DNA of 64,000 bases from Candidatus Iainarchaeum sp. (GCA_026397015.1 JAPLVR010000005.1:1-64000), one strand, 5' to 3'; shown: positions 1 to 64,000, counted from the first letter of the stretch. Notes: generated by a model not told the origin, from the letters alone. Numbers and translations: made by a program.

Positions 1-165
1 AACGCGACTTCACAGGGAACAGTTAATCGAATTTATGAGATTAGGGGTTCGGTTTTGAATGGTGCAGGCGCAGCAGATATTACTCCAAAATTTAGACCCG
101 AAACTGATGGGTCTGCGACAGTTAAGCAGGGGAGTTGGTGCATTTACACGACGCTTGGGGGCTGA
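1..165 (+). CDS. 3' end of a truncated ORF, beta-rich C-terminus of a probable surface or fibre-type protein
   Basis: Frame 1 is open from the window edge to TGA at 163-165 (NATSQGTVNRIYEIRGSVLNG...TVKQGSWCIYTTLGG*). Confidence 0.55.
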   Translation, partial: NATSQGTVNRIYEIRGSVLNGAGAADITPKFRPETDGSATVKQGSWCIYTTLGG

Positions 166-169
166 CCCA

Positions 170-278
170 CGGCCTTTTAAAAAAGGCCGGCGAAAAGGCT
201 ACGCCTCAGCCTTTTAGAAAAAGGCTGGCGAAAAGAGCCTAACGGCACAGTCTTTTTGTGAAAAAGGCTGGCGAAAAA
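170..278 (+). repeat. Three copies of a REP-like hairpin, CAGCCTTTT-n-AAAAGGCTGGCGAAAA
   Basis: Copies at 170-196 (CGGCC/GGCCG variant), 207-234 and 248-278. Confidence 0.85.
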
Positions 279-494
279 ACATATTTTCACTGAGTCGTCA
301 CATCAGCCCGGTTTCAATCGGCAAGTACAATAAAAACAAATGCTGGTTTTTTTTGGGTGGTTAGTTGAAATTGAAGAATTATTCAATTAAAAAACACTAT
401 TCTAATGATTATTGTATTGAGCAATAATGCATATTATTGTTCATTATGTTGAACAATAAATAAGATTATAAATGTGTTTAAATACACTAATAAC

Positions 495-1772
495 ATGATT
501 TCAAAATCCGTTCTGGGCACAATAATCCAAGACCAGCTAAGCGAATTCAAAAGCCTGAAAGGCACCGTTCCAAGAACCCTATTCAAAAAAGCCATTTCAT
601 ACGGCGGAGCTTCTGCATTTGTAGTCAAAGGAGTTAGGAGGTGCGGCAAAAGCACTTTATTAAAGCAAATAGTAAAAGAAAAATTTTCAGACAATTTTCT
701 CTACTTCAACTTTGACGACGAAAGAATAACCAACTTTAAAACAGAAGATTTTCAAACGCTAATGGAAGTCTTCATAGAACTGTTCGGAGAAAAAAAGAAC
801 ATGTTCTTCGACGAAATACAAAACATTGCAGGCTGGGAATTATTCGTAAACCGCCTGCTGAGACAAGGCTATCACGTTTTTATAACGGGCTCAAACTCAA
901 ACCTCTTAAGCAAAGAACTAGGGACCCACATGACCGGCAGGCACGTCGACATAGAGCTGTGCCCGTTTTCCTTCACAGAGTTTTTGAAAGCACAAAAAGT
1001 GGAAGCGCCGAAAAAAGGATTTTATTCCACAGAAAACAAAGTACTAATGTCAAAAAAATTTAAAGAATACCTTTCAAAAGGGGGGATGCCAGAGGTAATA
1101 GTATACTCCAATGAAGCCGTTCTCACACAAATACTAAACGACATAATACAAAAAGATATTGTCACTAGGCACAACGTAAGAAAACCATCAGAACTTAAGG
1201 CGGTTTTAAACTACCTAATATCCAACGCCGCAAACTCAATAAACTTTCGGTCAATGCCCAGCAACTTCGCCATAAAAAGCCCAAACACAATACAAAAATA
1301 CGTCGAATACGCAGAAGAAACTTACATTGTTTTCACCGTGAAAAAGTTCGAAAGGAAACTCAAACAATTCGACAAAAACCCAAAAAAAATTTACTGCATA
1401 GACACCGGCATAATAACAAAAAATACTCCAAGCATGCGGGAAAAAGACGGCGACCTACTGGAAAACGTTGTCGCAGTCCACCTGAAAAGACTCGGAAAAG
1501 AATTCTACTACTACAAAGGAAAGACCGGCCGCGAAACAGACTTTGTAATGCCAAGAGAAAAACAGGCAATACAAGTGTGCTACGACCTCGACAAAAATAA
1601 TACTGAAAGAGAAACCAAAGGATTGATAGAAGCAATGAAAGAACTAAAAACAAAAAACGGGCTAATACTCACCCTAGACCAGGAACAAGAAATAACCAAC
1701 AAAAAAAGCAAAATAACGGCAAAACCGGTATGGCAATGGTTAATAGAAAACGACAATTATGAAAAAACCTAA
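495..1772 (+). CDS. AAA+ ATPase (AAA_14 + DUF4143 type)
   Basis: Walker A GVRRCGKS, Walker B FFDEIQ, TGSNS and KKIYCIDTG motifs, C-terminal ETDF..AIQV nuclease-like motif. ATG at 495 preferred over GTG at 474. Confidence 0.9.
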   Translation: MISKSVLGTIIQDQLSEFKSLKGTVPRTLFKKAISYGGASAFVVKGVRRCGKSTLLKQIVKEKFSDNFLYFNFDDERITNFKTEDFQTLMEVFIELFGEKKNMFFDEIQNIAGWELFVNRLLRQGYHVFITGSNSNLLSKELGTHMTGRHVDIELCPFSFTEFLKAQKVEAPKKGFYSTENKVLMSKKFKEYLSKGGMPEVIVYSNEAVLTQILNDIIQKDIVTRHNVRKPSELKAVLNYLISNAANSINFRSMPSNFAIKSPNTIQKYVEYAEETYIVFTVKKFERKLKQFDKNPKKIYCIDTGIITKNTPSMREKDGDLLENVVAVHLKRLGKEFYYYKGKTGRETDFVMPREKQAIQVCYDLDKNNTERETKGLIEAMKELKTKNGLILTLDQEQEITNKKSKITAKPVWQWLIENDNYEKT

Positions 1773-1951
1773 ACAATGAAATAACAAACGCAAGCCTATT
1801 CATCAATGCCCTGATTACCCTAACAAAAGATCTATAATCAAAAAATTAATTTGCGTGCAAAGCCTGGCCTTTGAGAACAATTTTAAACTTGAAAACACTT
1901 ATATTTTGCAATAATAAATTGCAACGAATTACCAAAGACGGCGGGAATTTT

Positions 1952-2683
1952 GTGTTTGAAAAAAATTTGGGTTCTTTGAAGTGCCAGGCCACAATCGAAT
2001 CGATGCTTATTCTTGCGGTAGGAATGGTCACCCTTCTAATTTTGACGGCATTTCTTTGGGATTCTTATACAACTTCTCAGGCGGCACAGCAGCAACAGCT
2101 GGGAAAAGACTTGTTGAACAGGCTTGCAAAGGAAATTGATGATGCTTATTTTCTTGGTCCGGGAACGGTGAAAAAGCTTATTTTAGTCGTGCCCTCGTGT
2201 GCCGACCTGAATATGTCAAGTTTTGGTTCAAGAACAATTATTCTCAATGTTTGCGGAGCCGACCTTATGGGCAGCACAAATGTGGAGGTAAGGGGCAGTT
2301 GGGCCAACGCTATGGGTGTCCACCAGTTTGTAATAACCGCCTTCGGGGATTTTGTTTCTGTTTCGGCTTCAAAGCTTGAACTTTCCCAATACCAGATAAA
2401 TGTAGTGGTTTTGCAGGGGGCAACAAAGGACGTAAATATTTCAACGGGAAATGTTTCGGGTTCGCCGGTTAATTATGTTGTCTCAACCAGTTTTTCATAT
2501 TCTGATGTGAATATTTCCGTTACTCCGGATGGCAGCCAAACTTATCTCGCGGATGAGGACAAAAATTTTGCAATTACGATTTCCTGCTCAGACGATGCGG
2601 TTGGCGCCTATTCGGGCCTGATAGAATTCGGCGGCGACGAAAATATAACCATCCCGCTGAACATTATATGCACTTCAACTTAA
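1952..2683 (+). CDS. Pilin-like protein with class III signal peptide
   Basis: KC/QATIESMLILAVG followed by a hydrophobic helix; first gene of the pilin-like operon. GTG start at 1952 is inferred. Confidence 0.75.
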   Translation: MFEKNLGSLKCQATIESMLILAVGMVTLLILTAFLWDSYTTSQAAQQQQLGKDLLNRLAKEIDDAYFLGPGTVKKLILVVPSCADLNMSSFGSRTIILNVCGADLMGSTNVEVRGSWANAMGVHQFVITAFGDFVSVSASKLELSQYQINVVVLQGATKDVNISTGNVSGSPVNYVVSTSFSYSDVNISVTPDGSQTYLADEDKNFAITISCSDDAVGAYSGLIEFGGDENITIPLNIICTST

Positions 2684-2710
2684 AACAGAGGCAAACTTGG
2701 GTGATTATTT

Positions 2711-3142
2711 ATGGCGAAAAAAGCTTTGGATTCAAGGAAAGATTCGGGCGCAAGGGCGCAGATAAGCATTGAGTTCATGATGTCCGCAGTGATAATATCC
2801 ATGGTTTTTCTTTTTGGCGTAATGATTTTCCAGAGCAGGGCGCAGATTAACACCAATTATTCCATACAGGGCAAAGCGCAGGAGGCGGCTTTCAGGCTCG
2901 CCCGTAACATAAATAATGTTTATCTGACGGACGACAACTCTTCTTTCAGCGACTATTTTTATTATGCCAACCAGCATTACACAATTAGCAAGGGTTATGG
3001 CAGCATAATGGTGTGGCCGGACTCGAACAATTTTGTTGATGCGCCCATAATACCTAAGGACTTGAATTTGACGGTGAGCGATTTGAACGGCGAAATATTT
3101 TTCAGGAAGCAGGACGGAAAAGTGATTGTGGGTTACAATTAA
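2711..3142 (+). CDS. Pilin-like protein with class III signal peptide
   Basis: RA/QISIEFMM followed by a hydrophobic helix. Confidence 0.8.
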   Translation: MAKKALDSRKDSGARAQISIEFMMSAVIISMVFLFGVMIFQSRAQINTNYSIQGKAQEAAFRLARNINNVYLTDDNSSFSDYFYYANQHYTISKGYGSIMVWPDSNNFVDAPIIPKDLNLTVSDLNGEIFFRKQDGKVIVGYN

Positions 3143-3202
3143 AGGCGAATTGGGTTGGTGAAAAATGAAAAAGTTTGGTAGGTTATTTTAGGGATTGATT
3201 TT

Positions 3203-3736
3203 ATGAAAAAGTTTGTGTTAAAAGGATTTCAATTGAATTCGAAAGGGCAGTTTTTTTTCCCCGACCTGATGCTTGCGACAAGCGTCTTCATTATGGGGCT
3301 GGTTTTTTTCTTTGTTGCTTCGCAGCACATTTTTTTCCAGACGCAAGAGCTCGATTCAAGGAAGGAAATTGACGAGGCGGCGCATGCTTCGCTTGATGCT
3401 CTTCTGAGCATGCCCGGAAGCCCGGTCAATTGGGAGCACAAAAGCATAGATGATGTCAATGTTTTTGGCATAGTTTCTTCAAGGGGCATTATTGATTCTG
3501 TAAAGCTTGAGAAGCTCCGCGAACACCTTAATGGCGCAAATTATTCTTCAGCAAAGGTAAAGCTGGGCCTTCCAAAATACGACTTGCAGATAAGCCTTGT
3601 TGACACAAATGGGGATTATTTTGAGGAAGCCGGCGCAATTGACGCCAATGCGGATTACAAGTTTGTTTATGAAAGAATAGTTTATTACAACGGCGCGCAG
3701 TCGGTCCTGCGGGAGGTCGTTTCATATGAAAAGTAA
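3203..3736 (+). CDS. Minor pilin-like protein
   Basis: KG/QFFFPDL followed by a hydrophobic helix; PGSPVNWE motif seen in archaeal pilus-associated proteins. Confidence 0.75.
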   Translation: MKKFVLKGFQLNSKGQFFFPDLMLATSVFIMGLVFFFVASQHIFFQTQELDSRKEIDEAAHASLDALLSMPGSPVNWEHKSIDDVNVFGIVSSRGIIDSVKLEKLREHLNGANYSSAKVKLGLPKYDLQISLVDTNGDYFEEAGAIDANADYKFVYERIVYYNGAQSVLREVVSYEK

Positions 3737-4151
3737 GGGTTTTTTGATTTCGCTTGACGCATTTCTCAGCCTTACCATAAACATGCTTCTCATATTGATG
3801 GCTTTTTTTTATCTTTCCCAGGTTTCAACAACCTCATGGAATTCCGTTGACTTGAAGCTTATTGTAATGGATCAGATTGCGGTTCTGGAGAAGTCCGGAA
3901 TTTTAGAAAACGCCGTTAAGCAGGGCTCTTCCGAATCGATTCTTTCGGGCCTTAACATGACTCCTTACTCCTTGTGCTTTGAAGTTTTGGTTTTCAATGG
4001 CGAAAACCTCTCAGTTCCGGTGATTCATGCGGTTAAGGCTGGTTGCCAAAAAAGTTTTACGGAACTCAGCGCCGTTGAAGGAGCATTTGTAGTGGTTGAC
4101 AATTCTGATGTGAATTTTTTGGTTGCAAGGGTTTCTGGGTGGAAGAAATGA
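3726..4151 (+). CDS. Minor pilin-like protein
   Basis: KG/FLISLDAF followed by a hydrophobic helix; overlaps the previous gene. Confidence 0.75.
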   Translation: MKSKGFLISLDAFLSLTINMLLILMAFFYLSQVSTTSWNSVDLKLIVMDQIAVLEKSGILENAVKQGSSESILSGLNMTPYSLCFEVLVFNGENLSVPVIHAVKAGCQKSFTELSAVEGAFVVVDNSDVNFLVARVSGWKK

Positions 4152-5014
4152 TTTCAGGGAAAGGTTTTTTGTTCACGGTTTCCGTAATATTCTTTACTTC
4201 AACGCTCGTTTTTTACACGCAGCAGTATGTTGAAAACAACTTCTTCCGCGAAGAAGGAATAATAAATTCTTCGAAACTCGCAAGCCAGCCGTTCCTAAAC
4301 AATGATATTAGTTTTGATTTGCAAAGAATTTTTGGCTTCACGCTTGAAACGGAATATTCCAAGGACCTGAACATCAAGGTTACCGGAACTTTGCCGCGCG
4401 GATTTGACGTGCAACAAAAATTAAGCGATTACAATGCATTCCTTTACGGAACTTTTTTCGGGAGAACTCCCGGAACAAAAACAATCGACCTGGCAAACCT
4501 TGCGGACGGGAAAGCCGAACTTTTTATCGGAAGCCTTGTTGAATGTGATTTTGATTATGACAATAATGTTGCATCGGTTTATCCGAAGACCGGAAGCACC
4601 CTCAGATACGTGGACCTAAACATTGATGCGAACGCAATCGACTTCAACAGGGTTGAATGGGTTGGTTCTACGCCGGAAGCTGGGGATGTTCTGTTGAAAA
4701 TAAACTATGTTGATAACAGAAATTCTTTTTCTATAAACACATCAATAGGTCCGACGGCTGTGAATAAATTGGCAATCGTTTACAACGCCGCCAGCCTTAC
4801 AGATATTAACGCATATGTGACAATTGGTGATGATGGCGTTACGACTTCGGCCGTGAAGATTGATACTGATGCGTCGCGCCAGCTGGATTACTCGCTTTTT
4901 GTTTCTTATCTGGCTTCCCCAGATACCAATTACCTGCCGATAAGGTTCAATGCGGGCATGACTTACTCTGAAAGGCAATTCAGTTCGAACAGCCCGATAA
5001 AAGTAGGGAACTAA
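4148..5014 (+). CDS. Minor pilin-like protein
   Basis: KG/FLFTVSVIFF followed by a hydrophobic helix; ATGA overlap with the previous stop codon. Confidence 0.7.
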   Translation: MISGKGFLFTVSVIFFTSTLVFYTQQYVENNFFREEGIINSSKLASQPFLNNDISFDLQRIFGFTLETEYSKDLNIKVTGTLPRGFDVQQKLSDYNAFLYGTFFGRTPGTKTIDLANLADGKAELFIGSLVECDFDYDNNVASVYPKTGSTLRYVDLNIDANAIDFNRVEWVGSTPEAGDVLLKINYVDNRNSFSINTSIGPTAVNKLAIVYNAASLTDINAYVTIGDDGVTTSAVKIDTDASRQLDYSLFVSYLASPDTNYLPIRFNAGMTYSERQFSSNSPIKVGN

Positions 5015-5076
5015 AGAAATAAACCGGGAACCCGAATTAGCTCGGGCTGTGCCGGTTCACTTGAAAAAATATTTTT

Positions 5077-5583
5077 TTATGAGCAGGTTCCGACAAGGTC
5101 GCCCGCGCCCTGCTCTCTCAGGCTATTTATGTCCACATTGTTGTAGTCAATAGTAATGTTGTTCTTGACGAAGTTGTACGTCGCACCCGATGTGCATGCA
5201 GGGGCGGTGGTCAAAGAAATCGTTCTTGTGAATGTCGCGCTAGGCGCGACATTAAGTGAAGCATTTCTGTCACAGTCAAGTCCGGCTCCGCTGACACACA
5301 TTCTAACAAAGTTTATCGTCGAGGCAGTGTTGTTTTTCAGTACTATAGTAAGACCGTTGTTTGCCGACGACTGAACATGGTTGATGATTGCGAATGGCGT
5401 GGCGCTTTTCCATTTAATGTCAGAATCCGCTTGTCTGAGCCCTCTTCCGGCGTCAGTGAACTGGAATAACAGTGTGACGACCACAAGAGCGATTACTACG
5501 ATTATTGCGAGTATTATGAGATACTCGACTGTTCCCTGCGCTTTTTCATTTCTCTTCAAACAAAACACCCCGCGTAAAAACAT
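5077..5583 (-). CDS. Type IV pilin with class III signal peptide, probable major pilin
   Basis: KA/QGTVEYLIILAIIVVIALVV. The real start may be TTG at 5559 after a GGGGTG ribosome-binding site. Confidence 0.85.
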   Translation of the reverse strand: MFLRGVFCLKRNEKAQGTVEYLIILAIIVVIALVVVTLLFQFTDAGRGLRQADSDIKWKSATPFAIINHVQSSANNGLTIVLKNNTASTINFVRMCVSGAGLDCDRNASLNVAPSATFTRTISLTTAPACTSGATYNFVKNNITIDYNNVDINSLREQGAGDLVGTCS

Positions 5584-5677
5584 TAGTCTTTTTTACTGTC
5601 AGATATTGTTCTTTCTCCTATTTAAATGTTACTGAGGGTTTTCTTTTTGCCGGTTTTTGCCTTTGCGGGGTGTTTGA

Positions 5678-6754
5678 TTATACAAACGCGCCCAGAAGGG
5701 AACTTACGATATTGGTCATTATTATGAACAAGCCGATGCTTCCGATGAAGAGGAAAGGGGAATACTTTAATCCAGATATTATTTTGTCGCCGCCGACTAT
5801 TCCGATGAAAACGCTTGCAAGCACCGAGTTGCAGGTGAGCAGTGCGAATGCAATCGTTCTCATGAAATCAGGTTCGATCGTTATTTTGCCGCTGCTAAAT
5901 CCTATCTGTGCAGTTACCTCGCCGCTAACCTGTGAGAGTCCGCCCGCCTGATTTTGTATCGAGGACATTATTGTTAGAAATTGCACGCTTACCGCCAAAA
6001 GCATTGGCGATGCCACTACGACCACAAACACTATGAAGATGGTGTACATTCTTGTGGATGTAACTAATTCCTGTTTCAGTTTTTCAGTTTGCTTTATGTC
6101 CTTTGCGCTTGATTCTATGAGTTCAGAAAGATGACCGCCCGAAACCAGCGCCTGCGCAAAGAACTTTGAAGTTTCCCTCAGTATGTCGGAATCTACTCTG
6201 TCCGCGATGTGCTTGAGCGCCTGTGAAAACGATTCTACCCCCAGGCTTTTTTGTGTTGCAACTTTTATTTCTTCGCTGAGCGGACCGAACTCGGGCCTTA
6301 CGGCTGCTCTGAAAGCCGAAAACGGAGTCATTCCGCTTTTCAAATTGCTTGCGACAAGCATTAAAAAATCCGGCAACGCATTTTCAACCATTTTTTTTCT
6401 TCCGTCGATTGCGTAAGCGATGTGGAGATATGACAGAACCAAGACGGCGACAAAAAATATTGCGAACAAACCGAGTTGCATGAAAATAAGCGTTTCCCCT
6501 CCAAACACGGTTTGATGAAAATTGGTTCCATAAATTGAGTCTATTATGGGGAATATTGTTTCGGGCAGAAGAAATCCTATGAAGCCGAAAAGGAGCGCCA
6601 GTATCAGCCTTGATCCTGCCCAAACTCTTTCATCGTCTTTTGAGCCCGCATATTTAAGCCATCTTTTTGCATAGTTTTTCGTGAGCGTTCGCGGTATGAA
6701 AGAGGAAAATATCAGCGCAGCATCTCTAATTATCGGCGCAATATTCCCAATCAT
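5678..6754 (-). CDS. Type II secretion F / TadC-like pilus membrane platform protein
   Basis: LPDFLMLVASNLKSGMT and FGPLSEEI motifs; multiple TM helices; downstream of the pilus ATPase. Confidence 0.9.
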   Translation of the reverse strand: MIGNIAPIIRDAALIFSSFIPRTLTKNYAKRWLKYAGSKDDERVWAGSRLILALLFGFIGFLLPETIFPIIDSIYGTNFHQTVFGGETLIFMQLGLFAIFFVAVLVLSYLHIAYAIDGRKKMVENALPDFLMLVASNLKSGMTPFSAFRAAVRPEFGPLSEEIKVATQKSLGVESFSQALKHIADRVDSDILRETSKFFAQALVSGGHLSELIESSAKDIKQTEKLKQELVTSTRMYTIFIVFVVVVASPMLLAVSVQFLTIMSSIQNQAGGLSQVSGEVTAQIGFSSGKITIEPDFMRTIAFALLTCNSVLASVFIGIVGGDKIISGLKYSPFLFIGSIGLFIIMTNIVSSLLGAFV

Positions 6755-7647
6755 TACCTGACCACCCTTGGTGTTCTTGTTCTAACGAACATTATCATTC
6801 CCATCTGGACCATTATTGAAAGGATTACGATTGAAATTATTATTTCCTTTCCAACACCCCCTCCGCTGAGCGAAGAAATTATTACGAGGAATGTGACTCC
6901 CAGGGAAGGAAGTGCGGCTGCGACTATGAGATACATTAGTATCCATAAATTTAGTTCGGCGGCGTATGACTTTATTGAATCCATTTGGTTCGCTATGAGT
7001 GAATCAACCTGGACGGCGAGAGCGGAAACCATCGAGCCTCCGCCTTTTATTGTCGTGATAAGCTGCCAAATTGTTTTTTTGAGCGTTTCTGATTGCGTTT
7101 TGAATGCCAATTTTTCAAGCGATTCTGTTTCTCTTGAGCCCGTGCTTATGTCCCCAACAACGAAACTGAATTCCTTTGAAACGGCTCCGTAGTTTGATCT
7201 TGAAATGCTTTTCATTGTTTCGAACAGGCTGACTCCGGAACTTAGCTGTATTAACATGCTTCTTATTGCAAAAACCAGCTCGCTGTCGATTGCGCTTGCC
7301 AGCTGTCTCGCCCTCATCTTCGGATAAAGCATGAAGTACAAAAAAAACCCTATAAACGCAAACACTCCGAAAATTGTCATCATTGAGTAAACGCCCGGTC
7401 CGAGCTGCTTGTTTATTATCAGCCCGAATGCGGAACCCGTAAAGAAAAAAAGCACCCCGTAAAAAATTGCCGAGAGAAATGAGGCAAGGCTGTATCTTTC
7501 AATGTCGACTTCTATTTCCGCTTTTTCCAAATCGTATTTGAGCGAGAAAACCAGTTTTGCGAGCCACGCTCCTATCCACCTGTAGTCGCCCCCCATTTCC
7601 CTTACCTTTGAAATGGGAAAAATCATCATGGGGACTCTTTCCTCCAT
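6754..7647 (-). CDS. Type II secretion F / TadB-like pilus membrane platform protein
   Basis: IDSELVFAIRSMLIQLSSGVSL and YGAVSKEF motifs; TM helices. Confidence 0.9.
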   Translation of the reverse strand: MEERVPMMIFPISKVREMGGDYRWIGAWLAKLVFSLKYDLEKAEIEVDIERYSLASFLSAIFYGVLFFFTGSAFGLIINKQLGPGVYSMMTIFGVFAFIGFFLYFMLYPKMRARQLASAIDSELVFAIRSMLIQLSSGVSLFETMKSISRSNYGAVSKEFSFVVGDISTGSRETESLEKLAFKTQSETLKKTIWQLITTIKGGGSMVSALAVQVDSLIANQMDSIKSYAAELNLWILMYLIVAAALPSLGVTFLVIISSLSGGGVGKEIIISIVILSIMVQMGMIMFVRTRTPRVVR

Positions 7648-10070
7648 TATGCCACCTTGTACGCTTCTTCAACCGGCGCGTTTTTTTTCGCCAGCTCCTT
7701 TATTTTTTCCGGGTCGCTGTAAAAAAGCTTCATTATTTTTCCTACCGATTCCATGTTGTCGATTTTGCTGTTTCTCATCCAGTCAAGAATTGTTTTTCTG
7801 TCTTCAAGTTCCCCGTAAATTTCTTCCTCAGTCATTCCTGTGTGAAGGTTGAGCAGCGTCAAAAGTTTTACTGGCCTGTTTAATCTCTCCCAAGAATCCT
7901 CTCTCGGAACCCATTTGTAAATTGTGTTTACCTGCAATCCCTGTCCTGTTGCAGCCGGCTCTATTTCAGCCAGTTCATAAGTCCTTCTTTTGTTTGTTTT
8001 TCTATCCCTGTACTGGACAAGTATCAGGTCAATGAGTTCTATCTGGACCGAGGGAATGCTTATCGGCGGTTCTGAAAGCCTCCTCAAAACCTGGTAGGCG
8101 GAGTTGGCGTGCATAGTGGAGTAAATGCTGTGGCCTGTTTCAACCGCTTCCATTAAAACTTCGGCCTCTTCATGTCTTCGGATTTCTCCGACTATTATTC
8201 TGTCTGGTCTCATCCTGAGGCTTGTTACCATCAGCTCAAGCATTTCAACTTCCCCCAATCCCTCCGGGTTCCGCGGCCTCGTAACCAATGGCACCCAGTT
8301 CCATTTCAAATAACTTGGGAGTATTAATTCCCTTACATCTTCGATTGAGATGAGCCTGTGATATGACGGCGTAAGAGCAAGCAGCCCGTTAAGGGTGGAG
8401 GTTTTTCCACTCGCCGTTCCTCCCGCAACAAGAATGTTCATTTCGTATTGTATCGCAAGCCAAAGCAGGGCAGCCATTTCACTGTTCATTGAATGGCTTC
8501 TCCCGATAAAATCAATAATTGTCCAAGGCCTTCTTGCAAACCGCCTTATTGTGAGCGTGTTTCCTTCCGCAGAAATCGGAAACAAAGTTGCATTGACACG
8601 GTCGCCGGAGGTGAGGTGCGCATCAAGTATTGGATTCAGGACGCTTATTTCTCTCCCTATTTTTCTTCCTATCTGCGCCGAATAATTTATGACTTCTTCT
8701 TCCGATTTTATTATTATGTTTGTTTTCAGCCAGCCGTGTATTATGTGATAAATTGTTACTGGCGTCTTTGACGAGTTGATCGCGATTTCTTCAAGCATCG
8801 GGTCCCCCATTAATATGTCAAGGTCGCCCAGCCCGTACATTTCATGAAGCACTATTCCCCCGAGCGGTCTCAGTAGTTCTTCCGGAGTATTCGGAAAGTA
8901 TTTGAGCATATGCAAACTTACCTGTTCGAAATATTTTTTCTTCAGCTTCCTCGCCTTCGACTGGTCAAGAATGTCTTCCAGTTCTATCGGCGTGCTTTCG
9001 GCAACTTCCCCCTTGATGTATTCAAGAAATTGTTTTGTGTATTTTCCGACTGCGGGAACTTCGAGACAGTAGGTCGGCCTCACTTCTCCGGTTTCCGCAA
9101 TTATGGATATTTTTGCGGGAATGAAATCTACGACCAGGTCGTACGATTCCACCATTTTTCCTTTCGGCAGTTCCTTGAGCCTCGAGGTGATTTCTTTTTT
9201 CAATTTTATTCTCGGCTTTTTTTGTATTCCGGGAGGATACTCAATTTCGATTATTCCGTCGTTTTCGAAAAGCCTCGCTATTTCCTCGATTTTTTCTAGC
9301 GATATTCCTATGTAATCAACAAGTTTTCCGGCGTCGACTTCCTTGTAAACCGAGAGCAGCTCGAACATAGTGTCAATCGGGGTAGTAATTTTTTCGATTT
9401 TTTCCGAAATTTCTTTTGCACTGCCAAGGCTTTCCTCTCCGAGGAGAAGTTCCGCGTTTTCTTCGGTCTGTTCGCCTCTTTGCACCGGAGTTGTAGCCTC
9501 TTGTTTTGGAATTTCTTTTTCAGCGCCCGCAGTACCCGTTGCGTTTGTTCCTTTCTGTTCTCCGGCCGAACTGTTCCCGCCTTCCGTTTGCGCCTCCCAT
9601 CCTTCAAAATCGGTTGCAAGGGGCGCCTCGATTTGTTCGGTTTCAAACCAATCAGGGTTTGTTTCAGATAGGTTTGAGGATTGGCTTCTCTCCTCAAGAT
9701 TTTTTTGTTTGAGCCACTCAAAATCGGCGGGCGGCTGTGTTATGAGCCCCTTTCTTCCATCCATTCCGAGGAAGGAATCTGTTTGCGTGCTTATTTTGTA
9801 ATCGTCAAATTTTTTTCCCTCGACAAAATTGGGTTCGCTTTCACTTAACTTTGGCTTTTCTTTTGGGGTCGCGAGTTCCTTTAACTTTTCAAGCGCGCTC
9901 TCTTCCTTTACCCCTTTTTTTCCGGCGCCGGCAGCGTCACCTCCTTCGGATGCCGCTGAAATCGGCTTCAAATCTGATGGCACCTTTCTTCCTGCCGCAA
10001 GCTTTTTTAGCTCGTCCAGCTGGCTTGACGCCCCGTCTTTTTTTTCGGGAAACACGACCATGAGAACCAC
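7647..10070 (-). CDS. Pilus assembly ATPase (VirB11/TadA/FlaI family) with a long acidic N-terminal extension
   Basis: GGTASGKT, SIEDVREL, LRMRPDRIIVGEIR and TGHSIYSTMHA motifs. Confidence 0.95.
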   Translation of the reverse strand: MVLMVVFPEKKDGASSQLDELKKLAAGRKVPSDLKPISAASEGGDAAGAGKKGVKEESALEKLKELATPKEKPKLSESEPNFVEGKKFDDYKISTQTDSFLGMDGRKGLITQPPADFEWLKQKNLEERSQSSNLSETNPDWFETEQIEAPLATDFEGWEAQTEGGNSSAGEQKGTNATGTAGAEKEIPKQEATTPVQRGEQTEENAELLLGEESLGSAKEISEKIEKITTPIDTMFELLSVYKEVDAGKLVDYIGISLEKIEEIARLFENDGIIEIEYPPGIQKKPRIKLKKEITSRLKELPKGKMVESYDLVVDFIPAKISIIAETGEVRPTYCLEVPAVGKYTKQFLEYIKGEVAESTPIELEDILDQSKARKLKKKYFEQVSLHMLKYFPNTPEELLRPLGGIVLHEMYGLGDLDILMGDPMLEEIAINSSKTPVTIYHIIHGWLKTNIIIKSEEEVINYSAQIGRKIGREISVLNPILDAHLTSGDRVNATLFPISAEGNTLTIRRFARRPWTIIDFIGRSHSMNSEMAALLWLAIQYEMNILVAGGTASGKTSTLNGLLALTPSYHRLISIEDVRELILPSYLKWNWVPLVTRPRNPEGLGEVEMLELMVTSLRMRPDRIIVGEIRRHEEAEVLMEAVETGHSIYSTMHANSAYQVLRRLSEPPISIPSVQIELIDLILVQYRDRKTNKRRTYELAEIEPAATGQGLQVNTIYKWVPREDSWERLNRPVKLLTLLNLHTGMTEEEIYGELEDRKTILDWMRNSKIDNMESVGKIMKLFYSDPEKIKELAKKNAPVEEAYKVA

Positions 10071-10194
10071 TGTTTCGCGCGCTTCTGGCTTTGCTATAAT
10101 TAGTTCTTTCTATTTAATAAAGTTGCCTGATTTATTCAGGCGCCGTTGCTTTCATTAGGGTGTGTTTAAAACATTTTTTCTTCTTTATTCAATC

Positions 10195-10878
10195 ATGCCT
10201 GCAGCGGATTACAGCATGGGGCCGGAGCGTTACGAAAAATTGCAGAGGCTCCTCTCGGACCAAAAGAGCATCGCGCTCGAGATAGACAACCAGTTGAAGC
10301 AGTTCGAACAGCTTCAAAGCGTTCTGTCCGGCCAGTCAAAAATTTCCCTTGAACTGGACAGGCAGCTGCCCGAAAAAAGCGGTCCCTTTCAGGCGCTCGT
10401 AAAAATTGCGCCCGAGACCCTGGGTGATACCCTCCTTGTTTTGGTGAAAAAAATAATTTCGGGCGGCAAAACACCTGCAATAGTTCTCACGACCAAGAAT
10501 TACAAATTGATGTCCAGCGTGCTGATGGAAGCCGGAATAAATTCCGAAAAAGTTTTTATGATTGATTGCGTTACGAAAAATATTTTCAATGAGAAGGACA
10601 AACGAAATGTCGTTTTCGTTGATTCCTTGGAGGATTTTCCGCAGCTGGGAATAAAGATAATCAATTTGTTTGAGTCCCGTTCGGATATTGTTTTTATTTT
10701 TGATTCTCTCGACATCATGAGTTTTTACCACTCCAATGAATCCATTTTCAAGTTTGTCCACTCCATGACAAAAATTTTGCGCAAAAATTCCGCTGCAGGG
10801 TATTATCTTTTCGGGAGCAATTCCCTCGCGCCGCAACTCTCCCAGTTTTTTGATTATGCGGCGGAAATAGGGCTGTGA
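10195..10878 (+). CDS. RecA/KaiC-like fold protein, probably an inactive ATPase
   Basis: VFMIDCVT and VFIFDSL motifs; no Walker A; divergent from the pilus ATPase. Confidence 0.6.
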   Translation: MPAADYSMGPERYEKLQRLLSDQKSIALEIDNQLKQFEQLQSVLSGQSKISLELDRQLPEKSGPFQALVKIAPETLGDTLLVLVKKIISGGKTPAIVLTTKNYKLMSSVLMEAGINSEKVFMIDCVTKNIFNEKDKRNVVFVDSLEDFPQLGIKIINLFESRSDIVFIFDSLDIMSFYHSNESIFKFVHSMTKILRKNSAAGYYLFGSNSLAPQLSQFFDYAAEIGL

Positions 10879-10975
10879 AAAAATCAGTTTCAAGCCGGTC
10901 CGGCTTGCACAGAAAATGCGCCGTCGGAATCGGCGCGGGCTAAATATTAAATATTGCATGCGCGTTATTATTGGC

Positions 10976-11716
10976 ATGGAAACCCAGAAGGGAACATACG
11001 TAGCGAGAAGAACGGTTTACTCCTTTTTTCTTGCGGCATTCGCAATAATTTTTTTTATAATGATTTACTGGGCAAGCTTTGAGCAGTCCTTGAAAATCGG
11101 CGACCCCATGATGGGGGTAAAAGGGTCAAAGGCCGAGCTGAAAATTGAGATAAGAAACGAATCGAATCACGCTATCAGGGATATTCAGGTTTTTGTGAAA
11201 ACAAACGACAATGCAAGTCCGAACAAACAGCTTGTGCAGTCATTTCCGGTGCCCGATTTGAATGCTGGCGAAACAGCCGCCTTTTCCCAGGAGCTTGAGA
11301 TTCCTGACAATCTTTCATATGTTGTTGAGGTGCGGGCGCCTTTTAATAGAACAATTTCAATCCCGTTTACTCTTGATGATGTTACGGTAAACCCTGTATC
11401 TATAGAGGTCGGGCTTTCCGAAAACGGCCCGGACGATTGGCAGATGAGCGTTGGAAAAGAATATTCTCTGACAAAAAAGATTTGCAACCGCGCGCGGGAT
11501 GCGTTGTCGAGCGTCGGATGGGAAGAAAGCATTAACGGAAATTATTTCGAGGAGCCGATGTTTCCGACCGCCTTTTCCCTCGAAATACTGCAATGCAAAT
11601 CATTTGTTTCCCGCCTTACGCCCACGACTCCCGGCATGGCAACATTTAAATTTAAGGTAATTGTCGGCGAGCTCAGGAAAGAAATAGAAAAGCAGGTGCA
11701 AATAGTTTCTAAGTAA
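10976..11716 (+). CDS. Membrane-anchored hypothetical protein with Ig-like domains
   Basis: N-terminal TM; IEIRNES and DLNAGET CARDB-like pattern. Confidence 0.6.
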   Translation: METQKGTYVARRTVYSFFLAAFAIIFFIMIYWASFEQSLKIGDPMMGVKGSKAELKIEIRNESNHAIRDIQVFVKTNDNASPNKQLVQSFPVPDLNAGETAAFSQELEIPDNLSYVVEVRAPFNRTISIPFTLDDVTVNPVSIEVGLSENGPDDWQMSVGKEYSLTKKICNRARDALSSVGWEESINGNYFEEPMFPTAFSLEILQCKSFVSRLTPTTPGMATFKFKVIVGELRKEIEKQVQIVSK

Positions 11717-11847
11717 CAATAGATACAAATAAAGCATTAGCGGTAAATTATTATTTTAGAAATGTTTATTGATTTCAAACGCGGCATCGAAGCGTTAAAC
11801 AAAATTTGTTTTGAGTTTGTTATAATCAGTTGTTGCAAGTGGTTTTT

Positions 11848-12501
11848 ATGAAAATGGGCCAGCAGGATTCGATAATTGAAATAATCCAAAAAATGGTCCG
11901 CGACGGGGAGCCGAGGGACAAGATTGTTCAAACACTAATGGATTTGGGAATCAACGAGGAACAATCGAAACGCCTGCTTCTGATCGCCGAAGCAGACACA
12001 TTCACTCTGCTGAAAAAGGAAATAAACTCCCTTGTAAATGAAGGGATGGAATCCCAGCGAAAGGGCTTTGAAGAGGTGATTCACGAGGACATCGCGAAAG
12101 CTGAAAAGGACGAGAAGGAAAGGGTCGTTGAAATTGCCAAAGTTGAACTTAGGGATGTTGAAAACGAAATAATAAATAAAACAAGGGATTTTGAGGGGCG
12201 GGTCGACAAAACGATTGCTTCTTCCGAAAAAACCGTTAACATGGTTAAGATTGCGATAGATTCGATTCAGAACAGGATTTCGCAGCTTGAAATTGACTTG
12301 GAGCAGATTAAGATACACAAGTACAGGCGCGGGGGAAAGGCAATCTCATACATACTTTTGATTCTCGGGGCGCTCACGCTTTTTTCAAGCACCGCCCTTC
12401 TCGCGCTTAATTTTTACCAGCTTGACAGTTCGCAAATGATGATGATTGCGGTGCTTATACTTGCAAGCATCGCGCTCATGTTCGCATCCGTAATAAGTTG
12501 A
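11848..12501 (+). CDS. Coiled-coil protein with two C-terminal TM helices
   Basis: Charged heptad region followed by a hydrophobic hairpin. Confidence 0.7.
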   Translation: MKMGQQDSIIEIIQKMVRDGEPRDKIVQTLMDLGINEEQSKRLLLIAEADTFTLLKKEINSLVNEGMESQRKGFEEVIHEDIAKAEKDEKERVVEIAKVELRDVENEIINKTRDFEGRVDKTIASSEKTVNMVKIAIDSIQNRISQLEIDLEQIKIHKYRRGGKAISYILLILGALTLFSSTALLALNFYQLDSSQMMMIAVLILASIALMFASVIS

Positions 12502-12627
12502 ATTTTTTTTCTAAAAATCTCATCCTGTTCTGGCGCAGGTTTAAAAATTTGCGCAATTTTTTAACCGGATGAATAAGTTATTAAAGCATTCTTTGGATAA
12601 AATTTTCCGGACTGGAACGGTGGGCTT

Positions 12628-13368
12628 ATGGCAGGAGAAAAACAGGAAATCGAAGCTGATTCTGAAAAGGCCGTTTCAACCGCGGTTGAGGCAGAAGAAA
12701 AATTAATGGATGAAAAAAAGCTTCCTTTCCCCCGCGCAACCATAACAAATATTGTGAGAAAAAATATCTCAAAGGGCAAGCAGTTGAAAGGAAATGTAAA
12801 GGACGAGATGAACCTGTGGGTCGCAAAAATGATTGAACGCATTGCGAGAAAAATGAATTCTCAGCCCTACACTTTTGTAAATTATGAAATGCTGAAAGAG
12901 GCGATAGCGCCTTATGAAAATATCCAGAATATTAACGCGGAAAGGGAAACCTTAATGAAGAAGCTGAAAAGCATTCGCGAGGAATGCGACCTGATAATAA
13001 CGAAGATTGATGAAACCCACGGTTCGAAGGCGATAACCCTTCCGCTCGACCAGGAAGATTTGCCTTTTCCAAAAGCGACAATTACAAACAAGCTGAGGCC
13101 GCACCTCGATTCGGGCAAAACAATAAAGGGGCCGGTAAAAAAAGGGCTAAATTTGTGGCTCGGAAAGATTGTTTCGCGCGTTGCAAAAAAAATGGACTCA
13201 TACCAATATGCCTACATCGACAGGAGCATGTTCAAGGAATCCGTTGAAGCGTATGAGGCCGTCGGCGAAATAGAGCTTGAAAAGGAAAGAATTATTCAGC
13301 AGATGGAATCAATGAAAATCGCCTGCGACCTTTTGATAATGGAAATCGACAGGAAGTTCCGAATCTAA
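12628..13368 (+). CDS. Tandem (doublet) histone-fold protein, each fold followed by a coiled coil
   Basis: Two internal repeats starting LPFPRATITNIVRK and LPFPKATITNKLRP with a histone-fold a1-a2-a3 pattern, each followed by an E.ER/E.KE..C.DL coiled coil. Confidence 0.7.
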   Translation: MAGEKQEIEADSEKAVSTAVEAEEKLMDEKKLPFPRATITNIVRKNISKGKQLKGNVKDEMNLWVAKMIERIARKMNSQPYTFVNYEMLKEAIAPYENIQNINAERETLMKKLKSIREECDLIITKIDETHGSKAITLPLDQEDLPFPKATITNKLRPHLDSGKTIKGPVKKGLNLWLGKIVSRVAKKMDSYQYAYIDRSMFKESVEAYEAVGEIELEKERIIQQMESMKIACDLLIMEIDRKFRI

Positions 13369-13411
13369 AAAAATATTCTAAAAGCGGATTTTTCCGAAAA
13401 TAAGTTTTTTT

Positions 13412-13972
13412 ATGGGCTTTTTGGAATTTGAATCAAAGGTTCTTTCGCTCAAAGATGTTGGACGCACGGGCTGGAAAATTCGCAAAGTCAAGAAGCCGGA
13501 AAGCGTCGCCGACCACTGCTTTTCGGTCGCGCTCCTTTGTAAACTTTTTGCCGAAGATGAAAAACTCAATGTCGAAAAATGCGTTTCACTCGCGCTCGTT
13601 CACGACCTGCATGAAAGCGTTTGCGGCGACATTTGTTCACGCGAGTTCGAACACGAACAGGAAATGACAAACGCCGAAAAAGAAAGAACGGAGCTCGCCG
13701 CGCTTGAAAAGCTTCTTCCAATCGCCCCTGAAAATAAAAAAGCGCTCCTTTCAAGAATCGCGAAGGAATATTTCGCGCAAAAAACTCCTGAGGCAAAGTT
13801 TGTGCGCGATATGGATTTGGTCGAAGTGTGTCTGCAGGCGCTTTACTACAAGAAAAACGGCCGCACGAAAAAAGATTTGTCGGATTTTTTTCGCAGCGCC
13901 TCCCGGAAGATAAAATCTAAAACGGCAAAGGCCCTTTTTGAAAAGATTTTGGAAGAATTCAATCAAGTTTGA
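13412..13972 (+). CDS. HD-domain 5'-deoxynucleotidase (YfbR/HDDC2 family)
   Basis: RTGW, ESVADH, LVHDLHE and EAKFVRDMD motifs. Confidence 0.9.
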   Translation: MGFLEFESKVLSLKDVGRTGWKIRKVKKPESVADHCFSVALLCKLFAEDEKLNVEKCVSLALVHDLHESVCGDICSREFEHEQEMTNAEKERTELAALEKLLPIAPENKKALLSRIAKEYFAQKTPEAKFVRDMDLVEVCLQALYYKKNGRTKKDLSDFFRSASRKIKSKTAKALFEKILEEFNQV

Positions 13973-14561
13973 TGCCCAAAATTTTCCTGACCTTTTTCGC
14001 AACCGCTCCGTTCGGGTTGTAAAACAGAAAGCTTTCTATCTGCCCGATGTTTTTCGTCCGCTGTTTTAATGTTGCTTTCTCAAAATCGATTATTACCGGC
14101 ACAAAAAAATGATTTTTTCCGGTTTTTTTCTTTGCCACAAGAATGTTTTTTCCAATTTGGAGCTGGTTATGGCTCAAGTGAACGGAATCAAGGGCGAGCA
14201 GCTGCCTGTAAAGTTCTTTTATGAAAAAGTAAAGCTGTTTTTTTGAAATTTTTTCAGCATCCTTTTCATTTTCGCCGAGAATCCAGTTCAAGAAACTTTT
14301 TCCCTTAATAAATTCCATCGCAACAAAATTGTTTTGTTCATTCGCAAGAATTAATTTTGGCCCGACGCCGGCAGAATTCGCCAGCTTCAAAAATTCGCCC
14401 TCTCTTTCAGCAAGATTCTTCCGCGGGCTTTTTTCCCGCACTTCTTTTACAACGCATTTAATTTTTTTTGCGCCGATTTTCGCTTCCGCAAGCCAAACAT
14501 ACGAGCTCCACCCTTTTCCTATCAAAGAGATTTTTTTGAATTCGGTTTTAATTTTTCCCAT
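13959..14561 (-). CDS. Archaeal RIO/Bud32-like Ser/Thr kinase (COG2112-like)
   Basis: IGKGWSSYV, VVK, ANSAGVGPKL, MEFIKG, HNQL and IIDFEKA motifs. Confidence 0.8.
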   Translation of the reverse strand: MGKIKTEFKKISLIGKGWSSYVWLAEAKIGAKKIKCVVKEVREKSPRKNLAEREGEFLKLANSAGVGPKLILANEQNNFVAMEFIKGKSFLNWILGENEKDAEKISKKQLYFFIKELYRQLLALDSVHLSHNQLQIGKNILVAKKKTGKNHFFVPVIIDFEKATLKQRTKNIGQIESFLFYNPNGAVAKKVRKILGIKLD

Positions 14562-14621
14562 TTGAACCAAAAAACTTGTTGGCGGGAAAGGTTTATATAT
14601 TTGAAAAGGCGAAGAGTCGGT

Positions 14622-14987
14622 ATGCCTGCGAAGATTAGAAACTGGTTGAGGAAGACCACAGGGCGTTCGAGGGCTCCCAGTGCGGCATCAAGTTATCAGC
14701 CCCATCATATCGAGAAGAGGCTGGTCGGAAAAATTAATGGCCATGGCCACAAGGGCCCGTCTCCAAAAGTTCTCGAATTTAATAATTATGACGCTATCAG
14801 ATACAAACGGTGGGCGGAAAGAGAGGAAGTCGGGCTTACGGAAGCCCAGTTAAAGCATGTTCAAAATTCCATATTGAGATATAGGCGAAGGTACCCGGCG
14901 GGGGGCAGCGGGGGCATCAAACCCACGGAAGAAATTATTGAAAGGGCACTTAAGAGATCAAAAAGGGGCGGCAGCTCCCATCGCTGA
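14622..14987 (+). CDS. Basic hypothetical protein
   Basis: ORF with TTTATATA upstream and a poly-T run downstream; Arg/Lys-rich. Confidence 0.55.
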   Translation: MPAKIRNWLRKTTGRSRAPSAASSYQPHHIEKRLVGKINGHGHKGPSPKVLEFNNYDAIRYKRWAEREEVGLTEAQLKHVQNSILRYRRRYPAGGSGGIKPTEEIIERALKRSKRGGSSHR

Positions 14988-15154
14988 TTTTTTTTATTTT
15001 TTTGATCGTTCCACAAGATTTATATTCATTATTTATAGGTTAATAGATTAGAAAGAACCTATTTTTATCATTCGGTTGAAGGTTGTTAATGCGGTTTTAT
15101 TTGGTAGGAATAGGGGGTTTTAAGTTTTAATCTGTTTTATGGAGGAATGATTTT

Positions 15155-16786
15155 ATGGCTGAACAGGAACAAAGCAACGCTTTTATGAGCGAGGGAACTA
15201 GGAGGACGAGGGGGAAGGATGCCCAGCGGATAAATATTTTAATCGCGAGGGCTGTCGCGCAGGCGGTTAAGAGCACTCTCGGCCCGAAAGGAATGGACAA
15301 AATGATTGTTGATGATTTGGGCGATGTAATGATTTCAAACGACGGGGCGGCTATTCTTGGAGAAATGGCAATCGAGCATCCGGTCGGAAAAATGCTTGTT
15401 AATGTTTCAAAGACGCAGGATGAGGAAGTCGGCGACGGCACCACCACAGTAGTGGTTCTTGCAGGCACCTTGCTGGAGAAGGCGGAAAAGCTTCTTGATG
15501 ACAGCATCCATCCGAGCGTAATAATTAACGGTTACAGAATCGCGGCACAAAAAGCGAAGGAATACTACGCCGAAATTGCGGAGCCTGTTGATTTCAAGGA
15601 CAAAAAAACTTTGGAAATGATTGCGCTCACTTCAATGACGGGAAAAGCGGCCGAAGCGGCGGAAGATTTGGCGAAGCTTATTGTTGAAGCCGTTTCAAGT
15701 GTTGCCGAAACAGAAGGCGGAAAAATAATTATCGACCATGATAATATAAAACTGGAAAAGAAAACCGGCGCATCTTTGAGTGATACGCAGCTGGTAAGCG
15801 GAATCGTGATTGACAAGGAAATAGTTCACACCGCGATGCCGAAAACAGTTTTGAACGCGAAAATAGCTTTGCTTGACATAGCTCTTGAAGTTAAGGAGCC
15901 GGAAAACGACGCAAAAATTGAGATTAGTTCGCCTGAACAATTGCAGGCCTTCCTCGACCAGGAAGAAAATATGCTGAAAGACATGGTTGCAAAAATAAAA
16001 AAGAGCGGAGCCAATGCGATTTTCACACAGAAGGGGATTGACGATTTGGCGCAGCACTTTTTGGCGAAGGAAAAAATTATCGCAGTTAGGAGGGTAAAAA
16101 AATCCGACGTGGATGCTCTTGCGCGCGCTACCGGCGCCTCCGTCGCCACAAGCATGAAAGAACTTTCACCAAAAGACCTTGGCTTCGCGGGAAAAATTTA
16201 CGAGAAGAAAATCGCGGGAGACGCAATGGTTTTTGTTGAAGGGTGCAAAAATCCTAAAAGCGTTTCAATCCTGATAAGGGGCGGAACGGAACACATTGTG
16301 GATGAGGCGGAAAGGGCTTTGGTGGACGCAATCGGCGCGATTTCTGCAACGATAAGGCAGGGAAAAGTTCTTACCGGCGCGGGAAGCTGCGAAATGGAAG
16401 TGGCAGTGAGACTTAGAAATTTTGCAAGAACAGTGGGCGGAAGGGAGCAGCTCGCGATTGAGGCATTTGCCGAAGCGCTTGAAATAATTCCGCGAACTCT
16501 TGCGGAAACCGCGGGGATGGACCCGATTGACTCGCTGGTTTCGCTGAGAAGCAAGCACGCGCAAAAAGGCGGAATTACTGTCGGAATAAATGTTTACAAG
16601 GCAAAAGTCGAGGATATGAAGAGCGCGAGGGTTCTTGAACCCCTTGCAGTAAAAACGCAGGCCATTAACGCAGCTGAAGAAGTCGTTGGAATGATTCTGC
16701 GAATAGATGACATCATTCTCGGTTCTTCAAAGAAATCCCCGATGATGCCTCCGGGCGGAATGGGCGGCGAAGAAGGAATGATGTAA
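15155..16786 (+). CDS. thsA: Thermosome subunit (group II chaperonin)
   Basis: [11 protein letters not shown] and GDGTTT motifs; GGM-type tail. Confidence 0.97.
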
Positions 16787-16893
16787 ATTAATTGCCCCCA
16801 AATCCCAATTTCTTTTTTTCTTCTTATTTTATTTTTATTTTTTTAATCGCGTTTTCCAGTTGCTTTTTATTTCTTTTCTATTTTCCTTTTTTC

Positions 16894-17493
16894 ATGGATG
16901 CTCTGTCCGCCAAAAAAAAACAGCACAAAAAAAAGAAAGGAAAACTTTTTGTAATCACGGGCTCTTCCGGCGTGGGCAAAACAACAATTGCCAGATCCGT
17001 TCTTGCAAAACTTCGGATTCTGAAAAGGGTGGTTACATGCACCACGAGGCCGTCGCGCGCGGGCGAGAAAAACGGGGTTGATTACAGGTTTTTTTCAAAA
17101 AGCGGTTTTCAGGAACTTTTGAAGAAGAACGCATTCCTCGAGCACGCGGTTGTTTACGAGAATTATTACGGGAGCCTGAAAAAGGACGCGGATAAAATAA
17201 TTAATTCGGGCAAAAGCGTTTTGTTTGTGGTTGATGTGCAGGGTGCGAAAACGATAAAGGAAAAATTTCCCTCCGCCGTAACAATTTTCATCAAGCCTCC
17301 GGCTTTTGAAGCGCTGAGAAAGCGCCTTGAAAACAGAAGCAAGGATTCAAAAGAAATAATCGAGGGGCGCCTCCGTATAGCAGAAGAAGAACTTTCCCGC
17401 GCGGATGAATTCGATTATTCGGTTGTGAATGACGACCTCAATGAAGCCATTTCGGAAACCAAAAGAATAATTGAGAACGAAGCCAAAAAGTAA
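16894..17493 (+). CDS. gmk: Guanylate kinase
   Basis: GSSGVGKT, TTRPSRAGEKNGVDYRF, NYYGS, VDVQGA and IFIKPP motifs. Confidence 0.93.
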   Translation: MDALSAKKKQHKKKKGKLFVITGSSGVGKTTIARSVLAKLRILKRVVTCTTRPSRAGEKNGVDYRFFSKSGFQELLKKNAFLEHAVVYENYYGSLKKDADKIINSGKSVLFVVDVQGAKTIKEKFPSAVTIFIKPPAFEALRKRLENRSKDSKEIIEGRLRIAEEELSRADEFDYSVVNDDLNEAISETKRIIENEAKK

Positions 17494-17550
17494 AATTCAA
17501 TAAGTTTAAATAAAATTCGCTCAACTTTATTTTCAGTTGAAGTGTTTTAA

Positions 17551-18216
17551 ATGGCAGACATTTTTTCCCAGACCGGCGATGCGCTTTACTCCGCGTTTGC
17601 GCAGCTCGCAAATTCTTTCATGCAGATTCTGCCCGGATTGGCAGCGGCAATAATTATTTTTTGCGTCGGCTGGGTTGCGGGAGTGATTTGCAAAAGAATA
17701 GTAATAAAGATTTTGCAAAAAACGCGCGTTGACGACTGGATGAAAGAGCAGAATCTTGTAAGCGCGATAGGAAATAAAAAAATTTCCGCAATTGCCGGAA
17801 GCATAGTCAAATGGTACATAATAGCCGTTTTTATTGCGCAGGCGGCCGAGCTTGTTCAGTTGAAGGTTTTGAGGGAGTTTGCGACTTCGGCGGTTTATTG
17901 GTTTCCGAATCTGATTCTAGCCGGCTTAATAATTCTTGCAGGGCTGATACTGGGCAGATATGTAAGAAACGCAATTGAAGCGACGAAGCACTCATTCAAA
18001 CGCACCGTCGGGCTTATACTGGAAATTTTGATTATTTACGCCGCCATTGTAATGGCGGTCCAGACAATAAAAATTGACGCGACAATTTTGATAGTTGCAT
18101 TCGCTCTTGCTGTGGGCGGTTTTGTAATTGCAATCGGAATCGCCACGGGAATAAGCTTCGGCCTTGCGCTGAAAGACGAGGCTAAGAGCATAGTAAAAGA
18201 GCTGCGCAAGAAGTGA
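17551..18216 (+). CDS. TM-helix repeat membrane protein (CmpX/MscS-associated type)
   Basis: LPGLAAAIIIFCVGW, FPNLILAGLII and SFGLALKDEA motifs. Confidence 0.8.
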   Translation: MADIFSQTGDALYSAFAQLANSFMQILPGLAAAIIIFCVGWVAGVICKRIVIKILQKTRVDDWMKEQNLVSAIGNKKISAIAGSIVKWYIIAVFIAQAAELVQLKVLREFATSAVYWFPNLILAGLIILAGLILGRYVRNAIEATKHSFKRTVGLILEILIIYAAIVMAVQTIKIDATILIVAFALAVGGFVIAIGIATGISFGLALKDEAKSIVKELRKK

Positions 18217-18334
18217 TTCCAAAAACAACCTTTTAAAATCTCTTTTTTCTAATTTTAATTAGCACTTGCCGAGCAAAGTCTATCGAGCAAAGCGAAGATA
18301 GACTCCAAGTGCCAACTGCTTGTGCAGTTGAGCT

Positions 18335-18408
18335 GGACGCGTAGCTCAGCCTGGTAGAGCATTAGTCTTATACACTAAGCGTCGGCGGTTCGAATCCGCC
18401 CGCGTCCA
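18335..18408 (+). tRNA. tRNA-Ile, anticodon TAT (UAU)
   Basis: Acceptor GGACGCG/CGCGTCC-A, D stem GCTC/GAGC, anticodon arm TTAGT-CT TAT AC-ACTAA, T arm GGCGG-TTCGAAT-CCGCC. No encoded CCA. Confidence 0.93.
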
Positions 18409-18588
18409 CTAACCTTTTTAGAAAAAAGGTTAGCGAAAAAAAGCCTTCGGCACAGCCTTTTTTTCGAAAAAAGGCTGGCGAAAAAATTAACGAAAAAAGT
18501 TGGCGAAAAAATTAACGAAAAAAGTTGGCGAAAAAATTAACGAAAAAAGTTGGCGAAAAAATTTGGCGAAAAGAAGTTGGCGAAAAAA
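18409..18588 (+). repeat. REP-like hairpins plus a 25-bp tandem repeat
   Basis: Hairpins at 18409-18440 and 18453-18486, then (AAAAAATTAACGAAAAAAGTTGGCG)x3 and degenerate TTGGCGAAAA copies. Confidence 0.85.
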
Positions 18589-18608
18589 ATTATTTGAGTG
18601 ATTGAAAA

Positions 18609-21458
18609 ATGGTTGGAACAATTAAGCCCTATAATTTGCAGGAAGAGGAAAAGGTCATCGCTTTCTGGAAAAAAGAAAACGTGATAAAAAAGGTTAGGAC
18701 GAAGCAGGCAAAGGGAAAAAAAACTTTTTATTTTATGGACGGGCCGCCCTATGCCACCGGGCACATCCACATGGGCACGGCTTTAAACAAAATAATGAAG
18801 GACTGCGCAATCCGTTCGCAAAGAATGCAGGGCAAAAAGATTTTTGACAGGCCCGGCTTTGACACGCACGGCCTGCCGATTGAAAATAAAGTGGAAAAAA
18901 AATTGGGTTTTAAAACTAAAAAGGATATTGAAGCTTTTGGAATAGAAAACTTTGTGGAGGAATGCAAGGCATTCGCAACTGAGTTCGTCGGAACAATGGG
19001 CGAGGAATTCAAAAATTTGGGCGACTGGATGCCTTATGATGATTCGTATCTCACGCTCACCAACGAGTATATTGAGGCGATTTGGCACACGTTCAAGAAA
19101 GCCGATGAGCAGGATTTGCTTTACCTTGGAAAATATCCTGTGCATGTGTGCCCGCACTGCGCGACCGCAGTCGCTTTCAACGAAATAATTTATGAAAAAC
19201 TTTCCGATACCGCCATATTCGTGAAATTAAAACTCGCTGACGAACAAAACGCTTTTTTGCTTGTGTGGACAACTACTCCTTGGACCCTTCCGGCAAACGT
19301 GGGGGTAATGGTTCATCCGGCTTATGAATACGCTTATGTGAAAATGAGCAGCGGCGAAATTTGGATAATGGCGAAAGAAAAAGTCGAAGAATTGATGAAT
19401 GCTTTTGAAGCGGGTTATACGATTGAAAAAATTGTGAAAGGGAAAGAACTTGAAGGAAAAAAATATTTGCCGCTCTACCCGAACGTTTTGAAGGATGAAA
19501 AGCAAAAGGGAAAAGCGTGGCGCGTAATTTTAAGCGACCGCTACGTTAACTTGGAAGAGGGTTCAGGGCTTGTTCACACCGCGCCCGGACACGGAAAAGA
19601 GGATTATGACGCCGGAACAAAGGCGGGGTTGCCTGCCGTAAGCCCCGTTAACATTGACGGAACATTTTCTCCCGAAGTTGAAATGTATGTCGGCATGCAG
19701 GCGCGCGACGCAAATCCGCGAATAATTTCGGAGCTGGAGGGCAGAGGGCTGATTGTTTACAAACATCAATATTCGCACGATTACCCTTTGTGCTGGCGCT
19801 GCGATTCTCCATTGCTCATGATTTCAACTCCGCAGTGGTTTTTGCGAGTCACAAAAATAAAGGAACAGATGCTCCGCGGCAACTCAAAGGTGAAATGGGT
19901 TCCCGAATGGATGAACGACAGGATGAAGAACTGGCTTGAAAACATAAATGATTGGCCGGTTTCCCGCGAAAGATATTGGGGAACGCCTCTTCCGATTTGG
20001 GTTTGCGAATGCGGGAAAAAAAAAGTAATCGGTTCGATTGCGGAACTGAAAAAAGAGGCGAAGCTGAGGAAAAATGTTGAACTTCACAGGCCTTACATTG
20101 ATGAAATAAAAATTAAGTGTAGGTGCGGCGGCGAAATGGAAAGGGTGAAAGCCGTTCTGGACGTGTGGTTCGATTCTGGAGTAAGCAGCTGGGCAAATTT
20201 GGGTTTTCCCCAAAGCAAAAAACTTTTTGATGAATTCTGGCCCGCCGATTTGAACATTGAAATGACGGAACAGGTGCGCGGCTGGTGGAACTCGCAAAGC
20301 ATCCTTTCAACAATCTCATTCGGAAAGCTTCCGTACAAGGCCGTTTCTGTTCACGGGATGGTGCGCGATTTGGGACACCAAAAAATGTCCAAAAGCAAGG
20401 GCAATATTGTTACGCCCGAAGAGATGATTAAGAAGTACAACAGGGATTACCTTCGCCATTATTTGCTCTCGCAGGGAAAGGGGACGGATTTCAATTTCGA
20501 CATTGGCGCGATTTCTGACGTTGGAAATTTCTTCAATACTTTTACAAATTCGCTCAACTATGCAAAAATGTATTTGAACATTGATTTGGAAAAGAAAATA
20601 AGCGGAGCTTCGGCGAAGAAGCTGTTGGAGGAGGACAGGTGGATTCTAAGCAGGCTTGAAGAGCTCTCGAAAAAAATTATTTCAGCATACAACAATTACG
20701 AATTTTTTAAGGCGGGAATCGCGGTTGAAGAATTTGTGGATTTGGAGTTTTCAAGGGCTTACCTGAAATTAATAAGGAACAGGATTGGAACGAAAACCCA
20801 GAAGCAGGCAGAGCAAACAGTTTCTTATGTCATTTCCGTTCTGCTGAAACTTTTTGCGCCCATTGCTCCGCATGCTTCAGAGTATTACTGGCGCGAGTTC
20901 GGGGCAAGGCAAACCATTCACCTGGAAGATTTTGAAAAAATTTCCGGTTTGAGAAATGAGGCTCTTGAAAAAGAGTTTGAGCTGGTGCAAAGCGTGGCGC
21001 AGGCGGTGTTCTCGCTGCGAACCGAGCAAAAATTGCGTTTGAGGTGGCAGCTGGAAAAAGTTATTGTTGAATCCGATAAAAAAATTTCCGGGCTTCTGGA
21101 GGTTCTTGCGCGAATGTGCAATGTTAAATCAGCGGAAAATGGAAAGAACCCCGGCAGCGGGTTTGCCGCAAAAGATTTCGGTGCGGGAAAAGTTTATCTG
21201 AAAGTTTCTGCATCCCCTGAAATGAAGGAAGAGTGGGAATTGAGCGAGCTGCTCAGGCAGATTCAGGATGCGAGAAAAAAGGCGGGGCTTAGCCCGGGCG
21301 AAAAAGTTAAATTGGAGATTGAGTGCGGTGATAAAAAGTTTTTGGAAAAGAACAGGAAAAAAATTGAGGAAAAAACTTCCGCCGAAATGGTTTTTGTTTC
21401 CGGCAAAAAGCTCGCTCTGCTGGTTGAGAAAGAATTTTTTTTCGAAATAAAAAGATAA
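18609..21458 (+). CDS. ileS: Isoleucine--tRNA ligase
   Basis: DGPPYATGHIHMG, WTTTPWTLP, GLVHTAPGHG, SRERYWGTP and KMSKS motifs. Confidence 0.97.
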   Translation: MVGTIKPYNLQEEEKVIAFWKKENVIKKVRTKQAKGKKTFYFMDGPPYATGHIHMGTALNKIMKDCAIRSQRMQGKKIFDRPGFDTHGLPIENKVEKKLGFKTKKDIEAFGIENFVEECKAFATEFVGTMGEEFKNLGDWMPYDDSYLTLTNEYIEAIWHTFKKADEQDLLYLGKYPVHVCPHCATAVAFNEIIYEKLSDTAIFVKLKLADEQNAFLLVWTTTPWTLPANVGVMVHPAYEYAYVKMSSGEIWIMAKEKVEELMNAFEAGYTIEKIVKGKELEGKKYLPLYPNVLKDEKQKGKAWRVILSDRYVNLEEGSGLVHTAPGHGKEDYDAGTKAGLPAVSPVNIDGTFSPEVEMYVGMQARDANPRIISELEGRGLIVYKHQYSHDYPLCWRCDSPLLMISTPQWFLRVTKIKEQMLRGNSKVKWVPEWMNDRMKNWLENINDWPVSRERYWGTPLPIWVCECGKKKVIGSIAELKKEAKLRKNVELHRPYIDEIKIKCRCGGEMERVKAVLDVWFDSGVSSWANLGFPQSKKLFDEFWPADLNIEMTEQVRGWWNSQSILSTISFGKLPYKAVSVHGMVRDLGHQKMSKSKGNIVTPEEMIKKYNRDYLRHYLLSQGKGTDFNFDIGAISDVGNFFNTFTNSLNYAKMYLNIDLEKKISGASAKKLLEEDRWILSRLEELSKKIISAYNNYEFFKAGIAVEEFVDLEFSRAYLKLIRNRIGTKTQKQAEQTVSYVISVLLKLFAPIAPHASEYYWREFGARQTIHLEDFEKISGLRNEALEKEFELVQSVAQAVFSLRTEQKLRLRWQLEKVIVESDKKISGLLEVLARMCNVKSAENGKNPGSGFAAKDFGAGKVYLKVSASPEMKEEWELSELLRQIQDARKKAGLSPGEKVKLEIECGDKKFLEKNRKKIEEKTSAEMVFVSGKKLALLVEKEFFFEIKR

Positions 21459-21529
21459 AAGCCTGGAAGCTGATTTTAAAATAAAGAACGGTTTTAAACC
21501 AAAAAAACGACCTTAAACTAAAAAATATT

Positions 21530-21706
21530 TTAAACTCTCGTTATCAGCTTTATCACAACTATTGCCACTATCAAGATAAAAGTTATGCCGATGACAAAGT
21601 AAGGGCTCAGTTTCGGCCCCTTTGTGTCTGCGTCAAAAAAACGTGTGATTCCTATCGCCGAACTCGGCCCAGGCGTCGCAGCTTTACTTTTTACAAATTT
21701 CACCAT
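21530..21706 (-). CDS. secG: Preprotein translocase subunit Sec61beta
   Basis: PSSAIGITRFFDA..GPKLSP followed by a single TM; GGAGA ribosome-binding site upstream of ATG 21706. Confidence 0.88.
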   Translation of the reverse strand: MVKFVKSKAATPGPSSAIGITRFFDADTKGPKLSPYFVIGITFILIVAIVVIKLITRV

Positions 21707-21925
21707 AAAAATCATTCTCCATTGAAATGTTCAAAATCAATAATTTCTTTGCAAACGCTAATATTAAATATAGCTGAAGATTATAATATATCAATCATTC
21801 AGCGCATTGAATATGAAGCAATTGTAAAGGGGAATTTTTAAAAAGGTAGTGATGAAGGAGCCGTTTTTGCGGCGTGCGTTTTCATCTCCGTTAAATTTGT
21901 TTTGATGTTTTGAAAGTTGGTTTTT

Positions 21926-22921
21926 ATGAAGAATGTTGACCTTTACGATATTGCGCCGAAATTGATAGGGGTCGTGCTTTTGGGCACTCTTCTTTTGCTG
22001 ATTCTTGTTTGGGCGGGCGTTGTCCGCTGCGGCAGTTTCCCTTATCTGTGCGATGTTTACTACACAGTTGTTGGCTCTCCGCGAATAGCAATCATTTCCG
22101 GAGACGAAGGTTTGGGGGACCCGAATGCTTTGCAGACAATGCTCCTTAACCCTGAAATTGTTGGCGCGGAAAATGTTTCAATCATCGGCATCGAGGCGGT
22201 CGGACTGGCGAATCTGAAAAATTACAAGCTTGTTATTGTCGAGCACGCGAGAAAACTTTCCCGTGAACAGCTCGAAATGTTTATGCAGTATGTGAACCAG
22301 AGCGGCGGGCGCCTTGTCTGGGTCGGCGATGCAGGTGTTGAGCCGACGGATGATGAGCTTGAAAGGTACAACGATTTGAAGGGAATAATTGACAGCGATG
22401 TGGGTGATGAAAATCTTCCGGCGCGAACAAAAAATGATTTGTCTGAAGCAATGAAAACAGCTTGGGTCAGAATTTCCGAGAATGCAGATAGTTATTCCAT
22501 AACGGATTTCGGCGCATTTTTAGGCGTAAGGTACGTTGGCAATTATTGCCAGCTGAGGGGCGCAGCCAGATGCTCCGAAAATCTTTTCACCGCGGGAACG
22601 CTTGTGCCTGAAAGCACTGGCAACCATCCTCTCATCTACGGAATGACGCCTTCGCTGATTTTCAAAACAAGAAGAGACAGGGATTTTTCGGTTGTGAAAT
22701 CAATACCAAACTCAAACACAAATCTTGTTCTTACTCTTAACTTCGGCGGGAATGTCGTTGCCGAAAACAAAACCAATATCGGAAAGGCCGTTCCTTTCAT
22801 AGTCACTTCGGGTTTCGGCGAGCGCGTCGCATATTATGCGTATCCCCTTGAGTATATGGTGCAGGACAACAACGCATTTTTGCTGATAAAACGCATGACT
22901 ACCGGAATGTTGGGGCAGTAA
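21926..22921 (+). CDS. Membrane-anchored protein with a class I glutamine amidotransferase/ThuA-like fold
   Basis: N-terminal TM; YKLVIV, YVNQSGGRLVW, HPLIYGM and GERVAYY motifs; paralog of the next gene. Confidence 0.65.
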   Translation: MKNVDLYDIAPKLIGVVLLGTLLLLILVWAGVVRCGSFPYLCDVYYTVVGSPRIAIISGDEGLGDPNALQTMLLNPEIVGAENVSIIGIEAVGLANLKNYKLVIVEHARKLSREQLEMFMQYVNQSGGRLVWVGDAGVEPTDDELERYNDLKGIIDSDVGDENLPARTKNDLSEAMKTAWVRISENADSYSITDFGAFLGVRYVGNYCQLRGAARCSENLFTAGTLVPESTGNHPLIYGMTPSLIFKTRRDRDFSVVKSIPNSNTNLVLTLNFGGNVVAENKTNIGKAVPFIVTSGFGERVAYYAYPLEYMVQDNNAFLLIKRMTTGMLGQ

Positions 22922-23105
22922 GTGGGCAGTGGGAAATGCGTTTGGCAATTATTTTAGCGCGAAGCGCAATTGCTGAGTTGAAGGTTAAGTTTATTAATTA
23001 GGGGCAAGTATTAATCTTATTGGCCATTCGCTTAACAGCGAAAGGGTTAAAAAGAACAAAAGCAAAGTATTATTTAACATTTTTACTGGGATGGGTGAAT
23101 AAATT

Positions 23106-23954
23106 ATGTATCCTGATGAAGGTGCTGATGCTGCGCCGGTTGGCGGAGGTAGACGCGGAATGAATTTCAATTTGGAAGGTTTGGTTCCTCTAATTATATT
23201 GGTTATAATAGGGGTGCTCTCTCTGAACTATTTCGGATTTGTTGAGTTTCCTTATTTGCCGAGGGGCGACTCGCATATACAAGTGCTTGTGATAGGAAAT
23301 CCTTCGCTTGGAGAGAAAACAGTTCTTGATAACAGCGGCGACTTTGTCACTTACACTACTAGGGATGCAACCACATTTTACTTCGGCGCTGAAGAGGAGC
23401 TGTCTCAGTACAATATAGTAATACTGGACCAGTCAAATTCTCCAGCTAAAAGCGTAACAACGGCTTTGGGAAAAGCGGTTGAAACATACGTTAAGAAAGG
23501 CGGAAAATTGATTGTTGTTCAGAATTCAGGAATTTATCAGGATGTCGGGCTTTATGGCCTAACGGCAATTGATGTTGTCGGATGGAAAGCCACATTCGGA
23601 AATATTATTCCTGCGGAATGCCCTCTTGACCAGGACACTATTCCAACTTGCCAGGAAAGCAAGGCGGAAACAGTTGCAGGCAGAATATATAGGCAAGACA
23701 TCGACCACCCGATAATGGCGGGAATACAGATGAGCCCTCCGGGCGGAGAGATGCCATACACTATGGTTGTTTACCCTGTACAGGCTGCCGAGGGCGCAAA
23801 GACAATCGCTTTCATAAAGAGTGAAGTTACTCCGAAAGCGTACCCTGCAATCATAGAGAAGAAAAGCTTCCCTCTCGGGAAAGTAATTTACTTCAACTAC
23901 GATCCGGGTCTGTCTCCAGGCATATTCAGGAATACATTGGAATACCTGAAATAA
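23106..23954 (+). CDS. Membrane-anchored protein with a GATase/ThuA-like fold (paralog of the previous gene)
   Basis: TM; YNIVIL, YVKKGGKLIV, HPIMAGI and GKVIYF motifs. Confidence 0.65.
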   Translation: MYPDEGADAAPVGGGRRGMNFNLEGLVPLIILVIIGVLSLNYFGFVEFPYLPRGDSHIQVLVIGNPSLGEKTVLDNSGDFVTYTTRDATTFYFGAEEELSQYNIVILDQSNSPAKSVTTALGKAVETYVKKGGKLIVVQNSGIYQDVGLYGLTAIDVVGWKATFGNIIPAECPLDQDTIPTCQESKAETVAGRIYRQDIDHPIMAGIQMSPPGGEMPYTMVVYPVQAAEGAKTIAFIKSEVTPKAYPAIIEKKSFPLGKVIYFNYDPGLSPGIFRNTLEYLK

Positions 23955-24009
23955 ATAAACGGCTTTTTTTGTTTTGGGAAGGGTAAAGCTTCCCAAAATT
24001 TTTCTATTT

Positions 24010-24077
24010 CAGCCTTTTTCTAAAAGGCTGGCGAAAATCGCCGCTCAGTGCGGCGAGTGAAGCCTGTTGGCTTCTGT
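24010..24077 (+). repeat. Composite REP/PATE-like element
   Basis: Hairpin + GGCGAAAA + second hairpin + TGAAGCCTGTTGGCTTCTGT; near-identical layout at 30219-30287. Confidence 0.75.
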
Positions 24078-24256
24078 ATTTTTTTAGTTGTTTGCTTTTT
24101 CATTTTTCTATTTTTTATATTTTCATTTTTTCTCCCTCTTTAACTTAATTTCTTTTTGCGTGATTTTTTTCTTCCCCAACAATCCATTTAAAAGCATTTT
24201 TTTCTTCGGTTTGGTAAATCAACTGTTGTAAAACAACAACTCATGGAGGATTCTAT

Positions 24257-24640
24257 ATGGCTGTGAAAAAAGAAGCGAAAGTTGCGAAGGAACTGAAGGA
24301 AGCGAAAGTTGCGAAGGAACAGGAGGCTGTGAAAGAGCCGATTGAAGAGGAAAGACCGAGAATGCATTCCGCATCGGACAACATGGTTTTCGTCGGAAAG
24401 AAAGACACAATGGCGTATGTGCTTGCGGCAGTTACGCAGTTCAATGCCGGCGCAAAAGAAGTGACAATCAAAGCAAGGGGAAGAGCCATTTCAAGGGCAG
24501 TTGATGTGGCGGAAATAATCAGGAACCGCTCGGTGGAAGGCGCAAAGCTCGTTTCCATTGAAATTTCGACCGAAGAGGTTCAAACGATGGACGGCAGGCC
24601 TTTAAAGATTTCAGCCATCGAAATAAAGATAAAAAAATAG
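24257..24640 (+). CDS. albA: DNA/RNA-binding protein Alba with an N-terminal extension
   Basis: VFVGKK and IKARGRAISRAVDVAE motifs; GGAGG ribosome-binding site. Confidence 0.95.
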   Translation: MAVKKEAKVAKELKEAKVAKEQEAVKEPIEEERPRMHSASDNMVFVGKKDTMAYVLAAVTQFNAGAKEVTIKARGRAISRAVDVAEIIRNRSVEGAKLVSIEISTEEVQTMDGRPLKISAIEIKIKK

Positions 24641-24764
24641 CTCTAAAAGGGCTGATTTTTGTTAACGGGGCATTAAGGGCGAAAAGCCCTTTTCAGCCCC
24701 GGTTTCCTATTTTTGTTAGGAAAGGCAAGTCCGCAAAGTCGGCGGATTTGTTTTTCTAAAGACG

Positions 24765-24818
24765 AAAGGTATATAAATGTCATGACACTATCATGATATC
24801 GTATGACATCTCATGACA
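24765..24818 (+). promoter_or_regulatory. BRE/TATA followed by repeated TGTCATGACA-like palindromes (probable operator)
   Basis: TATATAAA at 24770-24777; TGTCATGACA at 24778-24787; TATCATGATA at 24789-24798; further degenerate copies over the start codon. Confidence 0.55.
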
Positions 24819-25270
24819 CTAATGAATACGATGCGCAAAAGCTGTTAACTGACTTGAACGCGGTTAAGCGTATTTCTCCTGAGTTCAGCGATTTGAGCAT
24901 GGATATTCAGGACGTGTTAAAGGAGTCATCCAATCCATCATTTCTTGCGGCTCTTCTCTATAAACTAGTTAAGGAGAGGGAAGAGACCAATAGAGTCCTT
25001 AAAAGCCTAGAGATAAAATTCGAAAAAATTCAGGAAATGCTTACAAAATCTCCTAGCTCCCACACAAAGTTAGAGATCGCCGTGCTTTCTGAGCCTGACC
25101 AACACATAATGCAAATGGTTACAGAACAGGGAATGGTTAGCGCTCAGGAAGTTCAGGCACGACTTTCCTACAAAGGAACTAATGCGGCCTCACAGAGGCT
25201 GAATAAACTTGCGAGAGAAGGGCAATTGAAAAGGATTCGCTCGGGAAGAAAAGTGTTATTTACACGCTGA
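24803..25270 (+). CDS. Coiled-coil + winged-helix putative transcriptional regulator
   Basis: C-terminal VSAQEVQARLSYKGTNAASQRLNKL..G.L.R...GRKV wHTH pattern. Confidence 0.75.
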   Translation: MTSHDTNEYDAQKLLTDLNAVKRISPEFSDLSMDIQDVLKESSNPSFLAALLYKLVKEREETNRVLKSLEIKFEKIQEMLTKSPSSHTKLEIAVLSEPDQHIMQMVTEQGMVSAQEVQARLSYKGTNAASQRLNKLAREGQLKRIRSGRKVLFTR

Positions 25271-25327
25271 TTCTCCCAACCCACACGTTAAAGCGAATCT
25301 TTGGAAATGCCCTTCCCTCCTTTGCCT

Positions 25328-25476
25328 CAGCCTTTTTTCGTAAAAAGGCTGGCGAAAAACTAATTTCGCAAAAAGCATCATCTTCGCTGTTGCTCGATAG
25401 GGCTTGCCTTCGGCATTTTTCAAAAAAGGTTGGCGAAAAACTAAAATGGCGAAAAACTAAAAGTTGGCGAAAAAAC
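25328..25476 (+). repeat. REP-like hairpin cluster with GGCGAAAAAC tails
   Basis: Full copy at 25328-25358; partial copies to about 25476. Confidence 0.8.
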
Positions 25477-25531
25477 ATTTTTTTTGGCACTACAAAAAGT
25501 TTTATACTAGTTAGAGGCTTATCTAATCCGG

Positions 25532-25987
25532 ATGAAAAGAATTTTTTTTCTGCTGCTGGTTTTTGTGCAGTGTGTTTATGCCGCGTCAGCCAGCTGCAGC
25601 AGCTACGGCTTCAGTGCGGAAACTGTCAATCAGTCTTTCACCGCAACCTCGACAAAAATGGATTTCAATGTTTCATGCATCATTACCTCGCAAGTAACTT
25701 CTTTAAGATTTGAAACAATTGACGGCAAGCCGATTTCGGGCTCCGCAGTTCTTCCGCCTGATTGTTCAATAATTCCTTCAACTGTAAAAACTGAAATCAA
25801 TACAATCGAAGAAGGCACCTACGCCGCAATATTTTCCTGCAAAAATGCCGACCACAATTCAACCCTTTTTTTCACAATCCCGAAACAAAATCCTGCCGGC
25901 CTCTCAATTCCGGATTCAAACATGGTTTCTATTCTTTTTGCTTTGGGTTTTGTAAGCATTATTCTTGTGAGAAAAAGCAGAAGATAA
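25532..25987 (+). CDS. Secreted protein consisting of the shared C-terminal domain plus an IPDSN-TM-basic anchor
   Basis: Signal peptide; ends IPDSNMVSILFALGFVSIILVRKSRR. Confidence 0.8.
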   Translation: MKRIFFLLLVFVQCVYAASASCSSYGFSAETVNQSFTATSTKMDFNVSCIITSQVTSLRFETIDGKPISGSAVLPPDCSIIPSTVKTEINTIEEGTYAAIFSCKNADHNSTLFFTIPKQNPAGLSIPDSNMVSILFALGFVSIILVRKSRR

Positions 25988-26042
25988 TCTTCGACAAGTT
26001 TGACCAACTCTTTTTTATATTAGAAAAGCATTAAGTAGTTGT

Positions 26043-27752
26043 ATGCGAAAAATTATATCGAGTCTTTTAATCTTACTTCTTTTTCTCGTTTCTGCTTATT
26101 CTGGGGTGGAACAATGTGCTAGCGGTTACTTGTATAGGAGAGAGTTTTGTTATAGTAGTTGTGGTAGTGGGGGTTGCTGCAAAGATAAATGGGGTTTAGA
26201 TACAGACAATGGATTTTGTGCTCTTAATTCAACCGTGGCAACTAATATATTAAGAAATCAGTTGGGTTATCAAGGAAGTTTATGTAATATTGGAATTTTT
26301 TGTGATGATTTTTATCTTGGATGTAGCAGTACGCAACATAAAGTAATAATTTGCGCAAGAAGCACCCCTTCATACAATGTAGGCTATTGTGGTTTGGTGA
26401 ATGGCGGTTGGTCTGGTTGGAGTTATGGCGGTTGGGGTAATGTTGGTGGTTGTGGGAGTTATCAGTCGTGCAAGCAGAGGCAGGATAGGGCTCTGACTAG
26501 GAGTTGTAATAATCCTTCCCCTGCGTGTAGTGGTGCGGGTTGTTCTGGAAGTTCGTCAACAACCGAAACGCAGTATTTGAGTTGTGGTTCGGTGAATGGC
26601 GGTTGGTCTGGTTGGAGTAATAATGGTGGTTGTTCTTCGTGTGTGCAAAATCAGGTTAGGTCTTGTAATAATCCTGCTCCTGCTTGCAGTGGTGCTGCTT
26701 GTTCTGGGTCGAGTTCGCAGAATGTCAGTTGTGGTTCGGTAGCTGGTGGTTGGTCTGGTTTTGGTTCTTGGCATGATACTTCGGGCTGGGGTGCGTGTTC
26801 CGGTTGTTTGCAGTATAAGTCTCAGCAGAGGGACAGGAATTGTACTAATCCTTCTCCTGTTTGTGGCGGGGCAGCTTGTTCTGGACTTAGTTATGAAACC
26901 CGGTCAATTTCTCAGTCCTGTGGTGCGGTGAATGGTGGTTGGTCTGGTTGGAGCGATAGTGGTACTTGCGGGCAGTATGTTGCATGCAAGCAGAGGGAAG
27001 CGAGGGCTTGTAATAATCCTTCTCCTGTTTGTGGTGGTGCTGCTTGTTCTGGTTCGAGTACGCAGGACGTTAAGCCTTGCGGTCAGGGGATTTGTTCACC
27101 GGGTAGTCCGCCTCAGACGCAAATTTGCGGGCGTTGCGGCACCCAAAGCAGGAGTTGTAACAATACTTGCGGCTGGAGTAATTGGGGCCCGTGTACCGGG
27201 GAAACAGGGATTTGTTCAATTGGGGAAAAAAAAATCGGCAATGAGGAATGCGGTATTTGCGGTTTTCAATGGCTGGTTTGTGACGGGTCCTGCCTGTGGG
27301 GGAATGGAAATTGTGAAGAAGTTGGTTGCGGCAGCGGAGGTTCCCTGAATTGCCCAGAAATAGGAATTGAAGCAAAACTGGCAGGCGCAAGCATCAATGC
27401 AGGAACCGGAAGCACGCAGCTGGATTTCAACGTTGATTGTGTCGTGCGTGTAGATATTAATGAGATTTCTTTTGAAGATATCCAAGGGCAACCGATTAAC
27501 GGCGGTTCTATAGATGCTCTTCCATTTGGTTGTTCAAAAATCTCTTCCAAAATACAAACAGAAATTGACACAAATGCAGAAAAGAATTATGCGATAAACT
27601 TCTTTTATCTGAGCGGCAAATGCAGCAAAAAAATTTATTTTACAATCACCGACTTGAAGGAAACTTCAAACATCCCGGATTCAAATATTGCCGCTGTTCT
27701 TTTAGCCTTGGCATTCGTAAGCGTCATCCTGACAGGAAAAAGCAGAAAATAA
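26043..27752 (+). CDS. Cell-surface protein with thrombospondin type-1 repeats and an IPDSN-TM anchor
   Basis: Signal peptide; four V(N/A)GGWSG..C...R.C.NP.P.C.GA.CSG repeats; ends IPDSNIAAVLLALAFVSVILTGKSRK. Confidence 0.85.
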   Translation: MRKIISSLLILLLFLVSAYSGVEQCASGYLYRREFCYSSCGSGGCCKDKWGLDTDNGFCALNSTVATNILRNQLGYQGSLCNIGIFCDDFYLGCSSTQHKVIICARSTPSYNVGYCGLVNGGWSGWSYGGWGNVGGCGSYQSCKQRQDRALTRSCNNPSPACSGAGCSGSSSTTETQYLSCGSVNGGWSGWSNNGGCSSCVQNQVRSCNNPAPACSGAACSGSSSQNVSCGSVAGGWSGFGSWHDTSGWGACSGCLQYKSQQRDRNCTNPSPVCGGAACSGLSYETRSISQSCGAVNGGWSGWSDSGTCGQYVACKQREARACNNPSPVCGGAACSGSSTQDVKPCGQGICSPGSPPQTQICGRCGTQSRSCNNTCGWSNWGPCTGETGICSIGEKKIGNEECGICGFQWLVCDGSCLWGNGNCEEVGCGSGGSLNCPEIGIEAKLAGASINAGTGSTQLDFNVDCVVRVDINEISFEDIQGQPINGGSIDALPFGCSKISSKIQTEIDTNAEKNYAINFFYLSGKCSKKIYFTITDLKETSNIPDSNIAAVLLALAFVSVILTGKSRK

Positions 27753-27806
27753 TCTTCAACAAGTTTGACCATTTATTTTTTATATTAGAGAAGCGTTAAT
27801 TATGGC

Positions 27807-30146
27807 ATGCAAAAACTTGTTTTGTGTGCCTTATTTTTAGCCCTGTTATTGCTCTTTGTAAATGGTTATGATTGCGTGGATAGTCAGGGAAATTGGCTTC
27901 CAAATTTGGCACAGAAAATAGACCTTTCAGACTACAAAAATTGCGACGGGACGTCTCCAAAGTGTGGAGACATTGGGTTGTGCGGAAGCGCAGGAAGTTG
28001 TACTGGTACGGAGGTAACTGACGCTTGCACATATGACACGCCTTTAAAGAATCGTCCTTGTTTTAAGGGGGCAAGTGACTGCGAGAGGTGCCCATTTAGC
28101 AGCACGGTACTTTGCGGAAAAAGAGTTTACTGCGACACTTTTGGCACCCATGCATATCTTTGCACAAAACAAGACAATGGATGCAACAGCAGCTCATACT
28201 GTGCATGCACAATCCTTGGTGACTCAGCGTGTTGCAATGATTGTGGGATAAACAATTGCAATAATGATGGTGTCTGGAGCGGCTGTAGTTCAGTACTGAA
28301 TTATTATTCAGTAAATGTAACTTGCGTAGGGGGTACTCCGCTGCCCACAAGCTATTATACCTGCAGTTCTGGAACATCCGGTCAAGGAATCTGCAAGTCT
28401 GGATTACGCGATTGTGATTTGGGAGGGTGGTGGCATATTGTCGATAACCAAGTTTGTCCAAGTGTCGAAACTTGTAATGGTCTCAATGACGACTGTGATA
28501 GTTCGATTGATGAAGGAACTAATAAACTTTGCCGCGATGCAGATGGGGATGGTTATGGGAACCCAAATAATTCTATAATGACAGTTTGTACTCCTGGAGT
28601 AAGGGCAGGGGTTGGTTATGTTTGGGATTGTTCTGATTGTAATGATTCCAATCCAAGCGTGCACCCGGGGGCGCCTGAAAACGTTTGTAACGGTGTCAAT
28701 AATGATTGTGATGCTTCTTGCGACGAGGATGTCTTGCCTATCCAAAGTGATTGCGTTCAAATCGGTGAGTGTGCCGGTGCTGTTAAGCCCTGCAATTGCG
28801 GATCGTGGGGGGCCTGTTCAAAACTTCCACAAACCGAAATATGTGACGGCAACAAAGATAGGAGTTGTGATACTTATATTACAACTCACAGCCCTGTTTC
28901 AAATCCGCTTTCAGGAGGATTTGAGTGTGCGATAGACCGTTGGCTCGCAACAGACGCCACAATTTCTGGGCTTGTTTACAAAGGTGAATGCACTCCTGGC
29001 TGTAAAATCTGCATGAACAACAACGTAAACAGCCTTGTTCTTTCCAGCAATCCTGTTGACACGAATAATGTTTTTGCCCCCGCTTCGACCCAGTTCAGGG
29101 CGGATGTTTCCGCAAACAGCCCCAACAATTGTGTGATTGCTTTCAGGTACAGGCTTTTTTACAACGACGCCGATAATGTTGTTGATTGGGACGAGAACAA
29201 TTTGATTATTGGGTCTTCTTCAAAGATTCAGTATTTGGAGCATGTTTGGCGTTCTCCTATGAAGAATGATTTTGTTTCTTTTGGCTTGAAATGCATGGAT
29301 ATTAATTCCCATTACAAGGTTTCTTCCCAAGTGAGGGACCAGAAGAACGGGAGAAACATCAGCGGTTCCGCATATACTGTTAATGATTGGGTGGAGTCGA
29401 ATGTTCTCACTGTGAAAAATACCCCTCCCACAATTCCTGCCATTAGTCTTGTGAAAACAGGGTTGGGTACGGGGTCGAGCGCATTGGTTTGCACTTTGAG
29501 TGGTTCAGGAGACCCTGATGTTGATTGTAATTTTCAGATATTAACGTATTATGCGAGGATTTTTGAAGAGACTTCGCCCTCGGGCGACTTTGAGAAAACC
29601 CTTCCTGATGGAACTCTCACTTCTACTGTTCATGTGGATACGAATTATTGTTGTGAAGGATTTGCGGGCGACGGCGACTTTAATTCTTCGAGGAGAAAAA
29701 GCTGTACTTCCTATCAAGTAAGTCCTGTTCCCATACCAACTTGTGGTGATTATGGGTTACGTGCCGTTCTTGATGGTGCGCGAATAGGGGAAAACAGGGT
29801 CGATTTGGATTTCAATATTTTGTGCCTCTCGGATGCAAACATTTCTTCTGTTAAGTTCAAGGACACCGACAGCAAGGTTATTTCTGAAAACATTCTCAAC
29901 CCGCCCTTTATTTGTTCCTCTTCGGTAAAAAAAATTCTGACAGGAATGGATTCGAATGCGGAGGGAGTTTATGAAGCAATCTTTTCATATGCCGGCTTGG
30001 GCTGCACAAAATCGGTTTATTTTACAGTCATCACTCCCGAAAGCCCGATTTCGAATATGAGGGCAGTTCCGGATTCAAACTTTTTAGCCGTTTTTGTCGC
30101 GCTTCTGGTTGTGGTTGTGATTATTTCAACGGGCAAAAAGAAATAG
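27807..30146 (+). CDS. Cys-rich cell-surface protein with MopE-type putative metal-binding repeats and a VPDSN-TM anchor
   Basis: ETCNGLNDDCDSSIDEG, DADGDGYG and DCNDSNPSVHPGAPE motifs; ends VPDSNFLAVFVALLVVVVIISTGKKK. Confidence 0.85.
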   Translation: MQKLVLCALFLALLLLFVNGYDCVDSQGNWLPNLAQKIDLSDYKNCDGTSPKCGDIGLCGSAGSCTGTEVTDACTYDTPLKNRPCFKGASDCERCPFSSTVLCGKRVYCDTFGTHAYLCTKQDNGCNSSSYCACTILGDSACCNDCGINNCNNDGVWSGCSSVLNYYSVNVTCVGGTPLPTSYYTCSSGTSGQGICKSGLRDCDLGGWWHIVDNQVCPSVETCNGLNDDCDSSIDEGTNKLCRDADGDGYGNPNNSIMTVCTPGVRAGVGYVWDCSDCNDSNPSVHPGAPENVCNGVNNDCDASCDEDVLPIQSDCVQIGECAGAVKPCNCGSWGACSKLPQTEICDGNKDRSCDTYITTHSPVSNPLSGGFECAIDRWLATDATISGLVYKGECTPGCKICMNNNVNSLVLSSNPVDTNNVFAPASTQFRADVSANSPNNCVIAFRYRLFYNDADNVVDWDENNLIIGSSSKIQYLEHVWRSPMKNDFVSFGLKCMDINSHYKVSSQVRDQKNGRNISGSAYTVNDWVESNVLTVKNTPPTIPAISLVKTGLGTGSSALVCTLSGSGDPDVDCNFQILTYYARIFEETSPSGDFEKTLPDGTLTSTVHVDTNYCCEGFAGDGDFNSSRRKSCTSYQVSPVPIPTCGDYGLRAVLDGARIGENRVDLDFNILCLSDANISSVKFKDTDSKVISENILNPPFICSSSVKKILTGMDSNAEGVYEAIFSYAGLGCTKSVYFTVITPESPISNMRAVPDSNFLAVFVALLVVVVIISTGKKK

Positions 30147-30218
30147 TTTCATAAAAAGATTACTTAAACAATTTCAGGAATTCTTCTTTTTCCATTTTCA
30201 AGTCCTGTTTTATTATTT

Positions 30219-30330
30219 CAGCCTTTTTGCAAAAGGCTGGCGAAAACCACTGCCTTGAGGCAGTGGATGAAGCCTGTTGGCTTCTGTGATTAAACCAGTG
30301 GAAGCCGCACACTTTAGTGTGCGGTAATTC
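30219..30330 (+). mobile_element. REP hairpin plus IS200/IS605-end-like hairpins (non-autonomous remnant)
   Basis: CCACTGCC-TTGA-GGCAGTGG and GAAG-CCGCACAC-TTTA-GTGTGCGG-TAATTC; no transposase nearby. Confidence 0.5.
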
Positions 30331-30440
30331 GCCTTCGAGGCATAAGCCGATTGCTTCTTTTGTTCTCCAGCAGCCGCATTATTTAACACCACTTTTAGTA
30401 AAAACACCAATTTTTATTCTTTTTGGTGTTAATTGTTTTT

Positions 30441-31415
30441 ATGTTTGTTTCAAAGCGTAAGATTGGCAAAAAATATTATTTTTACTTAGAGGACCGAATA
30501 GTTGGCAAAAGAGTTAGTTTTTCTTTAGGGCGAAAAGAAGGTGTGAACAAAAAAATTGGCGGGGCCTTTGATTCTTTGGTTCAAAAAACTGCTTTAGAAA
30601 ATTTAAAGATTTCTCAAAAAAGATTTGATGTCAGTTGTTTATCTTTGAATGAATTACTTGCTCTTGAAAGGCTAAAAGTTGATTATTCGTTATTGAGAGA
30701 TTTTTTTCCCAAAGAATTTGAATCCTTTAAAGAAGATGAGTTTGTCAGGTATGCGCAAGGGAGTGCAGCTGTTGAAGGCAACTCTTTGAGTTTGCAGGAG
30801 GCAAATTTGGTTTTGAGCAAGGGGATTTCAATTTCCGGAAAAAAAGTGGATGAAATAAGGGAAATCGAGAATATGCGTTTTGCCGCAGAAGCATCAAAGA
30901 ACATAAAGGAAATAAATGAGAGGAACATAAAAAAAATTCATTCAGCAATCATGCGCGGCTTTGATGATAAAAAACCCGGGGAATATCGTGACGGCCCGAT
31001 GTTTATTACTGGTTCAACTACTAAGCCGCCTAATGCAGAACAGATTCCGAAAGAAATGGGGAAATTATTGGCTTGGCTTAACAAAAACAACGAACGTAAC
31101 CATCCGGTTGAATTAGCGGCAGAATTTCACGCTCGTTTTGAAGAAATTCACCCGTTTTTGGATGGCAACGGCAGAACGGGAAGGGAATTTCTTAATGTAA
31201 TGCTTCAAAACGCCGGTTATTCAAGAGCAATAATAAACTTGGAAAACAGGCAAAACTACGTTGTTTTGCTTGAAAGGGTCCAAGCAAACAGAGAATGCGG
31301 CAAATTTTCAAAATTTATTTATTTGTGCCTGGAAAAAAGGGCACAAGAAATAAATAATGCAATAAAAGAAAACAAACAGGCGATTCTAAAAAAACTTTTG
31401 AAAAAGGCGGGTTAA
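30441..31415 (+). CDS. Fic domain protein (class II, with N-terminal inhibitory helix)
   Basis: HPFLDGNGRTGR active-site motif; SAAVEGN matches the (S/T)xxxE(G/N) inhibitory motif. Confidence 0.92.
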   Translation: MFVSKRKIGKKYYFYLEDRIVGKRVSFSLGRKEGVNKKIGGAFDSLVQKTALENLKISQKRFDVSCLSLNELLALERLKVDYSLLRDFFPKEFESFKEDEFVRYAQGSAAVEGNSLSLQEANLVLSKGISISGKKVDEIREIENMRFAAEASKNIKEINERNIKKIHSAIMRGFDDKKPGEYRDGPMFITGSTTKPPNAEQIPKEMGKLLAWLNKNNERNHPVELAAEFHARFEEIHPFLDGNGRTGREFLNVMLQNAGYSRAIINLENRQNYVVLLERVQANRECGKFSKFIYLCLEKRAQEINNAIKENKQAILKKLLKKAG

Positions 31416-31663
31416 AATGAAAAAAATGGGTGTGAACGCATCCCACTACCAACAACGAATCTCTAACTACCAGCCAAGTGGAAAAGAGTTCGTTTTCTTT
31501 GCCGTATTTTTTGCAACACAACTAATTAACCGTAAATAGTGCCTTATTTTTGAGTGGTTTAAAAAGGCATTTGATTAGGGTTTAAAAGCTTTGCTGGTGC
31601 AAAGATGATAGTGGGTTGGGCAGCTAGGTGGCTGTTTTAATTGATTTTTTGGGGGTAATTAAG

Positions 31664-34600
31664 GTGGGTCACAAGGGTTTGGGTGAAGTTTTTTCAGTAG
31701 TATTAGTTTTAATCTTTTTAATTTCGATGTCGGCGAGCGTTTTTGCTGCAAGTGTTACTTCATCACCAAGTATTGGTGGTACAAGTGTGCATTCCCCTGG
31801 CGATGTTAATTGGTCTGGAGTAGCAAATATTTACGCGTCGGATAACGCATATGCAACTTCAACAGTTGATGACTATCAACACACACATTACTTAACCGCA
31901 ACTGGTTTTGATTTTAGTTCGATACCAACCAATGCGGTAATTACTGGAATTACTGCAACAATTGAAAGGAAAGTTAGTTCCACTTCAGGGGGTTCTGAAG
32001 TTCAAGATGATCATGTGAGAATTATAAAGGGTGGAGTGATACAAACTTCTGCTGATGATAAAGCTAGTGGCACACATTACACAACTAGTGACGTTAGTGC
32101 TATTTATGGTGGAGCAACAGACTCATGGGATGCAGGGTTAACTACCACTGACATAAAAGCCTCAAACTTTGGTATTGCTCTCGTTTCTGAAAAAGCTAAT
32201 GACGACAGTGGTAGCAGAACAGTTTCCGTCGATTATATTGCTGTTACAGTAACCTACACAATCCCGCACACAATTACAGCTTCTGCTGACGCGGGCGGAA
32301 CTATTTCGCCGAGTGGCGCAGTCTCGGTTGCGGACGGCACAAGCAAAACCTTTACAATTACTCCTACTTCGGGGAATGTTGTTTCGGACGTTCTTGTCGA
32401 CAGCGCTTCACAAGGACGAAGCAACAGTTATACATTCACCAATGTCACTACCGACCACACAATAGCGGCGAGTTTTGACGACGGATGGTATGCTCCGAAT
32501 GCGAATGTAAATAGTACGTTTGAGTATGCGGGTAGAGCGTATATATCAAACGATAGTTATGCCGACACGGACCATAGCAATAGAATTGTTGAATACACTA
32601 CATTTAACATTCCAGCAATTCCTGTCGGTGCCACAATCAACGGTATTGAAGTGGCTCTTGAAGGAAAAACAACTGGAAGAAATTTGACTGTTGCGCTCTC
32701 AAAGAATGGAGGCAGTTCATATGGAGCTACCACCTACAATACTGTGTTCGCATCTACCGATAAAACTGTAATTATAGGAAACCCATCGACTACATGGGGC
32801 CAAAGTTGGATATCGAATAATTTTACTGATGCTAATTTCAGAGTAAAGATCACGTCAGGAAGTGGTAGTTCGAGTACTGTTTCGTTGGATCAACTCCAAG
32901 TGAAAGTTTATTACACTTCGGACGCAACTCCTCCAACTATTGATCATGTTGATGACATAGTTGCGGAAGCCACAAGCGCGGAAGGCGCTTTGGTTACAAT
33001 TACTCCTCCGATGTCTCACGACGACGTGGATGGAGATATTCCATCATCTTGTGATTATGCAACGGGAACGTTCCCTTTGGGGACAACAACTGTTACTTGT
33101 CAAAAAACAGACAGTGCCGGAAACGGGCCAGTTTTTGAAATATTTACCGTAACGGTGCAGGATACTACAGATCCTGTTTTGACCGTTCCTTCTGATATTA
33201 CTGAAGAGGCGGTTTCTGCTGCAGGAAACAATGTTTCGTTTTCAGTGAGTGCGACGGATCTTGTTGATTCTAGCGTAAGTATTGTTTGCAGTGCCAACAG
33301 CGGAGATTTGTTCCCTATTGGAACAACAACTGTAATTTGCACGGCAACAGATGATTATGCAAATTCAACAATAGAAACATTTGATATAATAGTGCAACAC
33401 TTAGCGGGGCCGGAGATCACGGTTCCTTTCGATATAACCGTTGAAGCGGATTCGTTAGGCGGCGGCACAATAGTTAATTTTAGTGCCAGCGCAAACGATG
33501 TTGTAGATGGCTCGGCAACAGTTAGCTGTGTGCCTGCTTCAGGATCAGTATTCCCGCTTGGAACGACAGTTGTTTCATGCGATTCGACTGATTTACACGG
33601 CAATACTTCAGTAAAAAAATTTAGTGTAATTGTTCAGGACACTAGCGCTCCGGTATTAGTAATCCCTGGGGACATTACTGAGGAAGCAACCTCATCAGCA
33701 GGTGCTGATGTAATATATGTTGTTACTGCGGTTGATGTGGTAGATGGTTCAACTGTGGTTGACTGTGTGCCTCTTTCAGGATCAACATTTTCTTTAGGAA
33801 CTACTACAGTAGATTGTTCAACAAGTGATGCAGCATTAAACACTGCAACAGGATCGTTTAAAGTAACAGTTGAAGACACAACTGCGCCTGACTTAACTGT
33901 TCCTGCGGATATTGTTGAAGAAGCAACTTCTCCGTTGGGGAATAATGTTTCATTCATAGTAACGGCAACGGATCTTGTTGATGATAGTGTGGATATTATT
34001 TGCACTCCAGCTAGTGGGGATTTATTTGCTATTGCAACTACTTTGGTGAGTTGTACTGCAACAGACGATTATGCAAATCCAGTAACAAAAACATTCAACG
34101 TAACCGTGCAAGATACTATTGCACCGGTTTCATACATTACTAATCCAACAGGAATCAAAACGGTTCTTGATGGAAAAGTTATAATTTCCGGAACGGCTGA
34201 GGACAGCGGTTCTGGAATAAACAGGGTTCTCATCCAGATAATGGAAGACGGCGTTTTTGTTCATTCAGGAATAGCTGACGGAACAGCCGATTGGGCATAT
34301 ACTTGGGATGCAAGAGGCCTTGCAAACGGAAAAAGTTATTTGATTAAATCGGTTGCGGTTGATAATGCAACTAACGTAGAGCCAGACGCGAACGTGTTGA
34401 TATTCAAACTTGATTATTCAACACCGACAATAGATAATGTGTATCACACAGTTGCGGGAACGAAATATGTTTTGGTTTCAGGATATCTTGATTTCCAAAA
34501 TGTTGATTACGATGTAGAAATAGTTGATTCGACAAATATCGACGGGTCTGCATTGTACACATTCCCTGTAACAACCGATGAAAACGGTTTCTTTTCAGTT

Positions 34601-37600
34601 GACATCGACACAAGCGCGTGGGATTTAAGCAATCTCTATATTGCAAAGGCTGTTGGGGGAGAAAAATACGTTTCTCCGACAGAATTGACAGGATTGTATC
34701 TGAGCTATCAAGTAGAAGCGTTGAATGCAAGAATTGATGTAACGAACGCAAGGCTTGACTTGGCAGATGCGAACATAGTCGATTTGTGGCAGTTAGCAAA
34801 AGATTTGAATGCTGTTGACCAGAATTTGCAGGATCAGATTGACGCATTGAGCGCAAGAGTGAATGACCTGAGCGGCGAAATAATAATTATTCAGGGTCAG
34901 ATTGCGGACATGAGCGTCGAAATCGGCGAGATTCAAGCTCACTTGGATTTAGTTGATGCGGATCTTACGGGAATTTGGAGTGAGATAGTAAATATTAAAG
35001 ATCAAATAGAAGCGATGAATCATGGAACAGTTAACATTGAATTTAGGCAGAATACAATGAAATTGGATGTTTCCGGTGAAGCTCCGATTGGTTCAACAAC
35101 AGTAACATTGAAATTTTTTAAATCAACCAGCCCTTCAACACAATATGGTTCGGCATATACGACTCCGGTTGTAACTAGCGGGGCAAATGGTAATGCGTAT
35201 CTTTTTACGCAAGCGAATGGAAATGCTATCAATGTATCTGCTTTCGATCCGGCAATCTACAACCTAGAAGTGTCATTTGGAATGCCCGGCGGAGGATACT
35301 TGGTTTACACGGTATTCAGTGAACTTTTGCTAATCGAAACTGAATCAAGGACAACGCAGTTGGAAATTGATGTGGACACAATCAATCAGCAAATAACTGA
35401 TTTAAATGAACAAGACGCTAATTTCCAAATACAACTAAACAATGTTTACGCGCAGTTGGCAGTTCATGACCAAAATATAATCGATTTAGCGCAATCAATT
35501 AGCGACATCAATACGGCTCTTAATTCACGAATCGATGATTTGAATTTAGAGCTAATCGCGCAGGTGGCAAGGCTCGATGCACGAATCGATGCGCTTGATG
35601 CGAGACTAACAGCATTAGAAAATATTGTAGATGCGATGAATCACGGAACAATTTCACTGAATTACAGAAAAGATTTAGACAGATTAAGAGTTAAAGGTGA
35701 GGCTCCGGAAGGCGCTGTAACCGCGATAATTCACATAAGGGATTTGGACGGGACAACTGTTCAATCAGATGTTTCTGTGACGGTTGATACGACTGACAAT
35801 TCATACACAAAGGATATTGATGTTAGTTCGTGGTCGGCGCAGGTTTACGACATCGGAGTCGAATTCAAAGACTCTGGAGACGCAACAATAGGGCAATGGG
35901 TTAATGCGCAATTTTATGCATTGGCTGTTCTTGCGGATTTCCAGGGATTTGGCTTCATTGAAGACAAAACTTTCGAGTATTTCTTGGTGTTGCCAAACAC
36001 AAGAGCAATTGCCTTTGACTTTGGGGCAATAACCGAAGGTCAATATGATTTCAATTTAGTTCTGAGCAACGGAATATCAGTAAGCCAAATGCTTTTGAGT
36101 TCGCACGTTGCGAAGTACAGCGGGCAGGAATTTAACACAAGGTTTGTGCTTCCCGAGAAAGGAAACTATTCCGCGAATTTAATTGCATATAATGGGGACA
36201 CGGCGGAAACTATTGTAAGCAACGACTTCAACATTGAAATTGTTGATATGTTCGATGCGTTAAAAGGAGAAATAAATATTTCTTCTCCGGCTTACAACGA
36301 TAACGTGTATTCAGCGCAAGCGAATACGTTCTACACAAATGAGGACTTTAATTTAGCTGCGGTAATTGGGACAACAAATCTTGGTTCCTATTGTGCAGTG
36401 AGATTAGTCGGAAATGATGAGCAATTCTTGGCCGTGCCGTCAATTGCAAACTATGTTTGTTCAACCATGGCGTTCAAAAATAGAATGCTTGGAGATCTTG
36501 AAGGGCTTTTCTTAATTTCAGTTGAAAGTCCTGTGAACAATCTTGTAAAAGCGGATTTCAATTTGGGGATTGATTATACGAAACCAAGTTTCCCAGATTC
36601 AAACGCAGAAGCAATAATGCCAGCTATTGGTGCTTTCAGCGGAGTATTGCACATTGATGTAAATACTTGGGACACTTTGTCAGGTGTTGACACGGTAGTA
36701 ATTGAAATGATTGACAAAGATACTGACGCAGTCGTTTCTTCGGCATATGCCGATTATAATGCTGCTACTGGTTTTTGGAATCACGATTTCAACACAGTAT
36801 TTTTGGGAATACCTGATGGGGCTTACGACATAAAGACAATAGTGACCGATGTTGCAGGAAACTCTGATAATAGGATTGTTGATCCGGGTGTTGACAATAC
36901 CAAGCCGGTAATCAATTCAATCGTGTTTTCAAGTAACCCAATATTAAGAAATTCAACGGTAACAGTTGACGCAAATGTTAGTGACAACTTTGCAGGGGTA
37001 AAAGAAGTTAAGGCAGTTATTACTGATGGAAGTACTGTCCAGAATTTGGTTCTTTCGAGAACAAGCGGCAGTATTTTGAGCGGTATTTGGTCTGCAGACT
37101 TTAACGTAGATACAACTTGGGATGCGGGAATATACACTATTGTTGTGGATGCAAATGATTTTGCAATACCATCAAATAGTGCTATGTCCTTGTCCGGGAA
37201 TGTAAACGTGTTGAAGAACTATTACTTCAACGTTTCCGACCAGAGCAAACAAATTGCTTCCGAAACTACCACAACATTTGCTGTTGATGGCAACTTCAGG
37301 GACGATTTGGGAAATGTTCCTGCTGCGAACACAATCTTGATAACAAGCAATGTTGTTTCCGCTGTAAGTGTTCAGTTCGACGGGAATGGTTTGTTCACAA
37401 TAACCACAAATAGTTTAAATGTGGGAACATACTACGTTGATTTGAACTACAATACAAATGATTACAACTACACTGCAAGAGCCACTTTGAGTGTAAGCAA
37501 TCCTGCTCAACCGGCAGAAACTGGCGGTGCAGGCGGAGGCAGTGGCGGGATACCATCAGCTCAAACATGCGCATCATTCACATATTCGGATTGGGGTGCG

Positions 37601-37921
37601 TGTAGTGCAAACGGACAACAGACAAGAACTGTTGTTTCTGCTTTGCCAAATGGGTGCGTAGATGGGGCTCCTGTACTAATACAGTTATGCACGCCTCCGG
37701 CAACTGGGGGAACAACTCCTGTGACTGGCGGAGAAACAACTCCGACTGGTGGAGAGACCACTCCTACTGGTGGAGAAACAACTCCTCCGGTAGCAGCTCC
37801 TCCAACCGGGCCGACTGGTCTCTTTGAATTGGGCGCCAATGCGGAAACCCTTGGAATAGGCGCACTTGCAGTGATACTGCTCGGCGGCATAGGGTATTTT
37901 GTCTGGAAAAAGAAAAAATAG
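31664..37921 (+). CDS. Giant cell-surface adhesin: HYR/Ig-like repeats, two coiled-coil stalks, TSP1-like module, Thr/Pro linker, C-terminal TM
   Basis: Signal peptide; about five DTT.P.L.VP.DI..EA...FP.GTT.V.C HYR repeats; heptad regions; PTGLF followed by TM and KKKK. GTG start inferred (ORF open from 31628). Confidence 0.85.
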   Translation: MGHKGLGEVFSVVLVLIFLISMSASVFAASVTSSPSIGGTSVHSPGDVNWSGVANIYASDNAYATSTVDDYQHTHYLTATGFDFSSIPTNAVITGITATIERKVSSTSGGSEVQDDHVRIIKGGVIQTSADDKASGTHYTTSDVSAIYGGATDSWDAGLTTTDIKASNFGIALVSEKANDDSGSRTVSVDYIAVTVTYTIPHTITASADAGGTISPSGAVSVADGTSKTFTITPTSGNVVSDVLVDSASQGRSNSYTFTNVTTDHTIAASFDDGWYAPNANVNSTFEYAGRAYISNDSYADTDHSNRIVEYTTFNIPAIPVGATINGIEVALEGKTTGRNLTVALSKNGGSSYGATTYNTVFASTDKTVIIGNPSTTWGQSWISNNFTDANFRVKITSGSGSSSTVSLDQLQVKVYYTSDATPPTIDHVDDIVAEATSAEGALVTITPPMSHDDVDGDIPSSCDYATGTFPLGTTTVTCQKTDSAGNGPVFEIFTVTVQDTTDPVLTVPSDITEEAVSAAGNNVSFSVSATDLVDSSVSIVCSANSGDLFPIGTTTVICTATDDYANSTIETFDIIVQHLAGPEITVPFDITVEADSLGGGTIVNFSASANDVVDGSATVSCVPASGSVFPLGTTVVSCDSTDLHGNTSVKKFSVIVQDTSAPVLVIPGDITEEATSSAGADVIYVVTAVDVVDGSTVVDCVPLSGSTFSLGTTTVDCSTSDAALNTATGSFKVTVEDTTAPDLTVPADIVEEATSPLGNNVSFIVTATDLVDDSVDIICTPASGDLFAIATTLVSCTATDDYANPVTKTFNVTVQDTIAPVSYITNPTGIKTVLDGKVIISGTAEDSGSGINRVLIQIMEDGVFVHSGIADGTADWAYTWDARGLANGKSYLIKSVAVDNATNVEPDANVLIFKLDYSTPTIDNVYHTVAGTKYVLVSGYLDFQNVDYDVEIVDSTNIDGSALYTFPVTTDENGFFSVDIDTSAWDLSNLYIAKAVGGEKYVSPTELTGLYLSYQVEALNARIDVTNARLDLADANIVDLWQLAKDLNAVDQNLQDQIDALSARVNDLSGEIIIIQGQIADMSVEIGEIQAHLDLVDADLTGIWSEIVNIKDQIEAMNHGTVNIEFRQNTMKLDVSGEAPIGSTTVTLKFFKSTSPSTQYGSAYTTPVVTSGANGNAYLFTQANGNAINVSAFDPAIYNLEVSFGMPGGGYLVYTVFSELLLIETESRTTQLEIDVDTINQQITDLNEQDANFQIQLNNVYAQLAVHDQNIIDLAQSISDINTALNSRIDDLNLELIAQVARLDARIDALDARLTALENIVDAMNHGTISLNYRKDLDRLRVKGEAPEGAVTAIIHIRDLDGTTVQSDVSVTVDTTDNSYTKDIDVSSWSAQVYDIGVEFKDSGDATIGQWVNAQFYALAVLADFQGFGFIEDKTFEYFLVLPNTRAIAFDFGAITEGQYDFNLVLSNGISVSQMLLSSHVAKYSGQEFNTRFVLPEKGNYSANLIAYNGDTAETIVSNDFNIEIVDMFDALKGEINISSPAYNDNVYSAQANTFYTNEDFNLAAVIGTTNLGSYCAVRLVGNDEQFLAVPSIANYVCSTMAFKNRMLGDLEGLFLISVESPVNNLVKADFNLGIDYTKPSFPDSNAEAIMPAIGAFSGVLHIDVNTWDTLSGVDTVVIEMIDKDTDAVVSSAYADYNAATGFWNHDFNTVFLGIPDGAYDIKTIVTDVAGNSDNRIVDPGVDNTKPVINSIVFSSNPILRNSTVTVDANVSDNFAGVKEVKAVITDGSTVQNLVLSRTSGSILSGIWSADFNVDTTWDAGIYTIVVDANDFAIPSNSAMSLSGNVNVLKNYYFNVSDQSKQIASETTTTFAVDGNFRDDLGNVPAANTILITSNVVSAVSVQFDGNGLFTITTNSLNVGTYYVDLNYNTNDYNYTARATLSVSNPAQPAETGGAGGGSGGIPSAQTCASFTYSDWGACSANGQQTRTVVSALPNGCVDGAPVLIQLCTPPATGGTTPVTGGETTPTGGETTPTGGETTPPVAAPPTGPTGLFELGANAETLGIGALAVILLGGIGYFVWKKKK

Positions 37922-37933
37922 TTATTTAAAACG

Positions 37934-37977
37934 ATGAAGGGGGTCGGGTTTTCCGCCCTTTCATTTCTCTTTTTTTA
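37934..37977 (+). terminator. Hairpin + T-tract terminator
   Basis: ATGAAGGGG...CCCTTTCAT stem followed by a T-rich run. Confidence 0.5.
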
Positions 37978-38181
37978 ATTAATTTCTTTCCTTTTTTTTA
38001 ATTGTTTTTTTCTTGTTCTTCTTAGTTTTTTTTAATTGCGCTTCTTTTTTTGGGGGTTACAAGGTGTAACCAAACGGAGATGAATAAAATGTCCGGTACA
38101 AATTGTACATGCCCTTTCAGTTGATACGGGGGGGAACCTTATTTTGGGACGGGTAGAGTTTGGCAGGCGCCAAAAGGTTTT

Positions 38182-38200
38182 TATATACGCAGAGTATATA
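38182..38200 (+). promoter_or_regulatory. Probable autoregulatory operator overlapping the TATA box of the TA operon
   Basis: Perfect inverted repeat TATATAC-GCAGA-GTATATA. Confidence 0.5.
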
Positions 38201-38221
38201 TTGAATGTATGGTGGTGTTGT

Positions 38222-38461
38222 ATGGTACAGGCAATGGTAGATATCCCGAAAGAAGCGAATCAGATTTTGAATATTGTTAAGGCAAGGCATAACTTGAAGA
38301 CGAAAAGCGACGCGATTTCATTGGTGGTCAAGGAGTATGGTGCGAATCTGCTTGAATCTAATCTTCGGCCGGATTATTTAGAAAAACTTGCAAATTTTGA
38401 GGCAGAAAAGGGAGTTGCTTTTAAAAATATCGGCGGGCTAAAGAAATTGATTGAGGGATAA
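38222..38461 (+). CDS. Antitoxin (DUF2683-like)
   Basis: MVQAMVDI..ANQILNIVKA..LKTKSDAI; immediately upstream of a RelE-like gene. Confidence 0.8.
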   Translation: MVQAMVDIPKEANQILNIVKARHNLKTKSDAISLVVKEYGANLLESNLRPDYLEKLANFEAEKGVAFKNIGGLKKLIEG

Positions 38462-38464
38462 GGC

Positions 38465-38731
38465 ATGCGCTCTTATGAAATTCTTCCTTCGCTGCTTAAA
38501 ACGCTTCAGAAATTATCCAAAAAGAATAATTCGTTATATCTGCAAGTCATGAAAAAGATCGAAGAGATTATTGAAACGGCGGATGTTGAGCATTACAAAA
38601 ACCTTCGGCACGACATGAAAGAATTGAAACGCGTGCATGTGGGACATTTTGTGCTGGTTTTTGAGTACAAGAAATGGGAAGATAAAATAATTTTTAAAGA
38701 TTTTGACCACCACGACAACATTTATTGTTGA
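38465..38731 (+). CDS. RelE/ParE-family toxin
   Basis: HYKNLRHDMKELKRVHVGHFVLVF and DFDHHDNIY motifs. Confidence 0.85.
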   Translation: MRSYEILPSLLKTLQKLSKKNNSLYLQVMKKIEEIIETADVEHYKNLRHDMKELKRVHVGHFVLVFEYKKWEDKIIFKDFDHHDNIYC

Positions 38732-39061
38732 TTATTTTTAATTACTCCTTTTTTTGCGGGTTGAAACTTTTTTCGTCGCTTGGCGTAAATTTGGGTTGGT
38801 TTAAAACGGGCAAAAGCCTTTTCCTTTTTTGATGCGCAAAAAGCCCAAACTTGTTCTGTGTAAGAAGTAAGCCAAATCAAAGACTATTTACACAATGCTA
38901 TCGCGAGAGGCTTTGCACTTTTATTTGGTTTTGAGCCGGCGCGCATTGTAGTTTGAACGAAAACGACATGACGGTTTGATACTTTTTTGCGTTGAAAAAT
39001 AATTTAGGTGCAAAGCCATCGCGAGAGTAATAATTAAATACTTCTATTCCCTCTTCTTATA

Positions 39062-40366
39062 ATGCCTGAACAATTTTCAGCTGACTTTTCGGAAGAGGAG
39101 GCCGTGCTTGGAAGGGATTTGAAGGACCTTGAGCAGTACGGCAGCAAGGGGACCGCCTATTTGGGGAAGGTCGTTTTGTCTTCCGGGGAAAAGCCGGTTT
39201 TGGGAAGAAAGGTTGTTGTCGACTTGGCGAAGCCGCACCTGATGCTTATTTGCGGAAAGAGGGGCGCCGGAAAGTCGCATTCATTAACAGTTCTGATGGA
39301 GGAAATGGCAAGGCTTGACCCGAGCGTCAAGATGAGGATTTCAGCGATTGCAATCGACACTGTTGGAATTTTTTGGGGTTTAAAGATTCCGAGAAAGGAT
39401 ACTGCCGAGCTTGAGGGCTGGGATTTGGTTCCCGAAAAAACAGATGCAAGAGTTTATGTTCCGAAGGGGCAGCTTGCATTCTATCAGGAAAAAAATATGC
39501 CTGTGGACGGGGCATTCACTTTGAAGTGTTCCGAATTGGAGGAAACCGAGTGGATGGCTTTGTTCAAATTGAAGTGGACTGATCCTGAAGGAGTTTTGAT
39601 TTCGAGGGTCGTGCAGAGAGTGAGGGAAAAAATCGGCACCTATTATGGAATTGACGATTTGATTTCTGCTGCAAAAAGTGATGATGAAGCTCAGTCGGTT
39701 GCGAAGCAGGCGGTAGTAAACCGTTTTCAAGTCGCAAAATCATGGGGCTTAATCGAAAAGGAGGGAACGAAAATACTTGACTTGGCTGCTCCGGGGATAA
39801 TTACTTTGATTGATGTTTCTTCTTACAGGCAGACGCTTGGCACCGAGGGGATAAAGGATATTGTGGTCGCGCTTATTGGAAAAAAATTGTTCGAGCAGAG
39901 GATGCTTTTCAGGAAGGAAGAGGAAATAAAATTGATTCAGGAGAACAGGAGGAGCAGCAAGATGCCCCTTGTTTGGCTTTTGATTGATGAAGCGCACATG
40001 TTCATGCCCCGCGATGAAAGCAGTATCGCGCTGAACATTTTGCTGGAATGGGTTCGCGTTGGAAGGCAGCCCGGCCTCGGATTGATTCTCGCAACACAGC
40101 GCCCTGAAAGAATTCATCCGGATGCGATTTCCCAGTGCGATATTTTTATTTCCCACAGAATGACTTCGCAGCCTGACATTGCGGCAGTAGGGGCCTTGAG
40201 GCCGAGTTATTTGCACATGGATTTTGATAAATTATTCGCCGAGATGCCGCGCCAGCAGGGCTTCGCTTTGGTGATTGATGACAATACTGAAAAAACCTGG
40301 ATGATTAAGACGAGGCCGAGGCTCTCGTGGGATTCGAGCGTCACTGCGACCGCGTTCATTATTTAA
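39062..40366 (+). CDS. HerA/FtsK-like ATPase (DUF87 type)
   Basis: ICGKRGAGKS, LIDEAH and GRQPGLGLILATQRP motifs. Confidence 0.9.
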   Translation: MPEQFSADFSEEEAVLGRDLKDLEQYGSKGTAYLGKVVLSSGEKPVLGRKVVVDLAKPHLMLICGKRGAGKSHSLTVLMEEMARLDPSVKMRISAIAIDTVGIFWGLKIPRKDTAELEGWDLVPEKTDARVYVPKGQLAFYQEKNMPVDGAFTLKCSELEETEWMALFKLKWTDPEGVLISRVVQRVREKIGTYYGIDDLISAAKSDDEAQSVAKQAVVNRFQVAKSWGLIEKEGTKILDLAAPGIITLIDVSSYRQTLGTEGIKDIVVALIGKKLFEQRMLFRKEEEIKLIQENRRSSKMPLVWLLIDEAHMFMPRDESSIALNILLEWVRVGRQPGLGLILATQRPERIHPDAISQCDIFISHRMTSQPDIAAVGALRPSYLHMDFDKLFAEMPRQQGFALVIDDNTEKTWMIKTRPRLSWDSSVTATAFII

Positions 40367-40420
40367 CTTTTTTTGTTTTATTTATTTAATGCCGAACAAA
40401 GTTAGGCATTTGGCGGCGTT

Positions 40421-40452
40421 TTTTCGCCAGCCTTTTTTCGAAAAAAGGCTGA
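40421..40452 (-). repeat. REP-like hairpin (reverse orientation) abutting tRNA-Leu
   Basis: TTTTCGCCAGCCTTTTTTCGAAAAAAGGCTGA. Confidence 0.85.
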
Positions 40453-40453
40453 T

Positions 40454-40537
40454 GCACGGGTTGGGGAGCGGTCAAACCCGCCAGGCTTAGGACCTGGTCG
40501 CTTAGTGCGTTCGGCGGTTCGAGTCCGCCCCCGTGCA
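40454..40537 (+). tRNA. tRNA-Leu, anticodon TAG
   Basis: Acceptor GCACGGG/CCCGTGC-A, anticodon arm CCAGG-CT TAG GA-CCTGG, long variable arm, T arm GGCGG-TTCGAGT-CCGCC. Confidence 0.95.
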
Positions 40538-40769
40538 TTTTTTTTCACCGGCATTGACCTCTGAAAAAACTTATATCTCCTTCGATTTTTTTGATTTCTT
40601 TGGATGCCGGTTATTGTTTTTGAAAAGAAGAAGCCTCCTGATGGTGCCCAAAACCCGAGTATTCTGGAATAACGATACAGGTATGCTAAAAAATTTTTTT
40701 CTTTTAGGCGGGTTTATTAACTTTTTTCAGCCTGTTATTTGGGTTTAATTTTTTGTAGGTGAAATCTGA

Positions 40770-43439
40770 ATGGTTACAAATGAGTATGGTGGGAAGAATG
40801 CAAATGCAAAATTCGTTTACATGTTTGAGGAAGGAAAAAAGGAAATGAAAATGCTCCTCGGAGGAAAGGGGGCGAATTTGGCGGAGATGACAAACACTGG
40901 CCTTCCCGTGCCCTACGGTTTCACCATTACCACTGATGTCTGCAAATATTATTATGCCAATAAAAAAACTTACCCTAAAGGTTTGGATGAACAGATTTTG
41001 GTTGCAATTAAAAAAATGGAATCCAAAACCGGGAAAAAATTCGGTGATAAAAAGAATCCGCTGCTTGTTTCTGTGCGCTCTGGTGCTCCCGCTTCGATGC
41101 CCGGAATGATGGACACGATCCTGAATCTTGGAATCAACGATGTTGTTGTAGGAACAATTTCAAAAAAATCGAACAATGAGAGATTTGCTTGGGACGCTTA
41201 CAGAAGATTTATCACAATGTTTGGAAACGTTGTAATGGGAATAAAACATTCAAAGTTTGAAGAAATAATGGATGAGATTAAGCGCAAATACAAGAAGAAA
41301 CTTGATACTGAGTTAAGCGCGGAAATGTTGAAGGAAATGGTTGCGGAGCAAAAGAAACTTTACAAAAAAGAAACAAAAGAAGAATTTCCAACCGAGCCCT
41401 TGAAACAACTTGAAAGATCGATGGGTGCTGTTTTCGAATCGTGGAATACAGAAAGAGCCGTCATCTACAGACGCCTAAATAATGTGCCGAACGATTGGGG
41501 CACCGCAGTTAACGTCCAAGAAATGGTTTTCGGAAATATGGGAAATGATTCAGGAACCGGCGTTGCTTTTACCAGAAACCCTTCAAACGGAGAAAACAAA
41601 TTTTACGGCGAATTCCTGATGAATGCGCAGGGCGAAGACGTTGTAGCCGGAATAAGAACGCCGAAACCGATTCACGAGCTCGGCAAAATTTTGCCAAAGG
41701 CTTACAAGCAATTGGTTGAAATAAGGGGCAGGCTTGAAAAACATTACAAGGACATGCAGGACTTTGAATTTACGATTGAAAATCAGAAACTTTTCATGCT
41801 GCAGACAAGGAACGGAAAGAGAACTGCGCACGCCGCGGTGAAAGTCGCAGTAGATATGGAAAAAGAAAAATTAATTTCAAAAGAAGAAGCTGTTCTAAGA
41901 GTTGATCCTTCCTCTTTAGACCAATTACTTCACAGGCAGTTTGACCCGAAGCACAAATATGCTGCACTAACAGAAGGGCTTCCTGCTTCTCCGGGCGCTG
42001 CTGTTGGAAAAGTTGTTTTCACCGCAGAGCATGCAAAAATGCTTGCGGAGGAAGGGGAAAAAGTTATTTTGGTTCGCATTGAAACCTCGCCAGAAGATAT
42101 TGAGGGAATGCATTCGGCGCAAGGCATTTTAACCGCGCGCGGAGGAATGACTTCTCACGCCGCAGTTGTGGCGCGAGGAATGGGAAAGTGCTGCGTCGCA
42201 GGCGCGGACGAAATTGTGGTTGATGAAAAGGCGAAGCATTTTACCTGCAAAGAAACAGTTGTAAAAGAACTTGATGTTATTTCGCTGAATGGCTCCACAG
42301 GAGAAGTGATTGTGGGAGAATTGCCCACTGTCGAGCCGACCCTTTCTGGCGATTTCGGAACGTTAATGGAATGGGCCGACGGTTTTAGGAAATTGAGGAT
42401 AAGGACGAATGCCGACACGCCGCACGATGCAAAGGTTGCGCGCGGCTTTGGCGCGGAGGGAATCGGCTTGGCGCGAACAGAGCACATGTTTTTTGAGGCG
42501 AGCAGAATAAAGGCCGTGAGAAAAATGATTCTCTCAAAAACTTTGGAGGAAAGAAAAGCGGCGCTTGCGGAAATTGAGCCTTTCCAGCGCGAGGATTTTG
42601 AGGGAATTTTCAAGGAGATGGATGGCCTGCCCGTAATAATAAGAATGCTTGACCCGCCCCTGCACGAATTTTTGCCGAAGGAAGAAAGGGAAATAAACGA
42701 GCTTGCGGATGAGATGGGCATTGAGGCGAAAAAAATCAGGGAAACGATTGAGGCGCTTCATGAATTCAACCCGATGCTCGGTTTCAGGGGTTGCAGGCTT
42801 GCGATTGTTTATCCAGAAATTATGGAGATGCAGGTGCGCGCAATATTTTCCGCCGCCCTTAATGTTCAAAAGAAAGGAATAAAGCCGCTGCCTGAAATCG
42901 AAGTTCCTTTGGCAGGCGCAGTGAAAGAATATGCTCCGCTCCGCGATTTGGTGAAAAAAGTCTCAAAAGAAATCGGCGCGGAAGGAAAAGTGCATTACAA
43001 AGTTGGAACGATGATTGAGGTGCCGCGTGCCGCCCTTACTGCAGAAGAATTTGCGAAGGAAGCGGAGTTCATGTCTTTTGGGACAAATGACTTAACTCAA
43101 ATGACCTGCGGCTTTTCAAGAGACGACGCCGGAAAATTTTTGGGGCCTTATGTCGAGAAAGGAATTTATTTGAGGGATCCTTTCCAAACGATTGACCAGG
43201 AAGGCGTCGGCATGCTGATGAAAATGTGCGTCGAGAAGGCGCGCTCAATAAATCCGAAAATCAATATCGGGATTTGCGGCGAGCACGGTGGCGACCCGGC
43301 CTCGGTCGAATTTTGCCACAGAATCGGAATGGACAACGTCAGCTGTTCCCCTTACAGGGTCCCGATTGCCAGGCTTGCCGCGGCGCAGGCTGTGATAAGG
43401 GAAAAAATTTTGGGAAAAAAGAACGTAAAGAAAAAGTAG
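40770..43439 (+). CDS. ppdK: Pyruvate, phosphate dikinase
   Basis: GGKGANLAEM, SMPGMMDT, GGMTSHAAVVARG, SFGTNDL and GICGEHGG motifs. Confidence 0.97.
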   Translation: MVTNEYGGKNANAKFVYMFEEGKKEMKMLLGGKGANLAEMTNTGLPVPYGFTITTDVCKYYYANKKTYPKGLDEQILVAIKKMESKTGKKFGDKKNPLLVSVRSGAPASMPGMMDTILNLGINDVVVGTISKKSNNERFAWDAYRRFITMFGNVVMGIKHSKFEEIMDEIKRKYKKKLDTELSAEMLKEMVAEQKKLYKKETKEEFPTEPLKQLERSMGAVFESWNTERAVIYRRLNNVPNDWGTAVNVQEMVFGNMGNDSGTGVAFTRNPSNGENKFYGEFLMNAQGEDVVAGIRTPKPIHELGKILPKAYKQLVEIRGRLEKHYKDMQDFEFTIENQKLFMLQTRNGKRTAHAAVKVAVDMEKEKLISKEEAVLRVDPSSLDQLLHRQFDPKHKYAALTEGLPASPGAAVGKVVFTAEHAKMLAEEGEKVILVRIETSPEDIEGMHSAQGILTARGGMTSHAAVVARGMGKCCVAGADEIVVDEKAKHFTCKETVVKELDVISLNGSTGEVIVGELPTVEPTLSGDFGTLMEWADGFRKLRIRTNADTPHDAKVARGFGAEGIGLARTEHMFFEASRIKAVRKMILSKTLEERKAALAEIEPFQREDFEGIFKEMDGLPVIIRMLDPPLHEFLPKEEREINELADEMGIEAKKIRETIEALHEFNPMLGFRGCRLAIVYPEIMEMQVRAIFSAALNVQKKGIKPLPEIEVPLAGAVKEYAPLRDLVKKVSKEIGAEGKVHYKVGTMIEVPRAALTAEEFAKEAEFMSFGTNDLTQMTCGFSRDDAGKFLGPYVEKGIYLRDPFQTIDQEGVGMLMKMCVEKARSINPKINIGICGEHGGDPASVEFCHRIGMDNVSCSPYRVPIARLAAAQAVIREKILGKKNVKKK

Positions 43440-43467
43440 TTATACTTCTTTGTCTGCAAATATCTGT

Positions 43468-44067
43468 ATGAATCCGAAGCGGAGGCCTATTTTTGGAAAG
43501 CCGCGGAAGGCGAAAACTTCCATTAATTTGGTCGGCAAAATTATTCCAATTGTCAGGCGCAGGAAGTATCGTTTGCTTGAAAACTCTTTTTCAATGCGGG
43601 ATGCGCTAATAGTCAGGGATGCGATGAAGTACCTTCTCAAAATTGGGGCGAGGGTTCCAACCATCAGTGATATAGGCCTTTTTAAGAATCAGCCAAAAAC
43701 TATTCATGAGGTTGTTAAAATGAATACTTTGCCGAAGGTAATGTCCTATGATTTAATTAGAAGTGTGGCGCCGCAGGCCAGCAAAAAGTGTTTTAGGGCA
43801 GTGGATTTGTTTGCCCATTTTGGGGTGCATTCGCATTTGGGTTTGTTCAGGGAAATGGGTTATCCCGAATTCACGCTTCAATATTTGGAGGGCGAGGGGT
43901 ATCTTGAACACCGGCGGAAGGATTTTGTGATTCCTGCGGAGGAAAGGCTTCTCAAGGACGCGCTGGCAAGCGCCGAAAAAAAATACGGGAGAAAAAAAAT
44001 TGGCGAGTTCAAGAAGCGGTTTGAAATAGTCGAGTTTTACGACCAAATTTCCACCGGTCGTTCCTAA
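43468..44067 (+). CDS. Basic hypothetical protein (paralog of the next gene)
   Basis: Shares PTI..IGLFK, MGYPEFTLQ and EKKYG.K motifs with 44081-44716. Confidence 0.7.
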   Translation: MNPKRRPIFGKPRKAKTSINLVGKIIPIVRRRKYRLLENSFSMRDALIVRDAMKYLLKIGARVPTISDIGLFKNQPKTIHEVVKMNTLPKVMSYDLIRSVAPQASKKCFRAVDLFAHFGVHSHLGLFREMGYPEFTLQYLEGEGYLEHRRKDFVIPAEERLLKDALASAEKKYGRKKIGEFKKRFEIVEFYDQISTGRS

Positions 44068-44080
44068 AGAGGTTTTTGTT

Positions 44081-44716
44081 ATGAAAAAAATTTTTAAAGT
44101 CGGGGCGAAAAAAATTTCCATAAAGGTGCGCCAAACAAAATCGAACGCGGCTTCAATAAGAAACGCGGCTTCGAGGAGAATCGCGGCTTTAAGGAGAAAC
44201 AAAATGGTCATTGTTCCGGTTTTGGGGCGCAAAAATTACGGATTGTCTTCAGAAACAGTTGATTTGTTGAAGCGCACAATGAAATATTCAATTAAACTTG
44301 GAATGAAGATGCCTACAATAAAAAATATCGGGCTTTTCAAAGACAATCCGATTACGCATTTTAATATCGCTTCGACTGGAAAGTTTCCGAAACTGATTAA
44401 TCTTCCTGTTTTGTACGAGTTTGCGGAAAAAATGCCTGCGCGTTCTTCAAAAATGGTTCGCATGATTGGCAACATGGAGGATGAACTTCTTAGAGGCCTA
44501 ACCAAAATGGGTTATCCTGAATTTACTTTGCAGAATCTGTTTGACAGGGGCTATTTTGAAAAAAGAAAATCCGGATGGGCGTCTGTTTCGGAAGAGGCTA
44601 TGCTGAAGCAGTCATTGATTGATTTGGAAAAGAAATATGGGAAAAAAGAAGTTGTCAAGCTCAAAAAGAGGCTTGGCATCGGAAAAATATTTGAAGAAAT
44701 TCTGCGAAGCCACTAA
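44081..44716 (+). CDS. Basic hypothetical protein (paralog of the previous gene)
   Basis: Same shared motifs; GAGG ribosome-binding site. Confidence 0.7.
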   Translation: MKKIFKVGAKKISIKVRQTKSNAASIRNAASRRIAALRRNKMVIVPVLGRKNYGLSSETVDLLKRTMKYSIKLGMKMPTIKNIGLFKDNPITHFNIASTGKFPKLINLPVLYEFAEKMPARSSKMVRMIGNMEDELLRGLTKMGYPEFTLQNLFDRGYFEKRKSGWASVSEEAMLKQSLIDLEKKYGKKEVVKLKKRLGIGKIFEEILRSH

Positions 44717-44774
44717 AAAAAAGTTTCGCCGGACCGGAAAGGCCCGGCTTCAAATAATTTAAATGGAAGAAATT

Positions 44775-44933
44775 TTACTTTCCCGCCAATTTGTTTTTCT
44801 TTACGTATGCCCAGATTCTCTTTGTCATTTCGCTTGGTGCGATTTTTGTTGAGCCGAATACGCTTTCAACGCTGTCTTCACAGCCCTTGAAACATATGGA
44901 GTATCCTCCGAATGCTGCTTTTTTTGCTACCAT
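44775..44933 (-). CDS. 52-aa SWIB/MDM2-like mini-protein
   Basis: MVAKKAAFGGYSICFKGCEDSVESVFGSTKIAPSEMTKRIWAYVKKNKLAGK; GGGGGG ribosome-binding site; below the ORF-track cutoff. Confidence 0.75.
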   Translation of the reverse strand: MVAKKAAFGGYSICFKGCEDSVESVFGSTKIAPSEMTKRIWAYVKKNKLAGK

Positions 44934-45055
44934 TTAATCTTCCCCCCTTTGAAAAGTTTTTTTCTAAATTTAGTAAATTAGCTTGTTTATTTAAACTTAA
45001 TCGTTTGGCCGATGCAAACATTTAAACTATATTCTGCAAAACAGTCTTTCGGGCA

Positions 45056-45101
45056 GTGATGAGGTAAATTCCAATAGCCCTTATGGGGTTATAAAATCTG
45101 A
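45056..45101 (+). ncRNA. Candidate box C/D-like small RNA (divergent copy)
   Basis: GTGATGA, then GGTAAATTCC, an internal hairpin and CTGA; TTTAAA about 30 nt upstream. Confidence 0.4.
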
Positions 45102-45462
45102 TTCTTCCGTGAAGCAGGGGTAAGTAAATTAAGCGAATTTGTTTTTTGGCCGGTCGGAGTATTTTTTAAAAATATTTGTGGGCGCGCCAATTTTCTTTTT
45201 CCACCTCGCATTTATAAAAGATTTCTGCAGGGTCGCGAAATAAATAGCAATAAATACCAGTTATTTATTTTATGCCGTGTGAAGCGTCTTCTTATTGTAT
45301 TGTTTTTGCTTGCCTTTCTTGGCACGGTTTTTTCCGCCAATGAGTCTACGGCGGGATTAGGATTTTTAGAAAAATAAATTTTTTCCGAAAAGTGCAATGG
45401 ACTGTTCATTATGGGCTGAACAAGTCTGCCTGATTTCCGGATTCGTGTATAAAAAGTTGGTT

Positions 45463-46290
45463 TTATTTCTTTTTTTTGATAAGTAACGACAGCTGTTTTT
45501 CTATTTTTCTCAGCTTTGTGGAAAGCTGTCTTTCTCTCATTGCGTCTTCATCGAGATAATTTTTCATCTGTTCCGGGCTGTTCAATTTGTCCATGGCTTT
45601 GCTCATGTTGCCCACTATTATTCCGAGGAAAAGGTTCATGATTACCATTGTTGCAATTATTATAAATGAAATAAAATACAATGGGCCGCCTACAGGGTAG
45701 GCCGCATTTGCTGGCACCATTATTGTGTTCCAATTTTCAAGTGTAAGTATCTGAAACATTGTGAACCCCCCTTTCCAAATCGAACCAAAGTGTTCAGGAT
45801 CAGCTGTGTTGAATAATGAAACCCCTATTACGGTGTAAATGTAAATGATTACAAAAAGAAGCAGCGCAACGAATACCACTGAAGAGATGCTTTCAATAAG
45901 CCCCTTAACCACCGGTCTGATATTCGGGAATGCTCTGAAAAGTCTGAATGTCCTTATCACCCTCACCAATCGGAGAACATAAATCGCCTTGTCTTTGAGC
46001 GGGATAAAGCAGGCCAAAACGATTGCAAAATCAAAAAGATTCCAGGAGTCTTTAAAAAAATTAAATGGTTTTTCTTCGGCAAAAATTCTAGTGATTATTT
46101 CAATACAAAAAATGGTAAGAATCGCCCCCTCAAGCAAATTAACGGTTGGGTACCATGGAGAATCTAATGGCATGTTAAGACTGAACCCGACAAGTATTGC
46201 GGAAAAAATGATTACGGAAAGAACTGTGTAATTGAATGCCTTGGAATCAACTATTGGTTTTAACTTTGCCGACAAAGACTTCCTGTTCAT
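45463..46290 (-). CDS. Voltage-gated cation channel (BacNav-like)
   Basis: WNLFDF motif; S4 LRLVRVIRTFRLFR; filter TLENW; MNLFLGII; C-terminal coiled coil. Confidence 0.92.
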   Translation of the reverse strand: MNRKSLSAKLKPIVDSKAFNYTVLSVIIFSAILVGFSLNMPLDSPWYPTVNLLEGAILTIFCIEIITRIFAEEKPFNFFKDSWNLFDFAIVLACFIPLKDKAIYVLRLVRVIRTFRLFRAFPNIRPVVKGLIESISSVVFVALLLFVIIYIYTVIGVSLFNTADPEHFGSIWKGGFTMFQILTLENWNTIMVPANAAYPVGGPLYFISFIIIATMVIMNLFLGIIVGNMSKAMDKLNSPEQMKNYLDEDAMRERQLSTKLRKIEKQLSLLIKKKK

Positions 46291-46582
46291 GCCGTGTTAA
46301 TTTTGTTTGAAGTTGGTATTAAACCTTTTGGTAGGACAGGATGTTTGCCGTAAACCTTTGGGCATTTCATAGTAAATGCATCTAAACTTGTGTTTTTTCG
46401 TGTTTTGTGGGTTTATCCATTTTTAATAAATTATGTCTGCATAATATATTCAAAAGCCTTTTGGGGTACATTTTTTTTAGTTGTCTTGTTAAGCAGAATT
46501 AAGCAAATTAAACAAATTTGTTTTACGGCCGGTCGGGGTGTTTAACAAAGTCCTTTTTATTGTTTTTCCCTCAGTATTATTT

Positions 46583-46654
46583 TGTGTTTTCGTGATGAAG
46601 TAAATCCCTGATGAGCGTAAGCTGTGATTATTTAATCCAACTCTGAAAAACACA
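46583..46654 (+). ncRNA. Box C/D small RNA
   Basis: Terminal stem TGTGTTTT/AAAACACA; C box GTGATGA 46592-46598; D' CTGA or ATGA; GC-GTAA-GC loop; C' GTGATTA; D box CTGA 46643-46646; guides of about 12 nt. Confidence 0.7.
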
Positions 46655-46692
46655 TAAGGCTTAAAGAATTAGAGTTTTATAAAAACCTACAA

Positions 46693-46763
46693 GGGTTTTC
46701 GGATTTAATGAAGTAAATCCCTGCGGGGCGGAGGCTGTGACGATTTAATCCAACCCTGAGCCC
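46693..46763 (+). ncRNA. Paralogous box C/D-like RNA
   Basis: TTAATGA-AGTAAATCCCTG...GTGACGA-TTTAATCCAACC-CTGA; guides nearly identical to the preceding copy. Confidence 0.55.
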
Positions 46764-46819
46764 ATAATTTTTGTTTCAGGCAGTTCATCCGATTAGGGAG
46801 ATTATTTTCGAATTAGCGT

Positions 46820-46957
46820 TTATTTTCTTCTTGGAGCTTTCGGGCTTTGCTGGCTGAAGGCTTTTCTAAAAAAGTCTTTGGTGTTTTCCCACCAGTAGCG
46901 GAGCCTTCGCTTCTTGCCATTTGGACCCACGGTGTAATATTTGCGTCTTCTAAACAT
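46820..46957 (-). CDS. Possible small basic protein (45 aa)
   Basis: MFRRRKYYTVGPNGKKRRLRYWWENTKDFFRKAFSQQSPKAPRRK, downstream of tatD with TTTTAAA upstream. Confidence 0.35.
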   Translation of the reverse strand: MFRRRKYYTVGPNGKKRRLRYWWENTKDFFRKAFSQQSPKAPRRK

Positions 46958-47000
46958 TCAGATATTGCTGCCTTCGAAATTTAAAAAGCTTTCGCAGGCC

Positions 47001-47753
47001 TCACAAAAACAGTTTTTTAAAACTTATTTCCTGTGCCCTTCCAATTTCCTCGATTGGGATTTTTTTCAATTCCGCGACCTTTGAGACGATGTCCAATAAT
47101 TTGTGCGGGAATGCCTGTTCATTGTTGAAGCGGAAGGGCGAATCCGTTTCAAAGAGCAGGTTTTCAAGCGGAAATCGCGTAATGTCCTTTTGGATTTGGT
47201 TGTTTTCAAGGATTGCGAGTCCGACCGAAACGAAGTAGCCGTTCCCGGCGGCGCGTTTCATGAGCCTTTCCGAATCTACAAACGAATGCAGAACTGCCTT
47301 CTCCGCCTTTTCCGCTTCAAGCGTTTCAAGGACTTGTTTTTGTGCGAATCTTGAATGGATGATGAGCGGTTTTCCGGTTTCGTTTGAAAGTTCGATGAAT
47401 TTCCTAAAAATTTCGATTTGTTTTTTTTGCTGCTCCGCTTTTTTTGCGAATTTGAAATCCAGCCCGACTTCCCCTACTGCAATGGAAGTTTCCTCTTTTA
47501 TTTTCGACTTGAAAAAAGAAAAAGCCTTTTTCAGTTCTTCATCGTTTAGTTCCATCGCTTCCAGCGGGTACAATCCGATAGCCGCTTTTATTTCTGGAAA
47601 CATTTTTGCGAGCGCAAGATTTCTGGCATTTGAGTCGAAGCTCGTGGAGCAGGAAATTATTTGCGAAATATTGTTTTGTTCCGCTTTTTGGAGCGCCTCC
47701 TTCAGCTCCTTTTCGGAGAGCATATCAAGGTGGCAATGGACATCGTAGAACAT
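47001..47753 (-). CDS. tatD: TatD-family hydrolase
   Basis: DVHCHLD, VGEVGLD, IIHSR and LFETDSP motifs. Confidence 0.93.
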   Translation of the reverse strand: MFYDVHCHLDMLSEKELKEALQKAEQNNISQIISCSTSFDSNARNLALAKMFPEIKAAIGLYPLEAMELNDEELKKAFSFFKSKIKEETSIAVGEVGLDFKFAKKAEQQKKQIEIFRKFIELSNETGKPLIIHSRFAQKQVLETLEAEKAEKAVLHSFVDSERLMKRAAGNGYFVSVGLAILENNQIQKDITRFPLENLLFETDSPFRFNNEQAFPHKLLDIVSKVAELKKIPIEEIGRAQEISFKKLFL

Positions 47754-47840
47754 TTCATCTTCCTCGGCCGATTTTAGGCATATTCGTCAATTAACTTGCA
47801 AAGCAAAACAATAAAAAACTCTTTCAATTCAACCTTCTTT

Positions 47841-48392
47841 ATGCATGTGAAAAAAACACTTATTTTTTCGGCGGTTTTTGCGCTTTTCCTGATTGCGGGG
47901 TGCGTGCAGTTTAAGGAAAATTTTTGCCAGAGCAGCAGCGGCAGTGATGATGTTTGCGGGGAAAAAACCGAAGTTTATTTTTGCCCGGAAGATGATTGTG
48001 CAAACAGGCTGATTGAAAAAATAAATTCCTCGAATGAAACAATCAACATAGCGATTTATTCCTTTACATTGGATTCGGTTGCGGCTTCGCTTGTTGCGGC
48101 AAAGCAGCGCGGCGTGCAGGTCAAGGTTTTGTTTGACGACAGCCAGATTACCGAAAAATCTGAGGATACAACGCTTCTGAACGCGGGAATTCCGGTAAAA
48201 CGGAAAAAGAGTTCCGCTTACATGCACAACAAATTTTGTATAATCGACGGAAAACTTGTCGGAACAGGTTCTTTCAATTATTCGAAGAACGGGCAGACTG
48301 AGAATGACGAAAATTTGATTTTTATTTTGAGCAAAAAAATTGCAGGGCAGTATCAGGATGAGTTTGACGAGCTGTGGCAGGAGACGGATTAA
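47841..48392 (+). CDS. Phospholipase D-family nuclease (Nuc-like), lipoprotein-type signal
   Basis: IAGC; MHNKFCIIDGK (HxKxxxxD); TGSFN; NDEN. Confidence 0.9.
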   Translation: MHVKKTLIFSAVFALFLIAGCVQFKENFCQSSSGSDDVCGEKTEVYFCPEDDCANRLIEKINSSNETINIAIYSFTLDSVAASLVAAKQRGVQVKVLFDDSQITEKSEDTTLLNAGIPVKRKKSSAYMHNKFCIIDGKLVGTGSFNYSKNGQTENDENLIFILSKKIAGQYQDEFDELWQETD

Positions 48393-48393
48393 C

Positions 48394-48984
48394 ATGGCGT
48401 GCGGCAAATTGCTTTTCGGGAAAAAGACGGCTGAAGATGCGCGGGAGATTTACGAGCCGCACGAGGACTCATTCCTTTTGGAGGGCGCCATTTTGAGGGA
48501 AAATTTGGCGGGAAAGAAATGCCTCGATTTGGGGTGCGGTTCCGGAATCCAGTCGAAGGCAATGTTCAGGGCGGGCGCGCATGAAGTTTTGGCGGTTGAT
48601 ATCAACAAAGTTGCGCTGAAAGAAACAAAAAGAAACACACATTTTCTTGGACAGCGCCCTAAAACCCTTCGCAGCAATTTATTTTCCAAGGTTAGAAAAA
48701 AATTCGATTTCATAGCCTTCAACCCGCCTTACGTGCCGAGCGAGGCTATTATGTGGAAAGATGTTGACGGCGGCGAGCGCGGAAGGAAAATAATAGACCG
48801 CTTTTTGGCGCAGGTGGAAAAGCACATTAATCCGAAGGGAGTTTTGCTTTTGGTCGTTTCCTCCCTTAATGATGAACGTGAAATTGTCGAAATTTTGCGG
48901 AAAATGAAATTTGAGGTGAGTTTTGCCGCCGGACAGAAGATTTTTTTTGAAACGATTTTTGTGTTGCGGGCGGTCAAAAAATAG
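48394..48984 (+). CDS. HemK2/MTQ2-family release-factor glutamine methyltransferase
   Basis: YEPHEDSFLL, LDLGCGSG, FNPPY and DGGERGR motifs. Confidence 0.9.
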   Translation: MACGKLLFGKKTAEDAREIYEPHEDSFLLEGAILRENLAGKKCLDLGCGSGIQSKAMFRAGAHEVLAVDINKVALKETKRNTHFLGQRPKTLRSNLFSKVRKKFDFIAFNPPYVPSEAIMWKDVDGGERGRKIIDRFLAQVEKHINPKGVLLLVVSSLNDEREIVEILRKMKFEVSFAAGQKIFFETIFVLRAVKK

Positions 48985-49016
48985 ATTTTTTAAGGATTTA
49001 AAAGTGTGTGAATGTT

Positions 49017-50090
49017 ATGCCTTCAAATGTTTCTTTCGAATTTGCGCTGGCGCAAAAAAAATATGACGCTGCAAGAACTCCCGAGGAAAAACTGATTGCG
49101 CTGCAGGAAATGAAATCAGCCGCCCCCTCGCATAAGGGTGCGGAGAATTTGCGTTCCGAAATAAACAGGCAGCTTTCTTCTTTGCGCGCAAAAATGGAGC
49201 GCCAAAAGAGCCAGTCCAAGCGCGGCTCCGCGCCGACAATTTACGTTAAGAAGGAAGGAGTGGGGCAGATTGTTCTTGTCGGCCCGCCTAACGGCGGCAA
49301 GAGCTGGCTCCTTAACAAGATTGTCGGAAGGGAAATTGCGGAAGTTACGCCATATCCTTTTGCGACAAAAATTCCAGTGCCCGCAATGTTGGATTATGCG
49401 GGCGGCAAAGTTCAGATTGTCGAGGTGCCCGCAATAATTCAGGGTTCCGCGCAGGGCAGGGCGCAGGGAAAAGAAATTCTCTCAATAATAAGGACCGCCG
49501 ATTCAGTCGTTCTTGTCTGTTCGGAAGAGGAGAGGCAGATGCTTGTGAATGAATTGGCGCTTTCAAATATTGTTGTGGGGCGCGACCGCCCGAGAATAGA
49601 AGTCAAACATTCCGAGTTTCAGGGAATCCAGATTTCCGGAAAACGTTTTTTGAATTTTCCTATCGGGCAGCTCGAAGGCTACCTGAAAAACATAGGGTAC
49701 TCGAATTCCAGCGTCATAATTTCCGGTCCGATAAATTCCCTTACGGATGTTTCCGAGGCGATGAATGAAAGGCTTACATATAAGCCGTGTCTTGTAGTAA
49801 ATCCAAATAAAATTTCCGACCATGATTTGCTTGATTTGCGCGACCAGCTTTTCCTTTCCCTTAATAAAATTCTTGTTTACACAAAAAAACCGGGGCATGA
49901 TGCCGAGATGACCGCTCCGCTTTCGATGCAGAAGGGTTCAACGGTAACGGATTTGGCAAAATCGCTGCACAAGGATTTTGCAAGAAATCTGAAGTTTGCG
50001 CGCGTCTGGGGCTCCGCCAAATTTCCTGGCCAGCGCGTCGGTCCAGAATACGTTCTGAAGCACCGCGATATAGTTGAAATTTCAATTTAA
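49017..50090 (+). CDS. DRG/Rbg-family GTPase with TGS domain
   Basis: HKGAENL, GPPNGGKS, YPFAT and ARVWGSAKFPGQRVG motifs. Confidence 0.9.
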   Translation: MPSNVSFEFALAQKKYDAARTPEEKLIALQEMKSAAPSHKGAENLRSEINRQLSSLRAKMERQKSQSKRGSAPTIYVKKEGVGQIVLVGPPNGGKSWLLNKIVGREIAEVTPYPFATKIPVPAMLDYAGGKVQIVEVPAIIQGSAQGRAQGKEILSIIRTADSVVLVCSEEERQMLVNELALSNIVVGRDRPRIEVKHSEFQGIQISGKRFLNFPIGQLEGYLKNIGYSNSSVIISGPINSLTDVSEAMNERLTYKPCLVVNPNKISDHDLLDLRDQLFLSLNKILVYTKKPGHDAEMTAPLSMQKGSTVTDLAKSLHKDFARNLKFARVWGSAKFPGQRVGPEYVLKHRDIVEISI

Positions 50091-50164
50091 GCCGATTTTG
50101 CAATTTGAGTTGTTTTGCTGAAATGATTTGAAGATGCTGGGCCGGGTTGAAGATTTCGGTGCGG

Positions 50165-51010
50165 TTATTTGGCGCTGCCACTTACTTTTTCTCCTTTGCC
50201 CTGGCTGATGTAAAGAAACGCCGCTATTATGAAGATGACCGCCCCTATCGCCGCAAACAAAACGGAATAATCCGGTTCGAAGAATACGCTCAATTTTTTT
50301 TCGAAATAGTGCGGTCCGCTCTCGTCCATGTATCCATAAGCGAGGAATATTTTTTGTTCGCCTGAAATGTTTTGCGGCGCAACCGCCTCGAAGTTCGCGC
50401 CCCTTTCCCCTTTTTCTCCGAGATCCTCAAATGTTGCAGCCTGGCTTTTCAGCGTGAATCCCTGTGGCACTCTGAGCTCCGCCATTATTTTTTTCACGTT
50501 TTTTTCCTGCGGCGCGGAAATCATGAAATCGACAAAAACCCCTTGTCCCTCCGGAAAATTTTTTTTGCTTGCAGTTCCCTTTACCGAAACAGCGCTTTCT
50601 TTTGCCGTTACGACTGTTCCGATTACGTTTTCAAGCGGCTCCTTTTCCCCGTAGTAAACAAATATGTTTGATTTGCTTTCATCGAGCGAAATTATTTTTA
50701 CTTTTAATGCAAGCTCTTTTGTTTCCCCCGCCCCGATTGGGCTGATTGTTTTTACCATCGAACTCTGTTCTTCAGGGTCATTTTCATTCAGGAATCTCAG
50801 TGTTTTTCCGCTTTCCATTTTTAGGAAAATCTTTTCAATTTCCGCGCCCGAGTCGTTATGGACTTTTATTTTTAATATTCCTATTTCATTAATCAGCAGT
50901 TCTTTCCTGTCGGTTGAGAGGCTTATGAGGATTTCCGCGTTTGCGAAACCGATCAGCATTAAAAGCGCTACCGCCGGCAAAAGAATTCTTGCGCTAAAAT
51001 TCCTCTTCAT
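50165..51010 (-). CDS. Secreted, membrane-anchored protein with Ig-like domains
   Basis: Signal peptide MKRNFSARILL; C-terminal TM. Confidence 0.7.
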   Translation of the reverse strand: MKRNFSARILLPAVALLMLIGFANAEILISLSTDRKELLINEIGILKIKVHNDSGAEIEKIFLKMESGKTLRFLNENDPEEQSSMVKTISPIGAGETKELALKVKIISLDESKSNIFVYYGEKEPLENVIGTVVTAKESAVSVKGTASKKNFPEGQGVFVDFMISAPQEKNVKKIMAELRVPQGFTLKSQAATFEDLGEKGERGANFEAVAPQNISGEQKIFLAYGYMDESGPHYFEKKLSVFFEPDYSVLFAAIGAVIFIIAAFLYISQGKGEKVSGSAK

Positions 51011-52298
51011 TTTCCCCTTCCTCTTTCTTTTTTTTCTTAAGGTAGAATGTTTCAAAAATGTACAGGCCGAACAGCGCCACCGCCAGAATTATTATTGCTT
51101 GTATTATTAATTCTTGCGGGAACTCCTGTGCCTGTTCTTCGATGCCCTGTTTCAATATTTCCAAAACATTTTTTTTCGCCTTTGCCGCCGCAATTTTTGC
51201 CTCGTCGTATCTTCCGCCGTTGTAATTGCTTACCGCATTTTTCCAGCTGGTTTTGAGCTGTTCAACTTCATCCTTTGCGACCCAGAAGCTTACATTTTCT
51301 TCAAGGAGTATGCTTTCAGCCGCCTTGTCAAGGGTTTGAAAGTTCTGGTTCGCCTTTGTTATGTCCTTGTCGCTGTTGTACATCAATTGCCACGCCTCGT
51401 TCCTTTTGAGCCTTGTCTGCAGCGTGGAATAGTATGTGTCGGCTTTGCTTGTCGAACTGAAAACCCCGTTTACTTGGTCCTTTATCAGGTCGCTTGCGCT
51501 GAACACCGAGTCGAGCACCCTCGCCCTTATCGGCATATCGAGGTTGCTGTTCAATGCGCTTTTTGTCGAGATGTCGATGCTTGTCAGCGGGCTTATCCCT
51601 TCTTTGAGCGAATTTATTTTTGAATTTAAATTTTCGTAATTCTCCTTCAGGCTTTCAACCTCCGTAAAGAATTCCTCGTATTTTTTTTGGTATTCGGAAA
51701 TCTGGTCCGTTGCGGGCTTTTCAAGGAATTCGGATTCAAATGCCATCGATTCCTCAACCCTTTTTGAAAGTTCGTTGCTTTGTTCCGCGACGCTTTCATA
51801 GCTCCCCATCAGCGCATCGGCGGGGCTCATAAGTTTTCTCGCTTCGTTGTCGCTTACTTTTTCAAGTTCGGTTTTCACCATGAGCACTTTTGCGGGCATT
51901 GCCGACAGCTCCTTTGCCGCGTCGTTCAGCTCGCTTTTTGTTGTTGTTGAAAAGCCCCAGCTTGCGCTGTAATTGTTTCTCAAATCAGCCATGCCTATTT
52001 TTACAATTGCTGCCTTTATCAGGTTCCTTGTTTTCACGGCGCCCGATTCGATGCTTCCGTCCGAACTCTTTACAGGGATATATGCATTTGTGCTGTTTTC
52101 AACAGTCGCTATTACAACCCAGTAGTCGGCTCCCGAGTCGATTACCTTCACCGCCTGTGTTGATTCTCCGCTCGAGATTAAATTGTTTGTAACTGAAACA
52201 ATATTGAACGCCTCTTCGAATGAAATCGCATAACAGGCGCCGCCCAGCACGAAAATCATCGTGATTATCAGCGCGATTTGGGCAATTTTCCTTTCCAA
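50994..52298 (-). CDS. Secreted helical/coiled-coil protein with a C-terminal TM
   Basis: Signal peptide; long helical body; TM followed by KKKKK. Confidence 0.7.
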   Translation of the reverse strand: MERKIAQIALIITMIFVLGGACYAISFEEAFNIVSVTNNLISSGESTQAVKVIDSGADYWVVIATVENSTNAYIPVKSSDGSIESGAVKTRNLIKAAIVKIGMADLRNNYSASWGFSTTTKSELNDAAKELSAMPAKVLMVKTELEKVSDNEARKLMSPADALMGSYESVAEQSNELSKRVEESMAFESEFLEKPATDQISEYQKKYEEFFTEVESLKENYENLNSKINSLKEGISPLTSIDISTKSALNSNLDMPIRARVLDSVFSASDLIKDQVNGVFSSTSKADTYYSTLQTRLKRNEAWQLMYNSDKDITKANQNFQTLDKAAESILLEENVSFWVAKDEVEQLKTSWKNAVSNYNGGRYDEAKIAAAKAKKNVLEILKQGIEEQAQEFPQELIIQAIIILAVALFGLYIFETFYLKKKKKEEGENEEEF

Positions 52299-52373
52299 TT
52301 AAACCACGTATAAGAAATGGCTTCCTTATTATTAAAACCTTTCTTAGCTGCTTTCGCAGTCTTTTTTTTGCGG

Positions 52374-54776
52374 CTAAATTGTTATTTTTGTTTTTCCGTA
52401 TGATATTTTTTGTATGTTGTGCATCAGTTTCAGTTCTGCTTCCAGATTCTTCAGGGTTTGCGGCGCAACCGCTTCCTTTGTCGCGTCTTTGAGCGACAGG
52501 TTCGCGTCCTTTTTCGCCTTCCATATTGCTGAATTGAATTCTTCCAATTCTTTTCCAGATATTTTTGATTTGAATTCTTTTGTTTCCGGAAATTTTTGTT
52601 CGTGAATATTTTTTCCGAACAATTCTTTGTAAATGAACTGGTTTATTGCCGGATTTATGGGCGCCATTATTTCAAGCACTATTTTCAAAACCCCGCGAAG
52701 CGTTTTTACCGCAGCGTTTCTTTCCGCTTCGCTGAATTTCACCTTCGCATCATTGTTGTACGCCCTTCTCTTTACCACTTCAACGTAGTGCGAAGCAAAC
52801 TCATTTTTCACAAAATTTGTTATCCTTACAGCCGGGTTGTGGAAGTCGTACTTCGCGTACCTCTCCCTTGAAAATTTCTCGAGTTCGTGCGCCTCTGAGA
52901 GTATCCACTTGTCGATTTCCATGCGCTCCGCGTTTTTTTCCTGCGCGGGCGTAAGCTCAAACATCGAAATGAATTTTGAAACGTTCCACAGCTTTACAAG
53001 AACCGTCCCCGCATTTTCAATTCTCTCAAAAGAGCACCTGAAATCGGTTTTTTCCAGGTTTCCTTCAACCGCCGCCCATAACCTGAAAGGTTCCGCCCCG
53101 AATTTTTCAAGGATGTCGTGCGGGTCTATTCCGTTGCCCCTGCTCTTGCTCATCTTGTACCCTTTTTCATCAACTATATGGTAATTTATCCAAGCGTCCC
53201 TGAAAATTACTTTTCCCGTGAGCAGATAATCTTTCAGCAGGGTGTAGTACAGCCACGTTCTTACAATTTCTTTTCCCTGCGGCCTTAATGTGCACGGCGA
53301 ATTCTTTTCAAAGAATTTCGGCACCCTTTCATAACCCAGTATGTAAAGCGGCGTTATGCTCGAATCGAACCAAGTATCAAACACCCTTTCCTCGCCCCTG
53401 AATTCCGTTCCCCCGCATTTCTTGCACTTCCCGTTATACTTTTCCTTCCAGGGTTGCACGTATTTTCCTTTTTCCGCCAGTGCCGCCTCCCCGCATTTTT
53501 TGCAGTACCACAGCGGAATTTCCGTCGCGTAATACCTTCTCCTCGAAATGGGCCAGTCAATTGCAACCGAATCAATCCAATCCAACAGTATTTGCCTCGA
53601 CTTCGGCGCAAAGAATTTTACTTTCTTTGCAATTTCCTTCATTTTTTCCTTGAATTCAAGTTGTTTCAGATAAAATTCGGGCATCTCAATAAATTCCACG
53701 GCTGTCCCGCTTCTTTCGCTTACCGGCGTCCTGTGTTCGTTTGTGGGCGTAACCTTTTTCAGCAGCCCTTTGCTCCGCAATTCTTCAACCATTTTTTCCC
53801 TTGCTTCCGCAATCTTCATCCCTTTCAAAAATCCTGCGTTCTCGTTCATCGTTCCGTCTTTTCCAATTGTCACAATTCCTTTCAGTTTTTGTTCGATGAA
53901 AAACCTTATGTCCGTTAAATCCCCGTATGAGCACATCATCACGAGCCCCGTTCCTTTTTCCATTTCTGCTGCGGTGTGCGCCTTGCACGGCACCTCTTTG
54001 TTGAAAATCGGCGTGATTAGTGTTTTTCCGTTCAGGTGTTTGTATCTCCTGTCCTTCGGGTGGAATATTACCATCGCGCATGTGCAAATCAGTTCCGGCC
54101 TTGTCGTCGCGATTATTACTTCTCCCTCTTTCCCCGGCACCCCTTTTACCCTGAATACTACTTCGTAGAATTTTCCCGCCCTGTTTTCGTAAACGATTTC
54201 CGAATCAGCGATTGTCGTCTGCAGTTTCGGGTCCCAGTTTGTTGCTTTTTCATCTTCGTATACGAGCCCCTTTTTGTACAAATCAATGAATGTCGCCTGC
54301 GTCACCGCCCTATAGCTCGGCGAATCCGTTTCATAAACTTCGCCTATTTTTTCCCCTTTTTTCCAGCTGTTGAAAGAGATTCCGCATTTGAAGAACGAGT
54401 CCATGCTTTCCATTGATGACTCTTCCAGGAGCTTGTGGCAGTATTCGGTCGCCGCTTCCCTAGAAATTTTTGTGAAATCAACATTGAATTTTTTTTCCGC
54501 CCCTATTTCTATCGGCAGGCCGTTCCTGTCTAACCCAAGCGGGAACAGCACCTCGTGCCCCGTCATCCTCCTGTATCTTGCAAAGAAATCCATCAGTACG
54601 TATCCAGTCACCTGCCCTATGTGCACCGGCGTATTTACATACGGCGGAGGCGTGTCGATGGAATAAACCGGTAATCCGCTGTCTTCCTTGAAGTTGTAGC
54701 AGCCGCTGTTCCTCCACTCCGCGAATATTTTTTCGCCCATTTCTTTCGTGAAATTCTTTTCCTTTATGATTCCCAT
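52374..54776 (-). CDS. valS: Valine--tRNA ligase
   Basis: SIDTPPPY..VHIGQ, IATTRPE, GTGLVM, DWPISR and KMSKS motifs. Confidence 0.95.
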   Translation of the reverse strand: MGIIKEKNFTKEMGEKIFAEWRNSGCYNFKEDSGLPVYSIDTPPPYVNTPVHIGQVTGYVLMDFFARYRRMTGHEVLFPLGLDRNGLPIEIGAEKKFNVDFTKISREAATEYCHKLLEESSMESMDSFFKCGISFNSWKKGEKIGEVYETDSPSYRAVTQATFIDLYKKGLVYEDEKATNWDPKLQTTIADSEIVYENRAGKFYEVVFRVKGVPGKEGEVIIATTRPELICTCAMVIFHPKDRRYKHLNGKTLITPIFNKEVPCKAHTAAEMEKGTGLVMMCSYGDLTDIRFFIEQKLKGIVTIGKDGTMNENAGFLKGMKIAEAREKMVEELRSKGLLKKVTPTNEHRTPVSERSGTAVEFIEMPEFYLKQLEFKEKMKEIAKKVKFFAPKSRQILLDWIDSVAIDWPISRRRYYATEIPLWYCKKCGEAALAEKGKYVQPWKEKYNGKCKKCGGTEFRGEERVFDTWFDSSITPLYILGYERVPKFFEKNSPCTLRPQGKEIVRTWLYYTLLKDYLLTGKVIFRDAWINYHIVDEKGYKMSKSRGNGIDPHDILEKFGAEPFRLWAAVEGNLEKTDFRCSFERIENAGTVLVKLWNVSKFISMFELTPAQEKNAERMEIDKWILSEAHELEKFSRERYAKYDFHNPAVRITNFVKNEFASHYVEVVKRRAYNNDAKVKFSEAERNAAVKTLRGVLKIVLEIMAPINPAINQFIYKELFGKNIHEQKFPETKEFKSKISGKELEEFNSAIWKAKKDANLSLKDATKEAVAPQTLKNLEAELKLMHNIQKISYGKTKITI

Positions 54777-54855
54777 TCTACAACACTACTGCTTTTTCAA
54801 TTAAAAACCTAATCCTCGAAACAAATATAAACTCTGTTTGCGTATTCGGTTGCGG

Positions 54856-55983
54856 ATGAATAAGAGATTGCTTTTGTTGTTGCTTATTGTGTTGGCAGCA
54901 TTCCCTTTCGCATTTGCAAACCCTATTAGCATTACAGACCCTATTTTTCTTGCCTCGGGCTTGATATTAGTAATTTTTGCAATTGATTTTTGCGGGGATT
55001 TTGTTGCTGCATTTTTTGCAAGCAAACTTCTCGGCGAAAAAAGAATTTTCGAAGAAGTTTCTATAAAGCAAATGTTCTCAATGCTGCTTGCAATAGCAAT
55101 TCTTGGGCTAATTGTAGATTTTATCGCAATGATTATTATTAGCTCTTTTAGCATTTGTAATCTTATGGCCCCGCAGCAGTGTCTTTTGCCTTATGAAAAT
55201 GGACTGATCGGGTTTATTTTTTCTTTTGGCATCGCTTTTGTGCTCTTATTTGTAACTGATTTTTGTATAATAAAGACTGCGAAAAAAATAAGTGTAAAAA
55301 AAGCGATTAAGTATTCTGTTATTTTAGCAATTTTAACAAATCCAGTGATTGCCGGGACTATTTTTTCAACCGGTTTTTTTATTATTAGCGCAGTGGTTAT
55401 CGTTGCGTTGTTTGGTTGGGTGTTTGAAAATCAAAAAAAACTGGCGAGTAATGATGAGTCCAGAATTTTTTCTAAGTGGGGCTGGATTATTTTTATTTTA
55501 CTTATTGCAGGAGTGTTTTTGTTTTTTGTCTCGCCTATTCCATCACCTCCTAATGTTGGTTCAGCGAGAGATAATATTGCGAATACTTTGAATGCCACCA
55601 AAAATGGCGGTTCTCAAACAAGCCAAAATTTTGCTCTTGTAAAAGGAGATGCTCTTACAGGTAAAGATTTTAGCAAATGGGGGTTTGACCAGCATTCATT
55701 GGTTTTTGCGACTCGTGGAATTCCTGAAGGTTTGATAGAAGTTGCGACTGCTTTTGGGGATGAAGGATTTTCACAATTTACTTATAAGAGCCCGACAAAA
55801 TTTAATGCAAAAGCGGCCGTTTATTGTGAGGCGACAGGCAACGTTTTGAAAGACGTGATAGAGGATAATAATTTGAATGCCGGTGGAGATATTGTTGGTT
55901 TAGATGGAATTTCGCTTTGTGGAATTGATGAGAATGGGGGTATGTATCAGCCCTGTTGTCTGGTTGTAATTAAGCGCGCCTAA
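54856..55983 (+). CDS. Multi-pass membrane protein with a C-terminal extracellular domain
   Basis: About 6-7 hydrophobic segments, then a soluble domain ending CCLVVIKRA. Confidence 0.7.
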   Translation: MNKRLLLLLLIVLAAFPFAFANPISITDPIFLASGLILVIFAIDFCGDFVAAFFASKLLGEKRIFEEVSIKQMFSMLLAIAILGLIVDFIAMIIISSFSICNLMAPQQCLLPYENGLIGFIFSFGIAFVLLFVTDFCIIKTAKKISVKKAIKYSVILAILTNPVIAGTIFSTGFFIISAVVIVALFGWVFENQKKLASNDESRIFSKWGWIIFILLIAGVFLFFVSPIPSPPNVGSARDNIANTLNATKNGGSQTSQNFALVKGDALTGKDFSKWGFDQHSLVFATRGIPEGLIEVATAFGDEGFSQFTYKSPTKFNAKAAVYCEATGNVLKDVIEDNNLNAGGDIVGLDGISLCGIDENGGMYQPCCLVVIKRA

Positions 55984-56093
55984 AACAAGTTTCCTTTTTC
56001 GCCTTTTCCCCACTGTTTTTAAAGAAAACGCCTTCAACGTATTTATTGGATTTCTATCAGCTCTCATCGGAAAACGTTTTTGCCGAAGGCAAT

Positions 56094-56211
56094 CTCTGTC
56101 GCGCAAAGCGAAGGCAGGGCTCTTAACCAGCCTCTAAAAAGGTTTTGCGTAGCAAAATCCATCGAGCATCAGCGAAGATGGATTTTTTCGCCAGCCTTTC
56201 TAAAAGGCTGG
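56094..56211. repeat. Hairpin repeat cluster upstream of tRNA-Trp
   Basis: Two stems with GAGCAAAGCGAA-like loops and a reverse REP copy at 56183-56211. Confidence 0.75.
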
Positions 56212-56280
56212 GGTTATAGTGTAGCGGTATCACGGTTGGCTCCAGACCAACAAACCGGGGTTCGAGTCCCCGTAACCCCA
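56210..56280 (+). tRNA. tRNA-Trp, anticodon CCA, intronless
   Basis: Acceptor GGGGTTA/TAACCCC-A, anticodon arm GTTGG-CT CCA GA-CCAAC, T arm CGGGG-TTCGAGT-CCCCG. Confidence 0.95.
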
Positions 56281-56296
56281 CTTCAATTTTTTTGTT

Positions 56297-57082
56297 TTAA
56301 GTTATGAGATAATATTGTTCCCTTCTCCTTTCCAGCAGTTCGCCGCCCTCTTTCAAAAATTCGCACACGGCTTTTGTAAATACTTTTGAAGTTTTAATGT
56401 TTTTTGCCAGTTCCTCAAGCTTCTGGTTCGGATTCTTTTTGAACGATTCGAGCGCCTTTTTCATTATTCTGTTCAGCAGCCATCCTTCCATGATGTAGTA
56501 GTTTCCGTCGAAGCTCTTTACCCCCCTCAGTTTTCCTTCCTTTATTTCCCTTTCATTTTCCATGCAGAACTGCCTGACCGTCTCGTCATTTCTCACTACC
56601 AGTATTCCGTCCTTTTCGAGGCTGTATTCCTTCTGGTCCTTTTCAATGCCCGCCCGCTCTTCAATTTCTTTTTTTATTTTTGAAATTTCTTCCGTGTTCC
56701 CTTTCCCTTCTCCCGCACCCTCATCCCTGACCCTGTAGACGCCTTTCTGATAGCTCTCATTTAATTTGAACACAAATATTTTTCCTTCCGCAACCGATTG
56801 CAGTAAAGCTTTTTTTTGTTTTTCGTTCAGCCTTCTCTCGAACTTTCCTTCGACCAGTTCGCCCAGGTTTTTTTCTTTTTTTACCAGCCCGATTACCTGC
56901 TCTTTTTCTTCCGCGAGTCCATCGATTTTTTTCTCTTTTTGTTTTTCCTTTCCCTCGATTTCCTTGTCTATGAGCAAAAAAATCCCTTCGTTATTCGGTA
57001 TCAGCGAGTATTCCTTTCCTTCTTTCAGGAATTCTGTTTCCTCTTCGTTCAGAATGAGTTTCCCGTTTTCCAGCTTTGCCAT
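56297..57082 (-). CDS. Hypothetical protein with a C-terminal winged-helix-like region
   Basis: LEELAKNIKTS..FTKAVCEFLKEGGELLE pattern. Confidence 0.7.
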   Translation of the reverse strand: MAKLENGKLILNEEETEFLKEGKEYSLIPNNEGIFLLIDKEIEGKEKQKEKKIDGLAEEKEQVIGLVKKEKNLGELVEGKFERRLNEKQKKALLQSVAEGKIFVFKLNESYQKGVYRVRDEGAGEGKGNTEEISKIKKEIEERAGIEKDQKEYSLEKDGILVVRNDETVRQFCMENEREIKEGKLRGVKSFDGNYYIMEGWLLNRIMKKALESFKKNPNQKLEELAKNIKTSKVFTKAVCEFLKEGGELLERRREQYYLIT

Positions 57083-57362
57083 GTTAAATTAACTAAATTG
57101 AAGAGGTTATTTAAATATCTCTAAACTTTCGTCTTTTGCTGTGGGAACTGCGGCGCGGTTGAAAGCAGCGAACCGGAGATTTGCAGGGGCATACTTGATG
57201 CGATACGCAGGCGGTTTGACGGGGTGTCTGCAGTCAATCCCGAGCCGGCAAATAGAATTGCCGGCGTAAGGGAGGTAGTTTATTTTGGCTGGCGGAATGG
57301 CCGCTGATTGCGGTCGAAACCATTAAATACTTGTTTTGGTCTATTTGTTATTAGCGGTTCTT

Positions 57363-57935
57363 ATGACATTTGACAAGAAAATTGTTTTTGCTTTGGTTGC
57401 TGTTTTGGCTCTTTCTGTTTTTGTTTACGCCACTGTTCAGGCGCCCGCTGCCGGAAGTTCTGTTGAGAAATGGTTTGCGTATTTGAATGCGCGGATTGTT
57501 GAACTTTCCACAAATGGTGGAAGCGTTGTCCCCGTGGATTCTGGGGACAATTCTGCAGTTGTCATTCAAGTAAAATGCACTGGTTGGGATGGCAGCCAGA
57601 AGTTTTGCGGGACGACCAAGGACGTTGGTTTAAAGGAACATAATGTTTGTTTTACCTGCAGTACCGAGTCAAGTTCCAGAAATATTTTAGCTTCGCTGGA
57701 TGGGGTCAAACTGGATTGTAGCTGGGATCCTCTTATCGATGGAATAAAGCCCTTTGATTTTACATCTGCACAGTGCAATGATGCATCAACCACTTTTGGG
57801 AATATGTTGCTTTATATTTCGCTAGTTGGAAATCCGATAATCCATACAGTTGGTGAAGGGGATAGTGAGCAAATAAACGATGTTACTATGTCTATAAAGG
57901 CGGTTCATTATTCCTATTATAATCAAGGCGACTAG
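57363..57935 (+). CDS. Secreted hypothetical protein
   Basis: Signal peptide MTFDKKIVFALVAVLALSVFVYA. Confidence 0.65.
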   Translation: MTFDKKIVFALVAVLALSVFVYATVQAPAAGSSVEKWFAYLNARIVELSTNGGSVVPVDSGDNSAVVIQVKCTGWDGSQKFCGTTKDVGLKEHNVCFTCSTESSSRNILASLDGVKLDCSWDPLIDGIKPFDFTSAQCNDASTTFGNMLLYISLVGNPIIHTVGEGDSEQINDVTMSIKAVHYSYYNQGD

Positions 57936-58145
57936 AAGAGCGCCCGTAATGAGCCATTTTTGGCTCGTTTTTTGCCCAATCGCAACCTTTATAAACCTTG
58001 AACGCACCAATATATGCGCAAGATAACTTTGATTAATTAAGAAGTTAATTAAGCCCCTTTGTGTGGGTTGGGGGCTTTTTTGGATTAACCAAGGGTTGTT
58101 TTTGTTGTTTGAATTGGTTTTTTTATTGTGCGGGAAATGGGTTTT

Positions 58146-58649
58146 ATGGGTAAAAGATTTGCAGCGCTTGCGGTTTTGCTTTTCGCATTAATCCTTGCCG
58201 GCGGGGCGCACGCTTTCATCGTTAAAGTTCCAGGAGAAATCGAAGTCATCGATCAATCCGCAATAAAGATTGAAGTAATAAACGATTCAAGTGAAACGAA
58301 GGATTTGTTGGTTAATTTTTTCGCAGCCGGTTTGGCTTCAAATGAAGTCGAAATAAAGGCGCCTATCGAAGTTCAGGACAATTCAAACGGAATAGTTTAT
58401 GTGAGGGTTTCAAATCCGTCAAATGATTCAAGAAGGGTGAGCGCAAGGCTTGAAGTTCACTTGGGAAACGATGTTGTGAAACGCGACATTATACTGATTT
58501 TCCCTGAAAAAGCGGTTGGTGAAAACGGCACATTCACAGGTTTTTTCGGCCTCTGGGGCGGCGGATTTTTGAACGCAATTGCAACATTGCTTGCAACAAT
58601 TTTTATTATTTTGCTTTTAGTTGCAATCGCGATAAAGGTGGCAGAGTAG
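58146..58649 (+). CDS. Secreted Ig-like protein with a TGFF motif and C-terminal TM
   Basis: Signal peptide ending AHA; FTGFFGL followed by TM. Confidence 0.7.
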   Translation: MGKRFAALAVLLFALILAGGAHAFIVKVPGEIEVIDQSAIKIEVINDSSETKDLLVNFFAAGLASNEVEIKAPIEVQDNSNGIVYVRVSNPSNDSRRVSARLEVHLGNDVVKRDIILIFPEKAVGENGTFTGFFGLWGGGFLNAIATLLATIFIILLLVAIAIKVAE

Positions 58650-58697
58650 TTTTGGTAATAAAAGTTTTTGGTGTTGGAAAATAAAGGGGTTGTTTTT

Positions 58698-61439
58698 ATG
58701 GAAAGAAAAAGTTTTTTGAGGATTGGAGTTTTGCTTTTGGTTTTGATTATATTGCCCCTAATTGTGAATGGCTGGACTTGCGGGCCCACTTCACAAGGTT
58801 ATAGTGGTTATTGTGACTGTTTTGCAGATGGATCCAATATAGGTGGGACGGCAAGGTCAGATAGGGTCGTTTGGCCATCTGCAATAAATCAAAAATGCAC
58901 ATATTTTGGTGTTACAGCGGGATCCGCAAAATGCTTGCTCGCGCTGCCTAGTGCTGTACAATCCGCGGCTAAGACTTATTTTGGCCTTACTACATTGTGT
59001 GGATATGGACTTGGCTGTGATACCCCTGATGTGGGTGAAGGCCCTCCATCCTACCTCTGCACAAATAGAACATATAATGCCGCATGCGGGTATATTGGGT
59101 ATCCTAGTATTTGTTGCCAGCCTGGATCTATCGGTACACAATCGTGTGGGAATTGGAACACTGGTACTCAATCAAGAACATGCAGTTCTGATGGGGCCGG
59201 TTGGGGTGATTGGGGTCCCTGCCTGAATCAGGGTGTTTGCACTCCTGGCAGTGCTGAGACGAGGAATTGTTCAGTAGGAATCGGAATCCAGTCAAGAATA
59301 TGTAATTCTTCTTACCAGTGGGGTTCATGGACAGGAAATTGCACTCAACCGGTTTGCACTCCCGGCGCTGTTGAAAATAGGAATTGTCCAGTTGGAGTAG
59401 GCACTCAATCAAGAACATGTAATTCTTCTCATCAATGGGGTTCATGGGTAGGTTATTGTAATACTGATATTTGTGTTTCGGGGCAGATACAGACAGTTGC
59501 CTGCGATAATGGCAGTTCAAAATCTAGAACTTGCCAGTCAAACGGGCAGTGGGGGGTATTTGGGGATTGCACGGGCGGAGCGGTTACTCTTGTTCCTGAA
59601 GTGAACAATATTTGTCTTCCTCGGAAAGACAGCTACGGAATTGAATTAAAATTGGGCAACGACAGCGGCGAAAGGAAATGCTACGATTTCGAGGCCGAAA
59701 CAGAGCCCTACCTTGACGCTACGCTTTCTCCAAATGAAACCGTTTGTGTTAATAACCATGAAACAAGAACAATGACTCTCTCAATAAACACATGGGATGC
59801 GGATGAAGACGATTACAACATTTCGGTTTTCGCCGAGGGCGATTCAAGCTTGTCTCTTCATTTTGATGTAAGGGTCGGCGACTGCGAGGACGGAAACTTT
59901 GATTTAACCTGGAATTCAAGAAACCTTTGCAGGGGCGAAAAGGAAACAGTAAGGGCAACGGTTGAAAACAACTCAAACTTTTCAAGAGTTGTAAAGCTTT
60001 ATGCCGAAAACGAAATGATGCTCCCTTACTTTTCAAGAGAAACAGTTACCGTTCCTGCAAACGGAGAAAAGGAAGTTGATTTGATACTTAATGCAAGGTT
60101 TGCGCCTCTCGGAAAAAAAACTATTTTCCTGCGCGCGACTTCTGGGAATGTTCACATAGAAAAATCCTGGGACACGGAAGTGGTTGACTGTTCCGGCATC
60201 ACAAGAAAAACTTTTTTTGTGGAAGCCCCTTTTGGATGTTTTGACGTGCAGAAGGGAAATGATTTCAGCAGCCGCTTTGCAGTAAGGAAAACCTCCGAAA
60301 ATTGCAGCGAAAGGCAGCAGCTTTTCTTTTATCTAACAGGAATGGGCAATGTGCTTTCCGCAAATGCCGCGTGGTTCGGCTGCGGTGAATCAAAAACAAT
60401 TGATTTCAAAATAAGCGTTCCGGTTGATGCTGAAGCCGGCAAACAATATCTCGTTGCAAAGGCAACCGACGGAACCTTTTCGGACGAAAAACAGATTTGC
60501 ATAAATGTTGTCGGTGCGAGCAATGCCGAGCTTTTGCTTAAGGAAGATTCGAAGAATGTTGTTAAGGGCTTTTCAGGAATATTCGAATTGGAAGCGAGAA
60601 ATACCGGCGATTTCAACGAAACGTTTTCGCTTGAATTGCTTGAAATTCCAAGCCAGGTAAGTGCAGTCCTTTCGGAAACGAATTTTTCCCTTTTGAGGGG
60701 AAATTCAAAAGCAATTTATCTTACGATAACTCCGAGCGATTCGGTTTTCCTCGGCCTTCACAAGCTTAAAGTGAAACTGAAGACGCCGGTTGCAAAAATT
60801 ATCGAAGTTCATTTTAACGTGGTTGAGCGCGCCTCGCTGCAGGAGCTTGAAATATTAAGCTACTCGCAGGAGCTCTCCCTTGAATCTTTCGGAAGCGCAA
60901 GATATGAATTGATTCTCAGAAACAATTCTGCGGGCACATTGCGCGATATAAATATTTCTTTTGAAAATGTTCCGCGCGACATAAACATTAACGGGGCATT
61001 GATTTCAGAGCTTCCAAGCGGCCGGCTGGCGGATGCGGCAGGAATCGTAAAAGCGGGCGATATTAACGGAAGCTTCGAAGTAAACGTGGTTGCAAAAACA
61101 GGCAACCTCATTGTCAGAAAGAAAATTCTTCTTTCAATAAAGCCGGTTGAGAGGATCGAGCAAGTCGTGCAGGATCAGAATCGAGACACTTGGCAAAACC
61201 CTTTGGCGGGCCTCTTTACTCTTAGCTTTTTGGGTGACAACGCAGGGCCTTTCGCAGGCGTTTTCATAATCCTGCTTTTGATTTTAATAATTATTTTGGG
61301 CATTGCGCTTTTCCTTGACACGCAGGTTTATGCACAGCAGGAAATTTTTATGCTCGCATTCGAAGAGCCGAGCGCCAACGCCAAAAGGAACAACTCAAAT
61401 TCGGGGAGAAACCAGCCCTGGGTTGATAACACCAACTAA
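58698..61439 (+). CDS. Cell-surface protein with Cys/Trp repeats and multiple Ig-like (NEW3/CARDB-like) domains
   Basis: Four C..G.....C...G.(Q/K)SR.C....WG...C repeats; NTGDFNETFSLE; AGLF followed by TM. Confidence 0.8.
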   Translation: MERKSFLRIGVLLLVLIILPLIVNGWTCGPTSQGYSGYCDCFADGSNIGGTARSDRVVWPSAINQKCTYFGVTAGSAKCLLALPSAVQSAAKTYFGLTTLCGYGLGCDTPDVGEGPPSYLCTNRTYNAACGYIGYPSICCQPGSIGTQSCGNWNTGTQSRTCSSDGAGWGDWGPCLNQGVCTPGSAETRNCSVGIGIQSRICNSSYQWGSWTGNCTQPVCTPGAVENRNCPVGVGTQSRTCNSSHQWGSWVGYCNTDICVSGQIQTVACDNGSSKSRTCQSNGQWGVFGDCTGGAVTLVPEVNNICLPRKDSYGIELKLGNDSGERKCYDFEAETEPYLDATLSPNETVCVNNHETRTMTLSINTWDADEDDYNISVFAEGDSSLSLHFDVRVGDCEDGNFDLTWNSRNLCRGEKETVRATVENNSNFSRVVKLYAENEMMLPYFSRETVTVPANGEKEVDLILNARFAPLGKKTIFLRATSGNVHIEKSWDTEVVDCSGITRKTFFVEAPFGCFDVQKGNDFSSRFAVRKTSENCSERQQLFFYLTGMGNVLSANAAWFGCGESKTIDFKISVPVDAEAGKQYLVAKATDGTFSDEKQICINVVGASNAELLLKEDSKNVVKGFSGIFELEARNTGDFNETFSLELLEIPSQVSAVLSETNFSLLRGNSKAIYLTITPSDSVFLGLHKLKVKLKTPVAKIIEVHFNVVERASLQELEILSYSQELSLESFGSARYELILRNNSAGTLRDINISFENVPRDININGALISELPSGRLADAAGIVKAGDINGSFEVNVVAKTGNLIVRKKILLSIKPVERIEQVVQDQNRDTWQNPLAGLFTLSFLGDNAGPFAGVFIILLLILIIILGIALFLDTQVYAQQEIFMLAFEEPSANAKRNNSNSGRNQPWVDNTN

Positions 61440-61529
61440 TTCGGTGGTTTTTCTGCCAAAGGCACTTTTTTAATACTTTTTTTCTCTTTCTTTTTTATTC
61501 CTTTTTTGGTTTTGGCGGGCGGTGCAAAC

Positions 61530-61982
61530 ATGCTTGAAGATTTCCTTGAACAAAATTGTCTCGACGCAGAATTTTTTTCCTTTGAAGACGGCGTTTCTTT
61601 CAAAAAGGCTCTTTTTGAAATGCACACTCCTGCCTCGTCGGCGGTAAAAATAGAATTTTTTCTCGCAAATTCGGGCGAAGGGCTCCTGCTAATTTTTCCG
61701 CACAATTCAAAACCGGATCTTCAAAAGATTAAGAGGATTGCGGGTTGCGAAAGCATTAGCCATGCCAGTGCGGATGAAACGCTCGAATTTGCCGGTTATG
61801 AAAAAGGTTTTCTTCCGCCGGTTTCGATTTACGGCGTGAAAGTTTTTTTGGAAAAATCCCTTCAGGGGAAAGAATTCCTGTTCTGCAAAGTGGGCGAAAA
61901 CGATTACCTGAAGATTTCTCCCGATTCTGTGGCCGAGGCAAATGAAGACATAAAAATAGAATCTTTTTCAAAGCCCGTGTAA
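61530..61982 (+). CDS. YbaK/ProX aminoacyl-tRNA editing domain protein
   Basis: AVK motif; GYEKGFLPPVS. Confidence 0.8.
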   Translation: MLEDFLEQNCLDAEFFSFEDGVSFKKALFEMHTPASSAVKIEFFLANSGEGLLLIFPHNSKPDLQKIKRIAGCESISHASADETLEFAGYEKGFLPPVSIYGVKVFLEKSLQGKEFLFCKVGENDYLKISPDSVAEANEDIKIESFSKPV

Positions 61983-62020
61983 AACCCTGCTTCAAAAAAT
62001 TATCCAAAGGCGCCCAAAAA

Positions 62021-63241
62021 TTATCCGAAAGTGCCCAATATTTCTTTTATCGTTTTCGAAAGCAGCTTTATTTCCTCTTCAGTGTTGTAAAAATAGAAGC
62101 TCGCCCTCGCCAGTCCCTCGCTGTTGAGCGATGACACAATTGGTTCCGCGCAGTGCATTCCGCTCCTTACACAGATGTTTTCCATCTCGCTCAGCGCCAA
62201 AGCCAAATCGTGGGGCGAAACCCTGCTCGAATTGAAAAGCACGATTGCGCCCTGCTTCCCTTCATCTTTCGGGCAATAAAGTTTAATCGATTCAACCGCT
62301 TCCAGCTCTTCAAGCGCAATTTTTGTGAGGCCCTTCTCCCTCTTTTCAATTTTCCTCATCCCGATTTTTTTCAGGTAATCAATCGCCGCTCCGAAACCGT
62401 ACGCCCCCCCTATATTAGGGGTGCCCGCTTCGAATTTGTAGGGCAGTTCATTCCAGCTCGCCTCGTGCCACGAAACGCTGTGTATCATGTCCCCCCCATA
62501 CATAAAAGGTTCCAGTTCTTTCAGCAGCTTTTCCTTCGCCACCAGCGCCCCGATTCCGGTCGGCCCGAGCATTTTATGCGCCGAGAATGCCAAGAAGTCC
62601 GCCTTCATCGCTCCGAAATTCACTTCCTTGTGCGGAACCAGTTGCGCCCCGTCAATGCAAAGCAGCGCGCCCTCTTTGTGCGCCTTTTTTTCAATTTCCC
62701 TTATGTCCGGGAATGTTGCGACAGTGTTGCTCGCCCCGGTTACCGAAACCAGTTTTGCCCCCCTGACTTTTTCCTCAAAATCTTTCATGTCAATTTCATA
62801 ATTTTCGTCCAACCTGGCATACTCAAGCTTAACGCCAATTTTCTTTTCCAGAAATTGCCACGGCACGATGTTGCTGTGGTGCTCCATTTTTGAAACAACT
62901 ATTTTGTCGCCGCGCTTGAAATAATTCGAATTCATCAGGGAATACATCACGAGGTTCATTCCTTCTGTAGTGTTTTTTGTGAAAATTGTTTCGTTCTTCC
63001 TTGCGCCCACGAATTGTGCGACCTTTTTGTGCGCTTCCTCATATGCTCTTGTCGCCTCCTCGCTCAACTTGTGCAGACCCCGGTGAATGTTCGCGCCAAC
63101 ATTCGAGTAATAATAATCCACCGCTTCAATTACTTGTTTCGGCTTCAATGATGTCGCCGCATTGTCCAGGTAAACGATTTTTTTGCCGTTGATTTTTCTT
63201 TTGAGGAGCGGGAAATCTTCCCTTATTTTTTCAACATTCAT
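62021..63241 (-). CDS. sufS: Cysteine desulfurase, SufS type
   Basis: YLDNAAT, EHHSN, FSAHKMLGP, FEAGTP and RSGMHCA motifs. Confidence 0.95.
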   Translation of the reverse strand: MNVEKIREDFPLLKRKINGKKIVYLDNAATSLKPKQVIEAVDYYYSNVGANIHRGLHKLSEEATRAYEEAHKKVAQFVGARKNETIFTKNTTEGMNLVMYSLMNSNYFKRGDKIVVSKMEHHSNIVPWQFLEKKIGVKLEYARLDENYEIDMKDFEEKVRGAKLVSVTGASNTVATFPDIREIEKKAHKEGALLCIDGAQLVPHKEVNFGAMKADFLAFSAHKMLGPTGIGALVAKEKLLKELEPFMYGGDMIHSVSWHEASWNELPYKFEAGTPNIGGAYGFGAAIDYLKKIGMRKIEKREKGLTKIALEELEAVESIKLYCPKDEGKQGAIVLFNSSRVSPHDLALALSEMENICVRSGMHCAEPIVSSLNSEGLARASFYFYNTEEEIKLLSKTIKEILGTFG

Positions 63242-63294
63242 AGCATAAAATGTGGGCAATAGAGCTTTAAAATCTTAATCACTCATTTTTATTT

Positions 63295-63966
63295 ATGCTT
63301 TTTGATTTGCACCTGCATTCGCGGTACAGCTTGGATGCGCTTACCAAGCCCGAAACCATAATAAGGATTTGCAAAAAAAACGGCTGGGGGGTTTCAATTA
63401 CCGACCACTGTTCGATGGATTCCTATGAAGGTGCCGGCGGTGCCGCAAAAACCGCAAAAAAGAAAGGGGTTTTTCTCATTCCTGGGGAAGAAATACTTGT
63501 CTTTGAAGATGGAAAGATTAAGGGTGAAGTAATCGCTTATTTTTTGAATTCTCCAATCGAATCGAAAAGCTTTGCCGAAATCGTTGATGATGTGAAATCG
63601 CAGGGCGCACTGCTCTCATGCCCCCACCCATTTGACTGGCCGAGGCGCAATTTCAAGGAGTTCCCGAAACACTGGAAAAAATTCGCCTGCATGGAAACCT
63701 TCAATGCCCGTGCCTACTATAATCATTTAAATAAAAAATCCGAGGAATTCGCCGAAGGAAAAAAAATTGCGCAGCTTGGCGTAAGCGACGCGCACATCCC
63801 CGAAGAAATAGGCAACGGCCTCACTGAAATGAACGCCGGAACGGAAAACGAGTTCAGGAAAGAATTAAAAAAGCAAAGAACCAAGGTAATTGTTAATGAT
63901 TTTGCAACAGTGTGGCACCATTTCCAGACGCAGTTGGCGAGAAGAAAAATTGTTTCGCCAAGGTGA
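63295..63966 (+). CDS. PHP-domain metal-dependent phosphoesterase
   Basis: DLHLHS, ITDH, PGEE, PHPF and SDAH motifs. Confidence 0.92.
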   Translation: MLFDLHLHSRYSLDALTKPETIIRICKKNGWGVSITDHCSMDSYEGAGGAAKTAKKKGVFLIPGEEILVFEDGKIKGEVIAYFLNSPIESKSFAEIVDDVKSQGALLSCPHPFDWPRRNFKEFPKHWKKFACMETFNARAYYNHLNKKSEEFAEGKKIAQLGVSDAHIPEEIGNGLTEMNAGTENEFRKELKKQRTKVIVNDFATVWHHFQTQLARRKIVSPR

Positions 63967-64000
63967 AAATAAAAATTAAATTTAATTGGCGGATAAAAGA

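Follow-up and report, generated by a model that had tools for sequence, protein, structure and literature searches.

DPANN archaea are believed to lead a life attached to other cells, yet to our knowledge the anchoring and variation of their surface proteins are poorly understood. How such proteins are held at the surface is the question raised by a three-gene array in the 64,000-nt stretch of DNA analysed here (the window), whose products differ in their N-terminal heads and end in the same motif, followed by a transmembrane (TM) helix and a basic end. A first-pass annotation of the window had taken this end for a possibly undescribed sorting signal. The genome (0.9 Mb in six contigs, 85% complete) was placed in Diapherotrites/Iainarchaeota.

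RESULTS

Three tandem genes with a common C-terminal end

The array comprises the following genes.

25532..25987, + strand: gene 1, 151 aa; headless, consisting of a signal peptide, the Ig-like stalk at aa 21-116 and the IPDSN-TM-basic tail
26043..27752, + strand: gene 2, 569 aa; behind the signal peptide, a Cys-rich N-terminal part and four thrombospondin type 1 (TSP1) repeats of the WSGWS type, then a Cys-rich linker, stalk and tail
27807..30146, + strand: gene 3, 779 aa; behind the signal peptide, a Cys-rich head that includes a MopE-type repeat, then a middle region without a known family, stalk and tail

The three tandem genes of 151, 569 and 779 aa that had been described at this locus were recovered as same-strand open reading frames with exactly these boundaries. 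The claim that they share a C-terminal domain also held: the last ~150 aa of the three proteins aligned with 27 invariant columns, among them C..C..G..A, DFN..C, F, I, P..CS, T, E..Y...F, FT and PDSN. By inspection, the N-termini (MKRIFFLLLVFVQCVYA..., MRKIISSLLILLLFLVSAYS... and MQKLVLCALFLALLLLFVNG...) resembled signal peptides. Relatives are named 'hypothetical protein' by NCBI; a search with gene 1 for homologues of near-equal length returned the gene 1 protein itself only, and Rfam and tRNA scans of positions 23000-32000 gave no match. As part of the reading developed below, which we hold to be somewhat more probable than its negation, the array would consist of tandemly duplicated secreted, adhesin-like surface proteins of a Diapherotrites/Iainarchaeota DPANN archaeon.

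A constant stalk carries different heads

Within the proteins, the following regions were delimited.

27324..27650, + strand: gene 2 Ig-like stalk (stalk-only HMM, E 6.1e-28; three-protein alignment)
29703..30032, + strand: gene 3 Ig-like stalk (stalk-only HMM, E 1.3e-31)
26391..27077, + strand: gene 2 TSP1 repeat region (aa ~117-345; phmmer against the PDB over query aa 172-352)
28635..28727, + strand: gene 3 MopE-type putative metal-binding Cys repeat (aa 277-307, PF11617)

The stalk is an Ig-like domain of about 100 aa present in all three proteins. In the AF2 model of gene 1 (mean pLDDT 85.7), a seven-strand sandwich at aa 21-116 is followed by a linker and a helix at 129-150; sequence and model agree with the earlier statement that gene 1 is the shared domain alone, that is, signal peptide, domain and tail with nothing else. 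Stalk-only relatives comparable to gene 1 are 144-192 aa long. A Foldseek comparison of the stalk with the PDB yielded generic Ig-like matches only (best E 3.9e-3). With the stalk-only HMM, internal stalk copies that lack the motif were found in two loci (three in L010 and two in L014).

Both assigned head types were borne out. The TSP1 repeats of gene 2 were matched by phmmer to thrombospondin-1 (E 1.2e-11), UNC5B (2.2e-11) and properdin (3e-10) in the PDB, with the pattern GGWSGWS...C...R.R.CNNP.P..GG..C aligned; the Pfam TSP_1 models gave no match to gene 2 even at E 10. The MopE-type repeat of gene 3 reached 30.4 bits with PF11617 (cut-off 27). Thrombospondin type 1 repeats are a typical animal adhesion module, and the array places them on an archaeal surface protein.

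The proposal that the heads are exchangeable was compared with a relative, and a syntenic array in the same genus indeed carried different heads: at this congener locus the flanks were 79-87% identical, whereas the array proteins were only 35-55% identical. Compared with the flanking genes, the heads change and are exchanged at a much higher rate, as would suit a role in host or surface contact.

Promoters, spacers and flanking repeats

The intergenic elements are listed below.

25344..25481, + strand: dispersed intergenic repeat, four copies in register with core GGYTGGCGAAAA, upstream of the array
25500..25507, + strand: TATA-like box TTTTATAC, read from the sequence, 25 nt before the gene 1 ATG
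26011..26024, + strand: TTTTTTATATTAGA box, first copy, inside the duplicated spacer and 18 nt ahead of the gene 2 ATG
27776..27789, + strand: TTTTTTATATTAGA box, second copy, 17 nt before the gene 3 ATG
30219..30330, + strand: cluster of four short hairpins beyond the end of gene 3; a dispersed-repeat copy at 30229-30248 overlaps the first

The TTTTATAC box is likely an archaeal promoter for a leaderless mRNA. The duplication of gene end and spacer noted in the first-pass annotation was reproduced (25971-26006 versus 27736-27771, 34/36 identical), and each spacer copy was followed, as described there, by a similar promoter with the same TTTTTTATATTAGA box about 17-19 nt before the next ATG. 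Each array gene would have its own promoter.

Repeats had been described as REP/PATE clusters bracketing the array. Copies do lie on both sides, at 25344-25481 and 30229-30248; however, the 12-mer core GGYTGGCGAAAA occurs 30 times on five of the six contigs, so the flanking repeats do not mark the array, and a role of REP elements as cassette borders was ruled out by this genome-wide count. The hairpin cluster at 30219..30330, for which Rfam gave no match, is possibly a terminator or a REP-like element.

The tail is conserved across the order

The tails of the three genes are as follows.

25907..25984, + strand: gene 1 tail; IPDSN, 16 uncharged residues, RKSRR (tail model A3, E 3.7e-12)
27672..27749, + strand: gene 2 tail; IPDSN, 17 uncharged residues, KSRK (tail model, E 2.0e-13)
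30066..30143, + strand: gene 3 tail; VPDSN, 17 uncharged residues, KKK (tail model, E 6.1e-12)

The described succession of a PDSN motif, a TM helix and a basic end was present in each protein, with 16-17 uncharged residues after the motif. As to whether the motif extends beyond these paralogs, a profile of stalk plus tail found only 26 cluster representatives among 1.84 billion, of which 23 ended in the tail. The tail-only model matched 34 of the 38 genomes of the family, and two of the four 'negative' genomes had VPDNN, IPDNN, IPDIN or IPDNS tails below the threshold. With a widened model, whose counts are lower bounds, tails were detected in at least 99 of the order's 196 genomes, with up to seven per genome and 45 genera represented (genome G000 included in the genus tally). 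Outside the order, two of 19 genomes of the same phylum, the only ones added to the phylum-wide search, were weakly positive. The claim of a conserved PDSN motif accordingly stood with regard to its spread far beyond the three paralogs, but not with regard to its form, since the signal is broader, [IVL]P[DE]x[NS], with variants such as IPDNN, VPETN, LPETN and VPDAN.

In a set of 35 tails, partly picked by a regular expression that demanded the motif, P was invariant (35/35) and was followed by D or E in every case (29 D, 6 E); I or V preceded it in 32, and N or S occupied position +3 in 34. The uncharged stretch of these tails was 15-18 residues long and was followed by 2-6 K/R; P lay 22-32 residues from the end. 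The adjoining stalks were only 15-38% identical, and chance is excluded because P and D/E are fixed in spite of this divergence.

One could suppose that the likeness of the tails reflects recent tandem duplication alone, the motif having no function of its own, and copies 1 and 2, nearly identical from the gene end through the spacer to the promoter box, would agree with this. It is contradicted, however, by the occurrence of the same motif and geometry order-wide on non-homologous proteins, and we regard it as highly improbable. Carriers across the order contained PKD+VWA, CBM96, Big_9/CARDB Ig, MopE or TSP1 domains, or no Pfam domain. For nine carriers from three other families, a signal-peptide-like N-terminus was seen by inspection in all nine and a stalk was detectable in one; such negatives for the stalk are weak, because the stalk-only HMM is insensitive and missed a row of its own training set (L027).

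A more serious alternative is that these are type I membrane proteins held, uncleaved, by a plain C-terminal anchor, in which PD(S/N)N serves as a helix cap or mediates juxtamembrane contacts (to the S-layer or lipid head groups, for instance), having been inherited together with the stalk. The motif lies exactly at the predicted start of the helix (residue 129 in the gene 1 model), and in the window genome the tail occurs on the three array paralogs only. Family tails are almost always preceded by one and the same stalk end (C.K..YF), and much of the conservation at this level could therefore reflect shared descent of a stalk-tail module. Plain anchors are also used in this genome, because at least seven other surface-type proteins end in a C-terminal TM helix and basic residues without a shared motif. 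On the other hand, a passively inherited motif sits poorly with an invariant Pro and a fixed Asp/Glu beside stalks as little as 15% identical, and with tails on proteins that have unrelated domains and no detectable stalk. The short hydrophobic stretch of fixed length (15-18) and its fixed spacing to the end are, moreover, like those of sortase-type signals; the weak sub-threshold matches of the tails go to CTERM sorting models and to nothing else; and the genome encodes two intact archaeosortases that would otherwise lack a recognisable substrate. Taking both sides together, we consider a plain anchor unlikely, though it is the alternative that deserves most weight.

Our preferred reading is instead that the tail is this genome's version of an [IVL]P[DE]x[NS]-TM-basic signal found across the order and without a curated model, which, within the reading as a whole, we think rather more probable than improbable.

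Two archaeosortases are encoded elsewhere in the genome

The first-pass annotation had noted that no sortase-like gene lies in the window. This was confirmed for the 64,000 nt, and two archaeosortase-family genes were found on another contig (C5) of the same genome.

C5:301152-301733: carS-linked archaeosortase (TIGR04178, 31.8-33.9 bits, cut-off 23)
C5:96816-97388: second archaeosortase paralog (TIGR04178, 35.5-39 bits, cut-off 23)

The carS-linked enzyme also matched PF09721 (26.1-27.7 bits versus a cut-off of 25.7). In 15 sortase sequences of both types, C102, N141 and R144 were invariant; H162 was invariant in the 13 sequences of the carS-linked type, and in the second type (four rows) the His lies three or four columns earlier, within FAHD, FTHD or LAHD. 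None of the subfamily models for ArtA-F, paceosortase and heimdallarchaeosortase reached its cut-off with either sortase. Rhomboids (PF01694) had no match in the 85%-complete genome, which leaves a rhombosortase route without a candidate.

The gene directly upstream of the first sortase is carS, the CDP-archaeol synthase gene (PF01864, 107.6 bits), in 23 of 23 loci examined: 15/15 in the family, 2/2 in named relatives and 6/6 in genomes of six other families. In 12 of the 15 family loci, the distance between the sortase and a tail gene is 3-4 kb. An operon of tail gene and sortase was nevertheless rejected, because the intervening housekeeping genes keep a conserved order (DnaJ ... kinase-like gene, putative small ribosomal-protein-like gene, ribosomal S3Ae, DUF92, carS, sortase) and the window genome has no tail gene there; the proximity is conserved housekeeping synteny.

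Other C-terminally anchored proteins of the genome were also searched for known CTERM signals, and none was found except for one LPXTG_anchor match. It was obtained with the isolated tail of a 2097-aa protein (18.3-19 bits, cut-off 15.9), which lacks an LPXTG motif, and fell to only 11.5 bits in the whole protein.

Co-occurrence of tails and sortases

We compared the distributions of tails and sortases among the 196 genomes of the order, which are 55-99% complete and kin to one another. The carS-linked sortase was present in 184 genomes and the second paralog in 149. Among these related, incomplete genomes, tails were found in 97 of 184 with the carS-linked sortase versus 2 of 12 without it, and in 83 of 149 with the second paralog versus 16 of 47 without it. 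A further 87 genomes with the carS-linked sortase had no tail at E <= 0.01. Because both sortases are nearly universal in the order, co-occurrence hardly discriminates. It is by analogy, together with this weak co-occurrence, that the tail is linked to a sortase.

The tail may be a sorting signal that is read by the second paralog, or by another unrecognised protease. The second paralog retains the Cys and Arg, with its His displaced as described above, and occurs in 83 of the 99 tail-positive genomes; in addition, the carS-linked sortase may serve another core substrate because it is found in so large a part of the order (184/196). However, at E <= 1e-10 the second paralog was absent from 16 tail-positive genomes, among them five in the family and the two of family f26 (none of whose seven genomes had it), while the carS-linked sortase was absent from only two tail-positive genomes, both absence counts being weakened by the 55-99% completeness. 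The paralog was also present where the tail is missing or rare, namely in family f32 (14 among the genomes listed) and in 11 of 22 genomes of family f3. We judge an enzyme other than the carS-linked sortase to be improbable, and the small carS-linked archaeosortase to be the better candidate.

Family f32 also has the carS-sortase pair. In its complete genome G179, two C-terminal helices are preceded by no more than LPESL and VPDQP, and a whole-genome tail scan of G179 found neither a full motif nor a new recurrent motif.

DISCUSSION

Proposed anchoring mechanism

The reading that we favour, with a confidence only modestly above even, is that the array encodes variable adhesins carrying an uncatalogued archaeosortase-type sorting signal. 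The undescribed sorting system suggested at the outset is retained in that no curated model fits, the motif is widespread and the genome has two archaeosortases; it is amended in that the signal is broader than PDSN. Each protein would start with a Sec signal peptide and a head that varies (absent in gene 1), continue with an Ig-like stalk that is constant and close to the membrane, and end in a tripartite C-terminal tail. After Sec export, the tail would keep the protein in the membrane; an archaeosortase would then recognise the Pro-Asp/Glu motif on the outside of the membrane, cut at the motif by means of its Cys/Arg/His site and join the protein to a lipid built on archaeol, in the way that ArtA handles PGF-CTERM proteins. 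By this analogy, recognition, cleavage and lipid transfer make up the most likely mechanism.

A wider proposal, which we put forward tentatively and rate slightly below an even chance, is that the whole order possesses an uncatalogued system in which an archaeosortase, transcriptionally coupled to carS, moves fast-evolving, head-swapping TSP1, MopE, PKD, VWA and CBM adhesins on an Ig stalk onto archaeol via [IVL]P[DE]x[NS]-CTERM; the array would then be a variable toolkit for host or surface contact. If the tail is an archaeosortase signal, archaeosortase-type lipid anchoring would extend to Diapherotrites. The rule of [IVL]P[DE]x[NS], a short helix and K/R would, if true, allow the surface-exposed proteins of about 200 species to be listed, and the conserved carS-sortase pair would offer a direct handle on the lipid donor, which is open even for ArtA.

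Comparison with catalogued sorting systems

None of the curated NCBIfam CTERM models was reached by the tail, and in the main texts searched for archaeosortases or CTERM signals in these lineages no such signal or archaeosortase system was described; the word 'pacearchaeosortase' did not appear in the literature searched. The closest models by score belong to lineage-specific archaeal systems catalogued in NCBIfam: Loki-CTERM, Heimdall-CTERM, heimdallarchaeosortase and pacearchaeosortase (NF033505). Loki-CTERM (NF033507) and Heimdall-CTERM (NF045529) each matched eight of the 35 tails below their thresholds (best E 0.0017 and 0.0041, respectively). Among the window tails, that of gene 1 scored 16.3 bits with Loki-CTERM (cut-off 19.9), over the TM part only (model positions 7-26), and those of genes 2 and 3 gave no match. 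The carS-linked sortase scored 28 bits with heimdallarchaeosortase (cut-off 130) and 24.8 with paceosortase (cut-off 80). The lineage here, Diapherotrites, differs from those of the Loki-, Heimdall- and pace- systems.

The motif is one that we take to resemble VPEP and PEF. In PEF-CTERM and PEP-CTERM signals, too, the helix is immediately preceded by a hydrophobic residue, Pro and an acidic residue; in contrast to them, the acidic residue here is more often Asp than Glu (29 versus 6), and a fixed Asn/Ser stands two positions further on. The tail lies outside the existing PEF-CTERM model, consistent with its having been proposed as new: at E <= 10, the three window tails had no match, and among the 35 tails two matched PEF-CTERM (TIGR03024, best E 0.02) and one PEP-CTERM (TIGR02595), all sub-threshold. 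Haft et al. are said to have paired ArtC with PEF-CTERM in 2012.

With regard to the enzymes, the best named subfamily for the carS-linked sortase was archaeosortase D (TIGR04175), which is of similar small size and matched over positions 4-134 of 150; with 44.9 bits against a cut-off of 125, the score is much too low for the enzyme to be ArtD. The second paralog scored 30.3 bits with XrtX (cut-off 170). ArtA is a member of the same exosortase/archaeosortase family with conserved active-site residues, although its model gave only 14.5 bits (cut-off 75) with the sortase found here (about 165-195 aa).

The PGF-CTERM/ArtA system of Haloferax volcanii is alike in that Sec-exported surface proteins end in a short motif, a hydrophobic segment and basic residues. 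In place of PGF, the motif here reads [IVL]P[DE]x[NS], and none of the 35 tails matched the PGF-CTERM model at E <= 1. ArtA cleaves and lipid-anchors substrates that have such tripartite C-terminal tails (PMC6098224). In Methanosarcina, artA adjoins the lipid genes pssA and pssD, both of which are needed for ArtA processing (PMC7157517). The arrangement found here is comparable, in that a sortase gene lies beside a gene of phospholipid synthesis in both cases; here, its neighbour is carS.

Structure of the three-gene array

The array encodes secreted, C-terminally anchored, fast-diverging surface proteins of 151, 569 and 779 aa, arranged head to tail on the + strand at 25532..30146. The window is positions 1–64000 of contig C3 in the genome of a DPANN archaeon (Diapherotrites/Iainarchaeota), which measures 0.9 Mb, is 85% complete and is assembled into 6 contigs. 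The first-pass annotation had described three modular proteins with a common C-terminal domain and a PDSN-TM-basic tail, thrombospondin repeats in the second, MopE-type repeats in the third, and a duplicated gene end and spacer. These observations were confirmed, and the sizes and coordinates of the open reading frames are exactly as it gave them:

25532–25987, + strand: gene 1, 151 aa
26043–27752, + strand: gene 2, 569 aa
26391–27077, + strand: four thrombospondin type 1 repeats, GGWSGWS...C...R.R.CNNP.P.C.GA.CSG (gene 2 aa ~117–345; PDB sequence search)
27807–30146, + strand: gene 3, 779 aa

All three proteins have signal-peptide-like N-termini and share their final ~150 residues, with 27 invariant columns in the alignment, and each ends in a tail composed of IPDSN, IPDSN or VPDSN, 16–17 uncharged residues and RKSRR, KSRK or KKK. 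The AlphaFold2 model of gene 1 (mean pLDDT 85.7, from a 21-row alignment) displays a seven-strand beta sandwich at aa 21–116, a low-confidence linker, and a helix at aa 129–150 that starts right at the motif. For the sandwich domain shared by the three proteins, hereafter the stalk, a Foldseek search returned no fold more specific than a generic Ig-like one (best E 3.9e-3). In gene 3, one MopE-type repeat scored above the Pfam cut-off. Gene 2 had no Pfam match even at E 10, yet aa 172–352 matched the type 1 repeats of human thrombospondin-1, properdin and UNC5 in the PDB sequence search (E 1e-11 to 1e-10).

Gene 1 and gene 2 share a duplicated segment made up of their last 80 nt, the spacer and a TTTTTTATATTAGA box (core 34/36 identical); the array thus expanded by tandem duplication. 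Each array gene keeps a TATA-like box ~17–30 nt upstream of its ATG, and leaderless transcripts are predicted to start 23–30 nt past these boxes. An Alba gene adjoins the locus, and scans of positions 23000–32000 found no RNA families or tRNAs.

Public gene calls start later for gene 2 (452 aa, entry P0002) and gene 3 (756 aa, entry P0003), and therefore lose the signal peptides; another public call, P0027, has 779 aa, the same length as the gene 3 reading frame. Besides the three array genes, the stalk profile weakly matched a fourth site (contig C5, 39990–40148; E 0.016, profile positions 62–113), which contains one in-frame TGA and may be a decayed copy or a chance match.

Distribution of the tail

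The tail, a tripartite element absent from the catalogued signals, is widespread in the order. Within its own genome it was found on the three array paralogs only; the C-terminal helices of other surface-type proteins show neither a common motif nor a match to a curated CTERM model. Its conservation outside these paralogs was assessed in a collection of 215 species genomes of the phylum, 196 of them belonging to the order. Of 38 genomes in the family, 34 were matched by a tail-only model of 32 positions (E <= 0.05, one to five matches per genome). Two of the missed genomes (G005 and G007) carry sub-threshold VPDNN, IPDNN, IPDIN or IPDNS tails, and for the other two (G009 and G032) no tail was found, sub-threshold search included. 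Weak matches in other families turned out to be genuine tails, mostly with E replacing D (NIPETN, VPETN, VPETS, VPDAN, LPETN). At E <= 0.01, a model widened to such variants matched 99 of the order's 196 genomes, with up to seven matches per genome, and it matched, weakly, 2 of 19 genomes of other orders of the phylum; the tail was found in 45 of 73 sampled genera of the order (genome G000 included).

As the signature motif, PDSN was too narrow: E for D and other variants had to be admitted. The 35 tails used for the widened model all have the Pro, followed by D in 29 and by E in 6; I/V comes before it in 32, N/S stands at the fourth residue after the I/V position in 34, and the motif is followed by an uncharged run of 15–18 residues and 2–6 K/R; the set was picked partly by regular expression, and this geometry is therefore partly by construction. 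In the stalk alignment of 21 proteins, with identities to gene 1 down to 15%, P and D form the sole invariant columns. A combined stalk-and-tail profile recovered only 26 representatives among 1.84 billion proteins, 23 of which end in [IV]PD[SNAT][NS]-TM-basic.

Compared with PEF-CTERM and the other curated NCBIfam CTERM models, the tail reached none of them. On the window tails the sole match was Loki-CTERM, to the hydrophobic part of gene 1 only (16.3 bits against a cut-off of 19.9). Sub-threshold matches among the 35 tails were to Loki-CTERM and Heimdall-CTERM (8 each), PEF-CTERM (2), and PEP-CTERM, VPXXXP-CTERM and PEFG-CTERM (1 each). The only resemblance of the tails, a faint one, is to sortase-type signals.

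Modularity and variation of the heads

Nine tail carriers, drawn from three other families, all have signal-peptide-like N-termini, and their Pfam content is PKD and VWA, CBM96, Big_9/CARDB/PKD, or nothing; the stalk, whose HMM is insensitive, was detectable in only one of the nine. Internal, tandem copies of the stalk without the motif exist as well. In the window's own family, nearly every tail comes after the same strand (C.K..YF); given also the insensitivity of the stalk HMM, stalk and tail largely form one module there. Large family members beside dnaJ carry MopE or PKD domains.

Heads were also found to differ in a relative, a comparison that the first-pass annotation had proposed. In a congener (G001), the syntenic locus consists of Alba, a wHTH gene, the array and a 434-aa gene, and its flanking proteins are 79–87% identical to those here. 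Its array has two genes versus three: in one protein the similarity to gene 3 (55% identity) begins at aa 294, in the other the similarity to gene 2 (40%) is confined to the last 219 aa, and a stalk-only gene is missing. The following block after the array is likewise missing from the syntenic locus of the congener:

30423–31415: Fic-domain gene
31628–37921: surface protein of 2097 aa with HYR domains and long repeats resembling coiled coils; its C-terminal helix ends in KKKK and lacks a P[DE] motif
38222–38731: two small open reading frames

REP clusters had been thought to bracket the array. The repeats are indeed present, but their role as cassette borders was rejected, since five of the six contigs together contain 30 copies of the core (~0.2 expected by chance in 0.9 Mb):

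223, 266, 18473, 24026, 25347, 25428, 30235, 40421 (–) and 56185 (–): dispersed intergenic repeat with core GGYTGGCGAAAA (from the genome-wide count)

The repeat often lies in small tandem clusters and beside hairpins, and positions 18476–18578 contain six TGGCGAAAA cores in one cluster.

Archaeosortases and the carS pair

The window indeed lacks a sortase gene, as had been noted; two exosortase/archaeosortase genes lie elsewhere, on contig C5, both above the TIGR04178 cut-off and below that of every named subfamily (best ArtD, 44.9 versus 125). No rhomboid was found in the 85% complete genome. Cys and Arg are kept in both sortases; the ArtD-like type has an invariant His162, and in the second paralog a His precedes that column by three or four positions. 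carS (CDP-archaeol synthase, 107.6 bits) follows a DUF92 gene, and its end is overlapped by the ArtD-like gene:

C5:299982–301733 (locus L008, 46–1800): DUF92 membrane protein, carS and small archaeosortase, in conserved gene order

carS lies directly upstream of the sortase in 15/15 family loci, 2/2 named relatives and 6/6 genomes from six other families; the 23 loci examined represent seven families and show no exception. In most of them SecDF lies downstream in convergent orientation. This conserved string suggests co-expression of the sortase with CDP-archaeol synthesis.

Tail-positive genomes of the order by sortase (hand tally; tail counts are lower bounds)
ArtD-like, carS-linked (184/196 genomes): present 97/184; absent 2/12
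Second paralog (149/196 genomes): present 83/149; absent 16/47

With genomes that are related and incomplete, these counts slightly favour the carS-linked enzyme and prove little. In 12 of 15 family loci a tail gene is located 3–4 kb away from the sortase, and none is in the window's own genome; we rejected this proximity as an operon, as it reflects housekeeping synteny and is absent here. One family (f32) retains the carS-sortase pair with a diverged sortase (32% identity); in its complete genome G179 the full motif is missing, and two C-terminal helices are preceded by no more than LPESL and VPDQP. This pattern is compatible with a drifting signal, without demonstrating one.

A conserved gene without a Pfam family is flanked by dnaJ and a gene for a RIO-like kinase; in relatives it is the immediate neighbour of the tail-bearing surface gene:

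C5:297335–297901 (locus L088, 7336–7902): gene for a 160–190-aa protein, with orthologues in loci L089–L102

In 14 of 15 loci a Cys is the last residue of the protein or lies close to it (for example ...KIC, ...EQKC, ...LEELC).

The sorting-system interpretation survived each refutation proposed for it, in altered form: the motif is broadened, the REP borders are dropped, the sortases are located elsewhere and the carS-sortase pair is added. Cleavage of the tail by a candidate archaeosortase, with transfer of the protein to a lipid, is in our view somewhat more likely than not. That the carS-linked sortase is this enzyme is a tentative proposal, falling a little short of an even chance. A putative role of the heads is attachment. 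There is a precedent for a sortase gene beside lipid genes: artA adjoins pssA and pssD in Methanosarcina, and the products of both are needed for ArtA-dependent processing in Haloferax (PMC7157517). Here, the partner is carS. Systems of this kind are themselves well known; what is new is the motif, together with an unclassified small sortase coupled to carS.
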